Assembly (NCBI RefSeq): GCF_003019035.1 | Contig: NZ_CP027447.1 | Direction: 5' to 3' (one strand) | Length of the DNA stretch: 64,000 nucleotides | From: Escherichia coli | GTDB taxonomy: Bacteria > Pseudomonadota > Gammaproteobacteria > Enterobacterales > Enterobacteriaceae | Shown: in pieces, positions 1 to 64,000 of the stretch | How positions within the stretch are numbered: position 1 is the first letter of the stretch | How the letters are laid out: each line of letters starts with the position of its first letter | Program-made: the position numbers and the translations under genes | Notes under the pieces: model-generated | What the model was told of the DNA's origin: nothing | Seen by the model: the letters and a program-made list of their open reading frames with translations, nothing else | Database searches by the model: none

Positions 1-7
1 GAAAAAA

Positions 8-427
8 ATGAAAAAAGGCACCGTTCTTAATTCTGATATTTCATCGGTGATCTCCCGTCTGGGACATACCGATACGCTGGTGGTGTGTGATGCTGGTTTA
101 CCCATCCCCAAAAGTACAACGCGTATCGATATGGCATTAACCCAGGGGGTACCTTCTTTTATGCAGGTGCTGGGCGTCGTCACAAATGAAATGCAGGTCG
201 AAGCTGCCATTATCGCGGAAGAGATCAAACAACATAATCCGCAACTCCACGAAACGTTGCTCACTCACCTTGAGCAGCTGCAAAAACACCAGGGAAATAC
301 CATTGAAATTCGTTACACCACGCATGAACAATTCAAACAACAAACCGCAGAAAGTCAGGCGGTAATTCGCAGCGGAGAATGTTCTCCGTATGCGAATATC
401 ATTCTCTGTGCTGGCGTGACGTTCTGA
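8..427 (+). CDS. rbsD: D-ribose pyranase
   Basis: 139 aa ORF whose translation matches RbsD as I recall it; first gene of the conserved rbsDACBK order. Confidence 0.93.
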
Positions 428-434
428 GGCCGTC

Positions 435-1940
435 ATGGAAGCATTACTTCAGCTTAAAGGCATCGATAAAGCCTTCCCGGGCGTAAAAGCCCTCTCGGGC
501 GCAGCGTTAAATGTCTATCCGGGCCGCGTGATGGCGCTGGTGGGCGAAAACGGCGCGGGTAAATCTACCATGATGAAAGTGCTTACTGGTATCTATACTC
601 GCGATGCCGGCACGCTTTTATGGCTGGGGAAAGAAACGACATTTACCGGGCCGAAATCTTCCCAGGAAGCCGGGATTGGGATTATCCACCAGGAACTGAA
701 CCTGATCCCGCAGTTAACCATTGCCGAAAACATTTTCCTCGGTCGTGAGTTTGTTAATCGCTTTGGCAAAATTGACTGGAAAACCATGTATGCCGAAGCG
801 GATAAATTGCTGGCTAAACTTAACCTGCGCTTTAAAAGCGACAAGCTGGTGGGCGATCTTTCCATCGGTGACCAGCAAATGGTTGAAATCGCCAAAGTGC
901 TGAGCTTTGAGTCGAAAGTCATCATTATGGATGAACCGACCGATGCGCTGACCGATACCGAAACCGAATCCTTGTTCCGCGTCATCCGCGAGCTGAAATC
1001 GCAAGGCCGCGGTATTGTCTATATCTCCCACCGCATGAAAGAAATCTTCGAGATTTGCGATGACGTTACCGTTTTTCGTGACGGGCAATTTATTGCTGAG
1101 CGTGAAGTAGCATCACTGACCGAAGATTCGCTGATTGAGATGATGGTGGGTCGCAAGCTGGAAGATCAATATCCGCACCTGGACAAAGCGCCGGGAGATA
1201 TCCGCCTGAAAGTCGATAATCTCTGCGGACCTGGCGTTAACGATGTCTCTTTTACTTTACGCAAAGGCGAAATTCTTGGCGTCTCTGGTTTGATGGGCGC
1301 AGGTCGTACCGAACTGATGAAAGTGCTCTACGGCGCACTGCCGCGCACCAGCGGTTACGTCACCCTGGATGGGCATGAAGTCGTTACCCGTTCACCGCAG
1401 GATGGCCTGGCAAACGGCATTGTGTATATCTCCGAAGACCGTAAACGTGACGGTTTAGTGCTGGGCATGTCAGTAAAAGAGAACATGTCGCTGACAGCGC
1501 TGCGCTACTTCAGCCGCGCTGGCGGCAGTTTGAAGCATGCCGATGAACAGCAGGCAGTAAGTGATTTCATTCGTCTGTTTAATGTGAAAACGCCGTCGAT
1601 GGAACAGGCAATTGGTCTGCTTTCCGGTGGCAATCAGCAAAAAGTGGCGATTGCCCGTGGTCTGATGACACGCCCCAAAGTGTTGATCCTCGATGAGCCT
1701 ACCCGTGGCGTAGATGTCGGCGCGAAAAAAGAGATCTATCAACTGATTAACCAGTTCAAAGCCGATGGCTTGAGCATCATTCTGGTGTCATCGGAGATGC
1801 CAGAAGTATTAGGCATGAGCGATCGCATCATCGTCATGCATGAAGGGCATCTCAGCGGGGAATTTACTCGTGAGCAGGCCACCCAGGAAGTGTTAATGGC
1901 TGCCGCTGTGGGCAAGCTTAATCGCGTGAATCAGGAGTAA
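435..1940 (+). CDS. rbsA: ribose ABC transporter ATP-binding protein
   Basis: 501 aa ORF with two Walker A motifs ([17 protein letters not shown]), i.e. duplicated ABC ATPase domains; position after rbsD. Confidence 0.95.
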
Positions 1941-1944
1941 AAAA

Positions 1945-2910
1945 ATGACAACCCAGACTGTCTCTGGTCGCCGTTATTTCACGAAAGCGTGGCTGATGGA
2001 GCAGAAATCGCTTATCGCTCTGCTGGTGCTGATCGCGATTGTCTCGACGTTAAGCCCGAACTTTTTCACCATCAATAACTTATTCAATATTCTCCAGCAA
2101 ACCTCGGTGAACGCCATTATGGCGGTCGGGATGACGCTGGTGATCCTGACGTCGGGCATCGACTTGTCGGTAGGTTCTCTATTGGCGCTGACCGGCGCAG
2201 TTGCTGCATCTATCGTTGGCATTGAAGTCAATGCGCTGGTGGCTGTCGCTGCCGCTCTCGCGTTAGGTGCCGCAATTGGTGCGGTAACCGGGGTGATTGT
2301 AGCGAAAGGTCGCGTCCAGGCCTTTATCGCTACGCTGGTTATGATGCTTTTACTGCGCGGCGTGACCATGGTTTATACCAACGGTAGCCCAGTGAATACT
2401 GGCTTTACTGAGAACGCCGATCTGTTTGGCTGGTTTGGTATTGGTCGTCCGCTGGGCGTACCGACGCCAGTCTGGATCATGGGAATTGTCTTCCTCGCGG
2501 CCTGGTACATGCTGCATCACACGCGTCTGGGGCGTTACATCTACGCGCTGGGCGGCAACGAAGCGGCAACGCGTCTTTCTGGTATCAACGTCAATAAAAT
2601 CAAAATCATCGTCTATTCTCTTTGTGGTCTGCTGGCATCGCTGGCCGGGATCATTGAAGTGGCGCGTCTCTCCTCCGCACAACCCACGGCGGGGACTGGC
2701 TATGAGCTGGATGCTATTGCTGCGGTGGTTCTGGGCGGTACGAGTCTGGCGGGCGGAAAAGGTCGCATTGTTGGGACGTTGATCGGCGCATTAATTCTTG
2801 GCTTCCTTAATAATGGATTGAATTTGTTAGGTGTTTCCTCCTATTACCAGATGATCGTCAAAGCGGTGGTGATTTTGCTGGCGGTGCTGGTAGACAACAA
2901 AAAGCAGTAA
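1945..2910 (+). CDS. rbsC: ribose ABC transporter permease
   Basis: 321 aa hydrophobic multi-helix protein between rbsA and rbsB. Confidence 0.94.
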   Translation: MTTQTVSGRRYFTKAWLMEQKSLIALLVLIAIVSTLSPNFFTINNLFNILQQTSVNAIMAVGMTLVILTSGIDLSVGSLLALTGAVAASIVGIEVNALVAVAAALALGAAIGAVTGVIVAKGRVQAFIATLVMMLLLRGVTMVYTNGSPVNTGFTENADLFGWFGIGRPLGVPTPVWIMGIVFLAAWYMLHHTRLGRYIYALGGNEAATRLSGINVNKIKIIVYSLCGLLASLAGIIEVARLSSAQPTAGTGYELDAIAAVVLGGTSLAGGKGRIVGTLIGALILGFLNNGLNLLGVSSYYQMIVKAVVILLAVLVDNKKQ

Positions 2911-2934
2911 TAACGACTACAGGACATCTTGAAT

Positions 2935-3825
2935 ATGAACATGAAAAAACTGGCTACCCTGGTTTCCGCTGTTGCGCTAAGCGCCACCGTCAGTGCGAAT
3001 GCGATGGCAAAAGATACCATCGCGCTGGTGGTCTCCACGCTTAACAACCCGTTCTTTGTATCGCTGAAAGATGGCGCGCAGAAAGAGGCGGATAAACTTG
3101 GCTATAACCTGGTGGTGCTGGACTCCCAGAACAACCCGGCGAAAGAGCTGGCGAACGTGCAGGACTTAACCGTTCGCGGCACCAAAATTCTGCTGATTAA
3201 CCCGACCGACTCCGACGCAGTGGGTAATGCTGTGAAGATGGCTAACCAGGCGAACATCCCGGTTATCACTCTTGACCGCCAGGCAACGAAAGGTGAAGTG
3301 GTGAGCCACATTGCTTCTGATAACGTACTGGGCGGCAAAATCGCCGGTGATTACATCGCGAAGAAAGCGGGTGAAGGTGCCAAAGTTATCGAGCTGCAAG
3401 GCATTGCCGGTACATCTGCAGCCCGTGAACGTGGCGAAGGCTTCCAGCAGGCTGTTGCTGCTCACAAGTTTAATGTTCTTGCCAGCCAGCCAGCAGATTT
3501 TGATCGCACTAAAGGTTTGAACGTAATGCAGAACCTGTTGACCGCACATCCGGATGTTCAGGCTGTATTCGCGCAGAATGATGAAATGGCGCTGGGCGCG
3601 CTGCGCGCACTGCAAACTGCCGGTAAATCGGATGTGATGGTCGTCGGATTTGACGGTACACCGGATGGCGAAAAAGCGGTGAATGATGGCAAACTAGCAG
3701 CGACTATCGCTCAGCTACCCGATCAGATTGGCGCGAAAGGCGTCGAAACCGCAGATAAAGTGCTGAAAGGCGAGAAAGTTCAGGCTAAGTATCCGGTTGA
3801 TCTGAAACTGGTTGTTAAGCAGTAG
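2935..3825 (+). CDS. rbsB: ribose-binding periplasmic protein
   Basis: ORF track starts at 2929 (MNMNMKK); the recalled protein starts MNMKKLATL with a signal peptide, so start placed at 2935. Confidence 0.92.
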
Positions 3826-3950
3826 TTTTAATCAGGTTGTATGACCTGATGGTGACATAAATACGTCATCGACAGATGAACGTGTAATATAAAGAAAAGC
3901 AGGGCACGCGCCACCCTAACACGGTGGCGCATTTTATGGACATCCCGAAT

Positions 3951-4880
3951 ATGCAAAACGCAGGCAGCCTCGTTGTTCTTGGCAGCATTAATGCTGACCA
4001 CATTCTTAATCTTCAATCTTTTCCTACCCCAGGCGAAACCGTAACCGGTAACCACTATCAGGTTGCATTTGGCGGCAAAGGCGCGAATCAGGCTGTGGCT
4101 GCTGGGCGTAGCGGTGCGAATATCGCGTTTATTGCCTGTACGGGTGATGACAGTATTGGTGAGAGCGTTCGCCAGCAGCTCGCCACTGATAACATCGATA
4201 TTTCTCCGGTCAGCGTGATCAAAGGCGAATCAACAGGTGTGGCGCTGATTTTTGTTAATGGCGAAGGTGAGAATGTCATTGGTATTCATGCCGGCGCTAA
4301 TGCTGCCCTTTCCCCTGCGCTGGTGGAAGCGCAACGTGAGCGTATTGCCAACGCGTCAGCATTATTAATGCAGCTGGAATCACCACTCAAAAGTGTGATG
4401 GCAGCGGCGAAAATCGCCCATCAAAATAAGACTATCGTTGCGCTTAACCCGGCTCCGGCTCGCGAACTTCCTGACGAACTGCTGGCGCTGGTGGACATTA
4501 TTACGCCAAACGAAACGGAAGCAGAAAAGCTCACCGGTATTCGTGTTGAAAATGATGAAGATGCAGCGAAGGCGGCGCAGGTACTGCATGAAAAAGGTAT
4601 CCGTACTGTACTGATTACTTTAGGAAGTCGTGGTGTATGGGCTAGCGTGAATGGTGAAGGTCAGCGCGTTCCTGGATTCCGGGTGCAGGCTGTCGATACC
4701 ATTGCTGCCGGAGATACTTTTAACGGCGCGTTAATCACGGCGTTGCTGGAAGAAAAAACATTGCCAGAGGCGATTCGTTTTGCCCATGCCGCCGCTGCGA
4801 TTGCCGTAACACGTAAAGGCGCACAACCTTCCGTACCGTGGCGTGAAGAGATCGACGCATTTTTAGACAGGCAGAGGTGA
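3951..4880 (+). CDS. rbsK: ribokinase (PfkB family)
   Basis: ORF track begins at 3924; recalled RbsK begins MQNAGSLVVLGS, which is the internal ATG at 3951; GG and AAGD kinase motifs present. Confidence 0.92.
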   Translation: MQNAGSLVVLGSINADHILNLQSFPTPGETVTGNHYQVAFGGKGANQAVAAGRSGANIAFIACTGDDSIGESVRQQLATDNIDISPVSVIKGESTGVALIFVNGEGENVIGIHAGANAALSPALVEAQRERIANASALLMQLESPLKSVMAAAKIAHQNKTIVALNPAPARELPDELLALVDIITPNETEAEKLTGIRVENDEDAAKAAQVLHEKGIRTVLITLGSRGVWASVNGEGQRVPGFRVQAVDTIAAGDTFNGALITALLEEKTLPEAIRFAHAAAAIAVTRKGAQPSVPWREEIDAFLDRQR

Positions 4881-4883
4881 CGC

Positions 4884-5876
4884 TTGGCTACAATGAAAGA
4901 TGTTGCCCGCCTGGCGGGCGTTTCTACCTCAACAGTTTCTCACGTTATCAATAAAGATCGCTTCGTCAGTGAAGCGATTACTGCCAAAGTTGAAGCGGCG
5001 ATTAAAGAACTCAATTACGCGCCATCAGCTCTGGCGCGTAGCCTCAAACTCAATCAAACACATACCATTGGCATGTTGATCACTGCCAGTACCAATCCTT
5101 TCTATTCAGAACTGGTGCGTGGCGTTGAACGCAGCTGCTTCGAACGCGGTTATAGTCTCGTCCTTTGCAATACCGAAGGCGATGAACAGCGGATGAATCG
5201 CAATCTGGAAACGCTGATGCAAAAACGCGTTGATGGCTTGCTGTTACTGTGCACCGAAACGCATCAGCCTTCGCGTGAAATCATGCAACGTTATCCGACA
5301 GTGCCTACTGTGATGATGGACTGGGCTCCGTTCGATGGCGACAGCGATCTTATTCAGGATAACTCGTTGCTGGGCGGAGACTTAGCAACGCAATATCTGA
5401 TCGATAAAGGTCATACCCGTATCGCCTGTATTACCGGTCCGCTGGATAAAACTCCGGCGCGCCTGCGGTTGGAAGGTTATCGGGCGGCGATGAAACGTGC
5501 GGGTCTCAACATTCCTGATGGCTATGAAGTCACTGGTGATTTTGAATTTAACGGCGGGTTTGACGCCATGCGCCAACTGTTATCACATCCGCTGCGTCCT
5601 CAGGCCGTCTTTACCGGAAATGACGCTATGGCTGTTGGCGTTTACCAGGCGCTGTATCAGGCAGAGTTACAGGTTCCGCAGGATATCGCGGTGATTGGCT
5701 ATGACGATATCGAACTGGCAAGCTTTATGACGCCACCATTAACCACTATCCATCAACCGAAAGATGAACTGGGGGAGCTGGCGATTGATGTACTCATCCA
5801 TCGGATAACCCAACCGACCCTTCAGCAACAACGATTACAACTTACTCCGATTCTGATGGAACGCGGTTCGGCTTAG
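4884..5876 (+). CDS. rbsR: ribose operon repressor (LacI family)
   Basis: 330 aa with N-terminal helix-turn-helix ([17 protein letters not shown]); TTG start codon at 4884. Confidence 0.9.
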
Positions 5877-7269
5877 ATTTACGCTGTCTTTTGATCAAAT
5901 TATTACCATCGGTTGTTTTCAGAAGCATGAACATTGCTGCTGAAGCAACAGTAATAATGCCCATCGTGATAAACGTATAGTGGAATTGTTCGACAGTCGT
6001 TGTGCCTTCCATCCCTTCATAAACGCGAAGGACGGCCGCACTTACAGCAACGCCTAAACTGATAGACAGTTGCTGCGTGACCGCCAGAACACTGTTACCG
6101 CTGCTGGCGTTGTCATCGGTCAGATCGGCAAGTGTGATGGTATTCATCGCGGTAAATTGCGTCGACATAGCCATCCCTAATATAAACAACGGCAAGATCA
6201 GCATCCATATCGCCATTGCCGGTGATTGCAAAGAGAACTGAGCGATCATTAGCCCAATAATCACCGTGATCCCAACTAACGTATGGCGATAGCCCAGACG
6301 ACGTAAGACTTGGGTAACCATCGATTTTGCAATAATGGAACCTAACGCTGTCGGTGCCATCATACAGCCGGCAATAAACGCCTGATAACCAAATCCTACC
6401 TGTAACATCAATGGCATAAGGAACGGTACACAACCGGTCCCCAGACGGGTTGCAATATTGCCTACGATACCGATCGAGAAAGTGCGGGTTTTAAATAAAT
6501 CTAATGAAATTAATGGGTTTGGCGTGCGTCGTGCATGGAGAATATAGAGAAGCAGTAACCCGATGCTGGTGACAATTACCGTCAAGGCAATCCAACTGGC
6601 GACAATCTTTTCCCCAAATAGCTCTATTCCGCTTGAGAAGAGAACAAGGCTAAGGCCAAACAGCAAAAAGCCAGTGATATCGAATCTGCGTCGTGCGGTG
6701 GTGAAATTGGGCATATGTTTGCGCGCGTAAAGAAGGCCCGCAATACCTATGGGGATATTGATTAAAAATATCCAGTGCCAGGTTGCCCAGGTGACCAGCA
6801 CGCCGCCAAGAACGGGGCCTAAAATTGGCCCCACCAGACCCGGCATGGCGACAAAATTCAATACAGGAAGAAGCTCATTACGAGGATAAGCGCGCAGTAA
6901 GGCCAGCCGAGCAACAGGCATCATCATTGCGCCGCCTATCCCCTGAATAACCCGGAAGACAACCAGCTGTGGTAGCGAGTTAGAAAGTGCGCAGGCCAGA
7001 GAACCCAACGTGAACAGACTCACGGCAAGGGTAAATATGCGACGCGTACCGAAGCGATCGGCTAGCCATCCGCTTACCGGAATAAGCATCGCCACCGTCA
7101 GCGTATAACTGATGATGGCTGATTGCATCGCGAGAGGAGAACGATTAAGGCTATGAGCGATTGCGGGTAAGGCGGTATTCAGAATAGTGGCATCAAGTGC
7201 CTGCATGAAGAAGGCCATCGCCGCGATCCACGGCAAACCCGCCATACTGCGCTTCTTTTTATCGCTCAT
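5842..7269 (-). CDS. hsrA: MFS family efflux transporter
   Basis: 475 aa multi-helix membrane protein; position between rbsR and yieP matches hsrA (yieO); 3' end overlaps rbsR convergently. Confidence 0.85.
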
Positions 7270-7291
7270 TCAATGTCCTGTTATCGGGGTG

Positions 7292-7984
7292 TCACTTATC
7301 AGGTGAGCGTAGCAGCGCCTGACAAGCTTTAAATGCCGCGTCGCCATCGCTTTGGATAATCGCGTCAACAATCGCCTGGTGCAGATCCAGCTTTATCACT
7401 GTGTCGCTGGTAATTGACGTGAAGTAAGTGTGATAAACCGAATGGAATAGCGAGGCGAATGAGGTCAAAAACGGATTGGCGCTCATTTCATAGATATGCT
7501 CATGCCAGGCCATATCGACTTCGATCCAGCGTTCACGGCGAAAGTTCTCTTTTAATGCCGCCATTTCGGCCATTAACGTATTGAGATGCGCCTTCTGTTC
7601 CGCGGTGCCAACCGTTGCTGCCAGTAGGCAAGCTTGCGGCTCCAGACAGATACGCATAACCAGAAAGTGATCGATGACCTGATGAAAGTTCTCTTCTGTC
7701 ATCCACCAGGTAAGCAATTCCTGATCAAGAAAATTCCAGTTTGATTGTGGCATGACCCGGGTACCAATTCGCGGTCGCGGTAAAACCATCCCTTTTGCCG
7801 TTAACGTTTTGACCGCTTCGCGTACCGCTGTACGACTCACTCCAAATTGCTCGCCCAGCTCAATCTCACCAGGCAAAATGGTGCCGGGTTCATATTCACC
7901 TTTTAAGATGCGTTGCGCCAGCTTCTCAGCCAGAACATACGAAAGGTTTTTCTGTGCAGCTAACTGTTGTGCGCTTAAAGGCAT
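7292..7984 (-). CDS. yieP: GntR/FadR family transcriptional regulator
   Basis: 230 aa; N-terminal winged helix motif (GEQFGVSRTAVREAVKTL); position immediately upstream of the rRNA operon. Confidence 0.85.
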   Translation of the reverse strand: MPLSAQQLAAQKNLSYVLAEKLAQRILKGEYEPGTILPGEIELGEQFGVSRTAVREAVKTLTAKGMVLPRPRIGTRVMPQSNWNFLDQELLTWWMTEENFHQVIDHFLVMRICLEPQACLLAATVGTAEQKAHLNTLMAEMAALKENFRRERWIEVDMAWHEHIYEMSANPFLTSFASLFHSVYHTYFTSITSDTVIKLDLHQAIVDAIIQSDGDAAFKACQALLRSPDK

Positions 7985-8136
7985 TACTAATCTTCCTTTT
8001 TCTTTTTATTCCTCCTTAGTATGCCACCAGGAAGTGTGATTACGGTTGCAAAAAAGGCAAATTGCTTGTTTTATGGCACATTAACGGGGCTTTTGCTGAA
8101 AAAATGCGCGGTCAGAAAATTATTTTAAATTTCCTC

Positions 8137-8164
8137 TTGTCAGGCCGGAATAACTCCCTATAAT
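8137..8164 (+). promoter_or_regulatory. rRNA operon promoter P1 (TTGTCA, 16 bp spacer, TATAAT) preceded by an AT-rich UP/FIS region
   Basis: hexamers read directly upstream of the 16S gene; AT-rich tract 8040-8135. Confidence 0.75.
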
Positions 8165-8254
8165 GCGCCACCACTGACACGGAACAACGGCAAACACGCC
8201 GCCGGGTCAGCGGGGTTCTCCTGAGAATCTCAACAGAGAAAAGCAAAAAAATGC

Positions 8255-8282
8255 TTGACTCTGTAGCGGGAAAGCGTATTAT
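8255..8282 (+). promoter_or_regulatory. rRNA operon promoter P2 (TTGACT, 16 bp spacer, TATTAT)
   Basis: hexamers read directly; about 120 bp downstream of P1 as in rrn operons. Confidence 0.7.
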
Positions 8283-8321
8283 GCACACCCCGCGCCGCTG
8301 AGAAAAAGCGAAGCGGCACTG

Positions 8322-8333
8322 CTCTTTAACAAT
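8322..8333 (+). promoter_or_regulatory. boxA antitermination element (GCTCTTTAACAA)
   Basis: exact boxA consensus in the rRNA leader. Confidence 0.8.
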
Positions 8334-8463
8334 TTATCAGACAATCTGTGTGGGCACTCGAAGATACGGATTCTTAACGTCGCAAGACGAAAAATGAATA
8401 CCAAGTCTCAAGAGTGAACACGTAATTCATTACGAAGTTTAATTCTTTGAGCATCAAACTTTT

Positions 8464-10005
<1,542 letters not shown>

Positions 10006-10090
10006 CCTTAAAGAACTGTGCTTTGCAGTGCTCACACAGATTGTCTGATAGAAAGTGAAAAGCAAGGCGTCTTGCGAAGCAGACTGATAC

Positions 10091-10166
10091 GTCCCCTTCG
10101 TCTAGAGGCCCAGGACACCGCCCTTTCACGGCGGTAACAGGGGTTCGAATCCCCTAGGGGACGCCA
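10091..10166 (+). tRNA. gltU: tRNA-Glu (anticodon UUC), 16S-23S spacer
   Basis: 76 nt cloverleaf sequence GTCCCCTTCGTCTAGAGG...GGGACGCCA. Confidence 0.95.
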
Positions 10167-10359
10167 CTTGCTGGTTTGTGAGTGAAAGTCACCTGCCTTA
10201 ATATCTCAAAACTCATCTTCGGGTGATGTTTGAGATATTTGCTCTTTAAAAATCTGGATCAAGCTGAAAATTGAAACACTGAACAACGAGAGTTGTTCGT
10301 GAGTCTCTCAAATTTTCGCAACACGATGATGAATCGAAAGAAACATCTTCGGGTTGTGA

Positions 10360-13264
<2,905 letters not shown>

Positions 13265-13357
13265 ACAACGCCGAAGATGTTTTGGCGGAAGAGAGAAGAT
13301 TTTCAGCCTGATACAGATTAAATTAACCGGCGACAAGCGGGTTAATAAAACAGAATT

Positions 13358-13477
13358 TGCCTGGCGGCCGTAGCGCGGTGGTCCCACCTGACCCCATGCC
13401 GAACTCAGAAGTGAAACGCCGTAGCGCCGATGGTAGTGTGGGGTCTCCCCATGCGAGAGTAGGGAACTGCCAGGCAT
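13358..13477 (+). rRNA. rrfC: 5S ribosomal RNA
   Basis: TGCCTGGCGGCCGTAGCGCGGTGG...GGGAACTGCCAGGCAT, 120 nt. Confidence 0.96.
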
Positions 13478-13529
13478 CAAATTAAGCAGTAAGCCGGTCA
13501 TAAAACCGGTGGTTGTAAAAGAATTCGGT

Positions 13530-13606
13530 GGAGCGGTAGTTCAGTCGGTTAGAATACCTGCCTGTCACGCAGGGGGTCGCGGGTTCGAGTCCCGTCCGTT
13601 CCGCCA
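13530..13606 (+). tRNA. aspT: tRNA-Asp (anticodon GUC)
   Basis: GGAGCGGTAGTTCAGTCGG...CCGTTCCGCCA, distal to 5S. Confidence 0.95.
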
Positions 13607-13614
13607 CCCTAATT

Positions 13615-13690
13615 AGGGGCGTAGTTCAATTGGTAGAGCACCGGTCTCCAAAACCGGGTGTTGGGAGTTCGAGTCTCTCCGCCCCTGCCA
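13615..13690 (+). tRNA. trpT: tRNA-Trp (anticodon CCA)
   Basis: AGGGGCGTAGTTCAATTGGTAGAGC...CTCCGCCCCTGCCA. Confidence 0.95.
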
Positions 13691-13696
13691 GAAATC

Positions 13697-13726
13697 ATCC
13701 TTAGCGAAAGCTAAGGATTTTTTTTA
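13697..13726 (+). terminator. rho-independent terminator of the rRNA operon
   Basis: perfect 9 bp stem ATCCTTAGC/GCTAAGGAT with GAAA loop followed by a T8 run. Confidence 0.85.
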
Positions 13727-13784
13727 TCTGAAATAACCTCTCCGAAGTAAATCCTTCTACCAGCATCCTTGCCAGCCATTCAGA

Positions 13785-14624
13785 TTAATACACTTCATCC
13801 AGCACGTTAATTTTCAATAGATCGCGAATCAACGCATTTTTATCGCTATTTTGCAGCCATATGGCATAAAGCGGCCGTGAAAGTGTTGTGCTATCGACAA
13901 CGGTATGCAGGCCGCCCTTTTTACGCGCCCAACTGACGGGTAGCCAGGTGCAACCATTAAGCATCGCAATCTGTTGCTGTGCCAGTTCAGCAGAACTGGT
14001 TGTCAGAATGGGAACTTCGTCAGCACCGATCAAACCTGCCTCATGCTGTTGAAAATCTGGCCCCCACTCCAGTCGCAGATAGTTAAGATCTCCCTTTAGT
14101 TTAGAAGGGGCACTGGTATAAAGCGCTAAAGTGAAATACCCCAGCAACTGACTACTAAATTCGTCCATTTTGGGCGCTTCAGTGGTAATAAGAAGATCAA
14201 GCTGGCGTTCATGCAGCTGTTTTACCAGAGACTGTCGTTGGGCAATTCGCGCTTCGAACTGTAAGCCTGTATGGGCATCTTGATTTTGATACAAGCGTCC
14301 CAGCCACTGATTAAGCATACATTCCCACAATGAGGCGCTGGCACCGATAGAAAACTCGTTATGTCGTGAGGTATGCGCCACCTCCTTACGGGCGGCCTGC
14401 CAGGTGCTCATGAGCGTTTCTGCATAAGGCAGTAGTTTTTCACCGGCAGCGGTTAAACGGATATTGTTTCTGTGGCGGGTGAAAAGGTTCACACCCAGTT
14501 GATTTTCCAGTTGTCTGATTCGAAAGCTCACTGCTGACTGGGTCAGATAGAGCGATTCAGCCGCTCGACCAAAGTGACGCGTTCGGCTAACTTCCAGGAA
14601 AGTTTTTAACAATTCCGTATCCAC
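13785..14624 (-). CDS. hdfR: LysR family transcriptional regulator
   Basis: 279 aa; N-terminal LysR HTH; position between trpT and yifE. Confidence 0.9.
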
Positions 14625-14742
14625 AGTGCTCTCCGCAAAATTATTTGTCGTTATGATTTAAATGTTTTGTTTTACACTCTGTCAAGCGTAACTAATACTC
14701 CGCGCCATAACTAGCTCGGTCAAAGAATTAGGAGCGTGCAGG

Positions 14743-15081
14743 ATGGCGGAAAGCTTTACGACGACTAATCGATATTTCGACAATAAACATTATCCACGTG
14801 GATTCTCTCGTCATGGTGACTTCACCATCAAAGAGGCACAACTGCTTGAGCGTCATGGTTATGCCTTCAATGAGTTGGATCTTGGCAAACGCGAGCCGGT
14901 TACCGAGGAAGAGAAACTCTTCGTAGCAGTATGCCGTGGCGAACGTGAGCCAGTGACAGAAGCAGAACGCGTGTGGTCCAAGTATATGACGCGTATCAAG
15001 CGTCCAAAACGTTTTCACACCCTTTCCGGCGGTAAACCGCAGGTTGAAGGTGCTGAAGACTACACCGATTCTGACGATTAA
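14743..15081 (+). CDS. yifE: conserved protein of unknown function (UPF0438)
   Basis: 112 aa ORF divergent from hdfR; recognised by position and sequence. Confidence 0.88.
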
Positions 15082-15082
15082 T

Positions 15083-15107
15083 AAAAAGGGCGAAATGCCC
15101 TTTTTTT
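15083..15107. terminator. bidirectional hairpin terminator between yifE and comM
   Basis: AAAAAGGGCGAAATGCCCTTTTTTT: GC stem flanked by A run and T run. Confidence 0.75.
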
Positions 15108-26932: not shown

Positions 26933-27871
26933 TTACTGTAATTGAGTTTGCTGGATCAAGATTTCAACTTGTGACTGGCGAGGAATGGGGGCAACTGCGC
27001 CATAACCGGTTGTTGTCAGCGCAGCGGCGGCGTTGGCGTAGCACAGCGCCTCTTCCGGCGAATCACCTTTGATAATGCGGTAAAGAAAAGCACCCGAGAA
27101 GCAGTCCCCAGCCCCGGTCGCGTCGACGGTGGCGACTTTATGGCCAGAGTAGATGATTCGCCTGTTCTCATTGGCGAACATCGCGCCTTCCGCACCCATT
27201 TTTAACACCACATTCTTTGCCCCGAGCTGGAGATAGAAATCCGTAATTTCATCTGCATGATGCTTCCCGGTTAGCAAACGGGCCTCATCGAGGCTAGGCA
27301 TGCAGTAATCTACGTGGCGTATTGTTTCATGGATGATGGCGCGGGCGCGGGCTAACGGCCACAGTTTGAGCCGCAGATTGGTGTCGAAGGAAATCAGCGT
27401 TTGGTGCTTTTGGCACAGTTCAATAGCGTGAAAAAGCGCATCACTGACGTTATTGCCAATGGCGTGCGTGATGGCCGAACTGTGAAATAAGCGCGCGGCG
27501 GCAATCGCGGACTCATTGATATCATCGACCGTCATCGTAGAGGCCGCAGAGCCTTTACGATAAAAGGTAAAGTGGTGGCCTTGTTCATTGTGAGAAATAA
27601 AATAGATCCCCGTCGGGGCCATTTTATGCGTGCAAACCCATTGATGATCGACCTTTTCTTCATCCCATAATGCGCGGAATTTCTGCCCAAATATGTCGTC
27701 GCCAAGTCGGGTTAACATAGCAACTTTAGCGCCTTGTCGCGCCGCGCTAATGGCGAAATTCGATGTATCACCGCCAAATCCGCTGAGATAATGCTGCTCA
27801 GAATGCTCTGTGGGAAGCTGATTGAATTCAAAAAGCGGCTCACCAAATGAAAGAATATCGAACTGCTTCAT
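26933..27871 (-). CDS. PfkB family carbohydrate kinase, 2-dehydro-3-deoxygluconokinase-like (accessory cluster)
   Basis: ORF 26933..27904; likely start MKQFDIL at 27871, preceded by GGAGAA; PfkB motifs GG (SGFGGD) and VDATGAGDCFSGAF. Confidence 0.8.
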   Translation of the reverse strand: MKQFDILSFGEPLFEFNQLPTEHSEQHYLSGFGGDTSNFAISAARQGAKVAMLTRLGDDIFGQKFRALWDEEKVDHQWVCTHKMAPTGIYFISHNEQGHHFTFYRKGSAASTMTVDDINESAIAAARLFHSSAITHAIGNNVSDALFHAIELCQKHQTLISFDTNLRLKLWPLARARAIIHETIRHVDYCMPSLDEARLLTGKHHADEITDFYLQLGAKNVVLKMGAEGAMFANENRRIIYSGHKVATVDATGAGDCFSGAFLYRIIKGDSPEEALCYANAAAALTTTGYGAVAPIPRQSQVEILIQQTQLQ

Positions 27872-27936
27872 TACGTTCTCCATGTGATAGTCTAGGCTCG
27901 CCATCGGCCAGATTGGCTGATGGCGGCATAGGAAGG

Positions 27937-28593
27937 TTAGATTCGGCCGTATTTCGCCAGGCCTTCACGCAGAGAACCAGACTGTATAATCAGTTTGGCC
28001 TGTTCCAGCTCGCGGCTATCAATGGATTGTGCCAGTGCTAATACTTCTGCTGCGACCGCCTGCGGTACGCACACCACGCCGTCGATATCCCCGACAATCA
28101 AATCTCCCGGATTCACCGTGACATCGCCGATGGTGACGGGCTGATTGGCTGAAATTGTTTTGAAACGACCAAGCGTAGTGCCTGGGGTTACCGTTTTGGC
28201 GTAAACCGGGAAATCGTAATCGCGACGGATCTCCGCCAGGTCACGTACGCCGCCGTTCAACACTGCAGCTTCATGTTTATTGGCAACAGCCCCGGCGGTC
28301 ATTAGCCCGCCCCAGACGGCAACGGTTTCCAGCGACGGATTTCCGGTAATGACGATGACCGAACCGCTGGCGGATTCGTCAATGGCGTCCAGCGCATGCT
28401 GCGGTGGCAGTTTTTCGTCAGTGACGTCTTCATAAATGGTGACGGCCGGGCCAACGATTTTTTTGTCGTTGATGCGGTTTTTGATTTCAAAAGGCAGGAA
28501 CATCGTTTTGCCCAAGATCTGATCGCAGGCGTCAGCGACAGAAGCGGTCGAAAAAATAGTGCGAAAACCGTCGATAATATTTTTGCTGTACAT
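27937..28593 (-). CDS. RraA family protein, probable class II 4-hydroxy-2-oxoacid aldolase (accessory cluster)
   Basis: ORF track is N-extended; the internal start MYSKNIIDGF at 28593 has a GAGGAA ribosome-binding site; about 218 aa; family assigned by overall resemblance, not by search. Confidence 0.7.
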   Translation of the reverse strand: MYSKNIIDGFRTIFSTASVADACDQILGKTMFLPFEIKNRINDKKIVGPAVTIYEDVTDEKLPPQHALDAIDESASGSVIVITGNPSLETVAVWGGLMTAGAVANKHEAAVLNGGVRDLAEIRRDYDFPVYAKTVTPGTTLGRFKTISANQPVTIGDVTVNPGDLIVGDIDGVVCVPQAVAAEVLALAQSIDSRELEQAKLIIQSGSLREGLAKYGRI

Positions 28594-28624
28594 AACTCTT
28601 CCTCTCTTTATAGCGAATACTAAT

Positions 28625-29584
28625 TTATGGATTAACCCAATTAAGCGGATGCTCGCCTTCAAACGCCCGACGCACTTCATGCGCGGCTTTACTTTGCAAC
28701 TCGACCACCGACTCTTCGGTAAACCAGGCGGTGTGGTCCGTACATAAGGTGTTATCCATTTGCAGCAATGGACTTTTTGCACTGAGGGGTTCGGATTCAA
28801 AAACGTCGAGTCCGGCGGCGAAAATGCGCTTTTGTAGCAGGGCGTTGATCAGCGCCTGCTCATCGATAAGCCCGCCGCGTGAGGTATTGACCAGTACGGC
28901 GCTGGGCTTCATTTTGGCCAGTTCGGCTTCACCGATAAGATGATGGGTGTCCGGGGTTAGCGGGGCGTGAAGAGAAATGAAGTCCGCTTCACGGCACAGC
29001 GTATCGAGATTGACTCGCGTCACGCCTGCTTGTGAAGCCTGTTCATCGGTAAGTAGCGGATCAACTACCAGGATGCGCTTAAAGCCGAACCCTGATGCTT
29101 TTTGTACAAAGCAGCGGGAGATCCGGCCAAAACCGACGACGCCGAGAATTTTTCCCGCCAAGCGGAACATAGGTTCGCGCTGGCCAATTCCCCACTGACC
29201 ATCGCGAACATCACGGTTGCGGGTGGCGATACGGCGTGTTGCGGCCAGTAGTAACGCCAGAGCGTGCTCAGCAACATCTTCCGAGCCGTAGTCTGGTACG
29301 TTAGCGACGTAAATACCTTTTTCTTTGGCGGCCTGGCTATCGATATTGTCTACACCGACGCCATAGCGCACGATAACGCGGCATTGCTGCATCGCTTCAA
29401 TCATAGGGCGACTGACGGTTGCTTCGCGGACCATGATGGCGTCAGCATTGCTTACCTGGCGCAGTTTTTCTTCCAGTGAAGCGTTTGCTGGAACAACAAC
29501 AAACTGCGGATCCCAATCCTGTAAAATATTTTCTTCTGCAGAATAATTTAAATATCCAGGTTCAATAACTACTATTTTCTTCAT
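28625..29584 (-). CDS. D-isomer-specific 2-hydroxyacid dehydrogenase, NAD-binding (accessory cluster)
   Basis: 319 aa; Rossmann motif GVVGFGRIS; family resemblance to glycerate/hydroxypyruvate reductases. Confidence 0.8.
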   Translation of the reverse strand: MKKIVVIEPGYLNYSAEENILQDWDPQFVVVPANASLEEKLRQVSNADAIMVREATVSRPMIEAMQQCRVIVRYGVGVDNIDSQAAKEKGIYVANVPDYGSEDVAEHALALLLAATRRIATRNRDVRDGQWGIGQREPMFRLAGKILGVVGFGRISRCFVQKASGFGFKRILVVDPLLTDEQASQAGVTRVNLDTLCREADFISLHAPLTPDTHHLIGEAELAKMKPSAVLVNTSRGGLIDEQALINALLQKRIFAAGLDVFESEPLSAKSPLLQMDNTLCTDHTAWFTEESVVELQSKAAHEVRRAFEGEHPLNWVNP

Positions 29585-29699
29585 AATATCTACCGTTCTT
29601 AATTATAAAATTAAGTGTTTTAATTTCTACGGCTGTAGTTCGCCGCATCCTGAAAACAGAATGTGAAATTAATGAATGTTTTGTTTGTGGTTTATATCA

Positions 29700-31037
29700 T
29701 CACAGAGTAACGGGTTTGGCGTCCACGATAGCTATATTCTTTAACCAGCGGACAATTAATATTGTGACGATCCCGCCGATTAGCATAACCGCGCTTAAAT
29801 ATAACATCGGTGCCGAGTCGCTTTTTTCTAAATCACGTACCAGAGGGATGGTGTTTTGCGCGAAAAACCCCCCCAGATTTGCCAGTGAATTAATAATAGC
29901 AATGCCTGCAGCCGCCGTTGCGCCTGAAAGAAATTTCGTTAAATTCCAGAAGCAGGGTTGAATTGCAAATACTGATAATACAACGCCGCAAATACAGATG
30001 AAGCTAATAACCGGCTGGGCGAATGTCCAGACCGAGAGCAGCAGACATATTGCAGCGGTGAACATAGGTAATGCGACATTAATATAAGGATTCTCGGTAC
30101 GTTCTGGCTTACTGGTTATCCAGCGCAGCATGATGATAACCATCGCCCATGGGATCATATTGACCAGACCATTCATCATATCCGAGGCACCGAACGTTTT
30201 AACAATAGTTGGCATCCAGTAGCTGATACCGTAGGCACCAAAGCAGATGAACCCGTATACCAGCGCGAGGGCCAGAACACGCCAGTCGGTCAGCGATTTA
30301 CCCAGGCTATTGACCGATTTATCGGTGTTGGCATCCTGTTCGGCGGCCAGTTTTTTAATCAACCAGCTCTTCTCTTCCGCATTCAAGAAGCGAGCCTGTT
30401 CCGGTCCTTGCGGAAACCATAGCAGCACTGGGGCAATCAGCAGAAGTGCAAGCACCCCCGTCGCCAGGAATAACCACTGCCATCCTTCCAGCCCCATAAA
30501 GCCGTGCATGCTAAGCAGTGAGCCGTTAATTGGGGCACCAATCATATTTGCCACCATGCTGGCGGTGACTAAAAAGCCGACAATACGTGGACGATACTTT
30601 AAAGGGAACCATTTGGTAGAATAGTAAATTAGCCCAGGGTAAAAGCTGGCTTCGGCAACACCAAGAATAAAACGCAAAGTATAAAATGTTGACATTTTTT
30701 CGGTCCACGCCAGCGCCATAGTAATAACTCCCCATGACAACAGGCTAATAGTGAACCAGCGTTTAGCACCTACCTTCGATAAAATTAAATTTCCGGGAAC
30801 GCTAAAAACCAAATAACCGATGAAAAAAAGTGATGCGCCGAGGCCAAAAGCTGCTTCACTCCAGCCCAGGCTGTCTACCATTTGTAATTTAGCAAAACTG
30901 ATATTCTGACGATCTATATACGCCACGATGTACATCAATACCATCAGTGGAACAAGTTTCCTGGTTGTTTTTGTTACAATGATTTTTTCTAAATCATTTT
31001 TTGCATCCAGGGACTGTTGCTGTATTGAATGACTCAT
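29700..31037 (-). CDS. MFS transporter, anion:cation symporter-like (accessory cluster)
   Basis: ORF 29700..31103; likely start MSHSIQQQ at 31037; about 12 predicted helices; motif YIDRQNISFAK typical of organic-acid and sugar-acid permeases. Confidence 0.8.
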   Translation of the reverse strand: MSHSIQQQSLDAKNDLEKIIVTKTTRKLVPLMVLMYIVAYIDRQNISFAKLQMVDSLGWSEAAFGLGASLFFIGYLVFSVPGNLILSKVGAKRWFTISLLSWGVITMALAWTEKMSTFYTLRFILGVAEASFYPGLIYYSTKWFPLKYRPRIVGFLVTASMVANMIGAPINGSLLSMHGFMGLEGWQWLFLATGVLALLLIAPVLLWFPQGPEQARFLNAEEKSWLIKKLAAEQDANTDKSVNSLGKSLTDWRVLALALVYGFICFGAYGISYWMPTIVKTFGASDMMNGLVNMIPWAMVIIMLRWITSKPERTENPYINVALPMFTAAICLLLSVWTFAQPVISFICICGVVLSVFAIQPCFWNLTKFLSGATAAAGIAIINSLANLGGFFAQNTIPLVRDLEKSDSAPMLYLSAVMLIGGIVTILIVRWLKNIAIVDAKPVTL

Positions 31038-31161
31038 AACACGTGTTTCCTGAATAAAGTCATAAGATCTGGCGCTCGTCCTCACACCATTGCACGGAGA
31101 CAAGATTTTGTCTGCATAGAGACGCCGTTGTTTTAGCCAGTTGAGATATTATTACCTAAAC

Positions 31162-31412
31162 TGACATGTCACAAAGATATCACTCATTTTTTATGTGGCG
31201 ACAGGATGTGTAAAAACTTGCCGCTTTGATCACAATTAATGGCGATAAAAGTGCTTTTTAGTGTGATGCTTGTCACTAAAAAATGGGATGAATAATCTTT
31301 TTTGACATGTCAGATTTGGGGTTTGTGAATGCAATAAATCACACTGTTGCAGTGGGTTGGCGCGTTAATCATGGAATAAAGGATATTTTTTTATAACTAA
31401 CATGTCAGATTG
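31162..31412. promoter_or_regulatory. leader of the accessory cluster with three copies of the palindromic motif ACATGTCA (two are the perfect 10-mer TGACATGTCA)
   Basis: TGACATGTCA at 31162-31171 and 31303-31312; TAACATGTCAGATT at 31399-31412; all upstream of the MFS start at 31037. Confidence 0.5.
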
Positions 31413-31441
31413 TGGCCCTTGTCAGGAAAGGGCCAGCCTGA

Positions 31442-31771
<330 letters not shown>

Positions 31772-31809
31772 TTATTTTCCCCTCCCGACTTTCATTGAGC
31801 GATTTTCCT

Positions 31810-33831
31810 ATGCGTCTAAACCCCGGCCAACAACAAGCTGTCGAATTCGTTACCGGCCCCTGCCTGGTGCTGGCGGGCGCGGGTTCCGGTAAAACTCGTG
31901 TTATCACCAATAAAATCGCCCATCTGATCCGCGGTTGTGGTTATCAGGCACGACATATCGCGGCAGTGACCTTTACCAATAAGGCGGCGCGCGAGATGAA
32001 AGAGCGTGTCGGGCAGACGCTGGGTCGCAAAGAGGCGCGCGGGCTGATGATCTCCACCTTCCACACACTGGGGCTGGATATCATCAAACGCGAGTATGCG
32101 GCGTTGGGGATGAAAGCAAACTTCTCGTTGTTTGACGATACCGATCAGCTTGCTTTGCTTAAAGAGCTGACCGAGGGGCTGATTGAAGATGACAAAGTTC
32201 TCCTGCAACAGCTGATTTCGACCATCTCCAACTGGAAGAACGATCTCAAAACTCCGGCGCAGGCGGCGGCAGAGGCAAAGGGCGAGCGGGATCGTATTTT
32301 TGCCCATTGTTATGGGCTGTATGATGCACACCTGAAAGCCTGTAACGTTCTCGACTTCGATGACCTGATTTTATTGCCGACGTTGCTGCTGCAACGCAAT
32401 GAAGAAGTACGCGAACGCTGGCAGAACAAAATTCTCTACCTGCTGGTGGATGAGTATCAGGACACCAACACCAGCCAGTATGAACTGGTGAAACTGCTGG
32501 TGGGCAGCCGCGCGCGCTTTACCGTAGTTGGCGATGACGATCAGTCGATCTACTCCTGGCGCGGTGCACGTCCGCAAAACCTGGTGCTGTTGAGTCAGGA
32601 TTTCCCGGCACTGAAGGTGATTAAGCTTGAGCAGAACTACCGCTCTTCCGGACGTATTCTGAAAGCGGCGAACATCCTGATCGCCAATAACCCGCACGTC
32701 TTTGAAAAGCGTCTGTTCTCCGAACTGGGCTATGGCGCGGAGCTAAAAGTTTTAAGCGCGAATAACGAAGAACATGAAGCCGAGAGAGTCACCGGCGAGC
32801 TGATCGCGCATCACTTCGTCAATAAAACGCAGTACAAAGATTACGCCATTCTTTATCGCGGCAACCATCAGTCGCGGGTGTTTGAAAAATTCCTGATGCA
32901 AAACCGCATCCCGTACAAAATTTCTGGTGGTACGTCGTTTTTCTCTCGCCCTGAAATCAAGGATTTGCTGGCTTATCTGCGCGTGCTGACTAACCCGGAC
33001 GATGACAGCGCATTCCTGCGTATCGTTAACACGCCGAAGCGAGAGATTGGCCCGGCTACGCTGAAAAAGCTGGGTGAGTGGGCGATGACGCGCAATAAAA
33101 GCATGTTTACCGCCAGCTTTGATATGGGCCTGAGTCAGACCCTGAGCGGACGTGGTTATGAAGCATTGACCCGCTTCACTCACTGGTTGGCAGAAATCCA
33201 GCGCCTGGCGGAGCGAGAGCCGATTGCCGCCGTGCGTGATCTGATCCACGGCATGGATTATGAATCCTGGCTGTACGAAACATCGCCCAGCCCGAAAGCT
33301 GCCGAAATGCGCATGAAGAACGTCAACCAACTGTTTAGCTGGATGACGGAGATGCTGGAAGGCAGCGAACTGGATGAGCCGATGACGCTCACCCAGGTGG
33401 TGACGCGCTTTACTTTGCGCGACATGATGGAGCGCGGCGAGAGCGAGGAAGAGTTAGATCAGGTACAACTGATGACTCTGCACGCGTCGAAAGGGCTGGA
33501 GTTTCCTTATGTCTACATGGTCGGTATGGAAGAAGGTTTTTTGCCGCACCAGAGCAGCATCGATGAAGATAATATCGATGAGGAGCGGCGGCTGGCCTAT
33601 GTCGGCATTACTCGCGCCCAGAAGGAATTGACCTTTACGCTGTGTAAAGAACGCCGTCAGTACGGCGAACTGGTGCGCCCGGAGCCGAGTCGCTTCCTGC
33701 TGGAGCTGCCGCAGGATGATTTGATTTGGGAACAGGAGCGCAAAGTGGTCAGCGCCGAAGAACGGATGCAGAAAGGGCAAAGCCATCTGGCGAATCTGAA
33801 AGCGATGATGGCGGCAAAACGAGGGAAATAA
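31810..33831 (+). CDS. rep: ATP-dependent DNA helicase Rep
   Basis: recalled protein begins [31 protein letters not shown] at the ATG at 31810; 673 aa; UvrD-family helicase motifs. Confidence 0.96.
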
Positions 33832-33846
33832 TCAAGGCCGGAAAAG

Positions 33847-33869
33847 ATGTGTCAGCATCGCATCCGGCA
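33847..33869. repeat. partial REP-like element in the rep-gppA convergent gap
   Basis: ATGTGTCAGCATCGCATCCGGCAC resembles the REP consensus seen at 55352-55455. Confidence 0.5.
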
Positions 33870-33877
33870 CTTACTCA

Positions 33878-35362
33878 TTAATGCACTTCCAGCGGCCAGT
33901 GGACATAGCTCTGCCACTGGCTTTCCTGATCAATAATCTCTTTACCCAGCGGATGTTGGGTTAGCCAACCTTGCGGAAGCGTCAAGGTCAACAGTTCATG
34001 GTTAGCCTGTAATGTCATCTCTGGCACGAGATCGTCACGGCGACGGCTGGCAAAAATGATAGCCAGGCGGAGTAAACGGCAGAGTTGTTCTGCGACGCGC
34101 GGTGGTACGGCATTTTGCTGATGCAGCGATGAGAGATCGACCGGATTAGTCTGGTTGAGCAGTAGCGTCGCCAGCAGTTTTTTCTGTGCGGGGGTAAAAC
34201 CGGGAAGATCCAGATTACGTACCAGATAAGCAGCGTGTTGCGGCGCTTGTTTGAAGTCAACGCTCAGGCCGATTTCATGAAGCTGGCAGGCGCTGATGAG
34301 CAAATCGCGGCTTATTGCTTCAAGATGCCATTCATTTTCCACCTGATCGAAGAAGTTAGCCGCAACTTTGGCTACGCGCTGTGCCTGATCAATATCGATC
34401 ATAAAGCGGCGCTGAATATTACGCAGCGTACGGCTGCGAATATCCTGCTCGACGGTAAGATGCAACATACCGTAGACCAGGCCTTCACGCAGCGCACCGC
34501 CCGCCAGGGTCATACACTGAATATTCAGTTCGGTAAAAATGGCTATCAGGATCGCCAGACCACTCGGGAACACTAACGCACGTTCCAGCGTCAGCCCGTC
34601 AATCTCTAGCTCTTCCAGCCGACCGCAATGAATGGCGCGTTGTTTCAGTTGCTGCAACTTTTCCAGGGTAATGCGTTCATCCATCCCCTGTGCCATCATG
34701 ATTTCCTGTAACGCCTGCACGGTGCCGGAAGCGCCAACGCACACTTTCCAGCCGTGATACCGTAATTCATCGGCAACCGGACGTAACACTTCGCGTGCCG
34801 CTTTTTCTGCAGCATCAAAATTTTCCTGCCCCAGATTACGATCGGCAAAATAGCGTTCCAGCCAGGTGACGCAGCCCATCGACAGGCTGAACAACGAGGT
34901 GGTTTGTGCACCCGTGCCGGTTACCAGTTCCGTACTGGCACCGCCTATATCCACCACCAGGCGCTGATCGGCACCGCCAGTGGTGTGAGCAACGCCCTGA
35001 TAAATCAGACGCGCTTCCTCTTCACCGCTGATCACCTGTACCGGACAACCGAGGATTTCCTGCGCTTTGGCAATAAAATCGCCCGCATTGACGGCAAGGC
35101 GTAATGTCGCCGTAGCGACAACGCGAATTTGCGAGGGAGGGATATCTTGCAGACGTTCAGCAAACAGGCGCAAACATTGCCAACCGCGCTCCATTGCTTC
35201 ATTAGACAGGGCATTTTCGCTGTTCAGGCCAGCAGCCAGACGCACTTTGCGTTTAATTCGCGTCAGCGTCTGGATGCTTCCAGCCACCTCGCGCACAACC
35301 AGCATATGAAAACTATTCGAACCGAGATCAATGGCTGCATACAGCGACGAGGTGGAACCCAT
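33878..35362 (-). CDS. gppA: guanosine pentaphosphate phosphohydrolase
   Basis: ORF track N-extended by 3 codons; recalled protein starts [20 protein letters not shown]; 494 aa. Confidence 0.94.
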
Positions 35363-35497
35363 ACTCTTCATCCTTCAATCTGTCTCTGTGTTGGCTGCAT
35401 TCTTTCACCTGAATCACTTACTACAGTAAGCTCATCGGGGTTCATTCTCTTGCCATCTTGATACAGTTTGAATGATTTTGAGTATGACATTTTTTAT

Positions 35498-36763
35498 TTA
35501 ACCTGAACGACGACGATTACGCGGAGCGCCAGTACGACGCGGACCATTGCCTGTGCGCGGGCGCGTGAGGCGCAGCGGTTTTGGCAGATCGGTCATCAAT
35601 GCGTCCGGATTGTATTTGCTTACCGGAATTGAGTGACCAATATAGGTCTCAATAGCAGGCAAATTCAATGCATACTCTTCACATGCCAGGCTGATGGAAT
35701 GACCACTTGCGCCTGCACGACCTGTACGACCAATACGGTGAACGTAATCTTCACAGTCATCGGGTAAATCGTAGTTAAAGACGTGCGTCACAGCCGGGAT
35801 ATGCAGGCCACGCGCGGCAACGTCGGTGGCAACCAGAATATCCAGATCCCCACGGGTAAATTCATCAAGAATACGCAGACGTTTTTTCTGCGCGACATCG
35901 CCTGTCAACAAACCGACACGATGACCATCTGCCGCCAGGTGGCCCCAGATCTCTTCACAACGGTGTTTGGTGTTGGCGAAAATAATCGCTCTGTCTGGCC
36001 ACTCTTCTTCGATCAGCGTTTGCAGCAAACGCATTTTTTCTTCGTTAGAAGGGTAGAAAAGCTCTTCTTTAATACGGTGGCCCGTTTTCTGTTCCGGTTC
36101 CACTTCAATATATTCGGCATTGTTCATCTGCTCGAACGCCAGTTCACGTACCCGGTACGAAAGCGTGGCGGAGAACAGCATGTTGAGGCGCTGGTTTGCA
36201 GGCGGCATACGGCGGAACAGCCAGCGGATATCTTTAATAAAGCCCAGATCGTACATACGATCGGCTTCGTCCAGTACCACTACCTGAATGGCACCGAGGT
36301 TAATGTGGTTCTGCTTGGCGTAGTCAATTAAACGACCCGTGGTGCCAATCAGAATGTCAACGCCGCTTTCCAGCACTTTCAGCTGTTTGTCGTAGCCATC
36401 ACCACCGTAAGCCAGACCCAGCTTCAGGCCGGTAGCTTGCGCAAGTGGTTCCGCGTCGGCGTGGATCTGCACGGCAAGTTCACGCGTCGGTGCCATAATT
36501 AAGGCACGCGGTTGATTCACCTTGCGATCGGCTATCGCAGGATGAGAGAGAAGATAATGAAACGTTGACGTAAGAAACGCCATCGTTTTCCCGGTACCGG
36601 TTTGCGCCTGCCCGGCTACGTCACGACCCGCCAGCGTCAGCGGAAGGGCCAGTGCCTGAATGGGCGTACAGTTATGAAACCCTTTTTTTTCAAGGGCTTC
36701 TACAACCTTCGGATGCAGGGCGAAGTCGGAAAACTTCTGTTCTGTTAAATGTGTTTTGCTCAT
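35498..36763 (-). CDS. rhlB: ATP-dependent RNA helicase RhlB (DEAD box)
   Basis: 421 aa with DEAD, SAT and GRTGR motifs and an arginine-rich C-terminus. Confidence 0.96.
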
Positions 36764-36893
36764 AGTGTGGTAGAATATCAGCTTACTATTGCTTTACGAA
36801 AGCGTATCCGGTGAAATAAAGTCAACCTTTAGTTGGTTAATGTTACACCAACAACGAAACCAACACGCCAGGCTTATTCCTGTGGAGTTATAT

Positions 36894-37223
36894 ATGAGCG
36901 ATAAAATTATTCACCTGACTGACGACAGTTTTGACACGGATGTACTCAAAGCGGACGGGGCGATCCTCGTCGATTTCTGGGCAGAGTGGTGCGGTCCGTG
37001 CAAAATGATCGCCCCGATTCTGGATGAAATCGCTGACGAATATCAGGGCAAACTGACCGTTGCAAAACTGAACATCGATCAAAACCCTGGCACTGCGCCG
37101 AAATATGGTATCCGTGGTATCCCGACTCTGCTGCTGTTCAAAAACGGTGAAGTGGCGGCAACCAAAGTGGGCGCACTGTCTAAAGGTCAGTTGAAAGAGT
37201 TCCTCGACGCTAACCTGGCGTAA
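36894..37223 (+). CDS. trxA: thioredoxin 1
   Basis: recalled protein begins [13 protein letters not shown] at the ATG at 36894; WCGPC active site; 109 aa. Confidence 0.97.
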
Positions 37224-37363
37224 GGGAATTTCATGTTCGGGTGCCCCGTCGCTAAAAACTGGACGCCCGGCGTGAGTCATGCTAACTTAGTGTTGACTTC
37301 GTATTAAACATACCTTATTAAGTTTGAATCTTGTAATTTCCAACGCTTCCCGTTTTATCTTAA

Positions 37364-37465
37364 ATGCGAAGTGAACAGATTTCTGGCTCGTCACTCAATC
37401 CGTCTTGTCGTTTCAGTTCTGCGTACTCTCCTGTGACCAGGCAGCGAAAAGACATGAGTCGATGA
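37364..37465 (+). CDS. rhoL: rho operon leader peptide (33 aa)
   Basis: ATG CGA AGT GAA CAG ... ATG AGT CGA TGA translated by hand; lies in the rho leader. Confidence 0.75.
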   Translation: MRSEQISGSSLNPSCRFSSAYSPVTRQRKDMSR

Positions 37466-37549
37466 CCGTAAACAGGCATGGATGATCCTGCCATACCATT
37501 CACAACATTAAGTTCGAGATTTACCCCAAGTTTAAGAACTCACACCACT

Positions 37550-38809
37550 ATGAATCTTACCGAATTAAAGAATACGCCGGTTTCTGAGCTGATCACTCTC
37601 GGCGAAAATATGGGGCTGGAAAACCTGGCTCGTATGCGTAAGCAGGACATTATTTTTGCCATCCTGAAGCAGCACGCAAAGAGTGGCGAAGATATCTTTG
37701 GTGATGGTGTACTGGAGATATTGCAGGATGGATTTGGTTTCCTCCGTTCCGCAGACAGCTCCTACCTCGCCGGTCCTGATGACATCTACGTTTCCCCTAG
37801 CCAAATCCGCCGTTTCAACCTCCGCACTGGTGATACCATCTCTGGTAAGATTCGCCCGCCGAAAGAAGGTGAACGCTATTTTGCGCTGCTGAAAGTTAAC
37901 GAAGTTAACTTCGACAAACCTGAAAACGCCCGCAACAAAATCCTCTTTGAGAACTTAACCCCGCTGCACGCAAACTCTCGTCTGCGTATGGAACGTGGTA
38001 ACGGTTCTACGGAAGATTTAACCGCTCGCGTACTGGATCTGGCATCACCTATCGGTCGTGGTCAGCGTGGTCTGATTGTGGCACCGCCGAAAGCCGGTAA
38101 AACCATGCTGCTGCAGAACATTGCTCAGAGCATTGCTTACAACCACCCGGATTGTGTGCTGATGGTTCTGCTGATCGACGAACGTCCGGAAGAAGTAACC
38201 GAGATGCAGCGTCTGGTAAAAGGTGAAGTTGTTGCTTCTACCTTTGACGAACCCGCATCTCGCCACGTTCAGGTTGCGGAAATGGTGATCGAGAAGGCGA
38301 AACGCCTGGTTGAGCACAAGAAAGACGTTATCATCCTGCTCGACTCCATCACTCGTCTGGCGCGCGCTTACAACACCGTTGTTCCGGCGTCAGGTAAAGT
38401 GCTGACCGGTGGTGTGGACGCCAACGCCCTGCATCGTCCGAAACGCTTCTTCGGTGCGGCGCGTAACGTGGAAGAGGGCGGCAGCCTGACCATTATCGCG
38501 ACGGCGCTTATCGATACCGGTTCTAAAATGGACGAAGTTATCTACGAAGAGTTTAAAGGTACAGGCAACATGGAACTGCACCTCTCTCGTAAGATCGCTG
38601 AAAAACGCGTCTTCCCGGCTATCGACTACAACCGTTCCGGTACCCGTAAAGAAGAGCTGCTCACGACTCAGGAAGAACTGCAGAAAATGTGGATCCTGCG
38701 CAAAATCATTCACCCGATGGGCGAAATCGATGCAATGGAATTCCTCATTAATAAACTGGCAATGACCAAGACCAATGACGATTTCTTCGAAATGATGAAA
38801 CGCTCATAA
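37550..38809 (+). CDS. rho: transcription termination factor Rho
   Basis: recalled protein begins [33 protein letters not shown] at the ATG at 37550; 419 aa. Confidence 0.97.
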
Positions 38810-38824
38810 ATTTGTTTTATGCCA

Positions 38825-38858
38825 AAAACGCCACGTGTTTACGTGGCGTTTTGCTTTT
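38825..38858 (+). terminator. rho-independent terminator after rho
   Basis: AACGCCACGT/ACGTGGCGTT 10 bp stem with GTTT loop, followed by T-rich tail. Confidence 0.85.
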
Positions 38859-39048
38859 ATATCTGTAATCTTAATGCCGCGCTGGCGATGCTAGGAAAAT
38901 TCCTGGAATTTGCTGGTGTGTTATGCAATTTGCATATCAAATGGTTAATTTTTGCACAAGACTGGTGGGTTCGGAACGGACTTTCCCTTCTGAATAAAGG
39001 TCTTCGTGGTTATACTTCTGCTAATAATTTTCTCTGAGAGCATGCATT

Positions 39049-40152
39049 GTGAATTTACTGACAGTGAGTACTGATCTCATCAGTATTTTTTTATTCACGA
39101 CACTGTTTCTGTTTTTTGCCCGTAAGGTGGCAAAAAAAGTCGGTTTAGTGGATAAACCAAACTTCCGCAAACGTCACCAGGGATTGATACCTCTCGTTGG
39201 GGGGATTTCGGTTTACGCAGGGATTTGCTTCACGTTCGGAATTGTCGATTACTATATTCCGCATGCATCTCTCTATCTCGCTTGTGCCGGTGTGCTTGTT
39301 TTCATTGGCGCGCTGGATGACCGTTTTGATATCAGCGTAAAAATCCGTGCCACCATACAGGCCGCTGTTGGCATTGTTATGATGGTGTTCGGCAAACTTT
39401 ATCTCAGTAGCCTGGGTTATATCTTTGGCTCCTGGGAGATGGTGCTCGGACCGTTTGGTTACTTCCTGACGCTATTTGCCGTCTGGGCGGCCATTAATGC
39501 GTTCAACATGGTTGATGGCATTGATGGCTTGCTGGGCGGGTTGTCCTGCGTCTCGTTTGCAGCAATCGGTATGATTTTGTGGTTCGACGGGCAAACCAGT
39601 CTCGCAATCTGGTGCTTTGCGATGATCGCCGCCATCCTGCCATACATCATGCTTAACCTTGGTATCCTGGGTCGCCGTTACAAAGTCTTTATGGGGGATG
39701 CGGGCAGTACGCTGATTGGTTTTACCGTTATCTGGATCCTGCTCGAAACGACCCAGGGCAAAACTCATCCCATCAGCCCGGTTACCGCTTTGTGGATAAT
39801 CGCCATTCCACTAATGGATATGGTGGCGATTATGTACCGTCGCCTGCGTAAAGGCATGAGCCCATTCTCTCCTGACCGTCAGCATATTCACCATTTGATC
39901 ATGCGTGCCGGGTTTACTTCCCGCCAGGCGTTTGTGCTGATTACCCTTGCCGCAGCACTGCTCGCTTCCATTGGCGTGCTGGCAGAATATTCTCATTTTG
40001 TCCCGGAGTGGGTCATGCTGGTGCTCTTTTTGCTAGCATTCTTCCTCTATGGATATTGCATCAAGCGTGCCTGGAAAGTTGCTCGCTTTATTAAGCGCGT
40101 AAAACGCAGACTGCGTAGAAATCGTGGTGGCAGCCCCAATTTAACCAAATAA
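39049..40152 (+). CDS. wecA: UDP-GlcNAc:undecaprenyl-phosphate GlcNAc-1-phosphate transferase
   Basis: 367 aa polytopic membrane protein, GTG start; first gene of the enterobacterial common antigen cluster. Confidence 0.94.
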   Translation: MNLLTVSTDLISIFLFTTLFLFFARKVAKKVGLVDKPNFRKRHQGLIPLVGGISVYAGICFTFGIVDYYIPHASLYLACAGVLVFIGALDDRFDISVKIRATIQAAVGIVMMVFGKLYLSSLGYIFGSWEMVLGPFGYFLTLFAVWAAINAFNMVDGIDGLLGGLSCVSFAAIGMILWFDGQTSLAIWCFAMIAAILPYIMLNLGILGRRYKVFMGDAGSTLIGFTVIWILLETTQGKTHPISPVTALWIIAIPLMDMVAIMYRRLRKGMSPFSPDRQHIHHLIMRAGFTSRQAFVLITLAAALLASIGVLAEYSHFVPEWVMLVLFLLAFFLYGYCIKRAWKVARFIKRVKRRLRRNRGGSPNLTK

Positions 40153-40163
40153 ATGAGGATGTG

Positions 40164-41210
40164 ATGACACAACCAATGCCTGGGAAACCGGCCGAAGACG
40201 CTGAAAATGAACTGGATATTCGTGGGTTGTTTCGTACCTTGTGGGCTGGGAAGCTGTGGATTATTGGCATGGGGCTGGCGTTTGCGTTAATCGCGCTGGC
40301 GTATACTTTTTTTGCTCGCCAGGAGTGGAGCTCGACAGCGATTACCGATCGTCCAACGGTGAATATGCTGGGGGGATATTACTCACAGCAGCAATTTTTG
40401 CGTAACCTCGATGTCCGTTCAAACATGGCTTCTGCCGACCAACCATCGGTCATGGACGAAGCCTATAAAGAGTTTGTTATGCAACTGGCCTCGTGGGATA
40501 CCCGCAGAGAGTTCTGGCTGCAAACCGACTATTACAAACAGCGGATGGTGGGCAATAGCAAAGCCGATGCGGCGTTGCTGGATGAAATGATCAACAACAT
40601 CGTGTTTATTCCCGGTGACTTCACCCGCGCGGTCAATGACAGCGTGAAGCTGATTGCCGAAACTGCGCCTGACGCTAATAACCTGTTACGTCAGTATGTT
40701 GCTTTTGCCAGCCAGCGTGCAGCCAGCCATCTGAATGATGAGCTGAAAGGCGCATGGGCGGCACGCACCATCCAGATGAAAGCTCAGGTGAAGCGTCAGG
40801 AAGAGGTGGCGAAAGCCATCTACGACCGCCGGATGAACAGTATTGAACAGGCGCTGAAAATTGCTGAGCAGCATAATATTTCGCGCAGTGCGACAGATGT
40901 GCCTGCCGAGGAGTTACCTGATTCAGAAATGTTCCTGCTTGGGCGTCCAATGCTCCAGGCTCGACTGGAAAATTTACAGGCCGTCGGTCCGGCCTTTGAT
41001 CTCGACTATGATCAGAATCGGGCCATGTTAAACACCCTGAATGTTGGTCCAACCCTGGATCCGCGTTTTCAGACCTATCGCTATTTGCGTACGCCGGAAG
41101 AACCGGTAAAACGCGATAGCCCACGTCGTGCCTTCCTGATGATTATGTGGGGCATTGTCGGGGGGCTGATCGGGGCTGGTGTCGCATTAACCCGCCGTTG
41201 CTCGAAATAG
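40164..41210 (+). CDS. wzzE: ECA polysaccharide chain-length regulator
   Basis: ORF 40161 (GTG) or 40164 (ATG); 348 aa; N- and C-terminal transmembrane segments. Confidence 0.92.
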
Positions 41211-41265
41211 CAACACTGCTGCGGTGAGCGCAAAGGCGCTCGCCGCTTATTCGAAGAGAATCGAT

Positions 41266-42396
41266 GTGAAAGTACTGACTGTATTTGGTACGCGCCCGGA
41301 AGCCATCAAGATGGCGCCGTTGGTGCATGCGTTGGCAAAAGATCCTTTTTTTGAGGCTAAAGTTTGCGTCACTGCGCAGCATCGGGAGATGCTCGATCAG
41401 GTGCTGAAACTCTTTTCCATTGTACCTGACTACGATCTCAACATAATGCAGCCAGGACAGGGCCTGACAGAGATAACCTGTCGGATTCTGGAAGGGCTAA
41501 AACCAATTCTTGCCGAGTTCAAACCAGACGTCGTGCTGGTTCACGGCGATACTACTACAACGCTGGCAACCAGCCTGGCGGCGTTTTATCAGCGTATTCC
41601 TGTTGGTCACGTTGAGGCTGGTCTGCGCACGGGCGATCTCTATTCGCCGTGGCCGGAAGAGGCTAACCGTACATTGACCGGGCATCTGGCGATGTATCAC
41701 TTCTCTCCAACCGAAACTTCCCGGCAAAACTTGCTGCGTGAAAATGTTGCTGACAGCCGAATCTTCATTACCGGTAATACCGTTATTGATGCACTGTTAT
41801 GGGTGCGTGACCAGGTGATGAGCAGCGATACGCTGCGTTCAGAACTGGCGGCAAATTACCCGTTTATCGACCCCAATAAAAAAATGATTCTGGTGACCGG
41901 TCACAGGCGTGAGAGCTTCGGTCGTGGCTTTGAAGAAATCTGCCATGCGCTGGCAGACATCGCCACCACGCACCAGGACATCCAGATTGTCTATCCAGTG
42001 CATCTCAACCCGAACGTCAGAGAGCCGGTCAATCGCATTCTGGGGCACGTGAAAAATGTCATTCTGATCGATCCCCAGGAGTATTTACCGTTTGTCTGGC
42101 TGATGAACCACGCCTGGCTGATTTTGACCGACTCAGGCGGCATTCAGGAAGAAGCGCCTTCGCTGGGGAAACCGGTGCTGGTAATGCGCGATACCACTGA
42201 GCGTCCGGAAGCGGTGACGGCGGGTACGGTGCGTCTGGTAGGCACGGATAAGCAGCGAATTGTCGAGGAAGTGACGCGTCTTTTAAAAGACGAAAACGAA
42301 TATCAAGCTATGAGCCGCGCCCATAACCCGTATGGTGATGGTCAGGCATGCTCTCGCATTCTGGAAGCGTTAAAAAATAATCGGATATCACTATGA
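41266..42396 (+). CDS. wecB: UDP-N-acetylglucosamine 2-epimerase
   Basis: ORF track N-extended; recalled protein begins (M)[17 protein letters not shown] from the GTG at 41266; 376 aa. Confidence 0.92.
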
Positions 42397-43655
42397 GTTT
42401 TGCGACCATTTCTGTTATCGGACTGGGTTACATCGGGCTGCCTACAGCAGCTGCGTTTGCCTCTCGGCAAAAACAGGTGATTGGTGTCGATATCAACCAA
42501 CATGCGGTTGATACCATCAATCGTGGCGAAATCCATATCGTCGAACCTGATTTGGCGAGCGTAGTAAAAACTGCCGTAGAAGGCGGTTTTTTACGAGCGA
42601 GCACGACGCCAGTTGAAGCGGATGCCTGGCTGATTGCTGTACCCACGCCGTTTAAAGGCGATCATGAGCCAGATATGACCTACGTTGAATCGGCTGCTCG
42701 CTCCATTGCGCCAGTGCTGAAAAAAGGCGCGCTGGTGATCCTTGAATCCACCTCGCCGGTGGGGTCAACCGAGAAGATGGCAGAATGGTTAGCAGAGATG
42801 CGTCCAGATCTCACTTTCCCACAGCAGGTGGGCGAGTTGGCGGACGTCAACATTGCTTACTGCCCGGAACGCGTGTTACCGGGCCAGGTTATGGTCGAGC
42901 TGATTAAAAACGATCGCGTGATTGGTGGTATGACGCCGGTTTGTTCGGCCCGCGCCAGCGAACTGTACAAAATTTTCCTCGAAGGTGAGTGTGTCGTCAC
43001 TAACTCGCGGACGGCGGAAATGTGTAAGCTCACCGAAAACAGCTTCCGCGATGTGAATATCGCTTTTGCTAACGAACTGTCGCTGATTTGTGCCGATCAG
43101 GGAATTAACGTCTGGGAACTGATTCGCCTGGCGAATCGTCACCCTCGCGTTAATATTCTTCAGCCTGGTCCTGGCGTGGGCGGTCACTGCATTGCTGTTG
43201 ATCCGTGGTTTATCGTGGCACAGAACCCGCAGCAGGCGCGGCTTATCCGTACCGCGCGCGAAGTGAACGATCACAAACCGTTCTGGGTTATCGATCAGGT
43301 GAAAGCGGCGGTTGCCGACTGCCTTGCTGCTACCGATAAACGCGCCAGTGAACTGAAAATCGCCTGCTTTGGTCTGGCGTTTAAACCGAATATTGATGAC
43401 CTGCGCGAAAGCCCGGCGATGGAAATCGCTGAACTGATCGCCCAGTGGCATAGCGGCGAAACGCTGGTTGTTGAGCCTAACATCCACCAGTTGCCGAAAA
43501 AACTGACCGGGCTTTGTACTCTGGCGCAGCTTGACGAGGCGCTGGCAACGGCAGACGTGCTGGTGATGCTGGTCGATCATAGTCAGTTCAAAGTTATCAA
43601 TGGCGACAATGTCCATCAGCAGTATGTCGTCGATGCCAAAGGAGTTTGGCGCTGA
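42393..43655 (+). CDS. wecC: UDP-N-acetyl-D-mannosamine dehydrogenase
   Basis: 420 aa; N-terminal Rossmann motif [10 protein letters not shown]; overlaps the wecB stop. Confidence 0.94.
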
Positions 43656-44722
43656 TGAGAAAGATTCTGATAACAGGTGGTGCCGGGTTTATTGGCTCGG
43701 CGCTGGTGCGTTATATCATCAACGAAACGAGCGACGCGGTGGTAGTGGTCGATAAGCTGACCTACGCCGGAAACCTGATGTCGCTGGCACCGGTCGCGCA
43801 AAGCGAGCGCTTTGCCTTTGATAAAGTTGATATCTGCGATCGGGCAGAACTGGCGCGCGTATTCACTGAGCATCAGCCAGACTGTGTCATGCATCTGGCA
43901 GCCGAAAGCCATGTTGACCGTTCTATTGACGGCCCGGCAGCGTTTATTGAAACCAACATTGTCGGGACTTATACATTGCTTGAAGCGGCGCGGACTTACT
44001 GGAATGCGCTGACGGAAGATAAAAAATCAGCGTTCCGTTTTCATCATATCTCCACCGACGAAGTATATGGTGACCTGCACTCGACGGATGATTTCTTCAC
44101 CGAAACCACGCCGTATGCGCCGAGTAGCCCTTATTCCGCGTCAAAAGCCAGCAGCGACCATCTGGTGCGCGCCTGGCTGCGGACCTATGGTCTGCCGACG
44201 CTGATCACCAACTGCTCGAATAACTACGGTCCTTACCACTTTCCGGAAAAACTGATCCCGCTGATGATCCTCAACGCGCTGGCGGGTAAACCGCTGCCGG
44301 TATATGGCAACGGGCAGCAAATCCGTGACTGGCTGTATGTGGAAGATCACGCCCGCGCGCTGTATTGCGTGGCGACCACCGGGAAAGTCGGTGAAACCTA
44401 TAATATTGGTGGTCACAACGAGCGTAAGAATCTCGATGTTGTGGAAACCATTTGCGAGCTGCTGGAAGAACTGGCTCCGAACAAGCCGCACGGCGTGGCG
44501 CACTATCGTGACCTGATCACCTTTGTCGCTGACCGTCCGGGGCATGATCTGCGTTATGCCATTGATGCTTCGAAAATTGCCCGTGAACTTGGCTGGCTGC
44601 CGCAGGAAACCTTTGAAAGTGGAATGCGTAAAACGGTGCAGTGGTATCTGGCTAATGAAATCTGGTGGAAGCAGGTGCAGGACGGCAGCTATCAGGGCGA
44701 GCGTTTAGGTCTGAAAGGCTAA
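43655..44722 (+). CDS. rffG: dTDP-glucose 4,6-dehydratase
   Basis: starts [15 protein letters not shown] at the ATG overlapping the wecC TGA; 355 aa. Confidence 0.94.
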
Positions 44723-44740
44723 TTTTCAGCGGAGGCAGAC

Positions 44741-45622
44741 ATGAAAGGTATTATCCTGGCGGGCGGTTCCGGCACCCGATTGCATCCGATTACGCGCGGC
44801 GTATCGAAGCAACTGTTGCCGATTTACGATAAGCCAATGATTTACTATCCGCTGTCGGTGCTGATGCTGGCCGGTATCCGCGAAATTCTCATCATTACTA
44901 CGCCGGAAGATAAAGGTTATTTCCAGCGCCTGCTGGGTGACGGCAGTGAGTTCGGTATCCAGCTGGAATATGCCGAACAGCCCAGTCCGGACGGTCTGGC
45001 GCAGGCCTTTATCATCGGTGAAACCTTCCTCAACGGTGAACCTTCTTGTCTGGTGCTGGGCGATAACATCTTCTTCGGACAGGGCTTCAGTCCGAAGCTG
45101 CGTCATGTTGCGGCGCGCACGGAAGGGGCGACGGTATTTGGCTATCAGGTAATGGACCCGGAACGCTTTGGCGTCGTGGAGTTTGACGACAATTTCCGCG
45201 CTATCTCGCTGGAAGAAAAGCCAAAACAGCCGAAGTCAAACTGGGCGGTGACCGGACTTTATTTCTACGACAGTAAAGTCGTGGAGTACGCAAAGCAGGT
45301 GAAGCCGTCGGAGCGTGGTGAACTGGAGATTACCTCCATCAACCAGATGTACCTCGAGGCGGGCAACCTGACCGTTGAACTGCTCGGGCGCGGATTTGCC
45401 TGGCTGGACACTGGCACTCACGACAGCCTGATTGAAGCCAGTACCTTTGTACAGACGGTAGAAAAACGCCAGGGCTTTAAGATTGCCTGCCTGGAAGAGA
45501 TTGCCTGGCGTAACGGCTGGCTCGATGACGAGGGTGTGAAGCGTGCTGCCAGTTCATTAGCGAAAACCGGCTACGGCCAATATCTGCTGGAGTTACTTCG
45601 TGCCCGTCCGCGCCAGTATTGA
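44741..45622 (+). CDS. rffH: glucose-1-phosphate thymidylyltransferase
   Basis: 293 aa; N-terminal GGSGTRL nucleotidyltransferase motif. Confidence 0.94.
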
Positions 45623-46274
45623 GCCACTAACCTGGGAAAACGCCTTCTTTGGTGTTAACAGCGCCATTGTGCGTATTAGTCCTGACGCGGCACTCCTGAC
45701 GCCAGACGCCTTAGCGCCGTGGTCACGGGTGCAGGCCAAAATTGCGGCATCAAATACGGGTGAACTGGATGCCCTGCAACAGCTGGGATTCTCCCTGGTA
45801 GAAGGTGAAGTTGATTTGGCGCTACCCGTGAACAATGTCAGTGATAGTGGTGCAGTAGTGGCACAAGAGACCGATATTCCCGCATTACGTCAGTTAGCCA
45901 GCGCCGCATTTGCGCAAAGCCGTTTTCGTGCGCCGTGGTATGCGCCTGACGCCAGCGGTCGCTTTTATGCACAGTGGATTGAAAATGCCGTGCGCGGCAC
46001 CTTTGATCATCAATGTCTGATTTTACGTGCGGCGTCCGGCGATATTCGCGGTTATGTCTCTTTACGGGAACTCAATGCGACAGATGCGCGAATTGGCCTG
46101 CTGGCTGGACGTGGTGCAGGTGCTGAGCTGATGCAAACGGCGCTAAACTGGGCGTATGCTCGCGGTAAAACAACTTTGCGGGTGGCGACCCAAATGGGCA
46201 ACACCGCCGCGCTTAAACGATACATACAAAGTGGTGCGAATGTAGAAAGCACCGCGTACTGGTTATACAGGTGA
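45600..46274 (+). CDS. wecD: dTDP-fucosamine acetyltransferase
   Basis: 224 aa from a GTG start that overlaps the rffH 3' end; GNAT-like C-terminus. Confidence 0.85.
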
Positions 46275-46278
46275 TCAC

Positions 46279-47409
46279 ATGATTCCATTTAACGCACCGC
46301 CGGTGGTGGGAACCGAACTCGACTATATGCAGTCGGCAATGGGTAGCGGCAAACTGTGCGGCGATGGTGGTTTTACCCGTCGCTGCCAGCAGTGGCTGGA
46401 GCAACGTTTTGGCAGCGCCAAAGTGTTACTGACGCCATCCTGCACCGCTTCGCTGGAGATGGCGGCGCTGCTGCTCGATATCCAGCCTGGCGATGAAGTG
46501 ATCATGCCGAGCTACACCTTTGTCTCCACCGCCAATGCCTTTGTGCTGCGTGGCGCGAAAATCGTCTTTGTGGATGTTCGCCCGGACACCATGAACATCG
46601 ACGAAACGCTGATTGAAGCGGCGATCACCGACAAAACGCGCGTTATCGTGCCGGTCCATTACGCGGGTGTGGCCTGCGAAATGGACACTATTATGGCGTT
46701 GGCGAAGAAGCATAATCTATTTGTGGTGGAAGATGCCGCTCAGGGCGTGATGTCCACTTACAAAGGGCGTGCGCTGGGAACCATTGGTCATATTGGCTGC
46801 TTTAGCTTCCATGAAACCAAAAACTACACGGCGGGTGGTGAAGGCGGCGCGACGCTGATTAACGATAAAGCGTTGATCGAACGAGCCGAGATCATCCGTG
46901 AAAAAGGCACAAACCGCAGCCAGTTCTTCCGTGGTCAGGTCGATAAATATACCTGGCGCGATATTGGCTCCAGCTATTTGATGTCCGATCTGCAAGCAGC
47001 GTACCTTTGGGCGCAACTGGAAGCCGCTGAACGTATCAATCAGCAGCGTCTGGCGCTGTGGCAAAACTACTACGATGCACTGGCGCCTCTGGCAAAAAAT
47101 GGGCGTATCGAGCTGCCGTCGATTCCCGATGGCTGCGTGCAGAACGCGCATATGTTCTACATTAAACTGCGGGATATTGATGACCGGAGCGCGTTGATTA
47201 ACTTTCTGAAAGAAGCGGAAATCATGGCGGTGTTCCATTACATTCCGCTGCACGGTTGCCCTGCGGGGGAGCGCTTTGGTGAGTTCCACGGTGAAGATCG
47301 CTACACCACCAAAGAGAGCGAGCGCCTGGTGCGCCTGCCGTTGTTCTACAACCTGTCGCCCGTCAATCAGCGCACGGTAATTGCGACCTTGTTGAACTAC
47401 TTCTCCTGA
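46279..47409 (+). CDS. wecE: dTDP-4-amino-4,6-dideoxygalactose transaminase
   Basis: 376 aa; DegT/DnrJ/EryC1-type aminotransferase. Confidence 0.93.
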   Translation: MIPFNAPPVVGTELDYMQSAMGSGKLCGDGGFTRRCQQWLEQRFGSAKVLLTPSCTASLEMAALLLDIQPGDEVIMPSYTFVSTANAFVLRGAKIVFVDVRPDTMNIDETLIEAAITDKTRVIVPVHYAGVACEMDTIMALAKKHNLFVVEDAAQGVMSTYKGRALGTIGHIGCFSFHETKNYTAGGEGGATLINDKALIERAEIIREKGTNRSQFFRGQVDKYTWRDIGSSYLMSDLQAAYLWAQLEAAERINQQRLALWQNYYDALAPLAKNGRIELPSIPDGCVQNAHMFYIKLRDIDDRSALINFLKEAEIMAVFHYIPLHGCPAGERFGEFHGEDRYTTKESERLVRLPLFYNLSPVNQRTVIATLLNYFS

Positions 47410-47410
47410 T

Positions 47411-48661
47411 ATGTCGTTGGCAAAAGCGTCCTTGTGGACGGCGGCCAGTACACTGGTCAAGATTGGTGCCGGGTTACTGGTCGGTAAGTTGCTGGCGGTG
47501 TCATTTGGTCCTGCGGGGCTTGGGCTGGCGGCAAATTTCCGCCAGTTGATTACCGTGCTCGGCGTGCTTGCCGGGGCGGGCATCTTTAATGGCGTAACCA
47601 AATACGTTGCTCAGTACCATGATAATCCGCAGCAGCTGCGTCGCGTGGTCGGCACTTCATCAGCGATGGTACTTGGTTTCTCTACGCTGATGGCGCTGGT
47701 TTTTGTGCTGGCAGCAGCGCCAATCAGCCAGGGATTGTTTGGTAATACCGACTATCAGGGGCTGGTACGTTTAGTGGCGCTGGTGCAAATGGGGATTGCC
47801 TGGGGCAACCTGTTACTGGCGTTGATGAAAGGCTTTCGCGATGCCGCAGGTAATGCGTTATCTCTGATTGTCGGCAGCTTGATTGGCGTTCTCGCGTACT
47901 ACGTCAGTTACCGTTTGGGCGGTTATGAAGGGGCGTTGCTGGGGCTGGCGTTGATTCCCGCGCTGGTGGTGATTCCTGCCGTCATCATGCTAATTAAGCG
48001 TGGTGCAATCCCGTTAAGCTATCTGAAACCCAGCTGGGATAACGGCCTGGCAGGGCAGTTGAGCAAATTTACGCTCATGGCGTTGATTACGTCGGTAACC
48101 TTGCCTGTTGCTTACATCATGATGCGTAAACTGCTGGCGGCGCAGTATAGCTGGGATGAAGTGGGGATCTGGCAAGGGGTGAGCAGTATTTCCGATGCCT
48201 ACCTGCAATTTATTACGGCATCGTTCAGCGTATATTTGCTGCCCACGTTGTCGCGGCTAACGGAAAAGCGCGATATCACCCGGGAAGTGGTTAAATCGCT
48301 GAAATTCGTCTTACCGGCAGTGGCGGCGGCGAGTTTTACCGTCTGGTTGCTGCGTGATTTTGCTATCTGGCTGCTGTTGTCGAATAAATTTACCGCTATG
48401 CGCGATCTCTTTGCCTGGCAGTTGGTAGGTGATGTGTTAAAAGTGGGCGCTTATGTCTTTGGTTATCTGGTGATCGCCAAAGCGTCACTGCGGTTTTATA
48501 TTCTGGCGGAAGTCAGCCAGTTCACTTTATTGATGGTATTTGCCCACTGGCTAATCCCTGCGCATGGTGCACTGGGCGCGGCGCAGGCCTATATGGCAAC
48601 TTATATCGTCTATTTTTCTCTTTGTTGTGGCGTGTTTTTACTCTGGCGTAGGCGGGCATGA
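47411..48661 (+). CDS. wzxE: ECA lipid III flippase
   Basis: 416 aa polytopic membrane protein in the conserved position. Confidence 0.92.
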
Positions 48662-49736
48662 CTGTACTGATTCACGTACTGGGATCGGATATCCCTCACC
48701 ATAACCGAACCGTTCTGCGGTTTTTCAACGACGCGCTGGCCGCGACGAGCGAGCACGCGCGCGAGTTTATGGTTGTTGGCAAGGACGACGGCTTAAGTGA
48801 TAGCTGTCCGGCGCTTTCTGTGCAATTTTTCCCTGGGAAAAAATCGCTGGCGGAAGCGGTCATCGCGAAAGCAAAAGCTAACCGTCAGCAGCGATTTTTT
48901 TTCCACGGTCAGTTCAATCCCACACTGTGGCTGGCTCTGCTGAGTGGTGGCATTAAGCCCAGCCAGTTTTACTGGCATATCTGGGGGCAGACCTGTACGA
49001 ACTTTCCAGTGGCTTGAGATATAAGTTTTTTTACCCGCTACGTCGCCTGGCGCAAAAGCGAGTCGGCTGTGTATTTGCCACCCGCGGTGATTTGAGCTTT
49101 TTTGCCAAAACGCACCCAAAGGTGCGGGGCGAACTGCTGTACTTCCCGACGCGGATGGACCCTTCTCTCAATACGATGGCGAACGATCGGCAACGTGAAG
49201 GGAAAATGACCATTCTGGTGGGCAACTCCGGCGACCGCAGCAATGAGCATATTGCTGCCTTGCGCGCCGTTCATCAGCAATTTGGCGATACGGTAAAAGT
49301 GGTGGTGCCGATGGGATATCCGCCTAATAACGAAGCGTACATCGAGGAAGTTCGTCAGGCGGGGCTGGAGTTATTCAGCGAAGAAAATCTGCAAGTTCTG
49401 AGCGAAAAACTGGAATTTGACGCCTATCTGACGCTACTTCGTCAGTGCGATCTTGGTTACTTTATTTTTGCCCGCCAGCAGGGCATTGGTACGCTGTGCT
49501 TACTGATTCAGGCGGGCATTCCTTGTGTGCTTAACCGGGAAAATCCGTTCTGGCAGGATATGACGGAACAACATTTGCCGGTGCTGTTTACTACCGACGA
49601 TCTCAACGAGGATATTGTGCGTGAAGCGCAGCGCCAGCTGGCGTCGGTGGATAAAAACACCATTGCCTTCTTTAGCCCGAACTATCTGCAAGGCTGGCAG
49701 CGGGCGTTGGCGATTGCCACCGGGGAGGTCGCATGA
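48658..49736 (+). pseudogene. wecF: TDP-Fuc4NAc:lipid II Fuc4NAc transferase WecF, reading frame split by a 1 bp deletion at the G run 48983-48987
   Basis: two ORFs (119 aa, 48658..49017, and 240 aa, 49014..49736) together equal the roughly 359 aa WecF; the N-terminal frame reads [14 protein letters not shown]-stop, while the upstream continuation of the second frame reads [15 protein letters not shown]. Confidence 0.8.
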
Positions 49737-51085
49737 GTCTGCTGCAATTCAGTGGCCTGTTTGTTGTCTGGCTGCTCTGCACGCTGTTTATTGCCACGCT
49801 GACCTGGTTTGAGTTTCGCCGTGTGCGCTTTAACTTCAATGTCTTCTTTTCATTGCTGTTTTTGCTCACCTTTTTCTTCGGCTTTCCGCTGACCAGCGTG
49901 CTGGTATTTCGCTTTGATGTTGGTGTCGCGCCGCCAGAAATCTTGTTGCAGGCGTTGCTTTCTGCAGGCTGCTTCTACGCGGTTTACTATGTCACCTACA
50001 AAACCCGTCTACGCAAACGCGTTGCTGATGCACCGCGCCGTCCGCTGTTTACCATGAACCGCGTGGAGACCAATCTCACGTGGGTGATCCTGATGGGCAT
50101 CGCGCTGGTAAGCGTCGGCATCTTCTTCATGCACAACGGCTTTTTGCTGTTCCGGCTTAACTCCTACAGTCAGATCTTCTCCAGTGAAGTCTCCGGCGTG
50201 GCGTTAAAACGCTTCTTTTACTTTTTCATCCCGGCGATGCTGGTGGTCTACTTTCTGCGCCAGGACAGCAAAGCGTGGCTGTTTTTCCTCGTCAGCACGG
50301 TCGCTTTTGGCTTGCTGACTTATATGATTGTCGGCGGCACTCGCGCCAATATCATCATCGCATTCGCTATCTTCCTGTTTATTGGCATTATTCGCGGCTG
50401 GATTTCGCTGTGGATGCTGGCGGCGGCGGGCGTGCTGGGGATTGTGGGCATGTTCTGGCTGGCGTTAAAACGCTATGGAATGAATGTGAGCGGCGATGAA
50501 GCGTTCTATACGTTTCTCTATCTCACTCGCGACACCTTTTCACCGTGGGAGAATCTGGCGTTGCTGTTGCAGAACTACGACAACATCGACTTCCAGGGCC
50601 TGGCTCCAATTGTCCGCGATTTCTATGTCTTTATCCCTTCCTGGCTGTGGCCGGGTCGCCCGAGTATGGTGCTGAACTCCGCCAACTACTTTACCTGGGA
50701 AGTGCTGAATAACCACTCCGGACTGGCGATCTCGCCTACGCTTATAGGCTCACTGGTGGTGATGGGCGGCGCGTTGTTCATCCCGCTCGGGGCGATTGTT
50801 GTTGGACTGATCATCAAATGGTTCGACTGGCTGTATGAGCTGGGCAACCGCGAGACTAATCGCTATAAGGCTGCGATATTGCACAGTTTCTGCTTCGGGG
50901 CGATCTTCAATATGATCGTGCTGGCGCGTGAAGGGCTGGATTCGTTTGTCTCACGCGTGGTCTTTTTTATCGTGGTCTTCGGCGCATGTCTGATGATCGC
51001 AAAACTGTTGTACTGGCTTTTTGAAAGCGCCGGACTCATTCATAAACGTACAAAATCATCGCTCCGGACGCAGGTTGAAGGATAA
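49733..51085 (+). CDS. wzyE: ECA polymerase
   Basis: 450 aa polytopic membrane protein. Confidence 0.93.
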
Positions 51086-51087
51086 CA

Positions 51088-51828
51088 ATGAATAACAACA
51101 CCACGGCACCGACCTATACGCTGCGTGGCTTACAGTTGATTGGTTGGCGTGATATGCAGCACGCCCTCGATTATCTGTTTGCTGACGGGCAGCTTAAGCA
51201 GGGAACGCTGGTTGCCATTAATGCCGAAAAAATGCTGACCATTGAAGATAATGCTGAGGTCAGGGAGCTAATTAACGCTGCCGAATTTAAATATGCGGAT
51301 GGCATCAGCGTTGTACGTTCAGTACGTAAAAAGTACCCGCAGGCGCAGGTTTCCCGCGTTGCCGGGGCCGATCTCTGGGAAGAGCTGATGGCGCGCGCAG
51401 GCAAAGAAGGGACACCGGTATTTCTTGTGGGCGGTAAACCTGAAGTGCTGGCGCAAACTGAAACTAAACTGCGCAACCAGTGGAATGTGAATATCGTTGG
51501 CAGTCAGGATGGTTATTTTAAACCCGAGCAGCGTCAGGCGCTGTTTGAACGCATTCATGCCAGCGGTGCGCAAATCGTCACCGTTGCGATGGGATCGCCA
51601 AAGCAGGAGATCTTCATGCGCGACTGCCGTCTGGTGCATCCGGATGCGCTGTATATGGGCGTTGGCGGGACTTACGATGTTTTCACCGGTCACGTAAAAC
51701 GTGCACCGAAAATCTGGCAAACGCTGGGACTGGAGTGGCTCTACCGCCTGCTTTCGCAGCCGAGCCGCATTAAGCGTCAGCTTCGTTTGCTGCGTTATTT
51801 ACGCTGGCACTACACCGGCAACCTCTGA
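51088..51828 (+). CDS. wecG: UDP-ManNAcA:lipid I ManNAcA transferase
   Basis: 246 aa; last gene of the ECA cluster. Confidence 0.93.
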
Positions 51829-51847
51829 TTTTCCTCTCTTTGTAAAG

Positions 51848-51884
51848 CGACGGAGTGGTCACTCCGTCGCCTGTCTGCTTTTTT
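51848..51884 (+). terminator. rho-independent terminator after the ECA operon
   Basis: GCGACGGAGTG/CACTCCGTCGC stem followed by CTGTCTGCTTTTTT. Confidence 0.8.
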
Positions 51885-52018
51885 ATTACACAAAGCATTC
51901 AAATTTTTAATGCTTTATTTGCCATTTCTCCTGAATTACGAAAACATTCGCAACACTCGATGTACCCATAACGATAACCGGTAACACCGGAAAGCATGCA
52001 AACACAACACGAGGATTT

Positions 52019-53404
52019 ATGGCAGATAACAAACCAGAGCTACAGCGTGGGCTGGAAGCTCGACATATCGAACTCATCGCCCTGGGGGGCACCATTGGCG
52101 TCGGCCTGTTTATGGGGGCCGCCAGTACCCTGAAATGGGCCGGGCCATCCGTATTGTTGGCCTATATCATCGCCGGGCTATTCGTCTTTTTCATCATGCG
52201 TTCAATGGGCGAAATGTTGTTCCTCGAACCTGTTACCGGTTCGTTCGCCGTTTATGCGCATCGTTATATGAGCCCGTTTTTTGGCTATCTCACCGCCTGG
52301 TCTTACTGGTTTATGTGGATGGCGGTGGGGATCTCAGAAATCACCGCCATTGGCGTTTATGTCCAGTTCTGGTTCCCGGAGATGGCGCAGTGGATACCCG
52401 CATTGATCGCGGTGGCGCTGGTGGCGTTGGCGAATCTGGCGGCGGTGCGGTTGTACGGCGAAATCGAGTTCTGGTTTGCGATGATCAAAGTCACCACGAT
52501 TATCGTGATGATTGTCATTGGCCTGGGCGTGATTTTCTTTGGCTTTGGCAATGGCGGGCAGTCGATTGGTTTTAGCAATCTCACAGAGCATGGCGGTTTC
52601 TTTGCGGGGGGCTGGAAAGGGTTCCTGACCGCGCTGTGTATTGTGGTGGCGTCCTACCAGGGCGTGGAGCTGATTGGCATTACTGCCGGTGAAGCGAAGA
52701 ATCCGCAGGTGACGCTGCGCAGTGCCGTAGGCAAGGTGCTGTGGCGAATCCTGATTTTCTACGTAGGCGCGATTTTCGTTATCGTCACCATCTTCCCGTG
52801 GAATGAAATAGGCAGCAACGGCAGCCCGTTCGTACTGACTTTCGCCAAAATCGGCATTACCGCAGCGGCGGGTATTATCAACTTTGTGGTGCTGACGGCT
52901 GCGCTCTCTGGCTGTAACAGCGGCATGTACAGTTGCGGACGTATGCTCTATGCACTGGCGAAAAACCGTCAGTTACCGGCGGCAATGGCGAAAGTTTCCC
53001 GTCACGGCGTACCGGTTGCGGGTGTGGCAGTATCTATTGCTATCCTGTTAATTGGCTCATGCCTGAACTACATCATTCCCAATCCGCAGCGTGTGTTTGT
53101 CTACGTCTACAGTGCCAGCGTGCTTCCGGGGATGGTGCCATGGTTTGTGATATTGATAAGCCAGCTGCGTTTTCGTCGTGCGCATAAAGCGGCGATTGCC
53201 AGCCATCCGTTCCGCTCAATCCTGTTCCCGTGGGCCAACTACGTAACAATGGCATTCCTGATTTGCGTTTTGATCGGCATGTACTTTAATGAAGATACGC
53301 GTATGTCGCTGTTTGTCGGCATCATCTTTATGCTGGCGGTGACGACGATTTATAAAATTTTTGGGCTTAATCGCCACGGTAAAGCGCATAAACTGGAGGA
53401 ATAA
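52019..53404 (+). CDS. yifK: APC family amino acid permease
   Basis: 461 aa, 12 predicted helices; position before the tRNA cluster. Confidence 0.92.
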
Positions 53405-53506
53405 GCAGCAAAACGCACAAACCGTAACCAAACGCGCAATTTATTTAAAAAGGGACTAGACAGAGGGGTGGGAAGTCCGTATTATCCACCCCCGCAACGG
53501 CGCTAA

Positions 53507-53583
<77 letters not shown>

Positions 53584-53640
53584 TTTAGTCCCGGCGCTTG
53601 AGCTGCGGTGGTAGTAATACCGCGTAACAAGATTTGTAGT

Positions 53641-53717
53641 GGTGGCTATAGCTCAGTTGGTAGAGCCCTGGATTGTGATTCCAGTTGTCGTGGGTTCGAA
53701 TCCCATTAGCCACCCCA
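53641..53717 (+). tRNA. hisR: tRNA-His (anticodon GUG), with the extra 5' G
   Basis: GGTGGCTATAGCTCAGTTGGTAGAGC...ATTAGCCACCCCA. Confidence 0.94.
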
Positions 53718-53737
53718 TTATTAGAAGTTGTGACAAT

Positions 53738-53824
53738 GCGAAGGTGGCGGAATTGGTAGACGCGCTAGCTTCAGGTGTTAGTGTCCTTACGGACGTGGGG
53801 GTTCAAGTCCCCCCCCTCGCACCA
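53738..53824 (+). tRNA. leuT: tRNA-Leu (anticodon CAG), long variable arm
   Basis: GCGAAGGTGGCGGAATTGGTAGACGC...CCCCCCCTCGCACCA; 87 nt. Confidence 0.94.
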
Positions 53825-53866
53825 CGACTTTAAAGAATTGAACTAAAAATTCAAAAAGCAGTATTT

Positions 53867-53943
53867 CGGCGAGTAGCGCAGCTTGGTAGCGCAACTGGTT
53901 TGGGACCAGTGGGTCGGAGGTTCGAATCCTCTCTCGCCGACCA
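53867..53943 (+). tRNA. proM: tRNA-Pro (anticodon UGG)
   Basis: CGGCGAGTAGCGCAGCTTGGTAGCGC...TCTCGCCGACCA. Confidence 0.94.
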
Positions 53944-53949
53944 ATTTTG

Positions 53950-53975
53950 AACCCCGCTTCGGCGGGGTTTTTTGT
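53950..53975 (+). terminator. rho-independent terminator after the tRNA cluster
   Basis: AACCCCGC-TTCG-GCGGGGTT hairpin followed by a T run. Confidence 0.85.
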
Positions 53976-54089
53976 TTTCTGTGCATTTCGTCACTTTCCC
54001 TTCGCAATAAACGCCCGTAATAACGCATTGCGCCACGGTATGATTTCGCCCTTAACTTATTGAAGGATGACTTCAGGCAAGGAGCGACC

Positions 54090-55325
54090 ATGCTGCAACA
54101 GGTTCCAACGCGTGCTTTTCATGTGATGGCGAAACCGAGCGGTTCCGATTGTAATCTGAACTGTGACTACTGTTTTTATCTCGAAAAACAATCCCTTTAC
54201 CGCGAAAAGCCAGTCACGCATATGGACGATGACACGCTGGAAGCGTATGTCCGTCACTATATCGCTGCCAGCGAAACCCAAAACGAAGTGGCTTTTACCT
54301 GGCAGGGCGGCGAACCAACGTTACTCGGGCTGGATTTTTACCGCCGTGCCGTGGCGCTACAGGCGAAATATGGTGCTGACAGGAAGATAAGTAACAGCTT
54401 CCAGACTAATGGCGTGCTGCTTGATGACGAATGGTGTGCATTTCTGGCAGAAAATCATTTTCTTGTTGGGTTATCGCTGGATGGTCCGGCTGAGATCCAC
54501 AATCAATATCGCGTGACCAAAGGCGGCAGACCAACGCATAAGCTGGTGATGCGTGCCCTGACGCTCCTGCAAAAACATCATGTCGACTATAACGTGCTGG
54601 TCTGCGTAAATCGCACCAGTGCGTTACAACCTTTGCAAATCTATGATTTTCTGTGTGATGCAGGTGTTGAGTTCATCCAGTTTATTCCTGTGGTCGAGCG
54701 CCTGGCTGATGAAACGGCTGCTCATGCTGGACTTAAGCTACATGCTCCCGGCGATATTCAGGGCGAACTGACGGAATGGTCGGTGTGCCCGCAAGAGTTC
54801 GGTGAGTTTCTGGTGGCGATATTCGACCACTGGATTAGGCGCGACGTCGGTAAGATTTTCGTAATGAATATCGAATGGGCGTTCGCCAATTTTGTCGGTG
54901 CGCCAGGAGCGGTTTGCCATCATCAGCCAACCTGTGGGCGCTCGGTGATTGTTGAACACAACGGCGACGTTTACGCCTGCGATCACTATGTTTATTCGCA
55001 ATATCGACTGGGGAATATGCTTCAGCAGACAATTGCAGAAATGGTAGATTCCCCGCAACAGCAGGTGTTTGGTGAAGATAAATTTAAGCAGTTACCAGCG
55101 CAGTGTCGCAGTTGTAACGTGTTAAAAGCATGTTGGGGAGGCTGCCCGAAACACCGCTTTATGCTCGATGCCAGCGGCAAACCGGGGCTGAATTATTTGT
55201 GTGCCGGGTATCAGCGTTATTTCCGCCATCTACCGCCATATCTTAAAGCAATGGCTGATTTGCTGGCGCACGGTCGTCCGGCCAGCGACATTATGCAGGC
55301 GCATTTGATGGTGGTGAATAAGTAG
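54090..55325 (+). CDS. aslB: anaerobic sulfatase-maturating enzyme homologue (radical SAM)
   Basis: ORF track N-extended; recalled protein starts MLQQVP at the ATG at 54090; CxxxCxxC motif (CNLNCDYCFY); 411 aa. Confidence 0.92.
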   Translation: MLQQVPTRAFHVMAKPSGSDCNLNCDYCFYLEKQSLYREKPVTHMDDDTLEAYVRHYIAASETQNEVAFTWQGGEPTLLGLDFYRRAVALQAKYGADRKISNSFQTNGVLLDDEWCAFLAENHFLVGLSLDGPAEIHNQYRVTKGGRPTHKLVMRALTLLQKHHVDYNVLVCVNRTSALQPLQIYDFLCDAGVEFIQFIPVVERLADETAAHAGLKLHAPGDIQGELTEWSVCPQEFGEFLVAIFDHWIRRDVGKIFVMNIEWAFANFVGAPGAVCHHQPTCGRSVIVEHNGDVYACDHYVYSQYRLGNMLQQTIAEMVDSPQQQVFGEDKFKQLPAQCRSCNVLKACWGGCPKHRFMLDASGKPGLNYLCAGYQRYFRHLPPYLKAMADLLAHGRPASDIMQAHLMVVNK

Positions 55326-55351
55326 AAATCGGCGGCCGCCTGCGGTTGATT

Positions 55352-55455
55352 GCCGGATGCGGCGTGAACGCCTTATCCGGCCTACAATCCTTGCAAATTC
55401 AATAAATTGCAGCGTTCTGTAGGCTGGATAAGATGCGTCAGCATCGCATCCGGCA
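55352..55455. repeat. pair of inverted REP elements (BIME-like) between aslB and aslA
   Basis: GCCGGATGCGGCGTGAACGCCTTATCCGGCCTACA and, inverted, TGTAGGCTGGATAAGATGCGTCAGCATCGCATCCGGCA. Confidence 0.85.
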
Positions 55456-55482
55456 AAGGCAGATCTCAGCGATAGCGCCGGC

Positions 55483-57138
55483 TTAGTCAGATTTAATCTG
55501 CGCGCGTGGTGGATATTTTTTCAGGATCTCCATATACGCGTGCATTTCGGTCTGTAGCGGTACACCCATCGGAATATGGCGCACGCCGATGGAGTCGCTT
55601 TCCTGCGGATCGGTGTACAGGTTAAACACCGACGATCCCGCCGTTTGCATTACTGTGCCGGTGAATCCACCCTGATACCCGCTCTGGGTATACGCGTACG
55701 GTTGCTGGATCAGGACGTGATACTTGAACTCATCCATACGCACAGCAGAAAGTTTACCGTTGAGGAAGTAGTGCTCGGCCTTACGGTTAGACTGACCATT
55801 TGTTCCCAGGAAGAAAGATGTCTGGTCCACACCATCGATAAAGGTGGTTTTCGGTACTAAATTCGCTACTTTCGCCCCAGGATGCCCCGCCAGATCCAGC
55901 GCCGTAGGGAAGAGATCCGCCAGATCGACAATGCCGTCAGATTTACGCGGTTGGATCATGCCTTTCCAGTAAACGAAGGTTGGCACACGAACGCCGCCTT
56001 CCCATGTAGAACCTTTCGCACCGCGGAACGGCGTGCGACCGTGCGGCGGAACTTCGGCTTCCGGACCGTTATCAGAGGTGAACACAATCAGCGTGTTATC
56101 AAGCTGACCGTTTTTCTCCAGTGCTTTATACAGATTGGCGAAGATATCGTTCATCTCCACCATGCAGTCGCCGTAAGAGGTGCGCGCCGGAGAGCTACCC
56201 GCATATTTCGCATTTGGGTAGTTATCGAAGTGACAGCCGCGAGTGCCGTAGTAGAGGAAGAAAGGCTTATCGCTCTTCGCCATCTTGTCGAGGAACTTAA
56301 CGCCATATTCCATCCAGCGTTGATCCAGGTCTTCCATATATTTCGGCGTAATGTCGGCAATGGCTTCCTGTTCACCGCCGCGCACGGCATGAACGTCATC
56401 TTTGCTGAACGGCAGTTTTTGGATGTATTCAGAACGATCCGGGCTCAGGGCGACTTCCGGGTTGACGTGAACATCACGCCATTCGGTATACATATCGGAT
56501 ACCGAGTTAAAGCCGCGGAAATCATCAAAGCCAACGTTCTGCGGCTGCGACTCTTTGTTTTCCCCCATATGCCATTTCCCGATGGCCTGAGTGACGTAGC
56601 CCTGATCGTGCAGCAACTGCGGCAGAGTGGTTAACCCTTGCAGACCGCCCGGTTGCCCGTACATTGGCGGCATCAGAATGCCGTGGTGGATGGAGTATTG
56701 TCCGGTAAGAATCGTGGCGCGGGTTGGGGAAGAACTCGGTTGAGAATACGCCGAAGTTAAAATCAGCCCCTGGCTGGCAACGGCGTCGATATCTGGTGTA
56801 GGGTTACCCACCGCCACGCCGCCGCCGTTAAAGCCAACATCCATCCAGCCCACATCATCCAGCAAGAAAACAACCACGTTCGGTTTCTTACCGGTTTTTT
56901 TCTCAAGTTCTGCCAGCTTCTGCTGGGTTTCTTTGTCTTGTGCAGGATGCTGCATCACCGGCATCATGTTGTCGGCAATAGTGGTCGCCGGTTTAACCAG
57001 ATACTGGTTTGGGTGATCGTATCCGGCAAAGCCTTTGCGTGCGGTGGCGGTTGACGGGGTATCTGCCGCGTTGGCCATGAGTGGAAGAGCGGCGGCGACA
57101 GCCACAACAAGAAGTTTGGGTGAAAACGAAAATTCCAT
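55483..57138 (-). CDS. aslA: arylsulfatase
   Basis: 551 aa with a signal peptide and the sulfatase signature CxPxR ([11 protein letters not shown]). Confidence 0.93.
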
Positions 57139-57562
57139 GCAAAATGCTCCGGTTTCATGTCGTCAAAATGTTGACGTAATTAAGCATTGATAATTGAGAT
57201 CCCTCTCCCTGACAGGATGATTGCATAAATAATAGTGATGAAAATAAATTATTTATTTATCCAGATAATGAATTGGAAAATCAGGAGAGCGTTTTCAATC
57301 CTACCTCTGGCGCAGGTGATATGTAAGGCGGTGATGTTATATCGCGTTGATTATTGATGCTGTTTTTAGTTTTAACGGCAATTAATATATATGTTATTAA
57401 TTGAATGAATTTTATTATTCATTATATATATGTGTAGAATCGTGCGCAGGAGAAATATTCACTCAGGAAGTTATTACTCAGGAAGCAAAGAGGATTACAG
57501 AATTATCTCATAACAAGTATTAAGGGATGTTATTTCCCAGTTCTCTGTGGCATAATAAACGA

Positions 57563-57759
57563 GTAGATGCTCATTCCATCTCTTATGTTCGCCTTAGTGC
57601 CTCATAAACTCCGGAATGACGCAGAGCCGTTTACGGTGCTTATCGTCCACTGACAGATGTCGCTTATGCCTCATCAGACACCATGGACACAACGTTGAGT
57701 GAAGCACCCACTTGTTGTCATACAGACCTGTTTTAACGCCTGCTCCGTAATAAGAGCAG
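57563..57759 (+). ncRNA. glmZ: small RNA GlmZ
   Basis: sequence from GTAGATGCTCATTCCATCTCTTATGTTCGCC to the terminator AACGCCTGCTC...GAGCAGGCGTTTTTTT matches GlmZ as I recall it; a CATAAT -10 hexamer lies just upstream of the G at 57563. Confidence 0.85.
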
Positions 57760-57816
57760 GCGTTTTTTTATGTATCAGAAAGGTCCCGGAGGTGCTTGCC
57801 TCCGGGTGAGAAAGAA

Positions 57817-59013
57817 CTACTGTGGCGGGTTGTTCTGCAACGTTAACATCAAACCGTCGCGGCGCATCGCTGCAGCTTCTTCTGGTTTGTGCAGTCTGTC
57901 CAGCGCGTCGGCAAGCCATGCGTAATCGTAGGCGTCCGGACGTTGTTTCAGCGCCGCGCGGAAGGCGAGCGATGCTTCCTGCCATTCGCCGTGCTTCATC
58001 AGCGACTGACCCAGTGTGCTCCACAACAGCGGGCGATCGCCCACGTTTTTGATCTGTTGGCGCAGCACTTTTTCCAGCTGTTCCGGGTTATTGGTTTTCA
58101 GACGCGGGATCGGCAGCAGCAGGCGATCGTCATACTGGCGTTTCAGGCCGTCGATGATAATTTGCTGGGCAGTATCATGATCGTCACATTCAATAAGATG
58201 TTCCGCCATTGCCACCTGCAACGCCACCTGATGACGCGTTTTCCGGCTTTGGTTTTTCCACCAGTTACGCAAACCTTCGCTACCGTTATCGGCACGCGCC
58301 TGATCCATCAGGCCAATCCATGCCTGTTGTTCCAGCATTGCACGATGTTCTTCATCGCCAACGTGGGCTTTCGCCATTGATGGGATGATATCCAGCAGCG
58401 AACTCCATGCACCAGTGCGGATATACGCCTGTTCCGCCAGACGTAATACTTCCGGATGGCGTGGCGTAACTTCCAGCAGCTTATCAACGCCGTGACGTGC
58501 TGCATGGTTTTCATTACGGGCCAGTTGCAGACGTACACGGGTGATTTCTACCGGAATTGTGTCGTTGCCGGCCAGCTCCGCTGCGCGTTCCAGATGTTGG
58601 TTGGCGCGTGCTTCATCACCGCGTTGTTGCGCGGCTTCGGCAGCCAGCAGATAGTTCACCACCGGTTGTTCAGCGTGATCGGCATTTTTCGCCATCAGCT
58701 TTTCAACTTGCTGATAATCGCCTTCCGCTAGTTTCAGCAGCGCCTGTTCGGTCTGCTTACGGGCACGGCGACGCTTACGTCCGACAAACCACCCACGGGT
58801 GTGCGCGCCAGTGCGGAAGATCCGCCGCAGTAGCCACTCAATGGCAAACAGCACTACCATCGCCAGAATCAAAATAATCGCCAGGCCCGTGACGCTGGTT
58901 TCGATATTGTAGTTGTCGGTCTGAATCAATACGTAACCCTGATGACCGGCAATCATCGGGCCAACCACGATCCCCGCAATCAGCAAAACAAAGAGCAATA
59001 ACACTTTTAGCAT
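57817..59013 (-). CDS. hemY: protoheme IX biogenesis protein (TPR-like)
   Basis: 398 aa; N-terminal transmembrane segments. Confidence 0.93.
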   Translation of the reverse strand: MLKVLLLFVLLIAGIVVGPMIAGHQGYVLIQTDNYNIETSVTGLAIILILAMVVLFAIEWLLRRIFRTGAHTRGWFVGRKRRRARKQTEQALLKLAEGDYQQVEKLMAKNADHAEQPVVNYLLAAEAAQQRGDEARANQHLERAAELAGNDTIPVEITRVRLQLARNENHAARHGVDKLLEVTPRHPEVLRLAEQAYIRTGAWSSLLDIIPSMAKAHVGDEEHRAMLEQQAWIGLMDQARADNGSEGLRNWWKNQSRKTRHQVALQVAMAEHLIECDDHDTAQQIIIDGLKRQYDDRLLLPIPRLKTNNPEQLEKVLRQQIKNVGDRPLLWSTLGQSLMKHGEWQEASLAFRAALKQRPDAYDYAWLADALDRLHKPEEAAAMRRDGLMLTLQNNPPQ

Positions 59014-59015
59014 GG

Positions 59016-60221
59016 TTATTCTCCTTGCGGCGCGGCTGCCGGAGTATCAGCTTGCGGTGCAGGTGCAGGTGCAGGTGCAGGTGCAGGTGCAGGTTTAGCT
59101 TCCGTTGTCCCTGCTGCCGGTTGTGCCAGCAGGTTACGCACGCGGGTCTGCATCAGTTTTTCCAGCATCGCCTGGCTTTGCAGGGTTTCCGGGAGATCCA
59201 TCGAGATATTTTGCTGGCTTAACTGGTCCACCTCGTCGAGGAACGCTTTGGTGGTGGCATCATCAGTATCGTAGTAAGCACGTACCCAGGTGGAGACATT
59301 CTCCAGCGCCTGGCGATAAGTCTCTTCCTGATGACGCGGTACAGCTTGTGCAGCGACCAGCAGGCGAGAGCGAATATTTTCGCGCAGATAGATATCCTGA
59401 TTTGGCGCTAACAGCGGTACGGCGGTGTCATCACGACGGCGAATCGTAATGAAGTTGTCCATAAAGTTCTGCCAGCTTTTTTGCAGATTGATACGCCATT
59501 CGCTGATGGAACTGGAAAGCTCTTCACCGTCGGAATCCATCGGCGAACCATCGCTGTCATTATCAGCCAGACGCAGGTTATCTACCTGATTTGAAAGCTG
59601 ATTAAGCTTAAGGATAATGCCGTCATAATCCACCTGCGATACCGCAGAAAGGCTGGCGATATCATCGGTAATTGCCCGGCGAACGGTAATCAGACTCGGG
59701 TCATTCATATCCGCCAGGCTGGCGTCTGCACTTTTCAGCAACGCTGCAGCGGTCGTGACGTCCTGATCGCTCCACAGCTTCCGTCCGGCGAGTTTCACCA
59801 GGAAATCAGCCTGAGCCAGCAGCCAGGTTTTAGCATCGCTGCCGGAAATAGTCGCGACCTTTTGTTGGACTTCATCCAGCTGTTTTGCCAGCGTTTCTTG
59901 CTGACGATTCGCCTGCTCAAGCTGTACAGCTTGTTGCTTGATAATGCCTTCCAGCTCAGCTTTTTGGCTCTCCTGGGCTTTTTGCAGTGCCGTCAGTTGA
60001 TTAGCCAGGGCATCGCTGGTGGCAGTCTGATTGACGGCCTGTTGTTTACCCCAGCCATACAAACCGACGCCCGCCGCCAGAGCAATAGCGATAGCCACCG
60101 CGCTGAGAATCAATGCGGTATTGTTCTTACTCTTTTTTTCTGTTGCGACAGGTTGTGACGTGGTGTCCACGGCCTCCCTGGTCTCTTCAACCACGGCGGA
60201 GGTTTTTTCTTGTTCCGTCAT
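59016..60221 (-). CDS. hemX: HemX, membrane protein with coiled-coil region and a C-terminal Pro-Ala repeat
   Basis: 401 aa; C-terminus [26 protein letters not shown]. Confidence 0.9.
59056..59095. repeat. hexanucleotide tandem repeat, 6 units of GGTGCA on the plus strand, encoding (PA)6 in hemX
   Basis: TGCGGTGCAGGTGCAGGTGCAGGTGCAGGTGCAGGTGCAGGTTT read directly. Confidence 0.9.
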
Positions 60222-60242
60222 TATGGCTTCCTGTTATGAGAG

Positions 60243-60983
60243 TTATTGTAATGCCCGTAAAAGCGCATCGTTGTCAGCGTTATCGGCGACCTTAATGTCT
60301 TGCCAGCCCAGTTCCCGGGCGAGTTTCGCCAAACGCTCACTGACGACCAATAGTCGACAGTGTAGTAACCAGTGCTCACGATACCATTGTGGGATCAGCG
60401 ACCAGAGTTGCTGCAACATTTCACCGCTGGTAACAACGACCGTCGTCACCTCGCGGGATTGCCAGCGCATCGCTTCTTCTGCACCATCGTAATGGATTGC
60501 GCATCGTTGATAACATTCACAAAAAGTGACCTCAGCACCGCGCGCCGTCAGGGTATCCCCAATTAGCTCACGACCGCCATTGCCACGTAATATCAGCGCA
60601 CGTTTGCCCGCAATATTTTGTAATTCAGGTAATTGTAGCAAGACTTCGCTGATTTCCCGATCCTGCGGGTAGAGAATCTTCTGTCCGCTTACGGTATGTA
60701 GTGCCAGTGCGGTGGTGCGTCCAATGGCGAAATAATCAGGTAGTCGGGGCCATTTACGATCTTGCTGATGCAGCTGTGATTGGGCAAAAGCAACCGCGTG
60801 TTGCGAGAGGGCAAACAACAGATCGCTCTCCCCCAGCGCCGCCAGTTGATCAGCAAGTTGTGGTAATTGTCGACCCGGAGAAAACTCAATCAGTGGAAAA
60901 TGCCAGGCCACCTGCCCCAGTGTGCGCAGACGGCTCACTAACTCTTCTCCAGCGGGAGACGGGCGGGTGACCAGGATACTCAT
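60243..60983 (-). CDS. hemD: uroporphyrinogen-III synthase
   Basis: 246 aa; overlaps the hemC stop. Confidence 0.94.
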
Positions 60984-61921
60984 GCCGGAGCGTCTCCGTT
61001 ATAGACTTCAGCGAGGATCTCGCGCGCGCCGTTATTCAGTAGCTCTTCTGCCAGCGAAATCCCCATTTGTTCGGCATCTTGCGGCGCACCGCGGCGTTCA
61101 CCGCGAATAATCTGCGAACCGTCCGGCGCGCCGACCAGCGCACGCAGCCAGATTTCGCCATCAATAAGCTCGGCGTAGCTACCAATTGGTACCTGACATC
61201 CGCCTTCGAGACGGGTATTCATGGCGCGTTCTGCGGTAACGCGCAGTGCAGTTTCGTGGTGATTCAGCGCGGCAAGCAGCTCGCGAGTGCGAGAATCATC
61301 AAGGCGGCATTCAATACCCACCGCACCTTGTCCTACCGCCGGAAGAGAAATCTCGGGTGGCAATGCGGCGCGAATGCGGGACTCCAGACCTAAACGTTTT
61401 AGTCCGGCTACGGCAAGAATGATGGCATCGTATTCGCCGTTATCCAGTTTACTCAGGCGAGTGCCGACGTTGCCGCGCAGGGAGCGGATAATCAGATCCG
61501 GGCGGCGTTCAGCCAGTTGGCACTGGCGACGTAAACTGGACGTCCCGACGATACTGCCTGCCGGTAACGCATCCAGACTTTCATAGTTATTGGACACAAA
61601 GGCATCGCGAGGATCTTCACGCTCGCAAATGGTGACCAGCCCCAGACCTTGCGGGAATTCAACCGGCACATCTTTCATTGAATGTACGGCGATATCGGCG
61701 CGATTCTCCAGGAGCGCGACTTCCAGCTCTTTAACAAATAAGCCTTTTCCGCCTACTTTCGCCAGCGGCGTATCAAGAATCACATCGCCGCGCGTCACCA
61801 TCGGTACCAGTTCAACGACCAGGCCCGGATGGCTCGCCATCAACTTGTCTTTGACATAGTGTGCCTGCCAGAGTGCAAGTGGGCTTTGGCGTGTGGCAAT
61901 TCTTAAAACATTGTCTAACAT
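60980..61921 (-). CDS. hemC: porphobilinogen deaminase (hydroxymethylbilane synthase)
   Basis: 313 aa from [23 protein letters not shown] (ATG at 61921); the ORF track offers a 7-codon longer start at 61942. Confidence 0.93.
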
Positions 61922-61942
61922 GCTTGTTACCGTCATTATCAT

Positions 61943-62307
61943 CCGTGGTCCATCCTAACATCCTTGCCAGAGCGATGTCAGTGTTGTGGTGAAACGTAGA
62001 CGCCTGCGCAAACCGTAAAATGAGGTCTGGCAGTGGATCCTGACAGGCGTTTCACGCCGTCGTAATAAGGAATTTACAGAGAATAAACGGTGCTACACTT
62101 GTATGTAGCGCATCTTTCTTTACGGTCAATCAGCAAGGTGTTAAATTGATCACGTTTTAGACCATTTTTTCGTCGTGAAACTAAAAAAACCAGGCGCGAA
62201 AAGTGGTAACGGTTACCTTTGACATACGAAATATCCCGAATGCCGCGTGTTACCGTTGATGTTGGCGGAATCACAGTCATGACGGGTAGCAAATCAGGCG
62301 ATACGTC
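61943..62307. promoter_or_regulatory. hemC-cyaA divergent promoter region
   Basis: 365 bp between divergent starts; known to hold cyaA promoters and CRP control, not resolved by eye. Confidence 0.45.
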
Positions 62308-64000
62308 TTGTACCTCTATATTGAGACTCTGAAACAGAGACTGGATGCCATAAATCAATTGCGTGTGGATCGCGCGCTTGCTGCTATGGGGCCTGCATTC
62401 CAACAGGTCTACAGTCTACTGCCGACATTGTTGCACTATCACCATCCGCTAATGCCGGGTTACCTTGATGGTAACGTTCCCAAAGGCATTTGCCTTTACA
62501 CGCCTGATGAAACTCAACGCCACTACCTGAACGAGCTTGAACTGTATCGTGGAATGTCAGTACAGGATCCGCCGAAAGGTGAGCTTCCAATTACTGGTGT
62601 ATACACCATGGGCAGCACCTCGTCCGTAGGGCAAAGTTGTTCCTCTGACCTGGATATCTGGGTCTGTCATCAATCCTGGCTCGATAGCGAAGAGCGCCAG
62701 TTACTACAACGTAAATGTAGTCTGCTGGAAAGCTGGGCCGCCTCGCTGGGCGTGGAAGTTAGCTTCTTCCTGATTGATGAAAATCGCTTCCGTCATAATG
62801 AAAGCGGCAGCCTGGGGGGCGAAGATTGTGGCTCCACCCAGCATATACTGCTGCTTGACGAATTTTATCGTACCGCCGTGCGTCTCGCCGGTAAGCGTAT
62901 TCTGTGGAATATGGTGCCGTGCGACGAAGAAGAGCATTACGACGACTATGTGATGACGCTTTACGCGCAGGGCGTGCTTACTCCTAATGAATGGCTGGAT
63001 CTTGGTGGCTTAAGCTCGCTTTCTGCTGAAGAGTACTTTGGTGCCAGCCTTTGGCAGCTCTACAAGAGTATCGATTCCCCATACAAAGCGGTGCTGAAAA
63101 CACTGCTATTGGAAGCCTATTCCTGGGAATATCCCAACCCACGCCTGCTGGCGAAAGATATCAAACAGCGTTTGCACGACGGCGAGATTGTGTCGTTTGG
63201 CCTCGATCCATACTGCATGATGCTGGAGCGTGTTACGGAATACCTGACGGCGATTGAAGATTTCACCCGTCTGGATTTAGTACGCCGCTGCTTCTATTTA
63301 AAAGTGTGCGAAAAACTCAGCCGCGAACGCGCCTGCGTAGGCTGGCGTCGTGAAGTGCTAACCCAGTTAGTGAAAGAGTGGGAATGGGACGATGCGCGTC
63401 TGGCAATGCTCGATAACCGCGCTAACTGGAAGATTGATCAGGTGCGTGAGGCGCACAACGAGCTGCTCGACGCGATGATGCAGAGCTACCGTAATCTGAT
63501 CCGCTTTGCGCGTCGCAATAACCTTAGCGTCTCCGCCAGTCCGCAGGATATCGGCGTACTGACGCGTAAACTGTATGCTGCGTTTGAAGCATTGCCAGGT
63601 AAAGTGACGCTGGTAAACCCGCAGATTTCGCCCGATCTCTCGGAACCGAATCTGACCTTTATTTATGTACCGCCGGGCCGCGCCAACCGTTCAGGTTGGT
63701 ATCTGTATAACCGCGCGCCAAATATTGAGTCAATCATCAGCCATCAGCCGCTGGAATATAACCGTTACCTGAATAAACTGGTGGCGTGGGCATGGTTTAA
63801 CGGCCTGCTGACCTCGCGCACCCGCTTGTATATTAAAGGTAACGGCATTGTCGATTTGCCTAAGTTGCAGGAGATGGTCGCCGACGTGTCGCACCATTTC
63901 CCGCTGCGCTTACCTGCACCGACACCGAAGGCGCTCTACAGCCCATGTGAGATCCGCCATCTGGCGATTATCGTTAACCTGGAATATGACCCGACAGCTG
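62308..64000 (+). CDS. cyaA: adenylate cyclase, 5' partial (continues beyond the window)
   Basis: TTG start; hand translation [55 protein letters not shown] stays open to the window end; absent from the ORF track because there is no stop in the window. Confidence 0.92.

Follow-up and report, generated by a model that had tools for sequence, protein, structure and literature searches.

The ribose repressor gene rbsR and the transporter gene hsrA of Escherichia coli meet tail to tail, and we consider it very probable that the 35-bp overlap of their coding sequences is an old, long-fixed overlap of two real genes, arisen by a frameshift that extended hsrA. The overlap itself is already known: it is annotated, and it is catalogued as a convergent excludon pair. 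What is added here is threefold. First, a probable history can be given for the overlap, namely that hsrA was extended by a frameshift in one clade, within which one branch later lost the rbsR stop. Second, a graded series of junction forms (a gap, then overlaps of 4, 9, 24, 35 and 53 bp) exists within one family, with a small, measurable cost at the silent sites of rbsR where the overlap is long. Third, since the family has no spacer between the two genes, the transcripts have to overlap at any length of the coding overlap.

Features are given in coordinates of the window, by which we mean the whole 64,000-nucleotide stretch of E. coli DNA that was analysed (table 1). As read from the ORF list and the raw sequence, the 35 bp count both stop codons. 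They hold the last 11 sense codons of rbsR, the first of these only in part, and the rbsR stop; read antisense, they hold the last 10 sense codons of hsrA, part of the eleventh, and the hsrA stop. In the raw sequence rbsR ends CAA CTT ACT CCG ATT CTG ATG GAA CGC GGT TCG GCT TAG, and the TTA at 5842–5844, complemented, is the TAA stop of hsrA. Position 3 of each rbsR codon is position 2 of an hsrA codon, position 2 is position 3, and the first positions coincide. Since the wobble base of rbsR is thus the middle base of an hsrA codon, a change that is silent in rbsR invariably alters the HsrA tail.

Table 1. Coordinates, in the window, of the genes and features at the rbsR–hsrA junction.
Feature	Position	Strand	Details and basis
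rbsR CDS (ribose operon repressor, LacI family, 330 aa)	4884..5876	+	TTG start, TAG stop 5874–5876; ORF list, NCBIfam, annotation
hsrA (yieO) CDS, DHA2-type MFS transporter, 475 aa	5842..7269	−	TAA stop 5842–5844; ORF list, NCBIfam, annotation
yieP, GntR/FadR-type regulator, upstream gene of the yieP–hsrA operon	7292..7984	−	ORF, NCBIfam, annotation; operon per PMC11340327
35-bp dual-coding overlap of rbsR and hsrA	5842..5876	both	ORF list and raw sequence
Lineage-specific HsrA C-terminal extension	5845..5877	−	C-terminal tails of 38 loci; junction DNA, frame difference

Both members of this convergent overlapping pair are real genes of recognisable families by NCBIfam. The RbsR equivalog covers residues 1–330 of the 330 of the rbsR product (697 bits), while HsrA matches the MdtD subfamily at 458.6 bits (cut-off 426) over residues 13–465 and also the DHA2 model TIGR00711. 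The gene names, coordinates and 35-bp convergent overlap offered by the sequence-only reading are correct by the ORF list, the raw sequence and NCBIfam. It had added that an earlier stop in either hsrA or rbsR would remove the overlap; such a stop was looked for in the ORF list and the raw sequence and rejected, since neither gene has one in frame, and the overlap stands. In the E. coli genomes listed, the NCBI pipeline (PGAP) names the gene at 5842–7269 ‘mdtD: multidrug transporter subunit MdtD’; its K-12 name is hsrA, a putative transporter. The gene properly called mdtD is part of the mdtABCD operon elsewhere, and the automatic name is misleading for hsrA.

How general is the arrangement within the species? 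The sequence-only reading took it to be probably the standard one at this locus and proposed a comparison with K-12, and the annotation of K-12 MG1655 together with some 5,400 E. coli genomes bears this out. In MG1655, rbsR (b3753) lies at 3938227–3939219 (+) and hsrA (b3754) at 3939185–3940612 (−), with the same genes, the same stop codons and an identical annotated overlap of 35 bp. K-12 HsrA is 100% identical to that of the window, and RbsR is identical save at its first codon, a TTG start that tblastn renders as Leu (99.7%); there is no difference of substance. Of 5,426 complete E. coli genomes, 5,416 contain a match to a 1-kb probe. A shorter probe, of 95 bp with the junction in its middle, finds 95–100% identity in 5,413/5,426 of them, is at least 80% present in 5,392/5,426, and reaches at least 99% identity in 3,850. 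We conclude that the overlap is real but ordinary, the reference arrangement of the species, already in the annotation and the catalogue.

Strain SCU-301 matches the window at 100% over the 1,001-bp probe, and its annotation (rbsR, ‘mdtD’, yieP) again gives an overlap of 35 bp. The same strain carries a five-gene block between ppiC and ilvC (18945–23900 in locus L083, which by computed mapping is 26327–31282 of the window), made up of an MFS transporter, a C-terminal binding protein, an RraA family protein, a sugar kinase and a GntR regulator. We take this block to be absent from K-12, and it may be a strain-variable sugar-acid utilisation island.

The practical consequence of the layout is that a change made in the final 11 codons of rbsR is at the same time a change in hsrA, and the reverse holds too; a genome-reduction paper has the deletion of the rbs region truncating hsrA. 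In strain WY517-2 a 15-bp in-frame deletion within the overlap, at window positions 5844–5858 (locus L084, 2451–2518), changes both proteins: it takes out RbsR residues 321–325 and the hsrA stop, leaving an RbsR of 325 aa, an hsrA product of 486 aa and an overlap of 68 bp. This is either a natural double-hit variant or an assembly error. The annotation at the locus is confirmed, and beyond such housekeeping its importance is small.

What form does the junction take in other species? The comparison rests on an HsrA scan of species-representative genomes, from which the best 80 of 446 HsrA relatives were used, deeper taxa lying outside the sample; with the window these give 81 loci, all in the Enterobacteriaceae. 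Every one of the 81 loci (the best 80 of 446 plus the window) has the two genes converging and directly adjoining, from which it follows that the abutment is not chance. The forms of the junction are listed in table 2. A long overlap is kept in relatives as the 35-bp form in 35/81 loci and as the 53-bp form in 5/81, the rest having shorter overlaps or gaps of 2–3 bp. The 4-bp form also occurs in a few loci named ‘Enterobacter sp.’.

Table 2. Forms of the rbsR–hsrA junction among 81 Enterobacteriaceae loci (the window and the best 80 of 446 HsrA relatives).
Junction	Loci	Genera
53-bp overlap	5	Lelliottia, Huaxiibacter
35-bp overlap	35, including the window (34 others)	Escherichia, Salmonella, Citrobacter, several Enterobacter, Leclercia, Intestinirhabdus
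24-bp overlap	1	one Kosakonia
9-bp overlap	6	mostly Kosakonia
4-bp overlap	26	Raoultella, Pluralibacter, Franconibacter, Yokenella, Trabulsiella, Buttiauxella, others
2–3 bp gap	8	Kluyvera, Phytobacter

One record in this sample, titled Chryseobacterium sp. 18061 (L035, CACSKA010000004.1), bears a typical Enterobacteriaceae hsrA–rbsR locus. This locus is closely like that of Citrobacter sp. 18056 (L027), a record of the same project, and agrees with it in coordinates and junction type; the Chryseobacterium record is probably mislabelled or a contaminated assembly. Most draft contigs among L003–L082 end about 1 kb upstream of hsrA, which fits assembly breaks at the rRNA operon (rrnC in K-12) just past yieP.

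Which of the two genes moved? The C-terminus of RbsR, ...QLTPxLxxRGS[A/V], falls at an identical position in 76 of the 81 loci (the best 80 of 446 and the window). As the variable partner it is therefore rejected, its end being fixed in these 76 and longer, by 6 residues, only in Lelliottia and Huaxiibacter; in this 53-bp group the rbsR TAG is lost and RbsR gains SAGGDL. The end of HsrA differs from form to form. In the short forms it reads ...DGRNLIKE(R/K)H(K)(x), without an extension, and in the 35- and 53-bp forms KPxxxPSExE is added (C-terminal tails of 38 loci), so that HsrA is some 10 residues longer in the Escherichia/Salmonella/Citrobacter/Enterobacter group. The junction DNA shows that the frame of hsrA relative to rbsR differs between the 4-bp and the 35-bp forms, and in the junction alignment the spacing from a conserved Lys codon to the rbsR stop is off by one base between E. 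coli and Yokenella.

These observations suggest the following history. In the likely older state, rbsR and hsrA would have abutted in a 4-bp double stop of the TTAA/CTAG type common to both, or would have lain 2–3 bp apart. In the ancestor of the Escherichia–Salmonella–Citrobacter and Enterobacter–Leclercia–Lelliottia lineages the frame of hsrA would then have shifted relative to rbsR, on the simplest reading of the junction alignment through a one-base indel just outside rbsR. Carried off the double stop, hsrA would have read 31 nt more, antisense through the last rbsR codons, until rbsR codons Leu320–Thr321 (CTT ACT) supplied a new TAA. The product would be a short cytoplasmic tail on HsrA, rich in Pro, Ser and Glu, with a sequence set mostly by the conserved end of RbsR. 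Loss of the rbsR stop would be a later step, taken in a sub-clade after the extension of hsrA. We infer the direction of the frameshift and its single origin from the genera that carry each form, taken by genus name rather than from a rooted species tree. In random sequence, a change of frame would be expected to lengthen an ORF by roughly the 10 codons seen.

If hsrA is read through the end of rbsR, the silent sites of rbsR should feel it. Among the 35-bp species, synonymous codon diversity at rbsR codons 320–330 is 0.276, against 0.436 in the rest of the gene (p=0.018); in the 40 short-overlap species it is 0.508 in the same zone and 0.453 in the rest (p=0.80). Parsimony counts, made on a neighbour-joining tree built from rbsR itself and with groups defined by the trait under test, give 4.0 synonymous changes per codon at codons 320–330 of the 40 long-overlap species versus 7.27 elsewhere (Mann–Whitney U p=0.0055), and 9.44 versus 8.76 in the 40 short-overlap species (p=0.67). 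Synonymous changes in rbsR are thus about 45% rarer inside the overlap in the long-overlap clade, and only in this clade; in the long-overlap species 2.1% of other 11-codon windows of rbsR are as low. The test comprises 9 informative codons in related sequences, and we regard it as modest, suggestive evidence of a dual-coding constraint on the silent sites of rbsR. Individual codons can be followed in the 35-bp loci. Leu320 is CTT or CTC in 35 of 35, either of which keeps a TAA or TGA for hsrA; Thr321 is ACT in 34/35, Val323 is GTT in 32/32 and Ser329 is TCG in 33/35. Genuine dual-coding sequence usually leaves a signature of this kind at synonymous sites, and it argues modestly for an HsrA tail that is translated and whose end point is kept. 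We infer that the tail is translated, and tail and stop together would mildly constrain the wobble positions of rbsR.

Might the 10-residue extension have been selected for a function of its own, such as stability, sorting or regulation of the transporter, with the overlap as the price? The extension and the position of its stop are kept in all 40 long-overlap species, the P, the P-S-E and the terminal E of the tail are largely conserved, the rbsR wobble bases that set tail residues are near-invariant (the ACT, GTT and TCG codons above), and synonymous change is lowered only where the overlap is present. Yet variation is free at half of the tail positions (N/T/S, R/P/H, V/A, Q/S/P), and the P of the P-S-E motif is imposed by the RbsR Met325 codon. 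The tail is lacking in many genera, other lineages have unrelated tails (KKSG, RKSGGTARH), the sample is small, and the tail holds no known motif. We think it unlikely that the tail is adaptive.

How do the two transcripts end? None of the 81 loci (the best 80 of 446 and the window) has room for an intergenic terminator. With no spacer in any species examined, neither transcript can end at such a terminator; and because even the relatives with a 2-bp gap lack the room, overlap of the transcripts does not depend on the length of the coding overlap. An intrinsic or bidirectional terminator at the junction was also considered and rejected, as the terminator scan found none in or within several hundred bases of 5842–5876, and 200-nt folds over the junction show no gain in stability over shuffles on either strand (z −0.16 and −0.36).

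Published maps of 3' ends offer another route. When 3933343 is subtracted to convert K-12 coordinates to those of the window, a Rho termination region at K-12 3938923 (−), labelled ‘antisense rbsR’, falls at window 5580 (Rho score 2.78, significance 7.6e-6; Adams et al. 2021 eLife, PMC7815308, supplementary file 2). The peak lies 262 nt past the hsrA stop, in a map of coarse resolution (scores from 800-nt windows) and at low read counts (102/32 vs 164/143) in one growth condition, LB (PMC7815308). The supplementary tables of the same paper contain no curated Term-seq 3' end near the stop of rbsR or of hsrA and, for the LB culture, list no Rho region or 3' end on the + strand downstream of rbsR (PMC7815308). 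A full-text literature search on rbsR and Rho-dependent termination returned nothing relevant to the locus. The transcript of yieP–hsrA, which form an operon (PMC11340327), would on this basis run into rbsR antisense. The ribosome would leave at the hsrA stop, and Rho would load on the untranslated antisense-rbsR RNA and stop the transcript a few hundred bases on. The rbs operon transcript would likewise have to enter hsrA antisense, and the ends of rbsR transcripts presumably lie within it. Expression of the rbs operon in LB is expected to be low.

Candidate signals of termination also lie further from the junction. The terminator scan found a perfect 8-bp hairpin at window 4957..4978, 74–95 nt into rbsR. 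On the minus strand the hairpin is followed by CTTTATTGAT, and it is terminator-like for any hsrA read-through that reaches it. A plus-strand Term-seq 3' end at K-12 3938325, window 4982, coincides with this hairpin (PMC7815308, supplementary files 1 and 3), and a Rho termination region lies at K-12 3938387, window 5044 (Rho score 3.77, significance 1.4e-13; PMC7815308). Hairpin, 3' end and Rho region together suggest premature termination inside rbsR, a gene with a TTG start. The sRNA RbsZ, annotated in K-12 and derived from the 3' end of rbsB, occupies 3702–3935 of the window; its terminator is unchanged there (match at 3903–3939), and no other Term-seq signal listed for the rbs operon is as strong as that of its 3' end (PMC7815308).

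If the transcripts overlap, does the overlap serve regulation? ExcludonFinder (Sanmartin et al., NAR 2025, PMC12288877) names rbsR–hsrA (Table 1) as one of 165 convergent pairs for which 50% or more of 58 MG1655 transcriptomes show overlapping transcripts; the paper gives no evidence of opposing expression for rbsR–hsrA specifically (PMC12288877). Overlap of these two coding sequences entails overlap of their transcripts, and for any pair of this kind the ExcludonFinder call is close to automatic. The sequence-only reading held that the overlap ‘allows’ transcriptional interference or antisense effects. Taken as a possibility, this fits the published data, both the ExcludonFinder listing and the Rho region antisense to rbsR, and it is as a possibility only that a regulatory consequence can be spoken of.

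A stronger proposal is that the convergent layout without a terminator has been kept because overlapping transcription sets the ribose operon and its repressor against yieP–hsrA, which may occur by collision of polymerases or by RNase III cleavage of an RNA duplex. The abutment is indeed kept in all 81 loci (the best 80 of 446 and the window) and in many genera, the pair is one of the 165 convergent MG1655 excludons (PMC12288877), an intrinsic terminator is lacking, and hsrA transcription runs antisense into rbsR for some 260 nt or more before Rho intervenes (PMC7815308). On the other hand, the listing follows automatically where coding sequences overlap, the antisense read-through is limited by Rho and represented by low read counts, and the literature searched yielded neither anticorrelated expression nor a phenotype for rbsR–hsrA. 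The length of the overlap varies freely, from a 3-bp gap to 53 bp, the 35 bp themselves not being conserved, and synteny of neighbouring operons can last without function. Moreover, of the six convergent pairs in this 50-kb region two overlap in their coding sequences, ilvY/ilvA by 4 bp and rbsR/hsrA by 35 bp, so that the layout is not rare locally. That regulation has kept the layout seems to us distinctly unlikely; mutual interference, if true, would add one more case to a class already described. Still more doubtful is the combined proposition that the junction is a selected device coupling the ribose regulon and its repressor to the YieP–HsrA efflux operon by collision or RNA duplex, with the HsrA tail and stop under purifying selection.

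That one gene end is simply misannotated, with no true overlap of translated sequence, is close to refuted: although the HsrA tail is known from sequence and the match to the HsrA family model stops at residue 465, neither frame has an earlier stop, the RbsR model matches through the last residue, the gene ends are conserved across species, a dual-coding signature is found, and the curated K-12 annotation is identical.

How does the rbsR/hsrA overlap compare with known arrangements? Bidirectional intrinsic terminators also serve convergent pairs with short spacing, but rbsR/hsrA is unlike these in having no GC-rich hairpin flanked by A and T runs in or near 5842–5876. In classical excludons the overlap lies in long UTRs and expression is mutually exclusive, whereas in rbsR/hsrA the coding sequences themselves overlap, and the overlap of the transcripts is taken from a published listing. 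The nearest local counterpart is ilvY/ilvA, whose 4-bp overlap lies at 26497–26500 of locus L083, or 23727–23730 of the window, a position computed by mapping from SCU-301. This pair is convergent without intergenic space, like the 4-bp rbsR/hsrA form of other genera, but unlike rbsR/hsrA in the window its overlap consists of stop codons only and encodes no antisense protein tail. The general class to which rbsR/hsrA corresponds is that of tail-to-tail overlaps produced by loss of a stop codon or by frameshift, in which a short 3' overlap forms as one ORF is extended to the next stop in the antisense frame of its neighbour. In that class, as here, the end of one partner is kept and the tail of the other varies. 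The rbsR/hsrA junction is better documented than most of its class, since a gap and overlaps of 4, 9, 24, 35 and 53 bp are found in one family, together with a measurable drop in synonymous change.

What the first reader, a model, noticed from the sequence alone, without database searches (positions are those of the whole stretch)
27937..28593. RraA-family protein in a catabolic operon, likely an aldolase rather than an RNase E regulator
The 218 aa product resembles the RraA family, which includes both the RNase E inhibitor RraA and metal-dependent 4-hydroxy-2-oxoacid aldolases or decarboxylases. Being sandwiched between a kinase and a dehydrogenase under a GntR regulator favours an enzymatic role. 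If so, this pathway uses a non-canonical aldolase for a sugar-acid route.
Basis: inference. Interest (0 to 1): 0.45.

Follow-up and report, generated by a model that had tools for sequence, protein, structure and literature searches.

The report
RraA-fold enzyme in acid-sugar operon
The gene is real and almost certainly encodes a metal-dependent enzyme, not the RNase E regulator RraA; it always sits with a dehydrogenase and a sugar-acid kinase in a widespread, uncharacterised catabolic operon, but "aldolase" is only the leading guess.

Summary
Window 27937-28593 (minus strand) is an intact 218-aa RraA-like gene (Pfam E 5.5e-32). It lies in a 5.4-kb island encoding an MFS transporter, a D-2-hydroxyacid dehydrogenase, the RraA-like protein, a PfkB kinase and a GntR regulator. 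The island replaces the 86-bp ilvC-ppiC spacer and occurs in only 31 of 5426 complete E. coli genomes.

The protein is not the RNase E regulator. A genome with the identical island keeps canonical rraA, to which it is 25% identical. It also has the catalytic Arg-Asp pair, acidic metal ligands and C-terminal helix of active HMG/CHA-aldolase-type enzymes, invariant in 23 orthologues.

In 56 well-flanked loci from alpha-, beta- and gamma-proteobacteria, the dehydrogenase (54) and kinase (55) nearly always accompany it. A genuine Eda (KDPG/KHG) aldolase co-occurs in 19 of 56 and shares the operator in Pantoea rwandensis. So it does not simply replace the canonical aldolase.

Best reading: a Mg2+-dependent 2-oxo-acid lyase acting on the 2-oxo acid made by the dehydrogenase and phosphorylated by the kinase. 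This is most likely a retro-aldol cleavage (about 0.4). Dehydratase or decarboxylase roles remain open, and the substrate is unknown.

The parts
27937..28593 (-). RraA-like (HMG/CHA-aldolase fold) gene, 218 aa. Carries the motif G96-X20-R117-D118-X2-E121, plus E195 and an invariant C-terminal tail GSLREGLAKYGRI.
28625..29584 (-). D-isomer-specific 2-hydroxyacid dehydrogenase (PGAP name 'C-terminal binding protein'), 319 aa, 31 nt upstream of the RraA-like gene. Present in 54 of 56 well-flanked orthologous loci.
26933..27904 (-). PfkB-family acid-sugar kinase. The longest ORF starts at 27904; the RefSeq start is 27871. Its closest solved relatives are archaeal and Thermus 2-keto-3-deoxygluconate kinases, and it is 26% identical to E. 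coli KdgK. Present in 55 of 56 loci.
29700..31085 (-). MFS transporter of the anion:cation symporter (D-galactonate transporter) subfamily. In most other taxa a TRAP system takes its place.
26130..26789 (-). GntR/FCD-family transcription regulator. RefSeq start is 26768.
31162..31171 (.). Operator-like palindrome TGACATGTCA, copy 1, upstream of the transporter gene.
31303..31312 (.). Operator-like palindrome TGACATGTCA, copy 2.
31398..31407 (.). Operator-like palindrome TAACATGTCA, copy 3.
27892..27931 (-). Stable hairpin just downstream of the RraA-like stop codon; it lies within the longest kinase ORF but upstream of the RefSeq kinase start. Minimum free energy -24.4 kcal/mol for the 80-nt stretch 27866-27945, z = -3.3.
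26046..31440 (.). The whole accessory island. It replaces the 86-bp ilvC-ppiC spacer of K-12.

Best explanation
The product is a catalytically competent, divalent-metal-dependent 2-oxo-acid lyase with the RraA/HMG-CHA-aldolase fold. It is the invariant partner of a D-2-hydroxyacid dehydrogenase and a KDG-kinase-like PfkB kinase in a GntR-controlled acid-sugar catabolic operon.

Proposed sequence of events (inferred):
1. An organic acid sugar is imported, by MFS here and by TRAP or ABC systems elsewhere.
2. The dehydrogenase converts its 2-hydroxy group to the 2-oxo group. Every characterised RraA-like enzyme needs this group to chelate Mg2+.
3. The kinase phosphorylates the terminal hydroxyl.
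4. The RraA-like enzyme binds the 2-oxo-acid through Mg2+ (D118, E121, E195'). It stabilises the enolate with R117 and cleaves C3-C4 by retro-aldol. The products are pyruvate, or hydroxypyruvate if C3 carries OH, plus a triose phosphate.

Shown here: the family, the fold, the intact catalytic motif, the operon, its conservation and the shared operator. Inferred: the substrate class, the order of steps and the reaction type.

I put about 0.9 on 'enzyme, not RNase E regulator' and about 0.4 on retro-aldol cleavage as the reaction.
For: - Pfam RraA-like, E 5.5e-32.
- Mapping to P. putida HMG/CHA aldolase 3NOJ: R123->R117, D124->D118, E199->E195, G101->G95, H75->H66, G144/T145->G138/T139-T140. D102 is replaced by G96, with E121 completing the alternative G-X20-R-D-X2-E motif. 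PMC5065237 gives the roles of these residues. It also states that most homologues carry one of two motifs needed for metal binding and catalysis, and so probably act as class II pyruvate aldolases.
- All of these residues are invariant in 23 orthologues at 65-89% identity.
- E. coli RraA has R-Q at the R-D position and is 25% identical. A genome with the identical island retains rraA.
- Foldseek groups the model with long-form enzymes.
- Synteny: dehydrogenase in 54/56 loci and kinase in 55/56. Sister clades at 48-50% identity keep an oxidoreductase-RraA-PfkB order, with an SDR in place of the 2-hydroxyacid dehydrogenase.
- The kinase is closest to KDG kinases.
- The operator TRACATGTCA occurs three times upstream here (expected 0.29 per window) and is conserved in Pantoea, Klebsiella and Vibrio loci.
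- No canonical sugar-acid dehydratase recurs in the 80 loci. A 2-oxo acid made by the dehydrogenase is therefore the simplest substrate.
Against: - A genuine Eda aldolase sits in the same cluster in 27/80 loci (19/56 well-flanked). It never replaces the RraA-like gene, and it shares the operator in Pantoea rwandensis. Two aldolases in one pathway need a special explanation.
- A KduD-like SDR plus a Cupin_7 protein (34-36 of 56) and a periplasmic beta-propeller (37 of 56) have no firm role in the scheme.
- FlDet, another family member in a sugar-acid route, is a dehydratase/decarboxylase and not an aldolase.
- No substrate or activity data exist. All NCBIfam scores are below the curated cutoffs.
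- The model's active-site loops have low confidence: pLDDT < 50 at residues 94-102 and 131-142.
Confidence: 0.4

Rival explanations
1. It is a sugar-acid dehydratase (beta-elimination). It would make the 2-keto-3-deoxy acid that the KDG-kinase-like PfkB phosphorylates and that Eda, cluster-encoded or housekeeping, then cleaves. The dehydrogenase, the SDR and the periplasmic beta-propeller lactonase-like protein would be feeders that convert keto-aldonates or lactones into the aldonate.
For: - Eda co-occurs and shares the operator in one Pantoea locus.
- No enolase-superfamily, IlvD/Edd, UxuA or UxaA dehydratase recurs in any of the 80 loci. Even so, the kinase and Eda imply a 2-keto-3-deoxy intermediate.
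- FlDet shows that the RraA fold can dehydrate a sugar acid.
- The dgo-like layout (GntR regulator, kinase, MFS) otherwise lacks a dehydratase.
Against: - All characterised family members act on 2-oxo acids through C3 enolisation. Dehydrating a 2-hydroxy acid would be new chemistry for this fold.
- The dehydrogenase is as conserved as the kinase (54/56) and far more conserved than Eda (19/56). That is odd for a mere feeder.
- E. coli already has KdgK, yet the island keeps its own kinase, only 26% identical to it.
Confidence: 0.18
2. It is a beta-decarboxylase of the oxaloacetate-decarboxylase type. It would act on a 2-oxo acid with a carboxylate on C3, produced by the dehydrogenase, making a two-enzyme 'malic-enzyme-like' step. 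For a branched 3-carboxy sugar acid this would yield KDG for the kinase and Eda.
For: [quoted passage not shown]
- From my own knowledge of Mazurkewich et al. 2014, active RraA-like proteins with this motif also decarboxylate oxaloacetate.
- Dehydrogenase relatives such as McyI oxidise malate derivatives.
- This scheme would give every core enzyme, including Eda, its family-typical reaction.
Against: - I know of no natural 3-carboxy sugar acid that would fit.
- Plain C4 dicarboxylates (malate, tartrate) would leave the KDG-kinase-like kinase and the lactonase-like protein without a role.
Confidence: 0.1
3. It catalyses some other enolate-based reaction on the 2-oxo acid. Candidates are C3 epimerisation, 2-oxo/3-oxo isomerisation (OtnI-like), or retro-Claisen hydrolysis of a 2,4-dioxo acid made by an SDR (a FAH-hydrolase analogue).
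For: - HMG/CHA aldolase catalyses pyruvate C3-H exchange (PMC5065237).
- Sister clades place an SDR, not a 2-hydroxyacid dehydrogenase, directly upstream.
- NCBIfam holds FAH-RraA-like fusion models.
- C4-C6 acid-sugar routes that go oxidation, kinase, decarboxylase are known (PMC12994016).
Against: No family precedent for these reactions. No decarboxylase or hydrolase partner is conserved in the minimal E. coli island.
Confidence: 0.15
4. It is a non-catalytic RraA-type protein that regulates RNase E or another partner.
For: It shares the fold and Pfam family with RraA. Streptomyces RraAS2, a long-form member, is reported as an RNase inhibitor (PDB 5X15).
Against: - Canonical rraA is retained in the genome carrying the identical island.
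- It is 25% identical to RraA, and the RraA model scores 50 against a cutoff of 136.
- The catalytic motif that E. coli RraA lacks is intact and invariant.
- It shows strict operon linkage to catabolic genes in 80 loci.
Confidence: 0.04

Closest known systems
HMG/CHA aldolase (LigK/GalC/ProA; P. putida F1, PDB 3NOJ)
   Same: Same fold and Pfam family. The catalytic Arg-Asp pair, the Glu on the C-terminal helix, the Gly lining the pyruvate pocket, and the His and Gly-Thr of the phosphate site are all conserved. It is a long-form protein of about 220-240 aa.
   Different: About 22% identity. The TIGR02798 score is 83 against a cutoff of 304. It has the G-X20-R-D-X2-E motif rather than D-X20-R-D, and N71 is replaced by an invariant E60. 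There are no protocatechuate or gallate meta-cleavage neighbours. Instead it sits with a kinase, a 2-hydroxyacid dehydrogenase and an acid-sugar transporter.
Active RraA-like proteins with the G-X20-R-D-X2-E/D motif (T. thermophilus RraA 1J3L, yeast Yer010Cp 2C5Q)
   Same: Same motif type. From my own knowledge of Mazurkewich et al. 2014, cited as ref. 21 in PMC5065237, these proteins have HMG aldolase and oxaloacetate decarboxylase activity. Yer010Cp is also a long form (TM 0.68-0.71).
   Different: 21-23% identity. Those proteins have no known physiological substrate and no operon context like this one.
FlDet, the KDGR dehydratase/decarboxylase of Flavobacterium sp. UMI-01 (PMC8563752)
   Same: An RraA-family enzyme working in a sugar-acid (alginate-derived) catabolic route on a 2-keto-3-deoxy acid and activated by Mg2+. 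It is the one precedent I found for this family in sugar-acid metabolism.
   Different: 33% identity over 117 residues only. FlDet has D-X20-R-D. It acts on a non-phosphorylated dicarboxylate and feeds an aldehyde dehydrogenase. The present cluster has no aldehyde dehydrogenase but does have a kinase.
E. coli RraA (RNase E inhibitor, 161 aa)
   Same: Same Pfam family and core fold.
   Different: 25% identity over 129 residues. RraA has R-Q instead of R-D and lacks the C-terminal helix carrying the second metal ligand. It is encoded elsewhere in a genome carrying the identical island.
dgo (D-galactonate) and kgu (2-ketogluconate) operons
   Same: The island resembles dgoRKADT in having a GntR/FCD regulator, a kinase and an ACS-family MFS transporter. 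It resembles kguKTD in pairing a PfkB kinase with a D-2-hydroxyacid-dehydrogenase-family enzyme. These comparisons rest on my own knowledge of those operons; the family assignments are.
   Different: It has no enolase-superfamily dehydratase and no class I aldolase. An RraA-like protein occupies that place. The kinase is PfkB-type, not DgoK-type.

Membership tests
RraA-like / HMG-CHA aldolase superfamily (PF03737) | Significant match to the family profile | tested here: met
   PF03737, E 5.5e-32, model positions 1-151 of 152
RraA-like / HMG-CHA aldolase superfamily (PF03737) | [quoted passage not shown] | tested here: met
   AF2 model with pTM 0.80. All Foldseek matches with E <= 0.001 (26 chains) are RraA-family structures, with probability 1.00.
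Catalytically active RraA-like class II lyases | Arg that stabilises the enolate, followed by the Asp metal ligand (R123-D124 in 3NOJ) | tested here: met
   R117-D118, invariant in 23 orthologues. Residue roles from PMC5065237.
Catalytically active RraA-like class II lyases | A second acidic metal ligand set: either D-X20-R-D or G-X20-R-D-X2-E/D, plus the Glu of the C-terminal helix | tested here: met
   G96-X20-R117-D118-L-A-E121, and E195 aligned to E199. All are invariant. The wording of the motif is from my own knowledge of Mazurkewich 2014.
Catalytically active RraA-like class II lyases | Divalent-metal-dependent turnover of a 2-oxo acid | not testable with these tools
   Needs purified protein.
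HMG/CHA aldolase proper (LigK/GalC, TIGR02798 / NF006731) | Score above the curated equivalog cutoff | tested here: not met
   82.7 vs 304.5, and 81.6 vs 179
HMG/CHA aldolase proper (LigK/GalC, TIGR02798 / NF006731) | Protocatechuate/gallate 4,5-cleavage gene context | tested here: not met
   The neighbours are a kinase, a 2-hydroxyacid dehydrogenase, a transporter and a GntR regulator, here and across the 80 related loci.
RNase E regulator RraA (NF006875, TIGR02998) | Score above the curated cutoff; about 161 aa; sole orthologue at the menA-rraA locus | tested here: not met
   50.3 vs 136. 218 aa. Canonical rraA is present next to menA in a genome 100% identical over the island. 25% identity.
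RNase E regulator RraA (NF006875, TIGR02998) | Binds and inhibits RNase E | not testable with these tools
   Needs a binding or degradosome assay.
KDPG/KHG aldolase (Eda, TIGR01182) | Class I TIM-barrel aldolase homology | tested here: not met
   No match for the window protein. A true Eda is a separate gene in 27/80 related clusters.

The most novel reading that the evidence does not exclude
The dehydrogenase-RraA-like-PfkB triad would define a previously undescribed lower pathway for acid sugars, widespread in Proteobacteria. In it the RraA-fold enzyme does something no member is known to do. One option is cleaving a 2-keto-6-phospho-aldonate into hydroxypyruvate plus glyceraldehyde-3-phosphate. 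The other is acting as a new kind of (phospho)aldonate dehydratase that substitutes for the Edd-, UxuA- or enolase-type enzymes upstream of Eda.
Probability: 0.3. Interest if true: 0.7.

Novelty: new variant of a known kind. Interest (0 to 1): 0.5.

Why it matters
RraA-family genes are routinely annotated as 'ribonuclease regulator', 'demethylmenaquinone methyltransferase' or 'HMG aldolase'. Here is a well-defined subfamily that is none of these. It is 65-89% identical across the orthologues compared from alpha- and gamma-proteobacteria (about 60% in beta-proteobacteria) and is locked to a dehydrogenase and a kinase.

Assigning its reaction and substrate would:
- fill a gap in acid-sugar catabolism in marine Roseobacters, rhizobia, Pantoea, Vibrio and gut Succinivibrionaceae;
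- correct many annotations at once;
- explain what a rare horizontally acquired island adds to the nutrient range of some human- and animal-associated E. coli.

Tried and rejected
- **Literature.** Ten full-text searches (one was rejected for syntax) found no paper on this cluster. Only FlDet and the HMG/CHA aldolase papers were relevant.
- **Substrate from TRAP binding proteins.** The best solved relative of the cluster's DctP is 4P47, which is ligand-free. The next ones bind pantoate, erythronate, mannonate or KDG at roughly 35-40% similarity, which is not diagnostic.
- **Annotated plasmid copies** (Polaromonas JS666, R. etli, Pantoea) carry only generic names.
- **Defence-system models:** no hits.
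- **Gene fusions as Rosetta stones.** I found only tandem RraA-RraA proteins and one 890-aa secreted protein with weak beta-helix matches. Its N-terminal part has no solved relative.
- **Specific substrates considered and not adopted**, because each leaves a conserved gene unexplained or lacks the needed chemistry: ascorbate/2,3-diketogulonate, hexuronates via an Ashwell-like route, tartrate, pantoate, KDO, 3-deoxy-hexonates, sulfonates. The sulfonate idea came from NitT/TauT-type ABC transporters in sister clusters.
- **Closest solved structure.** 5IR2 is deposited as a 'cellulase'. I did not take that label as evidence of function.

Full report
**1.

On the minus strand an ORF runs from ATG 28593 to the stop ending at 27937 (218 codons). 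A purine-rich Shine-Dalgarno-like stretch lies just upstream. The longer TTG-initiated 287-aa ORF in the mechanical list overlaps the upstream gene and is not the likely product.

The window is E. coli chromosome. A 5.5-kb query spanning the island is 100% identical to strain SCU-301, where RefSeq calls the same CDS 'RraA family protein'. Pfam RraA-like matches with E = 5.5e-32.

All lie on the minus strand in one tightly spaced series:

| Gene | Window coordinates |
|---|---|
| MFS transporter | 29700-31085 |
| D-2-hydroxyacid dehydrogenase | 28625-29584 |
| RraA-like | 27937-28593 |
| PfkB kinase | 26933-27871/27904 |
| GntR/FCD regulator | 26130-26768/26789 |

**2. The genomic setting is a rare island.**

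Homology to K-12 stops exactly at the ilvC stop codon (26045) and resumes at the ppiC stop (31441). So 5,395 bp replace the 86-bp spacer of K-12. Only 31 of 5426 complete E. coli genomes carry most of the query.

The window is 98.0% identical to K-12 overall. The segments touching the island (ilvY-ilvC and ppiC) are only about 95% identical. That suggests the island arrived by homologous recombination together with some flanking DNA.

Klebsiella spallanzanii has the island at the same ilvC-ppiC site. There the island is 93% identical in nucleotides, against 82-88% for the flanks.

**3. It is an enzyme-type RraA-like protein, not the regulator.**

Every NCBIfam hit is below its curated cutoff. 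The RraA regulator model scores 50 against a cutoff of 136, and the LigK/GalC aldolase model 83 against 304. The best hit is an uncharacterised subfamily, PRK06201.

The closest solved structures, from sequence search and Foldseek on the AF2 model:

| Structure | Deposited name | Identity |
|---|---|---|
| 3K4I | uncharacterised protein | 29-30% |
| 5IR2 | 'cellulase' | 30% |
| 2C5Q | yeast Yer010Cp | 21-23% |
| 3NOJ | HMG/CHA aldolase | 22% |
| 5X15 | RraAS2 | 20-21% |

These long-form proteins superpose on the model with TM 0.65-0.73. The short RraA regulators give 0.42-0.47.

I aligned the protein to 3NOJ, taking residue roles from PMC5065237:

| 3NOJ residue | Role | This protein |
|---|---|---|
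| Arg-123 | essential; stabilises the enolate | R117 |
| Asp-124 | metal ligand | D118 |
| Glu-199 | metal ligand | E195 |
| Gly-101 | lines the pyruvate pocket | G95 |
| His-75 | phosphate site | H66 |
| Gly-144/Thr-145 | phosphate site | G138/T139-T140 |
| Asp-102 | acidic residue of the D-X20-R-D motif | G96, with E121 two residues after the R-D pair |

The last row gives the alternative motif G-X20-R-D-X2-E. From my own knowledge of Mazurkewich et al. 2014, T. thermophilus RraA and yeast Yer010Cp carry this motif and are active aldolase/decarboxylases. [quoted passage not shown]

All of these residues are invariant in 23 orthologues at 65-89% identity. So are a PGTTLGR loop and the last 13 residues.

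E. coli RraA is 25% identical and has R-Q at the R-D position. SCU-301, the genome 100% identical over the island, still has rraA next to menA.

**4. The operon is conserved and widespread.**

A scan of one genome per species found 190 species with a relative, and I examined 80 loci. They include Pantoea, Klebsiella, Vibrio, Photobacterium, Pseudovibrio, Succinivibrionaceae, many Roseobacters, Rhizobiaceae, Burkholderiales, Acetobacteraceae and Truepera.

Among 56 loci with at least 7 kb on both sides:

| Neighbour | Loci out of 56 |
|---|---|
| PfkB kinase | 55 |
| 2-hydroxyacid dehydrogenase | 54 |
| GntR regulator | 50 |
| TRAP transporter | 45 |
| MFS transporter | 9 |
| Periplasmic MRJP/SGL beta-propeller (lactonase-like, signal peptide) | 37 |
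| KduD-like SDR | 36 |
| Cupin_7 (DAD-family) protein, always with the SDR | 34 |
| Eda aldolase | 19 |

The Eda passes the TIGR01182 cutoff (196.6 vs 156). It is often directly next to the RraA-like gene.

Sister clades at 48-50% identity keep the order oxidoreductase-RraA-PfkB. There an SDR stands in place of the 2-hydroxyacid dehydrogenase, the transporter is a NitT/TauT-type ABC system, and a Cupin_7 gene is again present in one of them (L094). No canonical sugar-acid dehydratase recurs anywhere.

**5. Regulation.**

The 340 bp upstream of the transporter gene hold three copies of the palindrome T(G/A)ACATGTCA. The extended consensus is CTGACATGTCAG. These are the only matches in the whole 64-kb window, where chance predicts 0.29.

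The same motif sits in the corresponding regions of Klebsiella, Pantoea, Vibrio, Photobacterium, Pseudovibrio and Succinatimonas loci. In Pantoea rwandensis it also precedes a separate Eda-cupin-SDR operon and the beta-propeller gene. At least there, all these genes appear to belong to one regulon, most simply that of the cluster's GntR protein. The binding itself is inferred, not shown.

**6. What the protein most likely does.**

Every characterised member of the family works on a 2-oxo acid chelated to a divalent metal, through a C3 enolate (PMC5065237, PMC8563752). The near-obligate upstream partner here is a D-2-hydroxyacid dehydrogenase. Its relatives include phosphoglycerate dehydrogenases, glyoxylate/hydroxypyruvate reductases and 2-ketogluconate reductases. 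That is exactly the kind of enzyme that makes a 2-oxo acid.

The downstream partner is closest to archaeal and Thermus KDG kinases, and only 26% identical to E. coli KdgK. A phosphorylated 2-oxo acid sugar is therefore the most economical substrate. Retro-aldol cleavage into (hydroxy)pyruvate plus a triose phosphate is the most economical reaction. The invariant RraA-kinase pair then looks like the usual kinase-aldolase lower pathway.

I give this about 0.4.

**7. Why I am not more confident.**

Eda is never an alternative to the RraA-like gene. Where present it is an addition, and it shares the operator in one Pantoea locus.

- If the pathway ends in KDPG and Eda, the RraA-like enzyme must act earlier. 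The leading rival is then a dehydratase (about 0.18). FlDet is the precedent, and the absence of any other dehydratase is the main argument.
- A beta-decarboxylase (about 0.1) would suit the family chemistry, but I know of no natural substrate that fits.
- Epimerase, isomerase or retro-Claisen hydrolase roles (about 0.15 together) cannot be excluded.
- A non-catalytic regulator is unlikely (about 0.04).

Every concrete substrate I tried leaves at least one conserved gene unexplained. I therefore name only a substrate class: a C6-type aldonic or keto-aldonic acid, possibly delivered as a lactone.

**8. Novelty.**

I found no description of this cluster in the searchable literature. That library is incomplete, so this is weak evidence of absence.

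The fold, the family and the general operon logic are known. The subfamily, its fixed partnership with a dehydrogenase and a kinase, and its reaction are not. I file it as a new variant of a known kind, with interest about 0.5.

Noticed in passing
window 23534-26045 and 31441-31739: The DNA immediately flanking the island (ilvY-ilvC and ppiC) is about 95% identical to K-12, while the rest of the window is 98.0% identical. This suggests the island entered by homologous recombination together with donor flanks.
   Followed up: partly
window 31740-31793: The ppiC-rep spacer is only about 54 bp here. K-12 has about 830 bp at this position, including the yifN pseudogene.
   Followed up: no
window 27892-27931 (minus strand): A stable hairpin just downstream of the RraA-like stop codon: minimum free energy -24.4 kcal/mol for the 80-nt stretch folded, z = -3.3 against shuffles. 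It may be an mRNA-stability or processing element. It lies inside the longest kinase ORF but upstream of the RefSeq start.
   Followed up: partly
L014 (Pantoea rwandensis) 4006-4168 and 6846-7447: The same TRACATGTYA palindrome precedes a separate Eda-Cupin_7-SDR operon and the beta-propeller gene. This ties them to the operon that holds the RraA-like gene.
   Followed up: yes
L094, L100, L101, L088 (metagenome contigs): Some related clusters use a NitT/TauT-type ABC transporter (NMT1-family binding protein) with a conserved small membrane-like protein of about 110 aa. These are the sister clusters at 48-50% identity (L094, L100, L101) and one orthologous cluster (L088). In the sister clusters an SDR stands directly upstream in place of the 2-hydroxyacid dehydrogenase; in L088 an SDR lies downstream on the opposite strand. 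This transporter family often carries sulfonates, so a sulfonated or otherwise unusual acid cannot be excluded.
   Followed up: partly
P0167 (890 aa); P0130, P0133, P0140, P0157 (about 440 aa): Relatives include tandem RraA-RraA proteins. One is a secreted 890-aa protein with weak right-handed beta-helix and chondroitinase-B-like matches fused to a C-terminal RraA-like domain, 37% identical to the window protein. The N-terminal part has no solved relative.
   Followed up: partly
PDB 5IR2 (closest solved structure): The nearest solved relative is deposited and described as a 'cellulase' (HLB5 from Parabacteroides johnsonii), although it has the RraA fold. That functional label looks doubtful for this fold.
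   Followed up: no
L006 (Klebsiella spallanzanii): The same island sits at the same ilvC-ppiC site in another genus. It is 93% identical in nucleotides, against 82-88% for the flanks.
   Followed up: partly

What the first reader, a model, noticed from the sequence alone, without database searches (positions are those of the whole stretch)
31162..31412. Three copies of the palindrome ACATGTCA in the cluster leader
The perfect 10 bp palindrome TGACATGTCA occurs at 31162-31171 and 31303-31312, and the related TAACATGTCAGATT at 31399-31412 (the last two share ACATGTCAGATT). All three lie in the 400 bp region upstream of the MFS gene, the first gene of the cluster in transcription order. Three spaced copies of a dyad in a promoter region is the classic signature of operator sites for a dimeric regulator, most economically the GntR-family protein encoded at the end of the cluster. 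A 9 bp A/T-rich inverted repeat (TTTTTAGTG...CACTAAAAA, 31255-31283) lies between sites 1 and 2.
Basis: seen in the sequence. Interest (0 to 1): 0.5.

Follow-up and report, generated by a model that had tools for sequence, protein, structure and literature searches.

The report
Operator sites of a GntR repressor
The three ACATGT palindromes are real and are very probably the binding sites through which the island's own GntR-type regulator, together with a cAMP-CRP site, switches a rare accessory E. coli sugar-acid operon on and off. This is an ordinary kind of control element, though its sequence motif is atypical for the family and I found no description of it.

Summary
TGACATGTCA lies at 31162-31171 and 31303-31312, and TAACATGTCA at 31398-31407; site 3 and the A/T-rich repeat are off by one base in the finding. 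These are the only three matches with up to one mismatch in 64 kb. A 400-kb sample of the same strain has no perfect copy.

The window is an E. coli chromosome. A 5-gene island (MFS transporter, 2-hydroxyacid dehydrogenase, RraA-family protein, KDG-kinase-like protein, GntR/FCD regulator) sits between ilvC and ppiC in about 31 of 5426 complete genomes.

The sites belong to a 20-bp palindrome, AAATCTGACATGTCAGATTT. The same motif recurs in the regulatory spacers of orthologous clusters wherever the regulator's orthologue is linked to them:
- Klebsiella, Pantoea, Rouxiella, Atlantibacter
- Vibrio, Photobacterium, Pseudovibrio, Basfia
- Succinivibrionaceae

It also occurs in front of the regulator gene itself, and it held up on four hold-out loci.

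The proximal site abuts a conserved extended -10 (TGnTAnnTT), which is repressor geometry. The A/T-rich inverted repeat is a conserved CRP site, and a second, weaker one lies downstream.

The motif lacks the family's GT-Nx-AC boxes. I found no paper on it. This is a new member of a known kind, of modest interest.

The parts
31157..31176 (.). Operator O1 (core TGACATGTCA, 31162-31171), promoter-proximal. It starts 2 nt downstream of the conserved extended -10 and is predicted to cover about -9 to +11.
   Evidence: 21.9 bits. Position next to TGnTAnnTT is conserved in E. coli, two Pantoea, Rouxiella and Atlantibacter.
31298..31317 (.). Operator O2 (core TGACATGTCA, 31303-31312). It lies 141 bp upstream of O1 and 38 bp upstream of the CRP1 centre.
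   Evidence: 23.4 bits. Aligned with an equivalent site in both Pantoea leaders.
31393..31412 (.). Operator O3 (core TAACATGTCA, 31398-31407). It lies 95 bp upstream of O2 and begins 1 nt after the ppiC hairpin.
   Evidence: 24.9 bits. Conserved in Klebsiella spallanzanii and the Citrobacter MAG.
31262..31277 (.). CRP-like site 1, TGTGAtgcttgTCACT (centre 31269.5).
   Evidence: 9 of 10 consensus positions. Positionally conserved in Pantoea (cGTGA-N6-TCACA, TGaGA-N6-TCACA) and Rouxiella. CRP-like sites are also present in the Vibrio, Basfia and Succinivibrio spacers.
31219..31234 (-). CRP-like site 2 (weaker), minus strand TGTGAtcaaagCGGCA (centre 31226.5). It lies 43 bp downstream of CRP1.
   Evidence: The conserved block TTGTGATC...GCAA appears in E. 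coli, both Pantoea and Rouxiella leaders. Only the upstream half-site is close to consensus.
31174..31182 (-). Predicted extended -10 promoter element, TGaTATCTT. The predicted transcription start is near 31167, inside O1.
   Evidence: TGnTAnnTT sits 1-3 nt upstream of the proximal operator in five diverged leaders. This is inferred; no transcription start data exist. The alternative TTTACA-17-AAAAAT (31214-31186) is not conserved even in Klebsiella or Citrobacter.
29700..31037 (-). ACS-type MFS transporter gene (445 aa from ATG 31037), first gene of the regulated operon.
   Evidence: TIGR00893, 248 bits. The start is supported by alignment with the Pantoea starts. RefSeq annotates a start 48 nt further upstream.
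26933..29584 (-). Three downstream catabolic genes: CtBP-type D-2-hydroxyacid dehydrogenase (28625-29584), RraA-family protein (27937-28593) and KDG-kinase-like PfkB kinase (26933-27871 or 27904).
   Evidence: Dehydrogenase plus RraA is the conserved core next to the regulator in other taxa.
26130..26789 (-). GntR-family regulator, FadR/FCD subfamily (WP_000205685.1; probable start at 26768). It is the proposed binder of O1-O3.
   Evidence: PF00392 + PF07729; no equivalog reached. Orthologues co-occur with the motif.

Best explanation
O1, O2 and O3 are operators of the island's own FadR/FCD-subfamily GntR regulator. Each is a copy of an 18-20 bp palindrome (consensus AAATCTGACATGTCAGATTT) that a regulator dimer would bind, one half-site per monomer.

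The operon promoter is a weak, extended -10 promoter (TGaTATCTT, 31182-31174). It is helped by cAMP-CRP bound at about -59.5 and -102.5. O1 overlaps the end of the -10 element and the transcription start. Without inducer, the bound regulator would therefore keep RNA polymerase off the MFS-dehydrogenase-RraA-kinase operon. O2 and O3 add occupancy, and may do so through cooperative binding or looping.

An imported acid sugar, or a pathway intermediate bound in the metal-containing FCD pocket, would release the regulator. Absence of glucose supplies cAMP-CRP.

What is shown and what is inferred:
- Shown: the sites exist, are non-random and specific, and co-occur with the regulator and its cluster across distant taxa. 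The promoter-operator-CRP layout is conserved.
- Inferred: who binds the sites, the sign of regulation, the transcription start, looping and the effector.
For: - Specificity in E. coli.
- Cross-genus enrichment using only the E. coli 10-mer: P = 4e-14.
- Information in flanks that were not selected for.
- Almost all matrix hits in 646 kb lie in cluster spacers.
- Hold-out loci from Rouxiella, Basfia, Atlantibacter and a Logan contig: 18 of 19 hits in spacers upstream of the dehydrogenase, MFS, dctP, lactonase-like, eda or regulator genes.
- Sites in front of the regulator gene in Vibrio hannami and several Succinivibrionaceae.
- The DNA-binding helices of all orthologues are nearly identical, and the motif drifts only mildly.
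- TGnTAnnTT abuts the proximal operator in five leaders.
- CRP-like sites are enriched in the same spacers, P = 2e-4.
- The regulator has GntR plus FCD domains, and D136, H140, H184 and H206 are invariant.
- Precedent: DgoR is a FadR-subfamily sugar-acid repressor that binds inverted repeats overlapping its promoter and is released by its substrate (PMC11705089).
Against: - There is no binding, expression or transcription start data.
- The motif lacks the GT-N(2-3)-AC (TKGT/ACMA) boxes typical of FadR-subfamily operators (PMC4494728).
- O1-O2 spacing (141 bp, 13.4 helical turns) is out of phase for simple looping, and spacings are not conserved between genera.
- E. coli has no site in front of its own regulator gene or in the MFS-dehydrogenase spacer, unlike Pantoea.
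- Affinibrenneria has a 63%-identical regulator with no site nearby.
- Some family members, for example GlcC from my own knowledge, are activators.
Confidence: 0.8

Rival explanations
1. The local GntR regulator does bind the sites, but as an activator or dual regulator that recruits RNA polymerase from O2/O3 when loaded with effector, rather than as a simple repressor.
For: O2 and O3 lie well upstream of the promoter, at about -140 and -235. The core promoter is weak, with no good -35. Some FadR-subfamily proteins activate transcription (my own knowledge).
Against: - The best-conserved arrangement is an operator touching the -10 element and the start site.
- In Vibrio and Basfia a site sits 12-15 bp from the dehydrogenase start codon, inside the leader.
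- CRP sites already occupy the usual activator positions.
Confidence: 0.1
2. The palindromes are bound by some other protein, such as a host global factor or a regulator encoded elsewhere, and the cluster's GntR protein recognises something different.
For: The motif does not match the family's canonical GT/AC boxes. No direct link between protein and DNA was tested.
Against: - The motif follows the cluster through Enterobacterales, Vibrionaceae, Pasteurellaceae, Succinivibrionaceae and an alphaproteobacterium (Pseudovibrio). The GntR orthologue is the only regulator that travels with it.
- Sites occur immediately upstream of the regulator gene.
- No other good repeated palindrome is present in the leader.
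- The 464 kb of E. coli DNA scanned has no further intergenic site.
Confidence: 0.07
3. The repeats have no regulatory role. They would be chance, remnants of a mobile element or recombination sites left from the island's insertion, or RNA-level elements.
For: The island is accessory and replaces the K-12 ilvC-ppiC spacer. O3 abuts the junction-side hairpin.
Against: - Shuffles give 7 in 20000.
- There are no copies at the other island border and no flanking direct repeats or integrase in the window.
- The same motif appears in unrelated genomic contexts, always in promoter spacers.
- There are no Rfam hits.
- A 10-nt perfect palindrome with no loop cannot form an RNA hairpin.
Confidence: 0.03

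Closest known systems
E. coli DgoR and the dgo operator (GntR/FadR subfamily, D-galactonate operon)
   Same: - A FadR/FCD-type regulator is encoded in the same operon as an ACS-type MFS acid-sugar transporter, a 2-keto-3-deoxy-acid kinase and catabolic enzymes.
- Several inverted repeats overlap or flank the promoter.
- The repressor is released by the acid sugar bound in a metal-containing pocket (PMC11705089).
   Different: - The DgoR operator is TTGTAGTACAA (GT-N3-AC); here the core is CTGACATGTCAG, with no GT/AC boxes.
- DgoR is the first gene of its operon; here the regulator gene is last.
- Here there are three sites spread over 245 bp, not two adjacent ones.
- The regulator is not an equivalog of any named family member, and its effector is unknown.
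FadR-subfamily GntR operators in general (consensus TKGT-N(2-3)-ACMA; Suvorova et al. 2015, PMC4494728)
   Same: An A/T-flanked palindrome of dimer size, placed in promoter regions of the adjacent operon, often in multiple copies and with autoregulation.
   Different: The conserved dinucleotides are in the opposite order (AC-AT-GT at the centre, CTG/CAG outside). This motif would therefore join the family's non-conforming group, alongside NanR and BioR. The nearest look-alike in the paper's stored supplement is a HutC-type DasR variant site, TGGACATGTCCA.
CRP-dependent catabolic promoters with a local repressor (the lac, gal and dgo type of logic)
   Same: A weak promoter with an upstream TGTGA-N6-TCACA site or sites, plus a substrate-specific repressor whose main operator overlaps the start site and which has auxiliary operators upstream.
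   Different: CRP positions (about -59.5 and -102.5) and any looping are inferred from sequence only. The regulator belongs to the GntR family, not the LacI family.

Membership tests
GntR family, FadR/FCD subfamily regulator (the proposed binder) | N-terminal GntR winged helix-turn-helix (PF00392) plus C-terminal all-helical FCD domain (PF07729) | tested here: met
   Precomputed Pfam domains on the query cluster and all orthologues. Partial NCBIfam hits to PhnR, NanR, CsiR and LldR. The closest solved structures are GntR/FCD proteins.
GntR family, FadR/FCD subfamily regulator (the proposed binder) | Metal-ligand Asp and His residues of the FCD effector pocket | tested here: inconclusive
   D136, H140, H184 and H206 are invariant in 24 orthologues. 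Their mapping to the known ligands rests on my own knowledge and was not checked by structural alignment.
Named E. coli/NCBIfam equivalogs (DgoR, NanR, CsiR, LldR, PdhR, GlcC, PhnR) | Score above the curated equivalog cut-off | tested here: not met
   The best hit is TIGR03338 phnR_burk at 108.8 bits against a cut-off of 271.5. All others are lower.
Canonical FadR-subfamily operator | Palindrome carrying TKGT ... ACMA boxes with GT and AC 2-3 nt apart | tested here: not met
   In AAATCTGACATGTCAGATTT the only AC (positions 8-9 of the 20-bp matrix) lies 5' of the only GT (positions 12-13). The consensus definition is from PMC4494728.
Transcription-factor operator (generic) | Dyad symmetry of dimer size and multiple copies confined to promoter spacers | tested here: met
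   The background in 464 kb of E. coli DNA is essentially empty.
Transcription-factor operator (generic) | Co-occurrence of motif and regulator across genomes, including hold-out genomes | tested here: met
   P = 4e-14; 18 of 19 hits in cluster spacers. One exception is Affinibrenneria, which has no site and no cluster.
Transcription-factor operator (generic) | Direct, specific binding by the protein and an effect on transcription | not testable with these tools
   This needs EMSA or footprinting and reporter assays.
cAMP-CRP binding site | Match to TGTGA-N6-TCACA in a promoter-upstream position | tested here: met
   31262-31277 matches 9 of 10 positions. A single match is not significant on its own in 64 kb (4 found, 1.8 expected). 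However, it is positionally conserved in the Pantoea and Rouxiella leaders, and such sites are enriched in cluster spacers (P = 2e-4). Binding was not tested.
Mobile-element or integration repeats (att sites, MITE) | Copies at both island borders, an integrase or transposase nearby, and copies scattered in the genome | tested here: not met
   There is no copy at the ilvC border, no integrase in the window cluster and no scattered copies.

The most novel reading that the evidence does not exclude
The ACATGT-centred palindrome would define a previously undescribed FadR-subfamily operator class that lacks the family's GT/AC boxes. That would fit with Lys and Ser replacing the two base-contacting arginines of FadR.

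It would also mark the regulon of an uncharacterised, horizontally mobile catabolic route. This route would turn an acid sugar or lactone into KDG/KDPG using a CtBP-type dehydrogenase and an RraA-family enzyme. It is carried by under 1% of E. coli but is widespread in Vibrionaceae, Succinivibrionaceae, Pasteurellaceae and plant-associated Enterobacterales.
Probability: 0.5. Interest if true: 0.45.

Novelty: new member of a known kind. Interest (0 to 1): 0.3.

Why it matters
The result gives a ready-made, testable regulatory map (three operators, two CRP sites and a promoter) for an accessory E. coli metabolic island whose substrate is unknown.

The 20-bp motif is specific enough to trace the regulon in other genomes. 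There it adds a lactonase-like beta-propeller, TRAP or MFS transporters and eda. That gene content narrows the search for the substrate and for the role of the RraA-family enzyme.

The motif also adds a non-canonical example to the recognition code of FadR-type GntR regulators. It does not change any concept: local repressor plus CRP control of a sugar-acid operon is textbook.

Tried and rejected
- **Literature.** The motif string returned only primers and eukaryotic sequences. RraA + KdgK + TRAP + GntR returned nothing. ilvC/ppiC island returned nothing. RraA + 2-keto-3-deoxy found only FlDet, a distant RraA-family KDGR dehydratase/decarboxylase, not this cluster.
- **Suvorova supplement.** The stored part holds neither this regulator's helix sequence nor the motif. 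The file is truncated, so absence proves nothing.
- **Rfam.** Nothing in 30800-31800.
- **Sigma-70 scan.** It gave TTTACA-17-AAAAAT. I rejected this as the main promoter because the -35 is not conserved even in Klebsiella or Citrobacter, whereas TGnTAnnTT is conserved in five leaders.
- **Insertion-scar idea.** The K-12 spacer is unrelated and there are no border repeats.
- **Extra sites inside the E. coli island** (kinase-GntR and MFS-dehydrogenase spacers). None found.
- **Terminator and promoter scan of the island.** Nothing above shuffle expectation.
- **Whole-genome count.** This could not be done. Only 464 kb, about 9% of the genome, was sampled.

Full report
**What the window is.** The region is an Escherichia coli chromosome: ilvY-ilvC on the left and ppiC-rep-gppA-rhlB-trxA-rho on the right. 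Between ilvC (stop 26045) and ppiC (31442-31723, minus strand), K-12 has an 86-bp spacer. This strain instead carries about 5.4 kb of unrelated DNA with five co-directional minus-strand genes:
- an ACS-type MFS transporter (29700-31037)
- a CtBP-type D-2-hydroxyacid dehydrogenase (28625-29584)
- an RraA-family protein (27937-28593)
- a KDG-kinase-like PfkB kinase (26933-27904)
- a GntR-family regulator with an FCD domain (26130-26789)

Only 31 of 5426 complete E. coli genomes carry the leader region. The K-12 spacer shares nothing with either island border, and there are no flanking repeats.

**Checking the observation.** TGACATGTCA is at 31162-31171 and 31303-31312, and TAACATGTCA is at 31398-31407. 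These are the only three matches with up to one mismatch in the 64-kb window. TGACATGTCA is also the only 10-bp palindrome with two nearby copies. In 20000 dinucleotide-preserving shuffles of the 404-bp leader, a repeated 10-bp palindrome arose 7 times. Eight evenly spaced 50-kb samples of an island-carrying chromosome (strain SCU-301) contain no perfect copy. They contain six one-mismatch copies. The leader is therefore enriched several hundred-fold over background.

**The real extent of the motif.** The flanks of the three sites agree with each other when read in the right orientation (I1, I5, I7). I fetched 38 loci around orthologues of the regulator (42-100% identity) from one representative genome per species. 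The E. coli 10-mer recurs next to the orthologous genes. A matrix built from those sites gives the palindrome AAATCTGACATGTCAGATTT. Positions that played no part in choosing the sites are still informative: C5/G16 at 69% and A3/T18 at 69%. The three E. coli sites score 21.9, 23.4 and 24.9 bits, and the next best position in the window scores 10.8.

**Comparative test of the interpretation.** There are 30 hits with up to one mismatch, against about 17 expected. Sixteen of them fall in the 4.7% of sequence lying within 400 bp upstream of orthologues of the five cluster genes (binomial P = 4e-14). Most of the remaining strong hits lie upstream of additional genes that accompany the cluster elsewhere:
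- a second MFS transporter and a lactonase-like MRJP/SGL beta-propeller in Pantoea
- a TRAP transporter transcribed divergently from the dehydrogenase in Vibrio, Photobacterium, Pseudovibrio and Succinivibrionaceae

Several genomes have a site immediately upstream of the regulator gene itself (L040, L029, L034, L013, L012, L024).

As a hold-out test I fetched four further loci that had not been used to build the matrix: Rouxiella, Basfia, Atlantibacter and an unnamed assembly. Of 19 hits at or above 12 bits in 70 kb, 18 lie in spacers directly upstream of the dehydrogenase, MFS, dctP, lactonase-like, eda or regulator genes. The regulator is the only transcription factor that travels with the motif. 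Its helix-turn-helix and wing are almost invariant across all these taxa, while the motif drifts only mildly, for example to CTAAAATTTTAC in some Succinivibrionaceae. One exception was noted: Affinibrenneria has a 63%-identical regulator with neither cluster nor site.

**Anatomy of the E. coli leader.** I aligned the leader with those of two Pantoea species and inspected the Rouxiella and Atlantibacter leaders. A shared layout appears in otherwise diverged sequence. The elements below are given in the direction of transcription.
- **Upstream operator.** This is O2 in E. coli.
- **CRP-type site.** In E. coli it is TGTGAtgcttgTCACT, 31262-31277. The counterparts are cGTGA-N6-TCACA and TGaGA-N6-TCACA in Pantoea and TGTGA-N6-TCACc in Rouxiella.
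- **Second, weaker CRP-like block.** TTGTGATC...GCAA lies about 42 bp downstream (31219-31234).
- **Extended -10-like element.** TGnTAnnTT is TGaTATCTT at 31182-31174 in E. coli.
- **Proximal operator.** O1 follows only 1-3 nt later.

CRP-like sites are also present in the Vibrio, Basfia and Succinivibrio divergent spacers. They are enriched in cluster spacers overall (7 of 28 hits in 4.7% of sequence, P = 2e-4). One such match alone would not be significant in 64 kb.

Taking the conserved -10 at face value, transcription would start near 31167, inside O1. That places O1 at about -9 to +11, the CRP sites at about -59.5 and -102.5, O2 at about -140 and O3 at about -235. The consensus scan offered another promoter, TTTACA-17-AAAAAT at 31214-31186. 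Its -35 is not conserved even in Klebsiella or Citrobacter. In any case it would still put O1 at +3 to +22.

**Mechanism proposed.** The island's GntR/FCD regulator binds as a dimer to each palindrome. O1 occludes the promoter, O2 and O3 raise local occupancy, and cAMP-CRP is needed for activity. An acid-sugar effector bound in the FCD pocket releases the protein. The pocket residues D136, H140, H184 and H206 are invariant.

This is the logic established for DgoR. DgoR is a FadR-subfamily repressor that binds inverted repeats overlapping the dgo promoter and is released by D-galactonate bound in a metal-containing pocket (PMC11705089). The sites and their specificity, conservation and layout are shown here. 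The binder, the sign of regulation, the transcription start, any looping and the effector are inferred. O1-O2 spacing (141 bp) is not in helical phase. Spacings are also not conserved between genera, so I do not claim looping.

**Comparison with the family.** The protein meets the domain definition of the FadR/FCD subfamily but reaches no curated equivalog. It has no close solved relative. Its operator fails the family's defining pattern: FadR-subfamily sites carry TKGT...ACMA boxes with GT and AC 2-3 nt apart (PMC4494728). Here AC precedes GT at the centre, and the outer conserved bases are CTG/CAG. The same paper lists NanR and BioR as non-conforming members, so this is a further atypical motif, not a contradiction.

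A pairwise alignment with the FadR N-terminus places Ser39 and Lys49 where FadR has Arg35 and Arg45. It could nevertheless rationalise the different recognition.

I found no paper on the motif, the island or the regulator. The stored part of the Suvorova supplement lacks it.

**What the operon does.** This remains open. The invariant core next to the regulator is the dehydrogenase plus the RraA-family protein. The KDG-kinase-like gene, eda, a lactonase-like propeller and a transporter come and go. That pattern points to an acid sugar or lactone being funnelled to KDG/KDPG. The one characterised sugar-acid enzyme of the RraA family that I found, FlDet, is a KDGR dehydratase/decarboxylase (PMC8563752). 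It is distant and sits in a different context.

**Verdict.** The element is a normal kind of bacterial control region: a local repressor with multiple operators plus CRP. It serves an undescribed regulon and has an atypical motif for its family. I rate it a new member of a known kind, of modest interest.

Noticed in passing
window 31037-31085: RefSeq annotates the MFS start 48 nt upstream of the ATG at 31037. Only the 31037 start, with a GGAA ribosome-binding site, aligns with the Pantoea and Rouxiella starts. The annotated N-terminal extension is therefore probably 5'-UTR.
   Followed up: partly
window 26046-26129 and 31413-31441; L001 447-532: The island replaces the whole K-12 ilvC-ppiC spacer, including the hairpin after ppiC. 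It has no integrase and no border repeats. The same slot (rep-ppiC | island | ... ilvC) is occupied in Klebsiella spallanzanii, whereas in Atlantibacter the cluster lies next to a phage-type integrase. This suggests spread by flanking homology in Enterobacteriaceae.
   Followed up: partly
L004 4734-5344: Klebsiella spallanzanii has two tandem ppiC-like ORFs (98% and 68% identical to E. coli PpiC) next to the island leader.
   Followed up: no
window 27937-29584; L040 2201-6772; L092 1314-8938: A CtBP-type 2-hydroxyacid dehydrogenase plus an RraA-family protein form a conserved pair. They are variably joined by a KDG-kinase-like gene, eda, an MRJP/SGL beta-propeller (lactonase-like) and TRAP or MFS transporters. 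This looks like an uncharacterised acid-sugar or lactone pathway feeding KDG/KDPG.
   Followed up: partly
window 31413-31435: The hairpin just after ppiC (GGCCCTT...AAGGGCC) has no T-run on either strand. Read-through from ppiC into the island operon therefore seems possible. O3 begins 1 nt after the hairpin and could act as a roadblock; this is speculative.
   Followed up: no
L005 4638-4755; L006 7108-7224; L091 6204-6320; L093 5985-6112: Pantoea, Rouxiella and Atlantibacter carry two extra operators, and in Rouxiella and Atlantibacter also a CRP-like site, in the MFS-dehydrogenase spacer. The E. coli spacer (29585-29699) has none. E. coli therefore appears to have a single regulated promoter.
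   Followed up: yes
L007 10016-10657: Affinibrenneria salicis has a 63%-identical regulator with no linked cluster and no motif within 10 kb on either side. It may be an orphan or a re-purposed copy.
   Followed up: partly
L094 9355-9374; L087 17416-17435: There are isolated strong matrix hits inside coding sequence: 22.7 bits inside the regulator gene of an unnamed assembly, and 18.5 bits inside the mcbR pseudogene of E. coli SCU-301. They are probably chance but were not examined.
   Followed up: no
window 31098-31113: A small hairpin (AGACAA-AATC-TTGTCT on the mRNA strand) lies in the predicted 130-nt 5'-UTR of the MFS gene. It is conserved in E. coli and the Citrobacter MAG. In Klebsiella two bases of one arm differ (TT to AC), weakening the stem. 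These leaders are too similar to each other to tell whether the hairpin matters.
   Followed up: no

What the first reader, a model, noticed from the sequence alone, without database searches (positions are those of the whole stretch)
57563..57759. GlmZ sRNA between aslA and hemY, invisible to an ORF track
The region contains no plausible ORF but matches the GlmZ small RNA, from the 5' GTAGATGCTCATTCC to the GC-rich terminator hairpin followed by seven T. GlmZ activates glmS translation and is controlled by RapZ and GlrR. It is a known element, listed as a finding because it would be missed by protein-centred annotation.
Basis: established knowledge. Interest (0 to 1): 0.3.

Follow-up and report, generated by a model that had tools for sequence, protein, structure and literature searches.

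The report
Known GlmZ small RNA gene

Summary
The finding is real and correctly identified. Window 57563-57769 (+) is a full-length match to Rfam GlmZ_SraJ (218.4 bits, gathering score 60, E 3.4e-56). It is 207/207 identical to E. coli K-12 glmZ (b4456) and lies between aslA and hemY as stated. There are two corrections. (2) "Controlled by GlrR" holds only indirectly in Escherichia. The window has no sigma-54 promoter and no GlrR site upstream, whereas 49 of 59 orthologs from other Enterobacterales have both. Published experiments show that E. coli glmZ uses one constitutive sigma-70 promoter that GlrR does not bind. GlrR acts on the paralog GlmY, which protects GlmZ by sequestering RapZ. Independent support: compensatory base-pair changes in SL2 and the terminator across 62 sequences; a 26-nt single-stranded region with the published 15-bp complementarity to the glmS leader; no differences from K-12 in 207 nt against 29 in 471 nt of flanking spacer; and hemY as convergent neighbour in 50 of 52 orthologous loci. 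RefSeq pipeline records annotate nothing here, so the "invisible to an ORF track" remark holds. Already known; low interest.

The parts
57523..57562 (+). Minimal sigma-70 promoter of glmZ (-40 to -1). The -10 hexamer CATAAT is at 57551-57556, preceded by TG at 57548-57549 (extended -10). The candidate -35 hexamer ATGTTA is at 57527-57532 (3 of 6 matches, 18-nt spacer).
   Evidence: Sequence. Positions -22 to -1 are identical to K-12; the differences are at -23, -24 (in the spacer) and -44. PMC3045617 shows that -40 to +32 is sufficient and that -35 and -10 mutations abolish expression. The exact -35 hexamer is my inference: the paper says three bases match TTGACA, but its figure is not held. 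The simple sigma-70 consensus scan did not call this weak promoter.
57563..57769 (+). Full-length glmZ primary transcript, 207 nt.
   Evidence: Rfam RF00083, 218.4 bits, E 3.4e-56, full model. 207/207 identical to K-12. The start equals the start of b4456 in NC_000913.3. The length of 207 nt is given in PMC4152352.
57569..57622 (+). Stem-loop 1 (nt 7-60): outer helix nt 7-15 with 51-60, inner helix nt 21-25 with 41-45. Bound by one RapZ C-terminal-domain dimer.
   Evidence: Thermodynamic fold. On 62 sequences the two helices are 100% and 98% paired, with a U:A to C:G switch in 13 sequences. The Rfam register for the inner part fits worse, at 29% and 62%. RapZ contact is from PMC9841335.
57635..57708 (+). 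Stem-loop 2 (nt 73-146) with a lateral bulge. It is the module recognised jointly by RapZ and RNase E and decides whether the RNA is cleaved.
   Evidence: Three helices are 100%, 92.9% and 100% paired, and 9 pairs show compensatory changes. The function is from PMC4737144 and PMC9841335.
57709..57734 (+). Single-stranded region (nt 147-172, 26 nt). It holds the glmS-pairing site (57712-57719 UUGUUGUC and 57725-57731 GACCUGU), the RNase E processing site near nt 151 (about 57713) and an Hfq contact.
   Evidence: The length of 26 nt equals the published value. The 15-bp duplex with K-12 glmS leader -40..-22 has dG -19.2. GUUGUC and GACCUG are invariant or nearly so across 62 sequences, while the 5 nt between them vary. 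The processing position of about 151 is from PMC4152352.
57735..57769 (+). Stem-loop 3, the intrinsic terminator (stem 57735-57764), with a seven-U tail (57763-57769). The oligo(U) tail is also an Hfq-binding element.
   Evidence: Terminator scan. dG -19.4. 8 of 11 pairs show compensatory changes. The Hfq role is from PMC4737144.
55483..57138 (-). aslA (putative arylsulfatase), the upstream neighbour. It is context only, not part of the system.
   Evidence: ORF list, K-12 annotation, sulfatase family matches. aslA is upstream of glmZ in only 3 of 42 orthologous loci.
57817..59013 (-). hemY, the convergent downstream neighbour. It is the conserved synteny marker for glmZ.
   Evidence: NF008017 HemY, 830 bits. 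hemY is convergent downstream in 50 of 52 orthologous loci. The same is reported in PMC3045617.

Best explanation
Window 57563-57769 (+) is the glmZ gene of an Escherichia coli strain. It encodes the 207-nt trans-acting small RNA GlmZ (also called SraJ or RyiA). It is transcribed from a weak, constitutive sigma-70 promoter (extended -10 TGgCATAAT) and ends at an intrinsic terminator. The RNA folds into SL1, SL2, a 26-nt single-stranded region and the terminator SL3. With the help of Hfq, the single-stranded region pairs through two short helices (8 + 7 bp) with the glmS leader about 22-40 nt upstream of the start codon. This opens an inhibitory hairpin, so glmS is translated and its mRNA stabilised, which raises glucosamine-6-phosphate synthase. 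Control is at the level of RNA decay, not transcription. When glucosamine-6-phosphate is plentiful, the adaptor RapZ binds SL1 and SL2 and presents the single-stranded region to RNase E. RNase E cuts near nt 151 and removes the pairing site. When the metabolite is scarce, the paralog GlmY accumulates and sequesters RapZ, which spares GlmZ. GlrR/sigma-54 drives glmY, not glmZ, in Escherichia. Shown here: identity, extent, structure conservation, target complementarity, promoter type and synteny. Inferred from the literature, on the strength of 100% identity to the molecule studied: Hfq dependence, RapZ/RNase E cleavage and the metabolite response.
For: Rfam GlmZ_SraJ hit, 218.4 bits against 60, E 3.4e-56, full length. 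207/207 identity to K-12, and at least 99% identity in 5424 of 5426 complete E. coli genomes. The start coincides with b4456. No differences from K-12 in 207 nt against 29 in 471 nt of flanking spacer, Fisher p 3.4e-5. The upstream spacer is at least 99% identical to the window in only 325 genomes and 90-95% in 3477. Covariation on 62 Enterobacterales sequences: 94.3% of cells paired, 22 pairs with compensatory change, 0 of 500 shuffles as high, and slid controls at 31-44% paired (Rfam structure). The single-stranded region is 26 nt and forms the 15-bp duplex with glmS leader -40..-22, matching the published 15-nt site and 26-nt length. The pairing hexamers are invariant or nearly so in 62 sequences. 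There is no sigma-54 element or GlrR site in the window, while 49 of 59 orthologs have both; this agrees with the experiments in PMC3045617. hemY is convergent downstream in 50 of 52 loci. The mechanism is taken from PMC4152352, PMC4737144 and PMC9841335.
Against: Nothing contradicts the identification. There are weak points. The duplex-energy test against shuffled single-stranded regions is only modest (96 of 2000 shuffles as good, z -1.8). It also used the K-12 glmS leader, because the strain's own glmS lies outside the window. The simple sigma-70 scan did not call the promoter, which has a poor -35. The promoter spacer differs from K-12 at -24/-23, with unknown effect. Expression, processing and RapZ/Hfq binding were not and cannot be tested here. 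The ortholog set was retrieved with a 5'-end pattern, so conservation of nt 1-25 is partly imposed by that pattern.
Confidence: 0.98

Rival explanations
1. It is the paralogous decoy sRNA GlmY (or a GlmY-like RapZ sponge) rather than the base-pairing GlmZ.
For: GlmY and GlmZ are homologous and belong to the same Rfam clan, CL00011. The window RNA shares 111 of 207 positions with K-12 GlmY, 90 of them in the SL1-SL2 body.
Against: Within the clan the best model is GlmZ_SraJ. As a control, K-12 glmY is assigned to RF00128 GlmY_tke1. The single-stranded region is 26 nt and carries the glmS-complementary UUGUUGUC...GACCUG; GlmY's is 12 nt with no such complementarity. The neighbour is hemY, not glrK/purL. 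The sequence is 100% identical to b4456 glmZ.
Confidence: 0.005
2. It is a glmZ of the sigma-54/GlrR-dependent class (as in Yersinia or Salmonella), so that GlrR controls it directly.
For: Of 59 orthologs, 51 carry TGGCA(C/T)-N5-(G/A)TGCA ending at -12, and 51 carry GlrR palindromes at fixed positions. PMC3045617 shows this class is GlrR-activated. The window keeps a TGGCA string at 57548-57552.
Against: In the window the best sigma-54 match within -40..-1 has 5 mismatches, and there is no -24 element at -27..-22. The TGGCA string aligns with the orthologs' -12 GTGCA, not with the -24 box. No TGTC-N10-GACA with one mismatch or fewer occurs in the 424-nt spacer. [quoted passage not shown]
Confidence: 0.01
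3. The conserved region encodes a small protein, or is only the terminator/3' region of a flanking gene, rather than an independent RNA gene.
For: Short ORFs of 26-37 aa and a 116-aa GTG ORF overlap the region.
Against: Gap runs in the ortholog alignment are mostly not multiples of three (641 of 766). The substitutions are compensatory in helices. The 116-aa ORF has no Pfam match and lies mostly over hemY in another frame. Both neighbours are on the opposite strand, and hemY has its own hairpin at 57785-57806. The region has its own promoter and terminator.
Confidence: 0.005

Closest known systems
E. coli K-12 GlmZ (SraJ / RyiA, b4456; Rfam RF00083)
   Same: The 207-nt sequence is identical, and so are the transcription start, the core promoter from -22 to -1, the terminator, and the aslA and hemY neighbours.
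   Different: The RNA itself does not differ. The promoter spacer differs at -24/-23 (AG here, GA in K-12) and at -44, and the upstream spacer is about 6% divergent. The K-12 RefSeq record annotates only 172 nt, stopping just before the terminator.
GlmY (Rfam RF00128), the paralogous RapZ decoy
   Same: The SL1 and SL2 body is homologous (90 of 146 positions identical), both bind RapZ, both end in a terminator with oligo(U), and both belong to one Rfam clan.
   Different: GlmY has a 12-nt single-stranded region with no glmS complementarity, is not cleaved by RapZ/RNase E, does not bind Hfq specifically, lies next to glrK, and has a sigma-54/GlrR promoter.
GlmZ of Yersinia, Salmonella, Enterobacter, Serratia and others (sigma-54/GlrR-driven glmZ)
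   Same: The RNA architecture, the conserved GUUGUC...GACCUG pairing site and the convergent hemY neighbour are shared.
   Different: Those genes have a sigma-54 promoter ending at -12 and 2-3 GlrR sites near -150 to -250. The window, a second E. coli and E. albertii have neither and rely on the sigma-70 -10 element alone (PMC3045617).
glmS ribozyme of Gram-positive bacteria
   Same: It has the same physiological purpose: feedback control of GlmS synthesis by glucosamine-6-phosphate at the RNA level (PMC4152352).
   Different: It is a cis-acting, self-cleaving element in the mRNA leader. It is neither a trans-acting sRNA nor homologous to GlmZ.

Membership tests
GlmZ (Rfam RF00083 GlmZ_SraJ) | Covariance-model score above the curated gathering score, over the full model | tested here: met
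   218.4 bits against 60, E 3.4e-56, model 1-214/214, window 57563-57769 +.
GlmZ (Rfam RF00083 GlmZ_SraJ) | Three stem-loops (SL1, SL2, terminator SL3 with oligo-U) supported by covariation | tested here: met
   On 62 sequences, 94.3% of cells are paired, 22 pairs show compensatory change, and 0 of 500 shuffles reach that level. The terminator has seven U. The apical 3-bp helix of SL1 is not supported (48%).
GlmZ (Rfam RF00083 GlmZ_SraJ) | A 26-nt single-stranded region between SL2 and SL3 with a ~15-nt site complementary to the glmS leader | tested here: met
   The region is nt 147-172, which is 26 nt. It forms 8 + 7 bp with K-12 glmS -40..-22, dG -19.2, matching the published site. The shuffle control is only modest (96 of 2000). 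The strain's own glmS is not in the window.
GlmZ (Rfam RF00083 GlmZ_SraJ) | Location convergent to the hemCDXY operon | tested here: met
   hemY is at 57817-59013 (-), 47 nt beyond the glmZ 3' end. The same arrangement holds in 50 of 52 orthologous loci.
GlmZ (Rfam RF00083 GlmZ_SraJ) | Identity to the experimentally characterised gene b4456 | tested here: met
   207/207 identical, with the same start coordinate.
GlmZ (Rfam RF00083 GlmZ_SraJ) | RapZ-dependent cleavage by RNase E near nt 151, and Hfq-dependent activation of glmS translation | not testable with these tools
   Inferred from 100% identity to the RNA used in PMC4737144 and PMC9841335. rapZ, hfq, rne, glmY and glmS are not in the window.
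GlmY (Rfam RF00128) | Best-scoring clan member is GlmY; short single-stranded region without glmS complementarity; located upstream of glrK | tested here: not met
   Rfam keeps GlmZ as the best member of clan CL00011. The K-12 glmY control goes to RF00128. The single-stranded region is 26 nt and carries the pairing site. The neighbours are aslA and hemY.
Sigma-54/GlrR-dependent glmZ promoter class | Sigma-54 -24/-12 element ending at -12 | tested here: not met
   The best match within -40..-1 has 5 mismatches, against 2 or fewer in 51 of 59 orthologs.
Sigma-54/GlrR-dependent glmZ promoter class | GlrR binding sites TGTC-N10-GACA upstream of the promoter | tested here: not met
   None with one mismatch or fewer in 57139-57562. 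51 of 59 orthologs have at least one, typically at about -246, -214 and -151.
Sigma-70-only glmZ promoter class (Escherichia/Klebsiella type, PMC3045617) | Functional -10 and -35 within -40..-1, and no upstream activating sequence | tested here: met
   CATAAT at -12..-7 with TG at -15/-14, and -22..-1 identical to the K-12 promoter that was dissected experimentally. Promoter activity in this strain was not measured.

The most novel reading that the evidence does not exclude
The only mildly novel reading left open is that this lineage's promoter variant changes the constitutive level of GlmZ relative to K-12. The variant is AG instead of GA at -24/-23 in the spacer, a change at -44, and a spacer about 6% divergent further upstream. 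A changed GlmZ level would shift the set-point of the GlmY/GlmZ/RapZ circuit in about 325 sequenced E. coli genomes that share this spacer. The RNA itself is identical to the known one, so no new mechanism is possible at the RNA level.
Probability: 0.05. Interest if true: 0.12.

Novelty: already known. Interest (0 to 1): 0.07.

Why it matters
GlmZ is a textbook case of an sRNA whose activity is set by regulated decay (RapZ adaptor, RNase E, GlmY decoy), and it controls the first committed step of cell-envelope synthesis. Finding it here adds nothing new biologically. The practical points concern annotation. Pipeline-annotated RefSeq E. coli genomes leave this 678-nt gap empty. The curated K-12 record gives a 172-nt feature that omits the terminator. 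The correct extent is 57563-57769. Anyone reasoning about its regulation should also note that direct GlrR/sigma-54 control of glmZ, present in most Enterobacterales, is absent in Escherichia.

Tried and rejected
(1) A duplex fold of full-length GlmZ against the whole glmU-glmS spacer gave a meaningless end-to-end duplex that scored worse than shuffles, because intramolecular structure is ignored. I replaced it with a test of the single-stranded region only. That test recovers the published site but is statistically modest. (2) A window-wide search for the sigma-54 consensus with 3 mismatches was uninformative: 305 hits against 338 expected. I replaced it with a position-restricted comparison with orthologs. 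(3) The Rfam consensus for inner SL1, projected onto my MAFFT alignment, fitted poorly (29% and 62% paired). The thermodynamic register fitted better. That register was derived from the window sequence itself, so the percentage paired is biased in its favour. The U:A to C:G switch in 13 species is the independent part of that evidence. I filtered these by BLAST coverage. Two true loci (L095, L118) were dropped because no terminator lay within the fetched stretch. (5) The original Urban & Vogel 2008 paper could not be retrieved, so the pairing details rest on the review and on later primary papers. (6) The coding rival was checked and rejected.

Full report
OBSERVATION. The stretch reads exactly as described. 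GTAGATGCTCATTCC begins at 57563. A G+C-rich hairpin has an 11-bp stem (57735-57745 pairing with 57754-57764) and an 8-nt loop, and it runs into seven T at 57763-57769. The correct interval is 57563-57769, which is 207 nt. Inside it there are only ORFs of 37 aa or fewer, plus a 116-aa GTG ORF on the minus strand (57674-58024). That ORF lies mostly over the 3' end of hemY in another frame and has no Pfam match.

IDENTITY. A scan of the whole window against Rfam 15 gives a full-length hit to RF00083 GlmZ_SraJ at 57563-57769 (+). The score is 218.4 bits against a gathering score of 60, E is 3.4e-56, and model positions 1-214 of 214 are matched. The 207 nt are 100% identical to E. coli K-12. They are at least 99% identical in 5424 of 5426 complete E. 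coli genomes. In NC_000913.3 the same start base is the start of ncRNA glmZ (b4456), flanked by aslA and hemY. In the window, aslA is 55483-57138 (-), hemY is 57817-59013 (-; NF008017, 830 bits) and hemX is 59016-60221 (-). The window therefore comes from an Escherichia coli chromosome, though not K-12 itself. Its aslA-glmZ spacer differs from K-12 at 26 of 424 positions and is 100% identical to strain SCU-301.

SELECTION ON THE RNA. Against K-12 there are no differences in the 207 nt of glmZ but 29 in the 471 nt of flanking intergenic DNA (Fisher p 3.4e-5). Species-wide, glmZ is at least 99% identical in every genome that has it. The adjacent 424-nt spacer is at least 99% identical to the window in only 325 genomes and 90-95% in 3477. 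The nearest upstream differences from K-12 are at -23, -24 and -44, so the core promoter from -22 to -1 is also unchanged.

STRUCTURE. I retrieved orthologs with one pattern scan of GTDB species genomes, using a pattern from the 5' end. I filtered out chance hits and trimmed each sequence to its terminator. I then aligned 61 distinct orthologs, from Escherichia to Yersinia, Photorhabdus, Providencia and Morganella, with the window copy. With the Rfam consensus structure, 88.7% of cells pair and 17 pairs show compensatory change. None of 500 shuffles reaches the observed covariation score, and sliding the 3' partners by 1-3 columns drops pairing to 34-44%. SL2 (three helices at 100%, 92.9% and 100% paired, 9 compensatory pairs) and the terminator (8 of 11 pairs compensatory) are very well supported. 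The inner part of SL1 as drawn by Rfam fits poorly on this alignment (29% and 62%). The register of the thermodynamic fold (nt 7-15 with 51-60 and nt 21-25 with 41-45) fits at 100% and 98%, with a U:A to C:G switch in 13 species. This raises the totals to 94.3% paired and 22 compensatory pairs. There are two caveats. The alternative register was derived from the window sequence itself. The search pattern also fixed much of nt 1-25. Gap runs in the alignment are mostly not multiples of three (641 of 766), as expected for non-coding RNA.

TARGET SITE. SL2 ends at nt 146 and the terminator begins at nt 173, which leaves a single-stranded region of exactly 26 nt (57709-57734). This is the length published for GlmZ; GlmY has 12 nt (PMC4737144). 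Tested against the K-12 glmU-glmS spacer, this region forms two helices. UUGUUGUC (nt 150-157) pairs with GACAACGA, and GACCUGU (nt 163-169) pairs with ACAGGUU. Together they give 15 bp at -40..-22 of glmS, with dG -19.2 kcal/mol. [quoted passage not shown] The energy alone is not compelling, since 96 of 2000 shuffles do as well. Conservation adds weight. GUUGUC (nt 152-157) and GACCUG (nt 163-168) are invariant or nearly so in 62 sequences, while the five nucleotides between them vary and carry indels. That is the pattern expected for two pairing helices separated by an internal loop. The strain's own glmS lies outside the window.

PROMOTER, AND THE GlrR CLAIM. Upstream of +1 the window has CATAAT at -12..-7 preceded by TG at -15/-14. 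A poor -35 candidate, ATGTTA, sits 18 nt further upstream (my reading). The generic sigma-70 scan did not call it. No TGTC-N10-GACA with one mismatch or fewer occurs in the 424-nt spacer. The best sigma-54 match within -40..-1 has 5 mismatches. By contrast, 51 of 59 orthologs with enough upstream sequence carry TGGCA(C/T)-N5-(G/A)TGCA ending at -12 (at -13 in two of them). Also, 51 of 59 carry GlrR palindromes, typically at about -246, -214 and -151, and 49 have both. The second E. coli and E. albertii resemble the window. This reproduces the classification in PMC3045617. [quoted passage not shown] It needs only -40..+32 and is abolished by -35 or -10 mutations. "Controlled by GlrR" is therefore true here only through GlmY.

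MECHANISM. The steps are taken from the literature and apply because the RNA is identical. GlmZ, aided by Hfq, pairs with the glmS leader and relieves an inhibitory hairpin, which activates translation and stabilises the mRNA. RapZ binds SL1 and SL2 and presents the single-stranded region to RNase E. RNase E cuts near nt 151 and removes the pairing site. SL2 is the decisive recognition module, and SL3 docks on RNase E. Hfq binds the single-stranded region and the oligo(U) tail and opposes cleavage. GlmY accumulates when glucosamine-6-phosphate is low and sequesters RapZ (PMC4152352, PMC4737144, PMC9841335). None of these biochemical steps can be tested with sequence tools.

RIVALS. GlmY is excluded. 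As a control, K-12 glmY is assigned to RF00128. It shares 111 of 207 positions with the window RNA, 90 of them in SL1-SL2, and lacks the pairing site. It also lies next to glrK. A sigma-54/GlrR-type glmZ is excluded by the promoter analysis. A coding or flanking-gene explanation is excluded by the covariation, the indel pattern, the opposite-strand neighbours, and the region's own promoter and terminator.

SYNTENY. hemY is the convergent downstream neighbour in 50 of 52 orthologous loci with enough sequence. aslA is upstream in only 3 of 42: Escherichia coli, E. albertii and Pseudocitrobacter. This matches the published statement that the upstream side is variable.

ANNOTATION. None of the 12 sampled RefSeq records has a feature under the match. 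In SCU-301 the whole aslA-hemY gap is empty. The curated K-12 record has the gene but gives it 172 nt, ending at the last base before the terminator, whereas the primary transcript is 207 nt.

VERDICT. This is a real, correctly identified and thoroughly known element. There are two corrections: the end coordinate (57769, not 57759), and GlrR control, which is indirect in Escherichia. Novelty: already known. Interest: low.

Noticed in passing
L001 2933-3104 (NC_000913.3 3986432-3986603), equivalent to window 57563-57734: The curated K-12 RefSeq record annotates glmZ as 172 nt, ending exactly at the last base of the single-stranded region and leaving out the terminator. The literature and the Rfam model give 207 nt.
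   Followed up: partly
window 57139-57816; L123 2501-3178: Pipeline-annotated RefSeq E. coli genomes carry no feature at glmZ. This holds for 12 of 12 sampled records and for the whole aslA-hemY gap of strain SCU-301, although the sequence is present at 99% identity or more in 5424 of 5426 genomes.
   Followed up: partly
window 57578-57610 (GlmZ nt 16-48); alignment A2 columns 19-59: The Rfam RF00083 consensus pairing for the inner part of SL1 fits the 62-sequence alignment poorly (29% and 62% paired). A shifted register (nt 21-25 with 41-45) is 98% paired. The Rfam structure annotation may be suboptimal there, or my MAFFT alignment may distort it.
   Followed up: partly
L082, L039, L009, L019, L063 (Citrobacter youngae, Citrobacter sp. 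Cu233, C. werkmanii, Citrobacter sp. FP75, Pseudocitrobacter faecalis), 300 nt upstream of glmZ: These species show no GlrR TGTC-N10-GACA site, and most have a degraded sigma-54 element upstream of glmZ, whereas Citrobacter sp. R56 (L025) keeps both. Loss of direct GlrR control of glmZ may therefore have happened within Citrobacter as well as in Escherichia.
   Followed up: no
window 57461-57470 and 57476-57485: There is a direct repeat ACTCAGGAAG, two copies 5 nt apart, at about -102 to -78 upstream of glmZ. It is also present in K-12. Published deletions show that sequence upstream of -40 is dispensable for glmZ expression, so its role, if any, is unknown.
   Followed up: no
window 57139-57562: The aslA-glmZ spacer is unusually variable within E. 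coli: at least 99% identical to the window in only 325 genomes and 90-95% in 3477. It contains a very A+T-rich block at about 57340-57440, with minus-strand promoter-like hexamers at 57438-57409 that could serve aslA.
   Followed up: no
window 57785-57806 (-): A strong hairpin (CCCGGAGG...CCUCCGGG, dG -16.9) lies just after the hemY stop codon on the minus strand. It is only 15 nt from the 3' end of the convergent glmZ, and it has a weak U tail. It is probably the hemCDXY terminator.
   Followed up: partly
window 59016-60221 (-): hemX is 401 aa here but 393 aa in K-12 (1182-nt CDS), so there is a length polymorphism in this gene.
   Followed up: no
window 16907-17196 (+), 36824-36923 (+), 10244-10352 (+): There are other Rfam hits above the gathering score: Rev39_5p_UTR (157 bits), the TrxA 5' UTR thermometer (78.8 bits) and StyR-44 (122.9 bits), the last lying just upstream of the 23S rRNA inside the rRNA operon.
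   Followed up: no
window 8464-13687 and 53507-53940: The window holds a complete rRNA operon: 16S, a spacer tRNA, 23S, 5S and two distal tRNAs. A separate cluster of four tRNA genes lies about 3.6 kb upstream of glmZ.
   Followed up: no
E. coli genome search: One glmZ copy was found on a plasmid record, at least one genome has two copies, and 2 of 5426 complete genomes gave no match at all.
   Followed up: no

What the first reader, a model, noticed from the sequence alone, without database searches (positions are those of the whole stretch)
59056..59095. In-frame hexanucleotide repeat in hemX encoding a (Pro-Ala)6 tract
Six perfect tandem units of GGTGCA (GCAGGT phasing) encode [12 protein letters not shown] near the HemX C-terminus. 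Such repeats are prone to slipped-strand expansion or contraction, and changes remain in frame. From memory the K-12 protein is about 8 residues shorter, which would fit four fewer units, but I cannot confirm that count.
Basis: partly seen in the sequence, partly recalled or inferred. Interest (0 to 1): 0.3.

Follow-up and report, generated by a model that had tools for sequence, protein, structure and literature searches.

The report
Known variable repeat in E. coli hemX
The six-copy, 6-base repeat at the end of the hemX gene is real and varies widely between E. coli strains, but it is the long-used strain-typing marker CVN014, so nothing here is new.

Summary
Window 59056-59094 is a perfect GGTGCA x6.5 array, (CCT GCA)6 on the gene strand. 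It encodes (Pro-Ala)6 at residues 377-388 of the 401-aa HemX, in the C-terminal tail beyond the Pfam HemX domain (130-363).

K-12 HemX is 393 aa with 2 units, exactly four fewer. In 5,425 complete E. coli genomes the locus differs in steps of 6 bp. Sequenced alleles run from 1 to 25 perfect units, and one strain has lost the tract. The 6-unit allele is about 14% of two systematic samples.

The repeat changes faster than its flanks. The window's nearest relative (SCU-301) has identical hemX-hemY at all 2,405 aligned positions but 9 units. Four O157:H7 strains and one O55:H7 strain have identical hemX outside the repeat but 5, 7, 13, 15 and 17 units.

The locus is already known. The published primers of CVN014, from the generic E. 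coli MLVA typing scheme, match the window exactly on both sides. The 147-bp amplicon and the published formula (PS-111)/6 give allele 6. The literature calls CVN014 the scheme's most variable locus.

The best explanation is replication slippage in a length-tolerant, probably disordered tail. No evidence supports on/off switching or an effect on hemY translation. Interest is low.

The parts
59056..59094 (-). Hexanucleotide VNTR: (CCT GCA)6 on the gene strand plus a partial unit. It encodes (Pro-Ala)6, HemX residues 377-388. This is MLVA locus CVN014, allele 6.
   Evidence: Polymorphism.
59016..60221 (-). hemX coding sequence (401 aa). It has a predicted single membrane helix at about residues 33-59 and a long helix at 69-125. 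The Pfam HemX domain covers 130-363 and an Ala/Pro-rich tail covers 364-401.
   Evidence: One search is used for secondary structure only, because the model is low-confidence.
58971..58994 (+). Binding site of published primer CVN014-F (TCCCCGCAATCAGCAAMACAAAGA). It lies inside the 5' end of hemY.
   Evidence: 0 mismatches, unique in the window. Primer sequence from PMC8143711 Table 1.
59098..59117 (-). Binding site of published primer CVN014-R (GCAGCRGGGACAACGGAAGC). The amplicon 58971-59117 is 147 bp, and (147-111)/6 = 6.
   Evidence: 0 mismatches, unique in the window. Primer and formula from PMC8143711.
59021..59026 (-). hemY Shine-Dalgarno sequence AAGGAG, embedded in the last codons of hemX (PQGE*). 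It lies 32 nt downstream of the repeat. The hemX stop codon is at 59016-59018 and the hemY ATG at 59011-59013.
   Evidence: Read from the sequence. The APQGE* end is conserved in Citrobacter and Salmonella.
57817..59013 (-). hemY coding sequence (398 aa), translationally adjacent to hemX. It contains the forward primer site.
   Evidence: RefSeq annotation of orthologous loci.

Best explanation
This is a coding variable-number tandem repeat: a pure (CCTGCA)n microsatellite in the 3' end of hemX. It is the locus already used as CVN014 in the generic E. coli MLVA typing scheme.

Copy number most likely changes by slipped-strand mispairing during replication. Whole 6-bp units are gained or lost, so the reading frame is always kept. 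Only the length of a (Pro-Ala)n stretch changes. That stretch sits in the short, probably unstructured and probably periplasmic C-terminal tail of HemX, downstream of the conserved HemX domain. Because the tail tolerates length change, alleles drift nearly neutrally and far faster than point substitutions accumulate. That makes the locus a good strain marker and nothing more.

Shown: the repeat, its coding consequence, the polymorphism, its speed relative to the flanks, and the identity with CVN014.

Inferred: slippage as the mechanism, near-neutrality, and the disorder and periplasmic location of the tail.
For: Identity with CVN014: both published primers match uniquely with 0 mismatches at 58971-58994 (+) and 59098-59117 (-) (primers in PMC8143711 Table 1). 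The amplicon is 147 bp. It leaves a non-repeat offset of exactly 111 bp, as in the published formula (PS-111)/6, which gives allele 6.

Literature: within ST131 alone CVN014 ranges from 2 to 11 (PMC3407997). [quoted passage not shown] Population data: 5,425 of 5,426 complete genomes carry the locus. Length differences in 118 of 120 sampled rows are exact multiples of 6 bp.

Sequenced alleles have 1, 2, 3, 5, 6, 7, 9, 11, 12, 13, 15, 16, 17, 20 and 25 units. All are perfect CCTGCA runs starting at gene nt 1129, and all keep the ORF intact.

Speed relative to the flanks: SCU-301 versus the window shows 0 substitutions in 2,405 bp but 9 versus 6 units. Five O157:H7/O55:H7 genomes show 0 of 1,170 substitutions outside the repeat but 5, 7, 13, 15 and 17 units. 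One HemY protein allele (WP_000921791.1) is linked to hemX alleles with the tract deleted and with 1 to 25 units.

Length tolerance: the tract lies outside the Pfam domain (130-363). The orthologous tail in Citrobacter and Salmonella is Ala/Pro/Thr-rich but varies in sequence and length. One natural isolate lacks the tract entirely. The structure model predicts no secondary structure after residue 365 (low confidence).

Codon uniformity, with every unit CCT GCA, points to amplification at the DNA level rather than residue-by-residue selection.

Short alleles are stable in laboratory lineages. All listed K-12 derivatives have 2 units and all listed B/BL21 derivatives have 6. This fits the published rule that VNTR mutability rises with copy number (Vogler et al. 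2006, as cited in PMC5183578).
Against: No mutation event was observed directly. Slippage is inferred from the pattern of whole-unit changes in perfect arrays.

Neutrality is not tested. The allele distribution is concentrated at 2-11 units, which could reflect mutational bias or weak selection against long tracts.

The function of HemX is poorly known, so an effect of tail length cannot be excluded.

The structure model is of low confidence (mean pLDDT 44.6), so disorder of the tail is only weakly supported.

The stability of the K-12 and B alleles is confounded by the very short divergence time of laboratory strains.

The searchable literature never states that CVN014 lies in hemX. The link rests on the primer match made here.
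Confidence: 0.88

Rival explanations
1. The tract is a functional tuning knob. The length of the (Pro-Ala)n stretch, a stiff extended spacer, adjusts how far the HemX C-terminus reaches, or how HemX interacts with a partner, and selection keeps different lengths in different lineages. Alternatively, repeat length modulates translation of the downstream, translationally adjacent hemY.
For: The tract lies 32 nt upstream of the hemY Shine-Dalgarno, which sits inside the last hemX codons. An Ala/Pro-rich tail is retained in Citrobacter and Salmonella. The same GCACCT unit is present in five copies in C. gillenii. Alleles are concentrated at 2-11 units. A Salmonella VNTR paper argues for stabilising forces on coding VNTRs (PMC5183578).
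Against: Only 13 residues and no domain follow the tract, so there is nothing for a spacer to position. A natural isolate lacks the tract altogether and another has a single unit. Salmonella has no repeat at all. Near-identical strains differ by up to 12 units, which looks like drift. Predicted accessibility of the hemY ribosome-binding site stays at 0.003-0.004 for every n from 0 to 25.
Confidence: 0.07
2. The locus is a phase-variable contingency locus. Repeat gain or loss switches hemX, or the operon, on and off, as in simple-sequence contingency genes of Haemophilus or Neisseria.
For: It is a perfect, highly mutable simple-sequence repeat inside a gene.
Against: The unit is 6 bp, so every change stays in frame. 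All 20 sequenced E. coli alleles keep an intact ORF of the expected length. The tract is at the 3' end rather than near the start or in a promoter.
Confidence: 0.01
3. The length variation is a sequencing or assembly artefact at a low-complexity site.
For: One genome (P276M) shows an imperfect tract together with a frameshifted hemY, which suggests assembly errors there.
Against: Differences are exact multiples of 6 bp in 118 of 120 sampled complete genomes from many platforms. Lineages are internally consistent, with all K-12 derivatives at 2 units and all B/BL21 derivatives at 6. PCR fragment sizing in independent laboratories finds the same polymorphism.
Confidence: 0.01
4. The locus and its consequences are the same, but a different mutational mechanism operates. 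Copy number changes mainly by RecA-dependent unequal recombination or by import of alleles through horizontal recombination, not by replication slippage.
For: Closely related strains can differ by many units, for example 5 versus 17 in O157:H7. This could reflect multi-unit jumps. One allele arose by a 27-bp deletion between CCTGCA and CCGGCA that removed the tract.
Against: The arrays are only 6-150 bp long, which is short for efficient homologous recombination. Flanks of strains that differ in copy number are identical, which argues against imported alleles. Published passage experiments on comparable 6-bp VNTRs find mostly single-unit steps (PMC5183578).
Confidence: 0.05

Closest known systems
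CVN014, a locus of the generic E. coli MLVA scheme (GECM-7/GECM-10; Lindstedt et al. 2007, Lobersli et al. 2012, as cited in PMC8143711, PMC5217547 and PMC3877011)
   Same: It is the same locus. Both primers match exactly and flank the array. The unit is 6 bp and the offset 111 bp. The published allele range (about 1-15) overlaps the range found here, and the locus is described as the most variable in the scheme.
   Different: Nothing differs at the sequence level. The papers available here do not say that the locus lies in hemX or that it encodes a Pro-Ala tract, and they do not report alleles above about 15. Complete genomes here reach 25 units, and one has lost the tract.
Coding hexanucleotide VNTRs used for typing enteric bacteria, e.g. 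STTR5 in yohM of Salmonella Typhimurium (PMC5183578)
   Same: Both are 6-bp in-frame repeats inside a gene. Copy number is highly polymorphic, steps are mostly single units, mutability depends on array length, and the loci are used for outbreak typing.
   Different: The gene and species differ. STTR5 lies between two domains of its protein, whereas the hemX tract is in a terminal tail with no domain after it.
Ala-Pro / Pro-Ala-rich extended segments in envelope proteins, e.g. the OmpA hinge, TonB proline-rich spacer and 2-oxo-acid dehydrogenase E2 linkers (from general knowledge, not tested here)
   Same: Both have an alternating Pro/Ala composition, which is expected to give an extended, semi-rigid, non-globular segment.
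   Different: Those segments connect two folded domains. Here only 13 residues follow the tract, so it is a tail and not a linker. No homology is implied.
Simple-sequence contingency loci (phase variation by repeat slippage)
   Same: The presumed mutational mechanism, slipped-strand mispairing in a perfect short repeat, is the same.
   Different: Contingency loci switch expression because their units are not multiples of 3 or because they lie in promoters. This unit is 6 bp and at the 3' end, so there is no switch.

Membership tests
MLVA locus CVN014 (generic E. coli MLVA) | Locus bounded by primer pair TCCCCGCAATCAGCAAMACAAAGA / GCAGCRGGGACAACGGAAGC | tested here: met
   Both primers match once each with 0 mismatches, in convergent orientation, at 58971-58994 (+) and 59098-59117 (-). 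None is expected by chance. Primer sequences are from PMC8143711 Table 1.
MLVA locus CVN014 (generic E. coli MLVA) | 6-bp repeat unit with a 111-bp non-repeat offset in the amplicon (allele = (PS-111)/6) | tested here: met
   The amplicon is 147 bp. Subtracting 6 x 6 bp of repeat leaves 111 bp, so the allele is 6.
MLVA locus CVN014 (generic E. coli MLVA) | Copy number polymorphic among E. coli strains, including within clones | tested here: met
   Sequenced alleles have 1-25 units. Flanks are identical while copy number differs. Literature.
HemX family (Pfam PF04375) | Significant match to the HemX profile over its full length | tested here: met
   E=3.9e-108, 360.9 bits against a cut-off of 25.9. 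Profile positions 2-235 of 236 match residues 130-363. The gene order is hemC-hemD-hemX-hemY.
Uroporphyrinogen-III C-methyltransferase (the RefSeq product name of HemX) | Presence of a tetrapyrrole methylase / SAM-dependent methyltransferase domain | tested here: not met
   The Pfam scan finds only PF04375 above its cut-off and no methyltransferase family. The protein is described as poorly characterised (PMC2704936). The name is a legacy label.
Phase-variable simple-sequence contingency locus | Repeat-number change shifts the reading frame or promoter spacing and so switches expression | tested here: not met
   The unit is 6 bp. All 20 sequenced E. coli alleles keep an intact ORF. The tract is at the 3' end of the gene.
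Inter-domain Pro/Ala-rich linker | The segment connects two folded domains | tested here: not met
   The Pfam domain ends at residue 363. Only 13 residues follow the tract, and no helix or strand is predicted after residue 365.
Replication-slippage microsatellite | Directly observed gain or loss of whole units during growth, independent of recombination | not testable with these tools
   Only the population pattern is available: perfect arrays, whole-unit differences and identical flanks.

The most novel reading that the evidence does not exclude
The length of the HemX (Pro-Ala)n tail is not neutral. It would tune the activity or partner contacts of this poorly understood inner-membrane protein, a distant Mic60 relative encoded in the haem operon. 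Repeated, independent repeat expansions at the same site in several species would then reflect selection for an adjustable tail. These expansions are CCTGCA in E. coli and C. gillenii, and an apparent 9-bp PAA repeat in C. sedlakii.
Probability: 0.05. Interest if true: 0.35.

Novelty: already known. Interest (0 to 1): 0.08.

Why it matters
It matters little beyond bookkeeping. The repeat is a well-used epidemiological marker, and its polymorphism has been exploited since 2007.

This check adds three things. It places CVN014 explicitly in the 3' tail of hemX, where it encodes a Pro-Ala tract. It extends the allele range in complete genomes from a deleted tract up to 25 units. It shows directly that copy number changes between strains whose flanking 1.2-2.4 kb are identical.

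For annotators, HemX protein lengths of 384-439 aa in E. coli are expected allelic variation and not errors.

Tried and rejected
1. Literature search for 'hemX' with 'VNTR' or 'MLVA'. It found only a Salmonella paper in which hemX appears for an unrelated SNP. The link to CVN014 came from primer matching instead.

2. The original Lindstedt 2007 paper is not held in the library, so the primers and formula were taken from later open-access papers that reproduce them.

3. Hairpin formation by the repeat strand. The DNA fold is -11.3 kcal/mol against -7.8 +/- 1.6 for shuffles (z = -2.2). This is a weak effect from the TGCA palindromes and is not needed for the explanation.

4. Regulation of hemY through mRNA structure. 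Partition-function folding for n = 0-25 shows no change at the hemY ribosome-binding site, so this was rejected as unsupported.

5. AlphaFold2 model from a 14-sequence alignment. Mean pLDDT was 44.6, too poor for fold comparison. Only secondary-structure boundaries were used, and no fold search was run.

6. No solved structure of a relative exists by sequence search.

7. A full census of all 5,425 genomes was not possible, because the search tool lists at most 60 rows. Two systematic 'spread' samples and one search with a synthetic 30-unit query were used instead.

8. ORFs on the opposite strand that overlap hemX near the repeat (e.g. 59105-59449 +) are antisense to a well-supported gene and were not pursued.

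Full report
**Observation.** Window 59056-59094 is a perfect tandem array of the hexamer GGTGCA: 6.5 copies, 100% matches, TRF score 78. It is the only array with more than 2.5 copies in the whole 64-kb window. It lies on the minus strand inside the 401-codon ORF 59016-60221. That ORF matches Pfam HemX (PF04375) at E=3.9e-108 over residues 130-363. It sits in the canonical order hemC-hemD-hemX-hemY, followed by the GlmZ sRNA and aslA. On the gene strand the array is (CCT GCA)6 at gene nt 1129-1164. It encodes (Pro-Ala)6 at residues 377-388, followed by [13 protein letters not shown] and the stop codon. Its end coordinate is one base too far.

**Comparison with other E. coli.** A 300-bp query spanning the array matches 5,425 of 5,426 complete E. 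coli genomes.
- Sampling: I took two systematic samples of 60 genomes each, one ranked against the window allele and one against the K-12 allele. The span in the record differs from the span in the query by an exact multiple of 6 bp in 118 of 120 rows.
- Allele counts: converted to units, the counts are 1 unit: 1; 2: 20; 3: 2; 4: 13; 5: 19; 6: 17; 7: 8; 8: 12; 9: 6; 10: 6; 11: 5; 12: 2; 13: 1; 14: 1; 15: 2; 16: 2; 17: 1.
- Exceptions: one row has the tract deleted and one comes from a poor assembly.
- Longest alleles: a synthetic query with 30 units found alleles of up to 25 units.
- Sequence check: I fetched 18 E. coli alleles and read them. Seventeen are perfect CCTGCA runs starting at the same nucleotide, with 1, 2, 3, 5, 6, 7, 9, 11, 12, 13, 15, 16, 17, 20 or 25 units. 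All keep the reading frame. Protein lengths run from 391 to 439 aa.
- NCTC11023: this strain (384 aa) has lost the tract through a 27-bp deletion, relative to a two-unit allele, between CCTGCA and a downstream CCGGCA.

**Rate relative to the flanks.**
- The genome closest to the window, SCU-301 (99.9% over 20 kb), is identical to it at all 2,405 aligned positions of hemX-hemY. It carries nine units instead of six.
- Four O157:H7 genomes and one O55:H7 genome have no substitution in the 1,170 bp of hemX outside the repeat. They carry 5, 13, 15, 17 and 7 units.
- One HemY protein allele is linked to hemX alleles with the tract deleted and with 1 to 25 units.
- By contrast, every K-12 derivative listed has two units and every B/BL21 derivative listed has six.
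- This fits the published rule that VNTR mutability increases with copy number (Vogler et al. 2006, cited in PMC5183578). The short history of laboratory strains confounds the comparison.

**It is already known.** The flanks looked like the primers of CVN014, a locus of the generic E. coli MLVA scheme, as I remembered them. I therefore checked.
- The primers printed in PMC8143711 Table 1 are F TCCCCGCAATCAGCAAMACAAAGA and R GCAGCRGGGACAACGGAAGC.
- They match the window once each without mismatch, at 58971-58994 (+) and 59098-59117 (-), and bracket the array.
- The amplicon is 147 bp. Subtracting 36 bp of repeat leaves 111 bp, exactly the offset in the published formula CVN014 = (PS-111)/6. The window carries CVN014 allele 6.
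- Within ST131 alone the locus ranges from 2 to 11 (PMC3407997).
[quoted passage not shown] - None of the papers I could search states that the locus lies in hemX. That mapping is a small addition.

**Protein context.** HemX is a poorly characterised protein despite its RefSeq name, 'uroporphyrinogen-III C-methyltransferase'.
- Pfam finds no methyltransferase domain, and a review lists it as poorly characterised (PMC2704936).
- A preprint describes it as a distant Mic60 homologue that lacks the mitofilin domain and is restricted to Gammaproteobacteria (10.1101/2022.06.14.496148).
- The structure model is of low confidence (mean pLDDT 44.6). It predicts a membrane helix at 33-59, helices up to residue 365, and no secondary structure from 366 to 401. 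No relative has a solved structure.
- The cluster of lysines before the membrane helix suggests an N-in, C-out topology, which would put the tail in the periplasm. This is inferred from the positive-inside rule and is not tested.
- In Citrobacter and Salmonella the sequence is conserved up to ...RVRNLLAQP. It then becomes Ala/Pro/Thr-rich and variable in length, and ends in a conserved APQGE*.
- That conserved end coincides with the hemY Shine-Dalgarno AAGGAG (window 59021-59026), which lies in the last hemX codons. Two bases separate the hemX stop codon from the hemY ATG.
- C. gillenii has five GCACCT units at the orthologous site. Salmonella has only a single degenerate CCTGCC. The seed of the repeat is therefore older than E. 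coli, but the large expansions are seen in E. coli.

**Mechanism.** The best explanation is replication slippage in a pure hexanucleotide array. Perfect arrays, whole-unit changes, identical flanks and uniform codons all point to amplification at the DNA level. The protein consequence is a longer or shorter Pro-Ala stretch in a tail that tolerates anything from no tract to 25 units.

I tested the main functional alternative that can be computed, an effect on hemY translation. Partition-function folding of the hemX-hemY junction for 0 to 25 units leaves the predicted accessibility of the hemY ribosome-binding site unchanged at 0.003-0.004. A phase-variation switch is excluded because the 6-bp unit never changes the frame. 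An assembly artefact is excluded by the multiple-of-6 pattern, the consistency within lineages and the independent PCR literature. A weak hairpin tendency of the repeat strand (z = -2.2) is not needed for the explanation. A length-tuning role for the tail cannot be excluded, because the function of HemX is unknown, but nothing here supports it.

**Verdict.** The feature is an ordinary, already described VNTR that is in routine use for strain typing. Novelty: already known. Interest: low.

Noticed in passing
window 57563-57769 (+): A full-length GlmZ (SraJ) sRNA gene (Rfam RF00083, 218 bits) lies between aslA and hemY, convergent with hemY. A terminator-like hairpin sits at 57735-57764. This is the expected K-12-like arrangement.
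   Followed up: partly
window 53507-53940 (+): Rfam finds a cluster of four tRNA genes. This is ordinary context upstream of aslA.
   Followed up: no
window 59011-59030 (-): The hemY Shine-Dalgarno AAGGAG (59021-59026) lies inside the last codons of hemX (PQGE*), and only 2 nt separate the hemX stop from the hemY ATG. This probably explains why the APQGE* end of HemX is conserved across Escherichia, Citrobacter and Salmonella while the tail before it is not.
   Followed up: partly
proteins P0028 / P0016 / P0007 (Citrobacter sedlakii HemX): C. sedlakii HemX proteins of 394, 397 and 400 aa differ by one, two or three copies of 'PAA' at the position of the E. coli tract (APAPAAPQ, APAPAAPAAPQ, APAPAAPAAPAAPQ). 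This looks like an independent 9-bp VNTR at the same site. It was seen only at the protein level.
   Followed up: no
L013:2580-2700 (Citrobacter gillenii CP151088.1): The orthologous hemX tail carries the same hexamer in five copies (GCA CCT x5, encoding [10 protein letters not shown]). Salmonella (L014) has only a single degenerate CCT GCC. The repeat seed therefore predates E. coli.
   Followed up: partly
L008 (E. coli NCTC11023, NZ_LS483297.1), hemX at 1583-2737: This natural allele (384 aa) has lost the whole Pro-Ala tract plus QADTP through a 27-bp deletion, relative to a 2-unit allele, between CCTGCA and CCGGCA. The tract seems dispensable, unless this is an assembly error in a single genome.
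   Followed up: partly
L018 (E. coli P276M, NZ_CP044293.1): The tract is imperfect (…[20 protein letters not shown]…), and the adjacent hemY is annotated 'frameshifted; internal stop'. Assembly errors are the most likely cause, rather than real interruptions of the repeat.
   Followed up: no
window 40000-60000 vs NZ_CP051751.1 (SCU-301): The strain the window comes from is not in the complete-genome collection. The best match over 20 kb is SCU-301 at 99.9%, and the next are phylogroup-F-like strains (CE10, IAI39, SMS-3-5) at 98.7-99.0%. Over hemY-hemX alone, the listed best matches reach 99.4%.
   Followed up: partly
window 59016-60221 (-) and RefSeq annotations in L001-L020: RefSeq names HemX 'uroporphyrinogen-III C-methyltransferase', but the protein matches only the HemX family and has no methyltransferase domain. 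The product name is a legacy label and should not be read as a function.
   Followed up: partly
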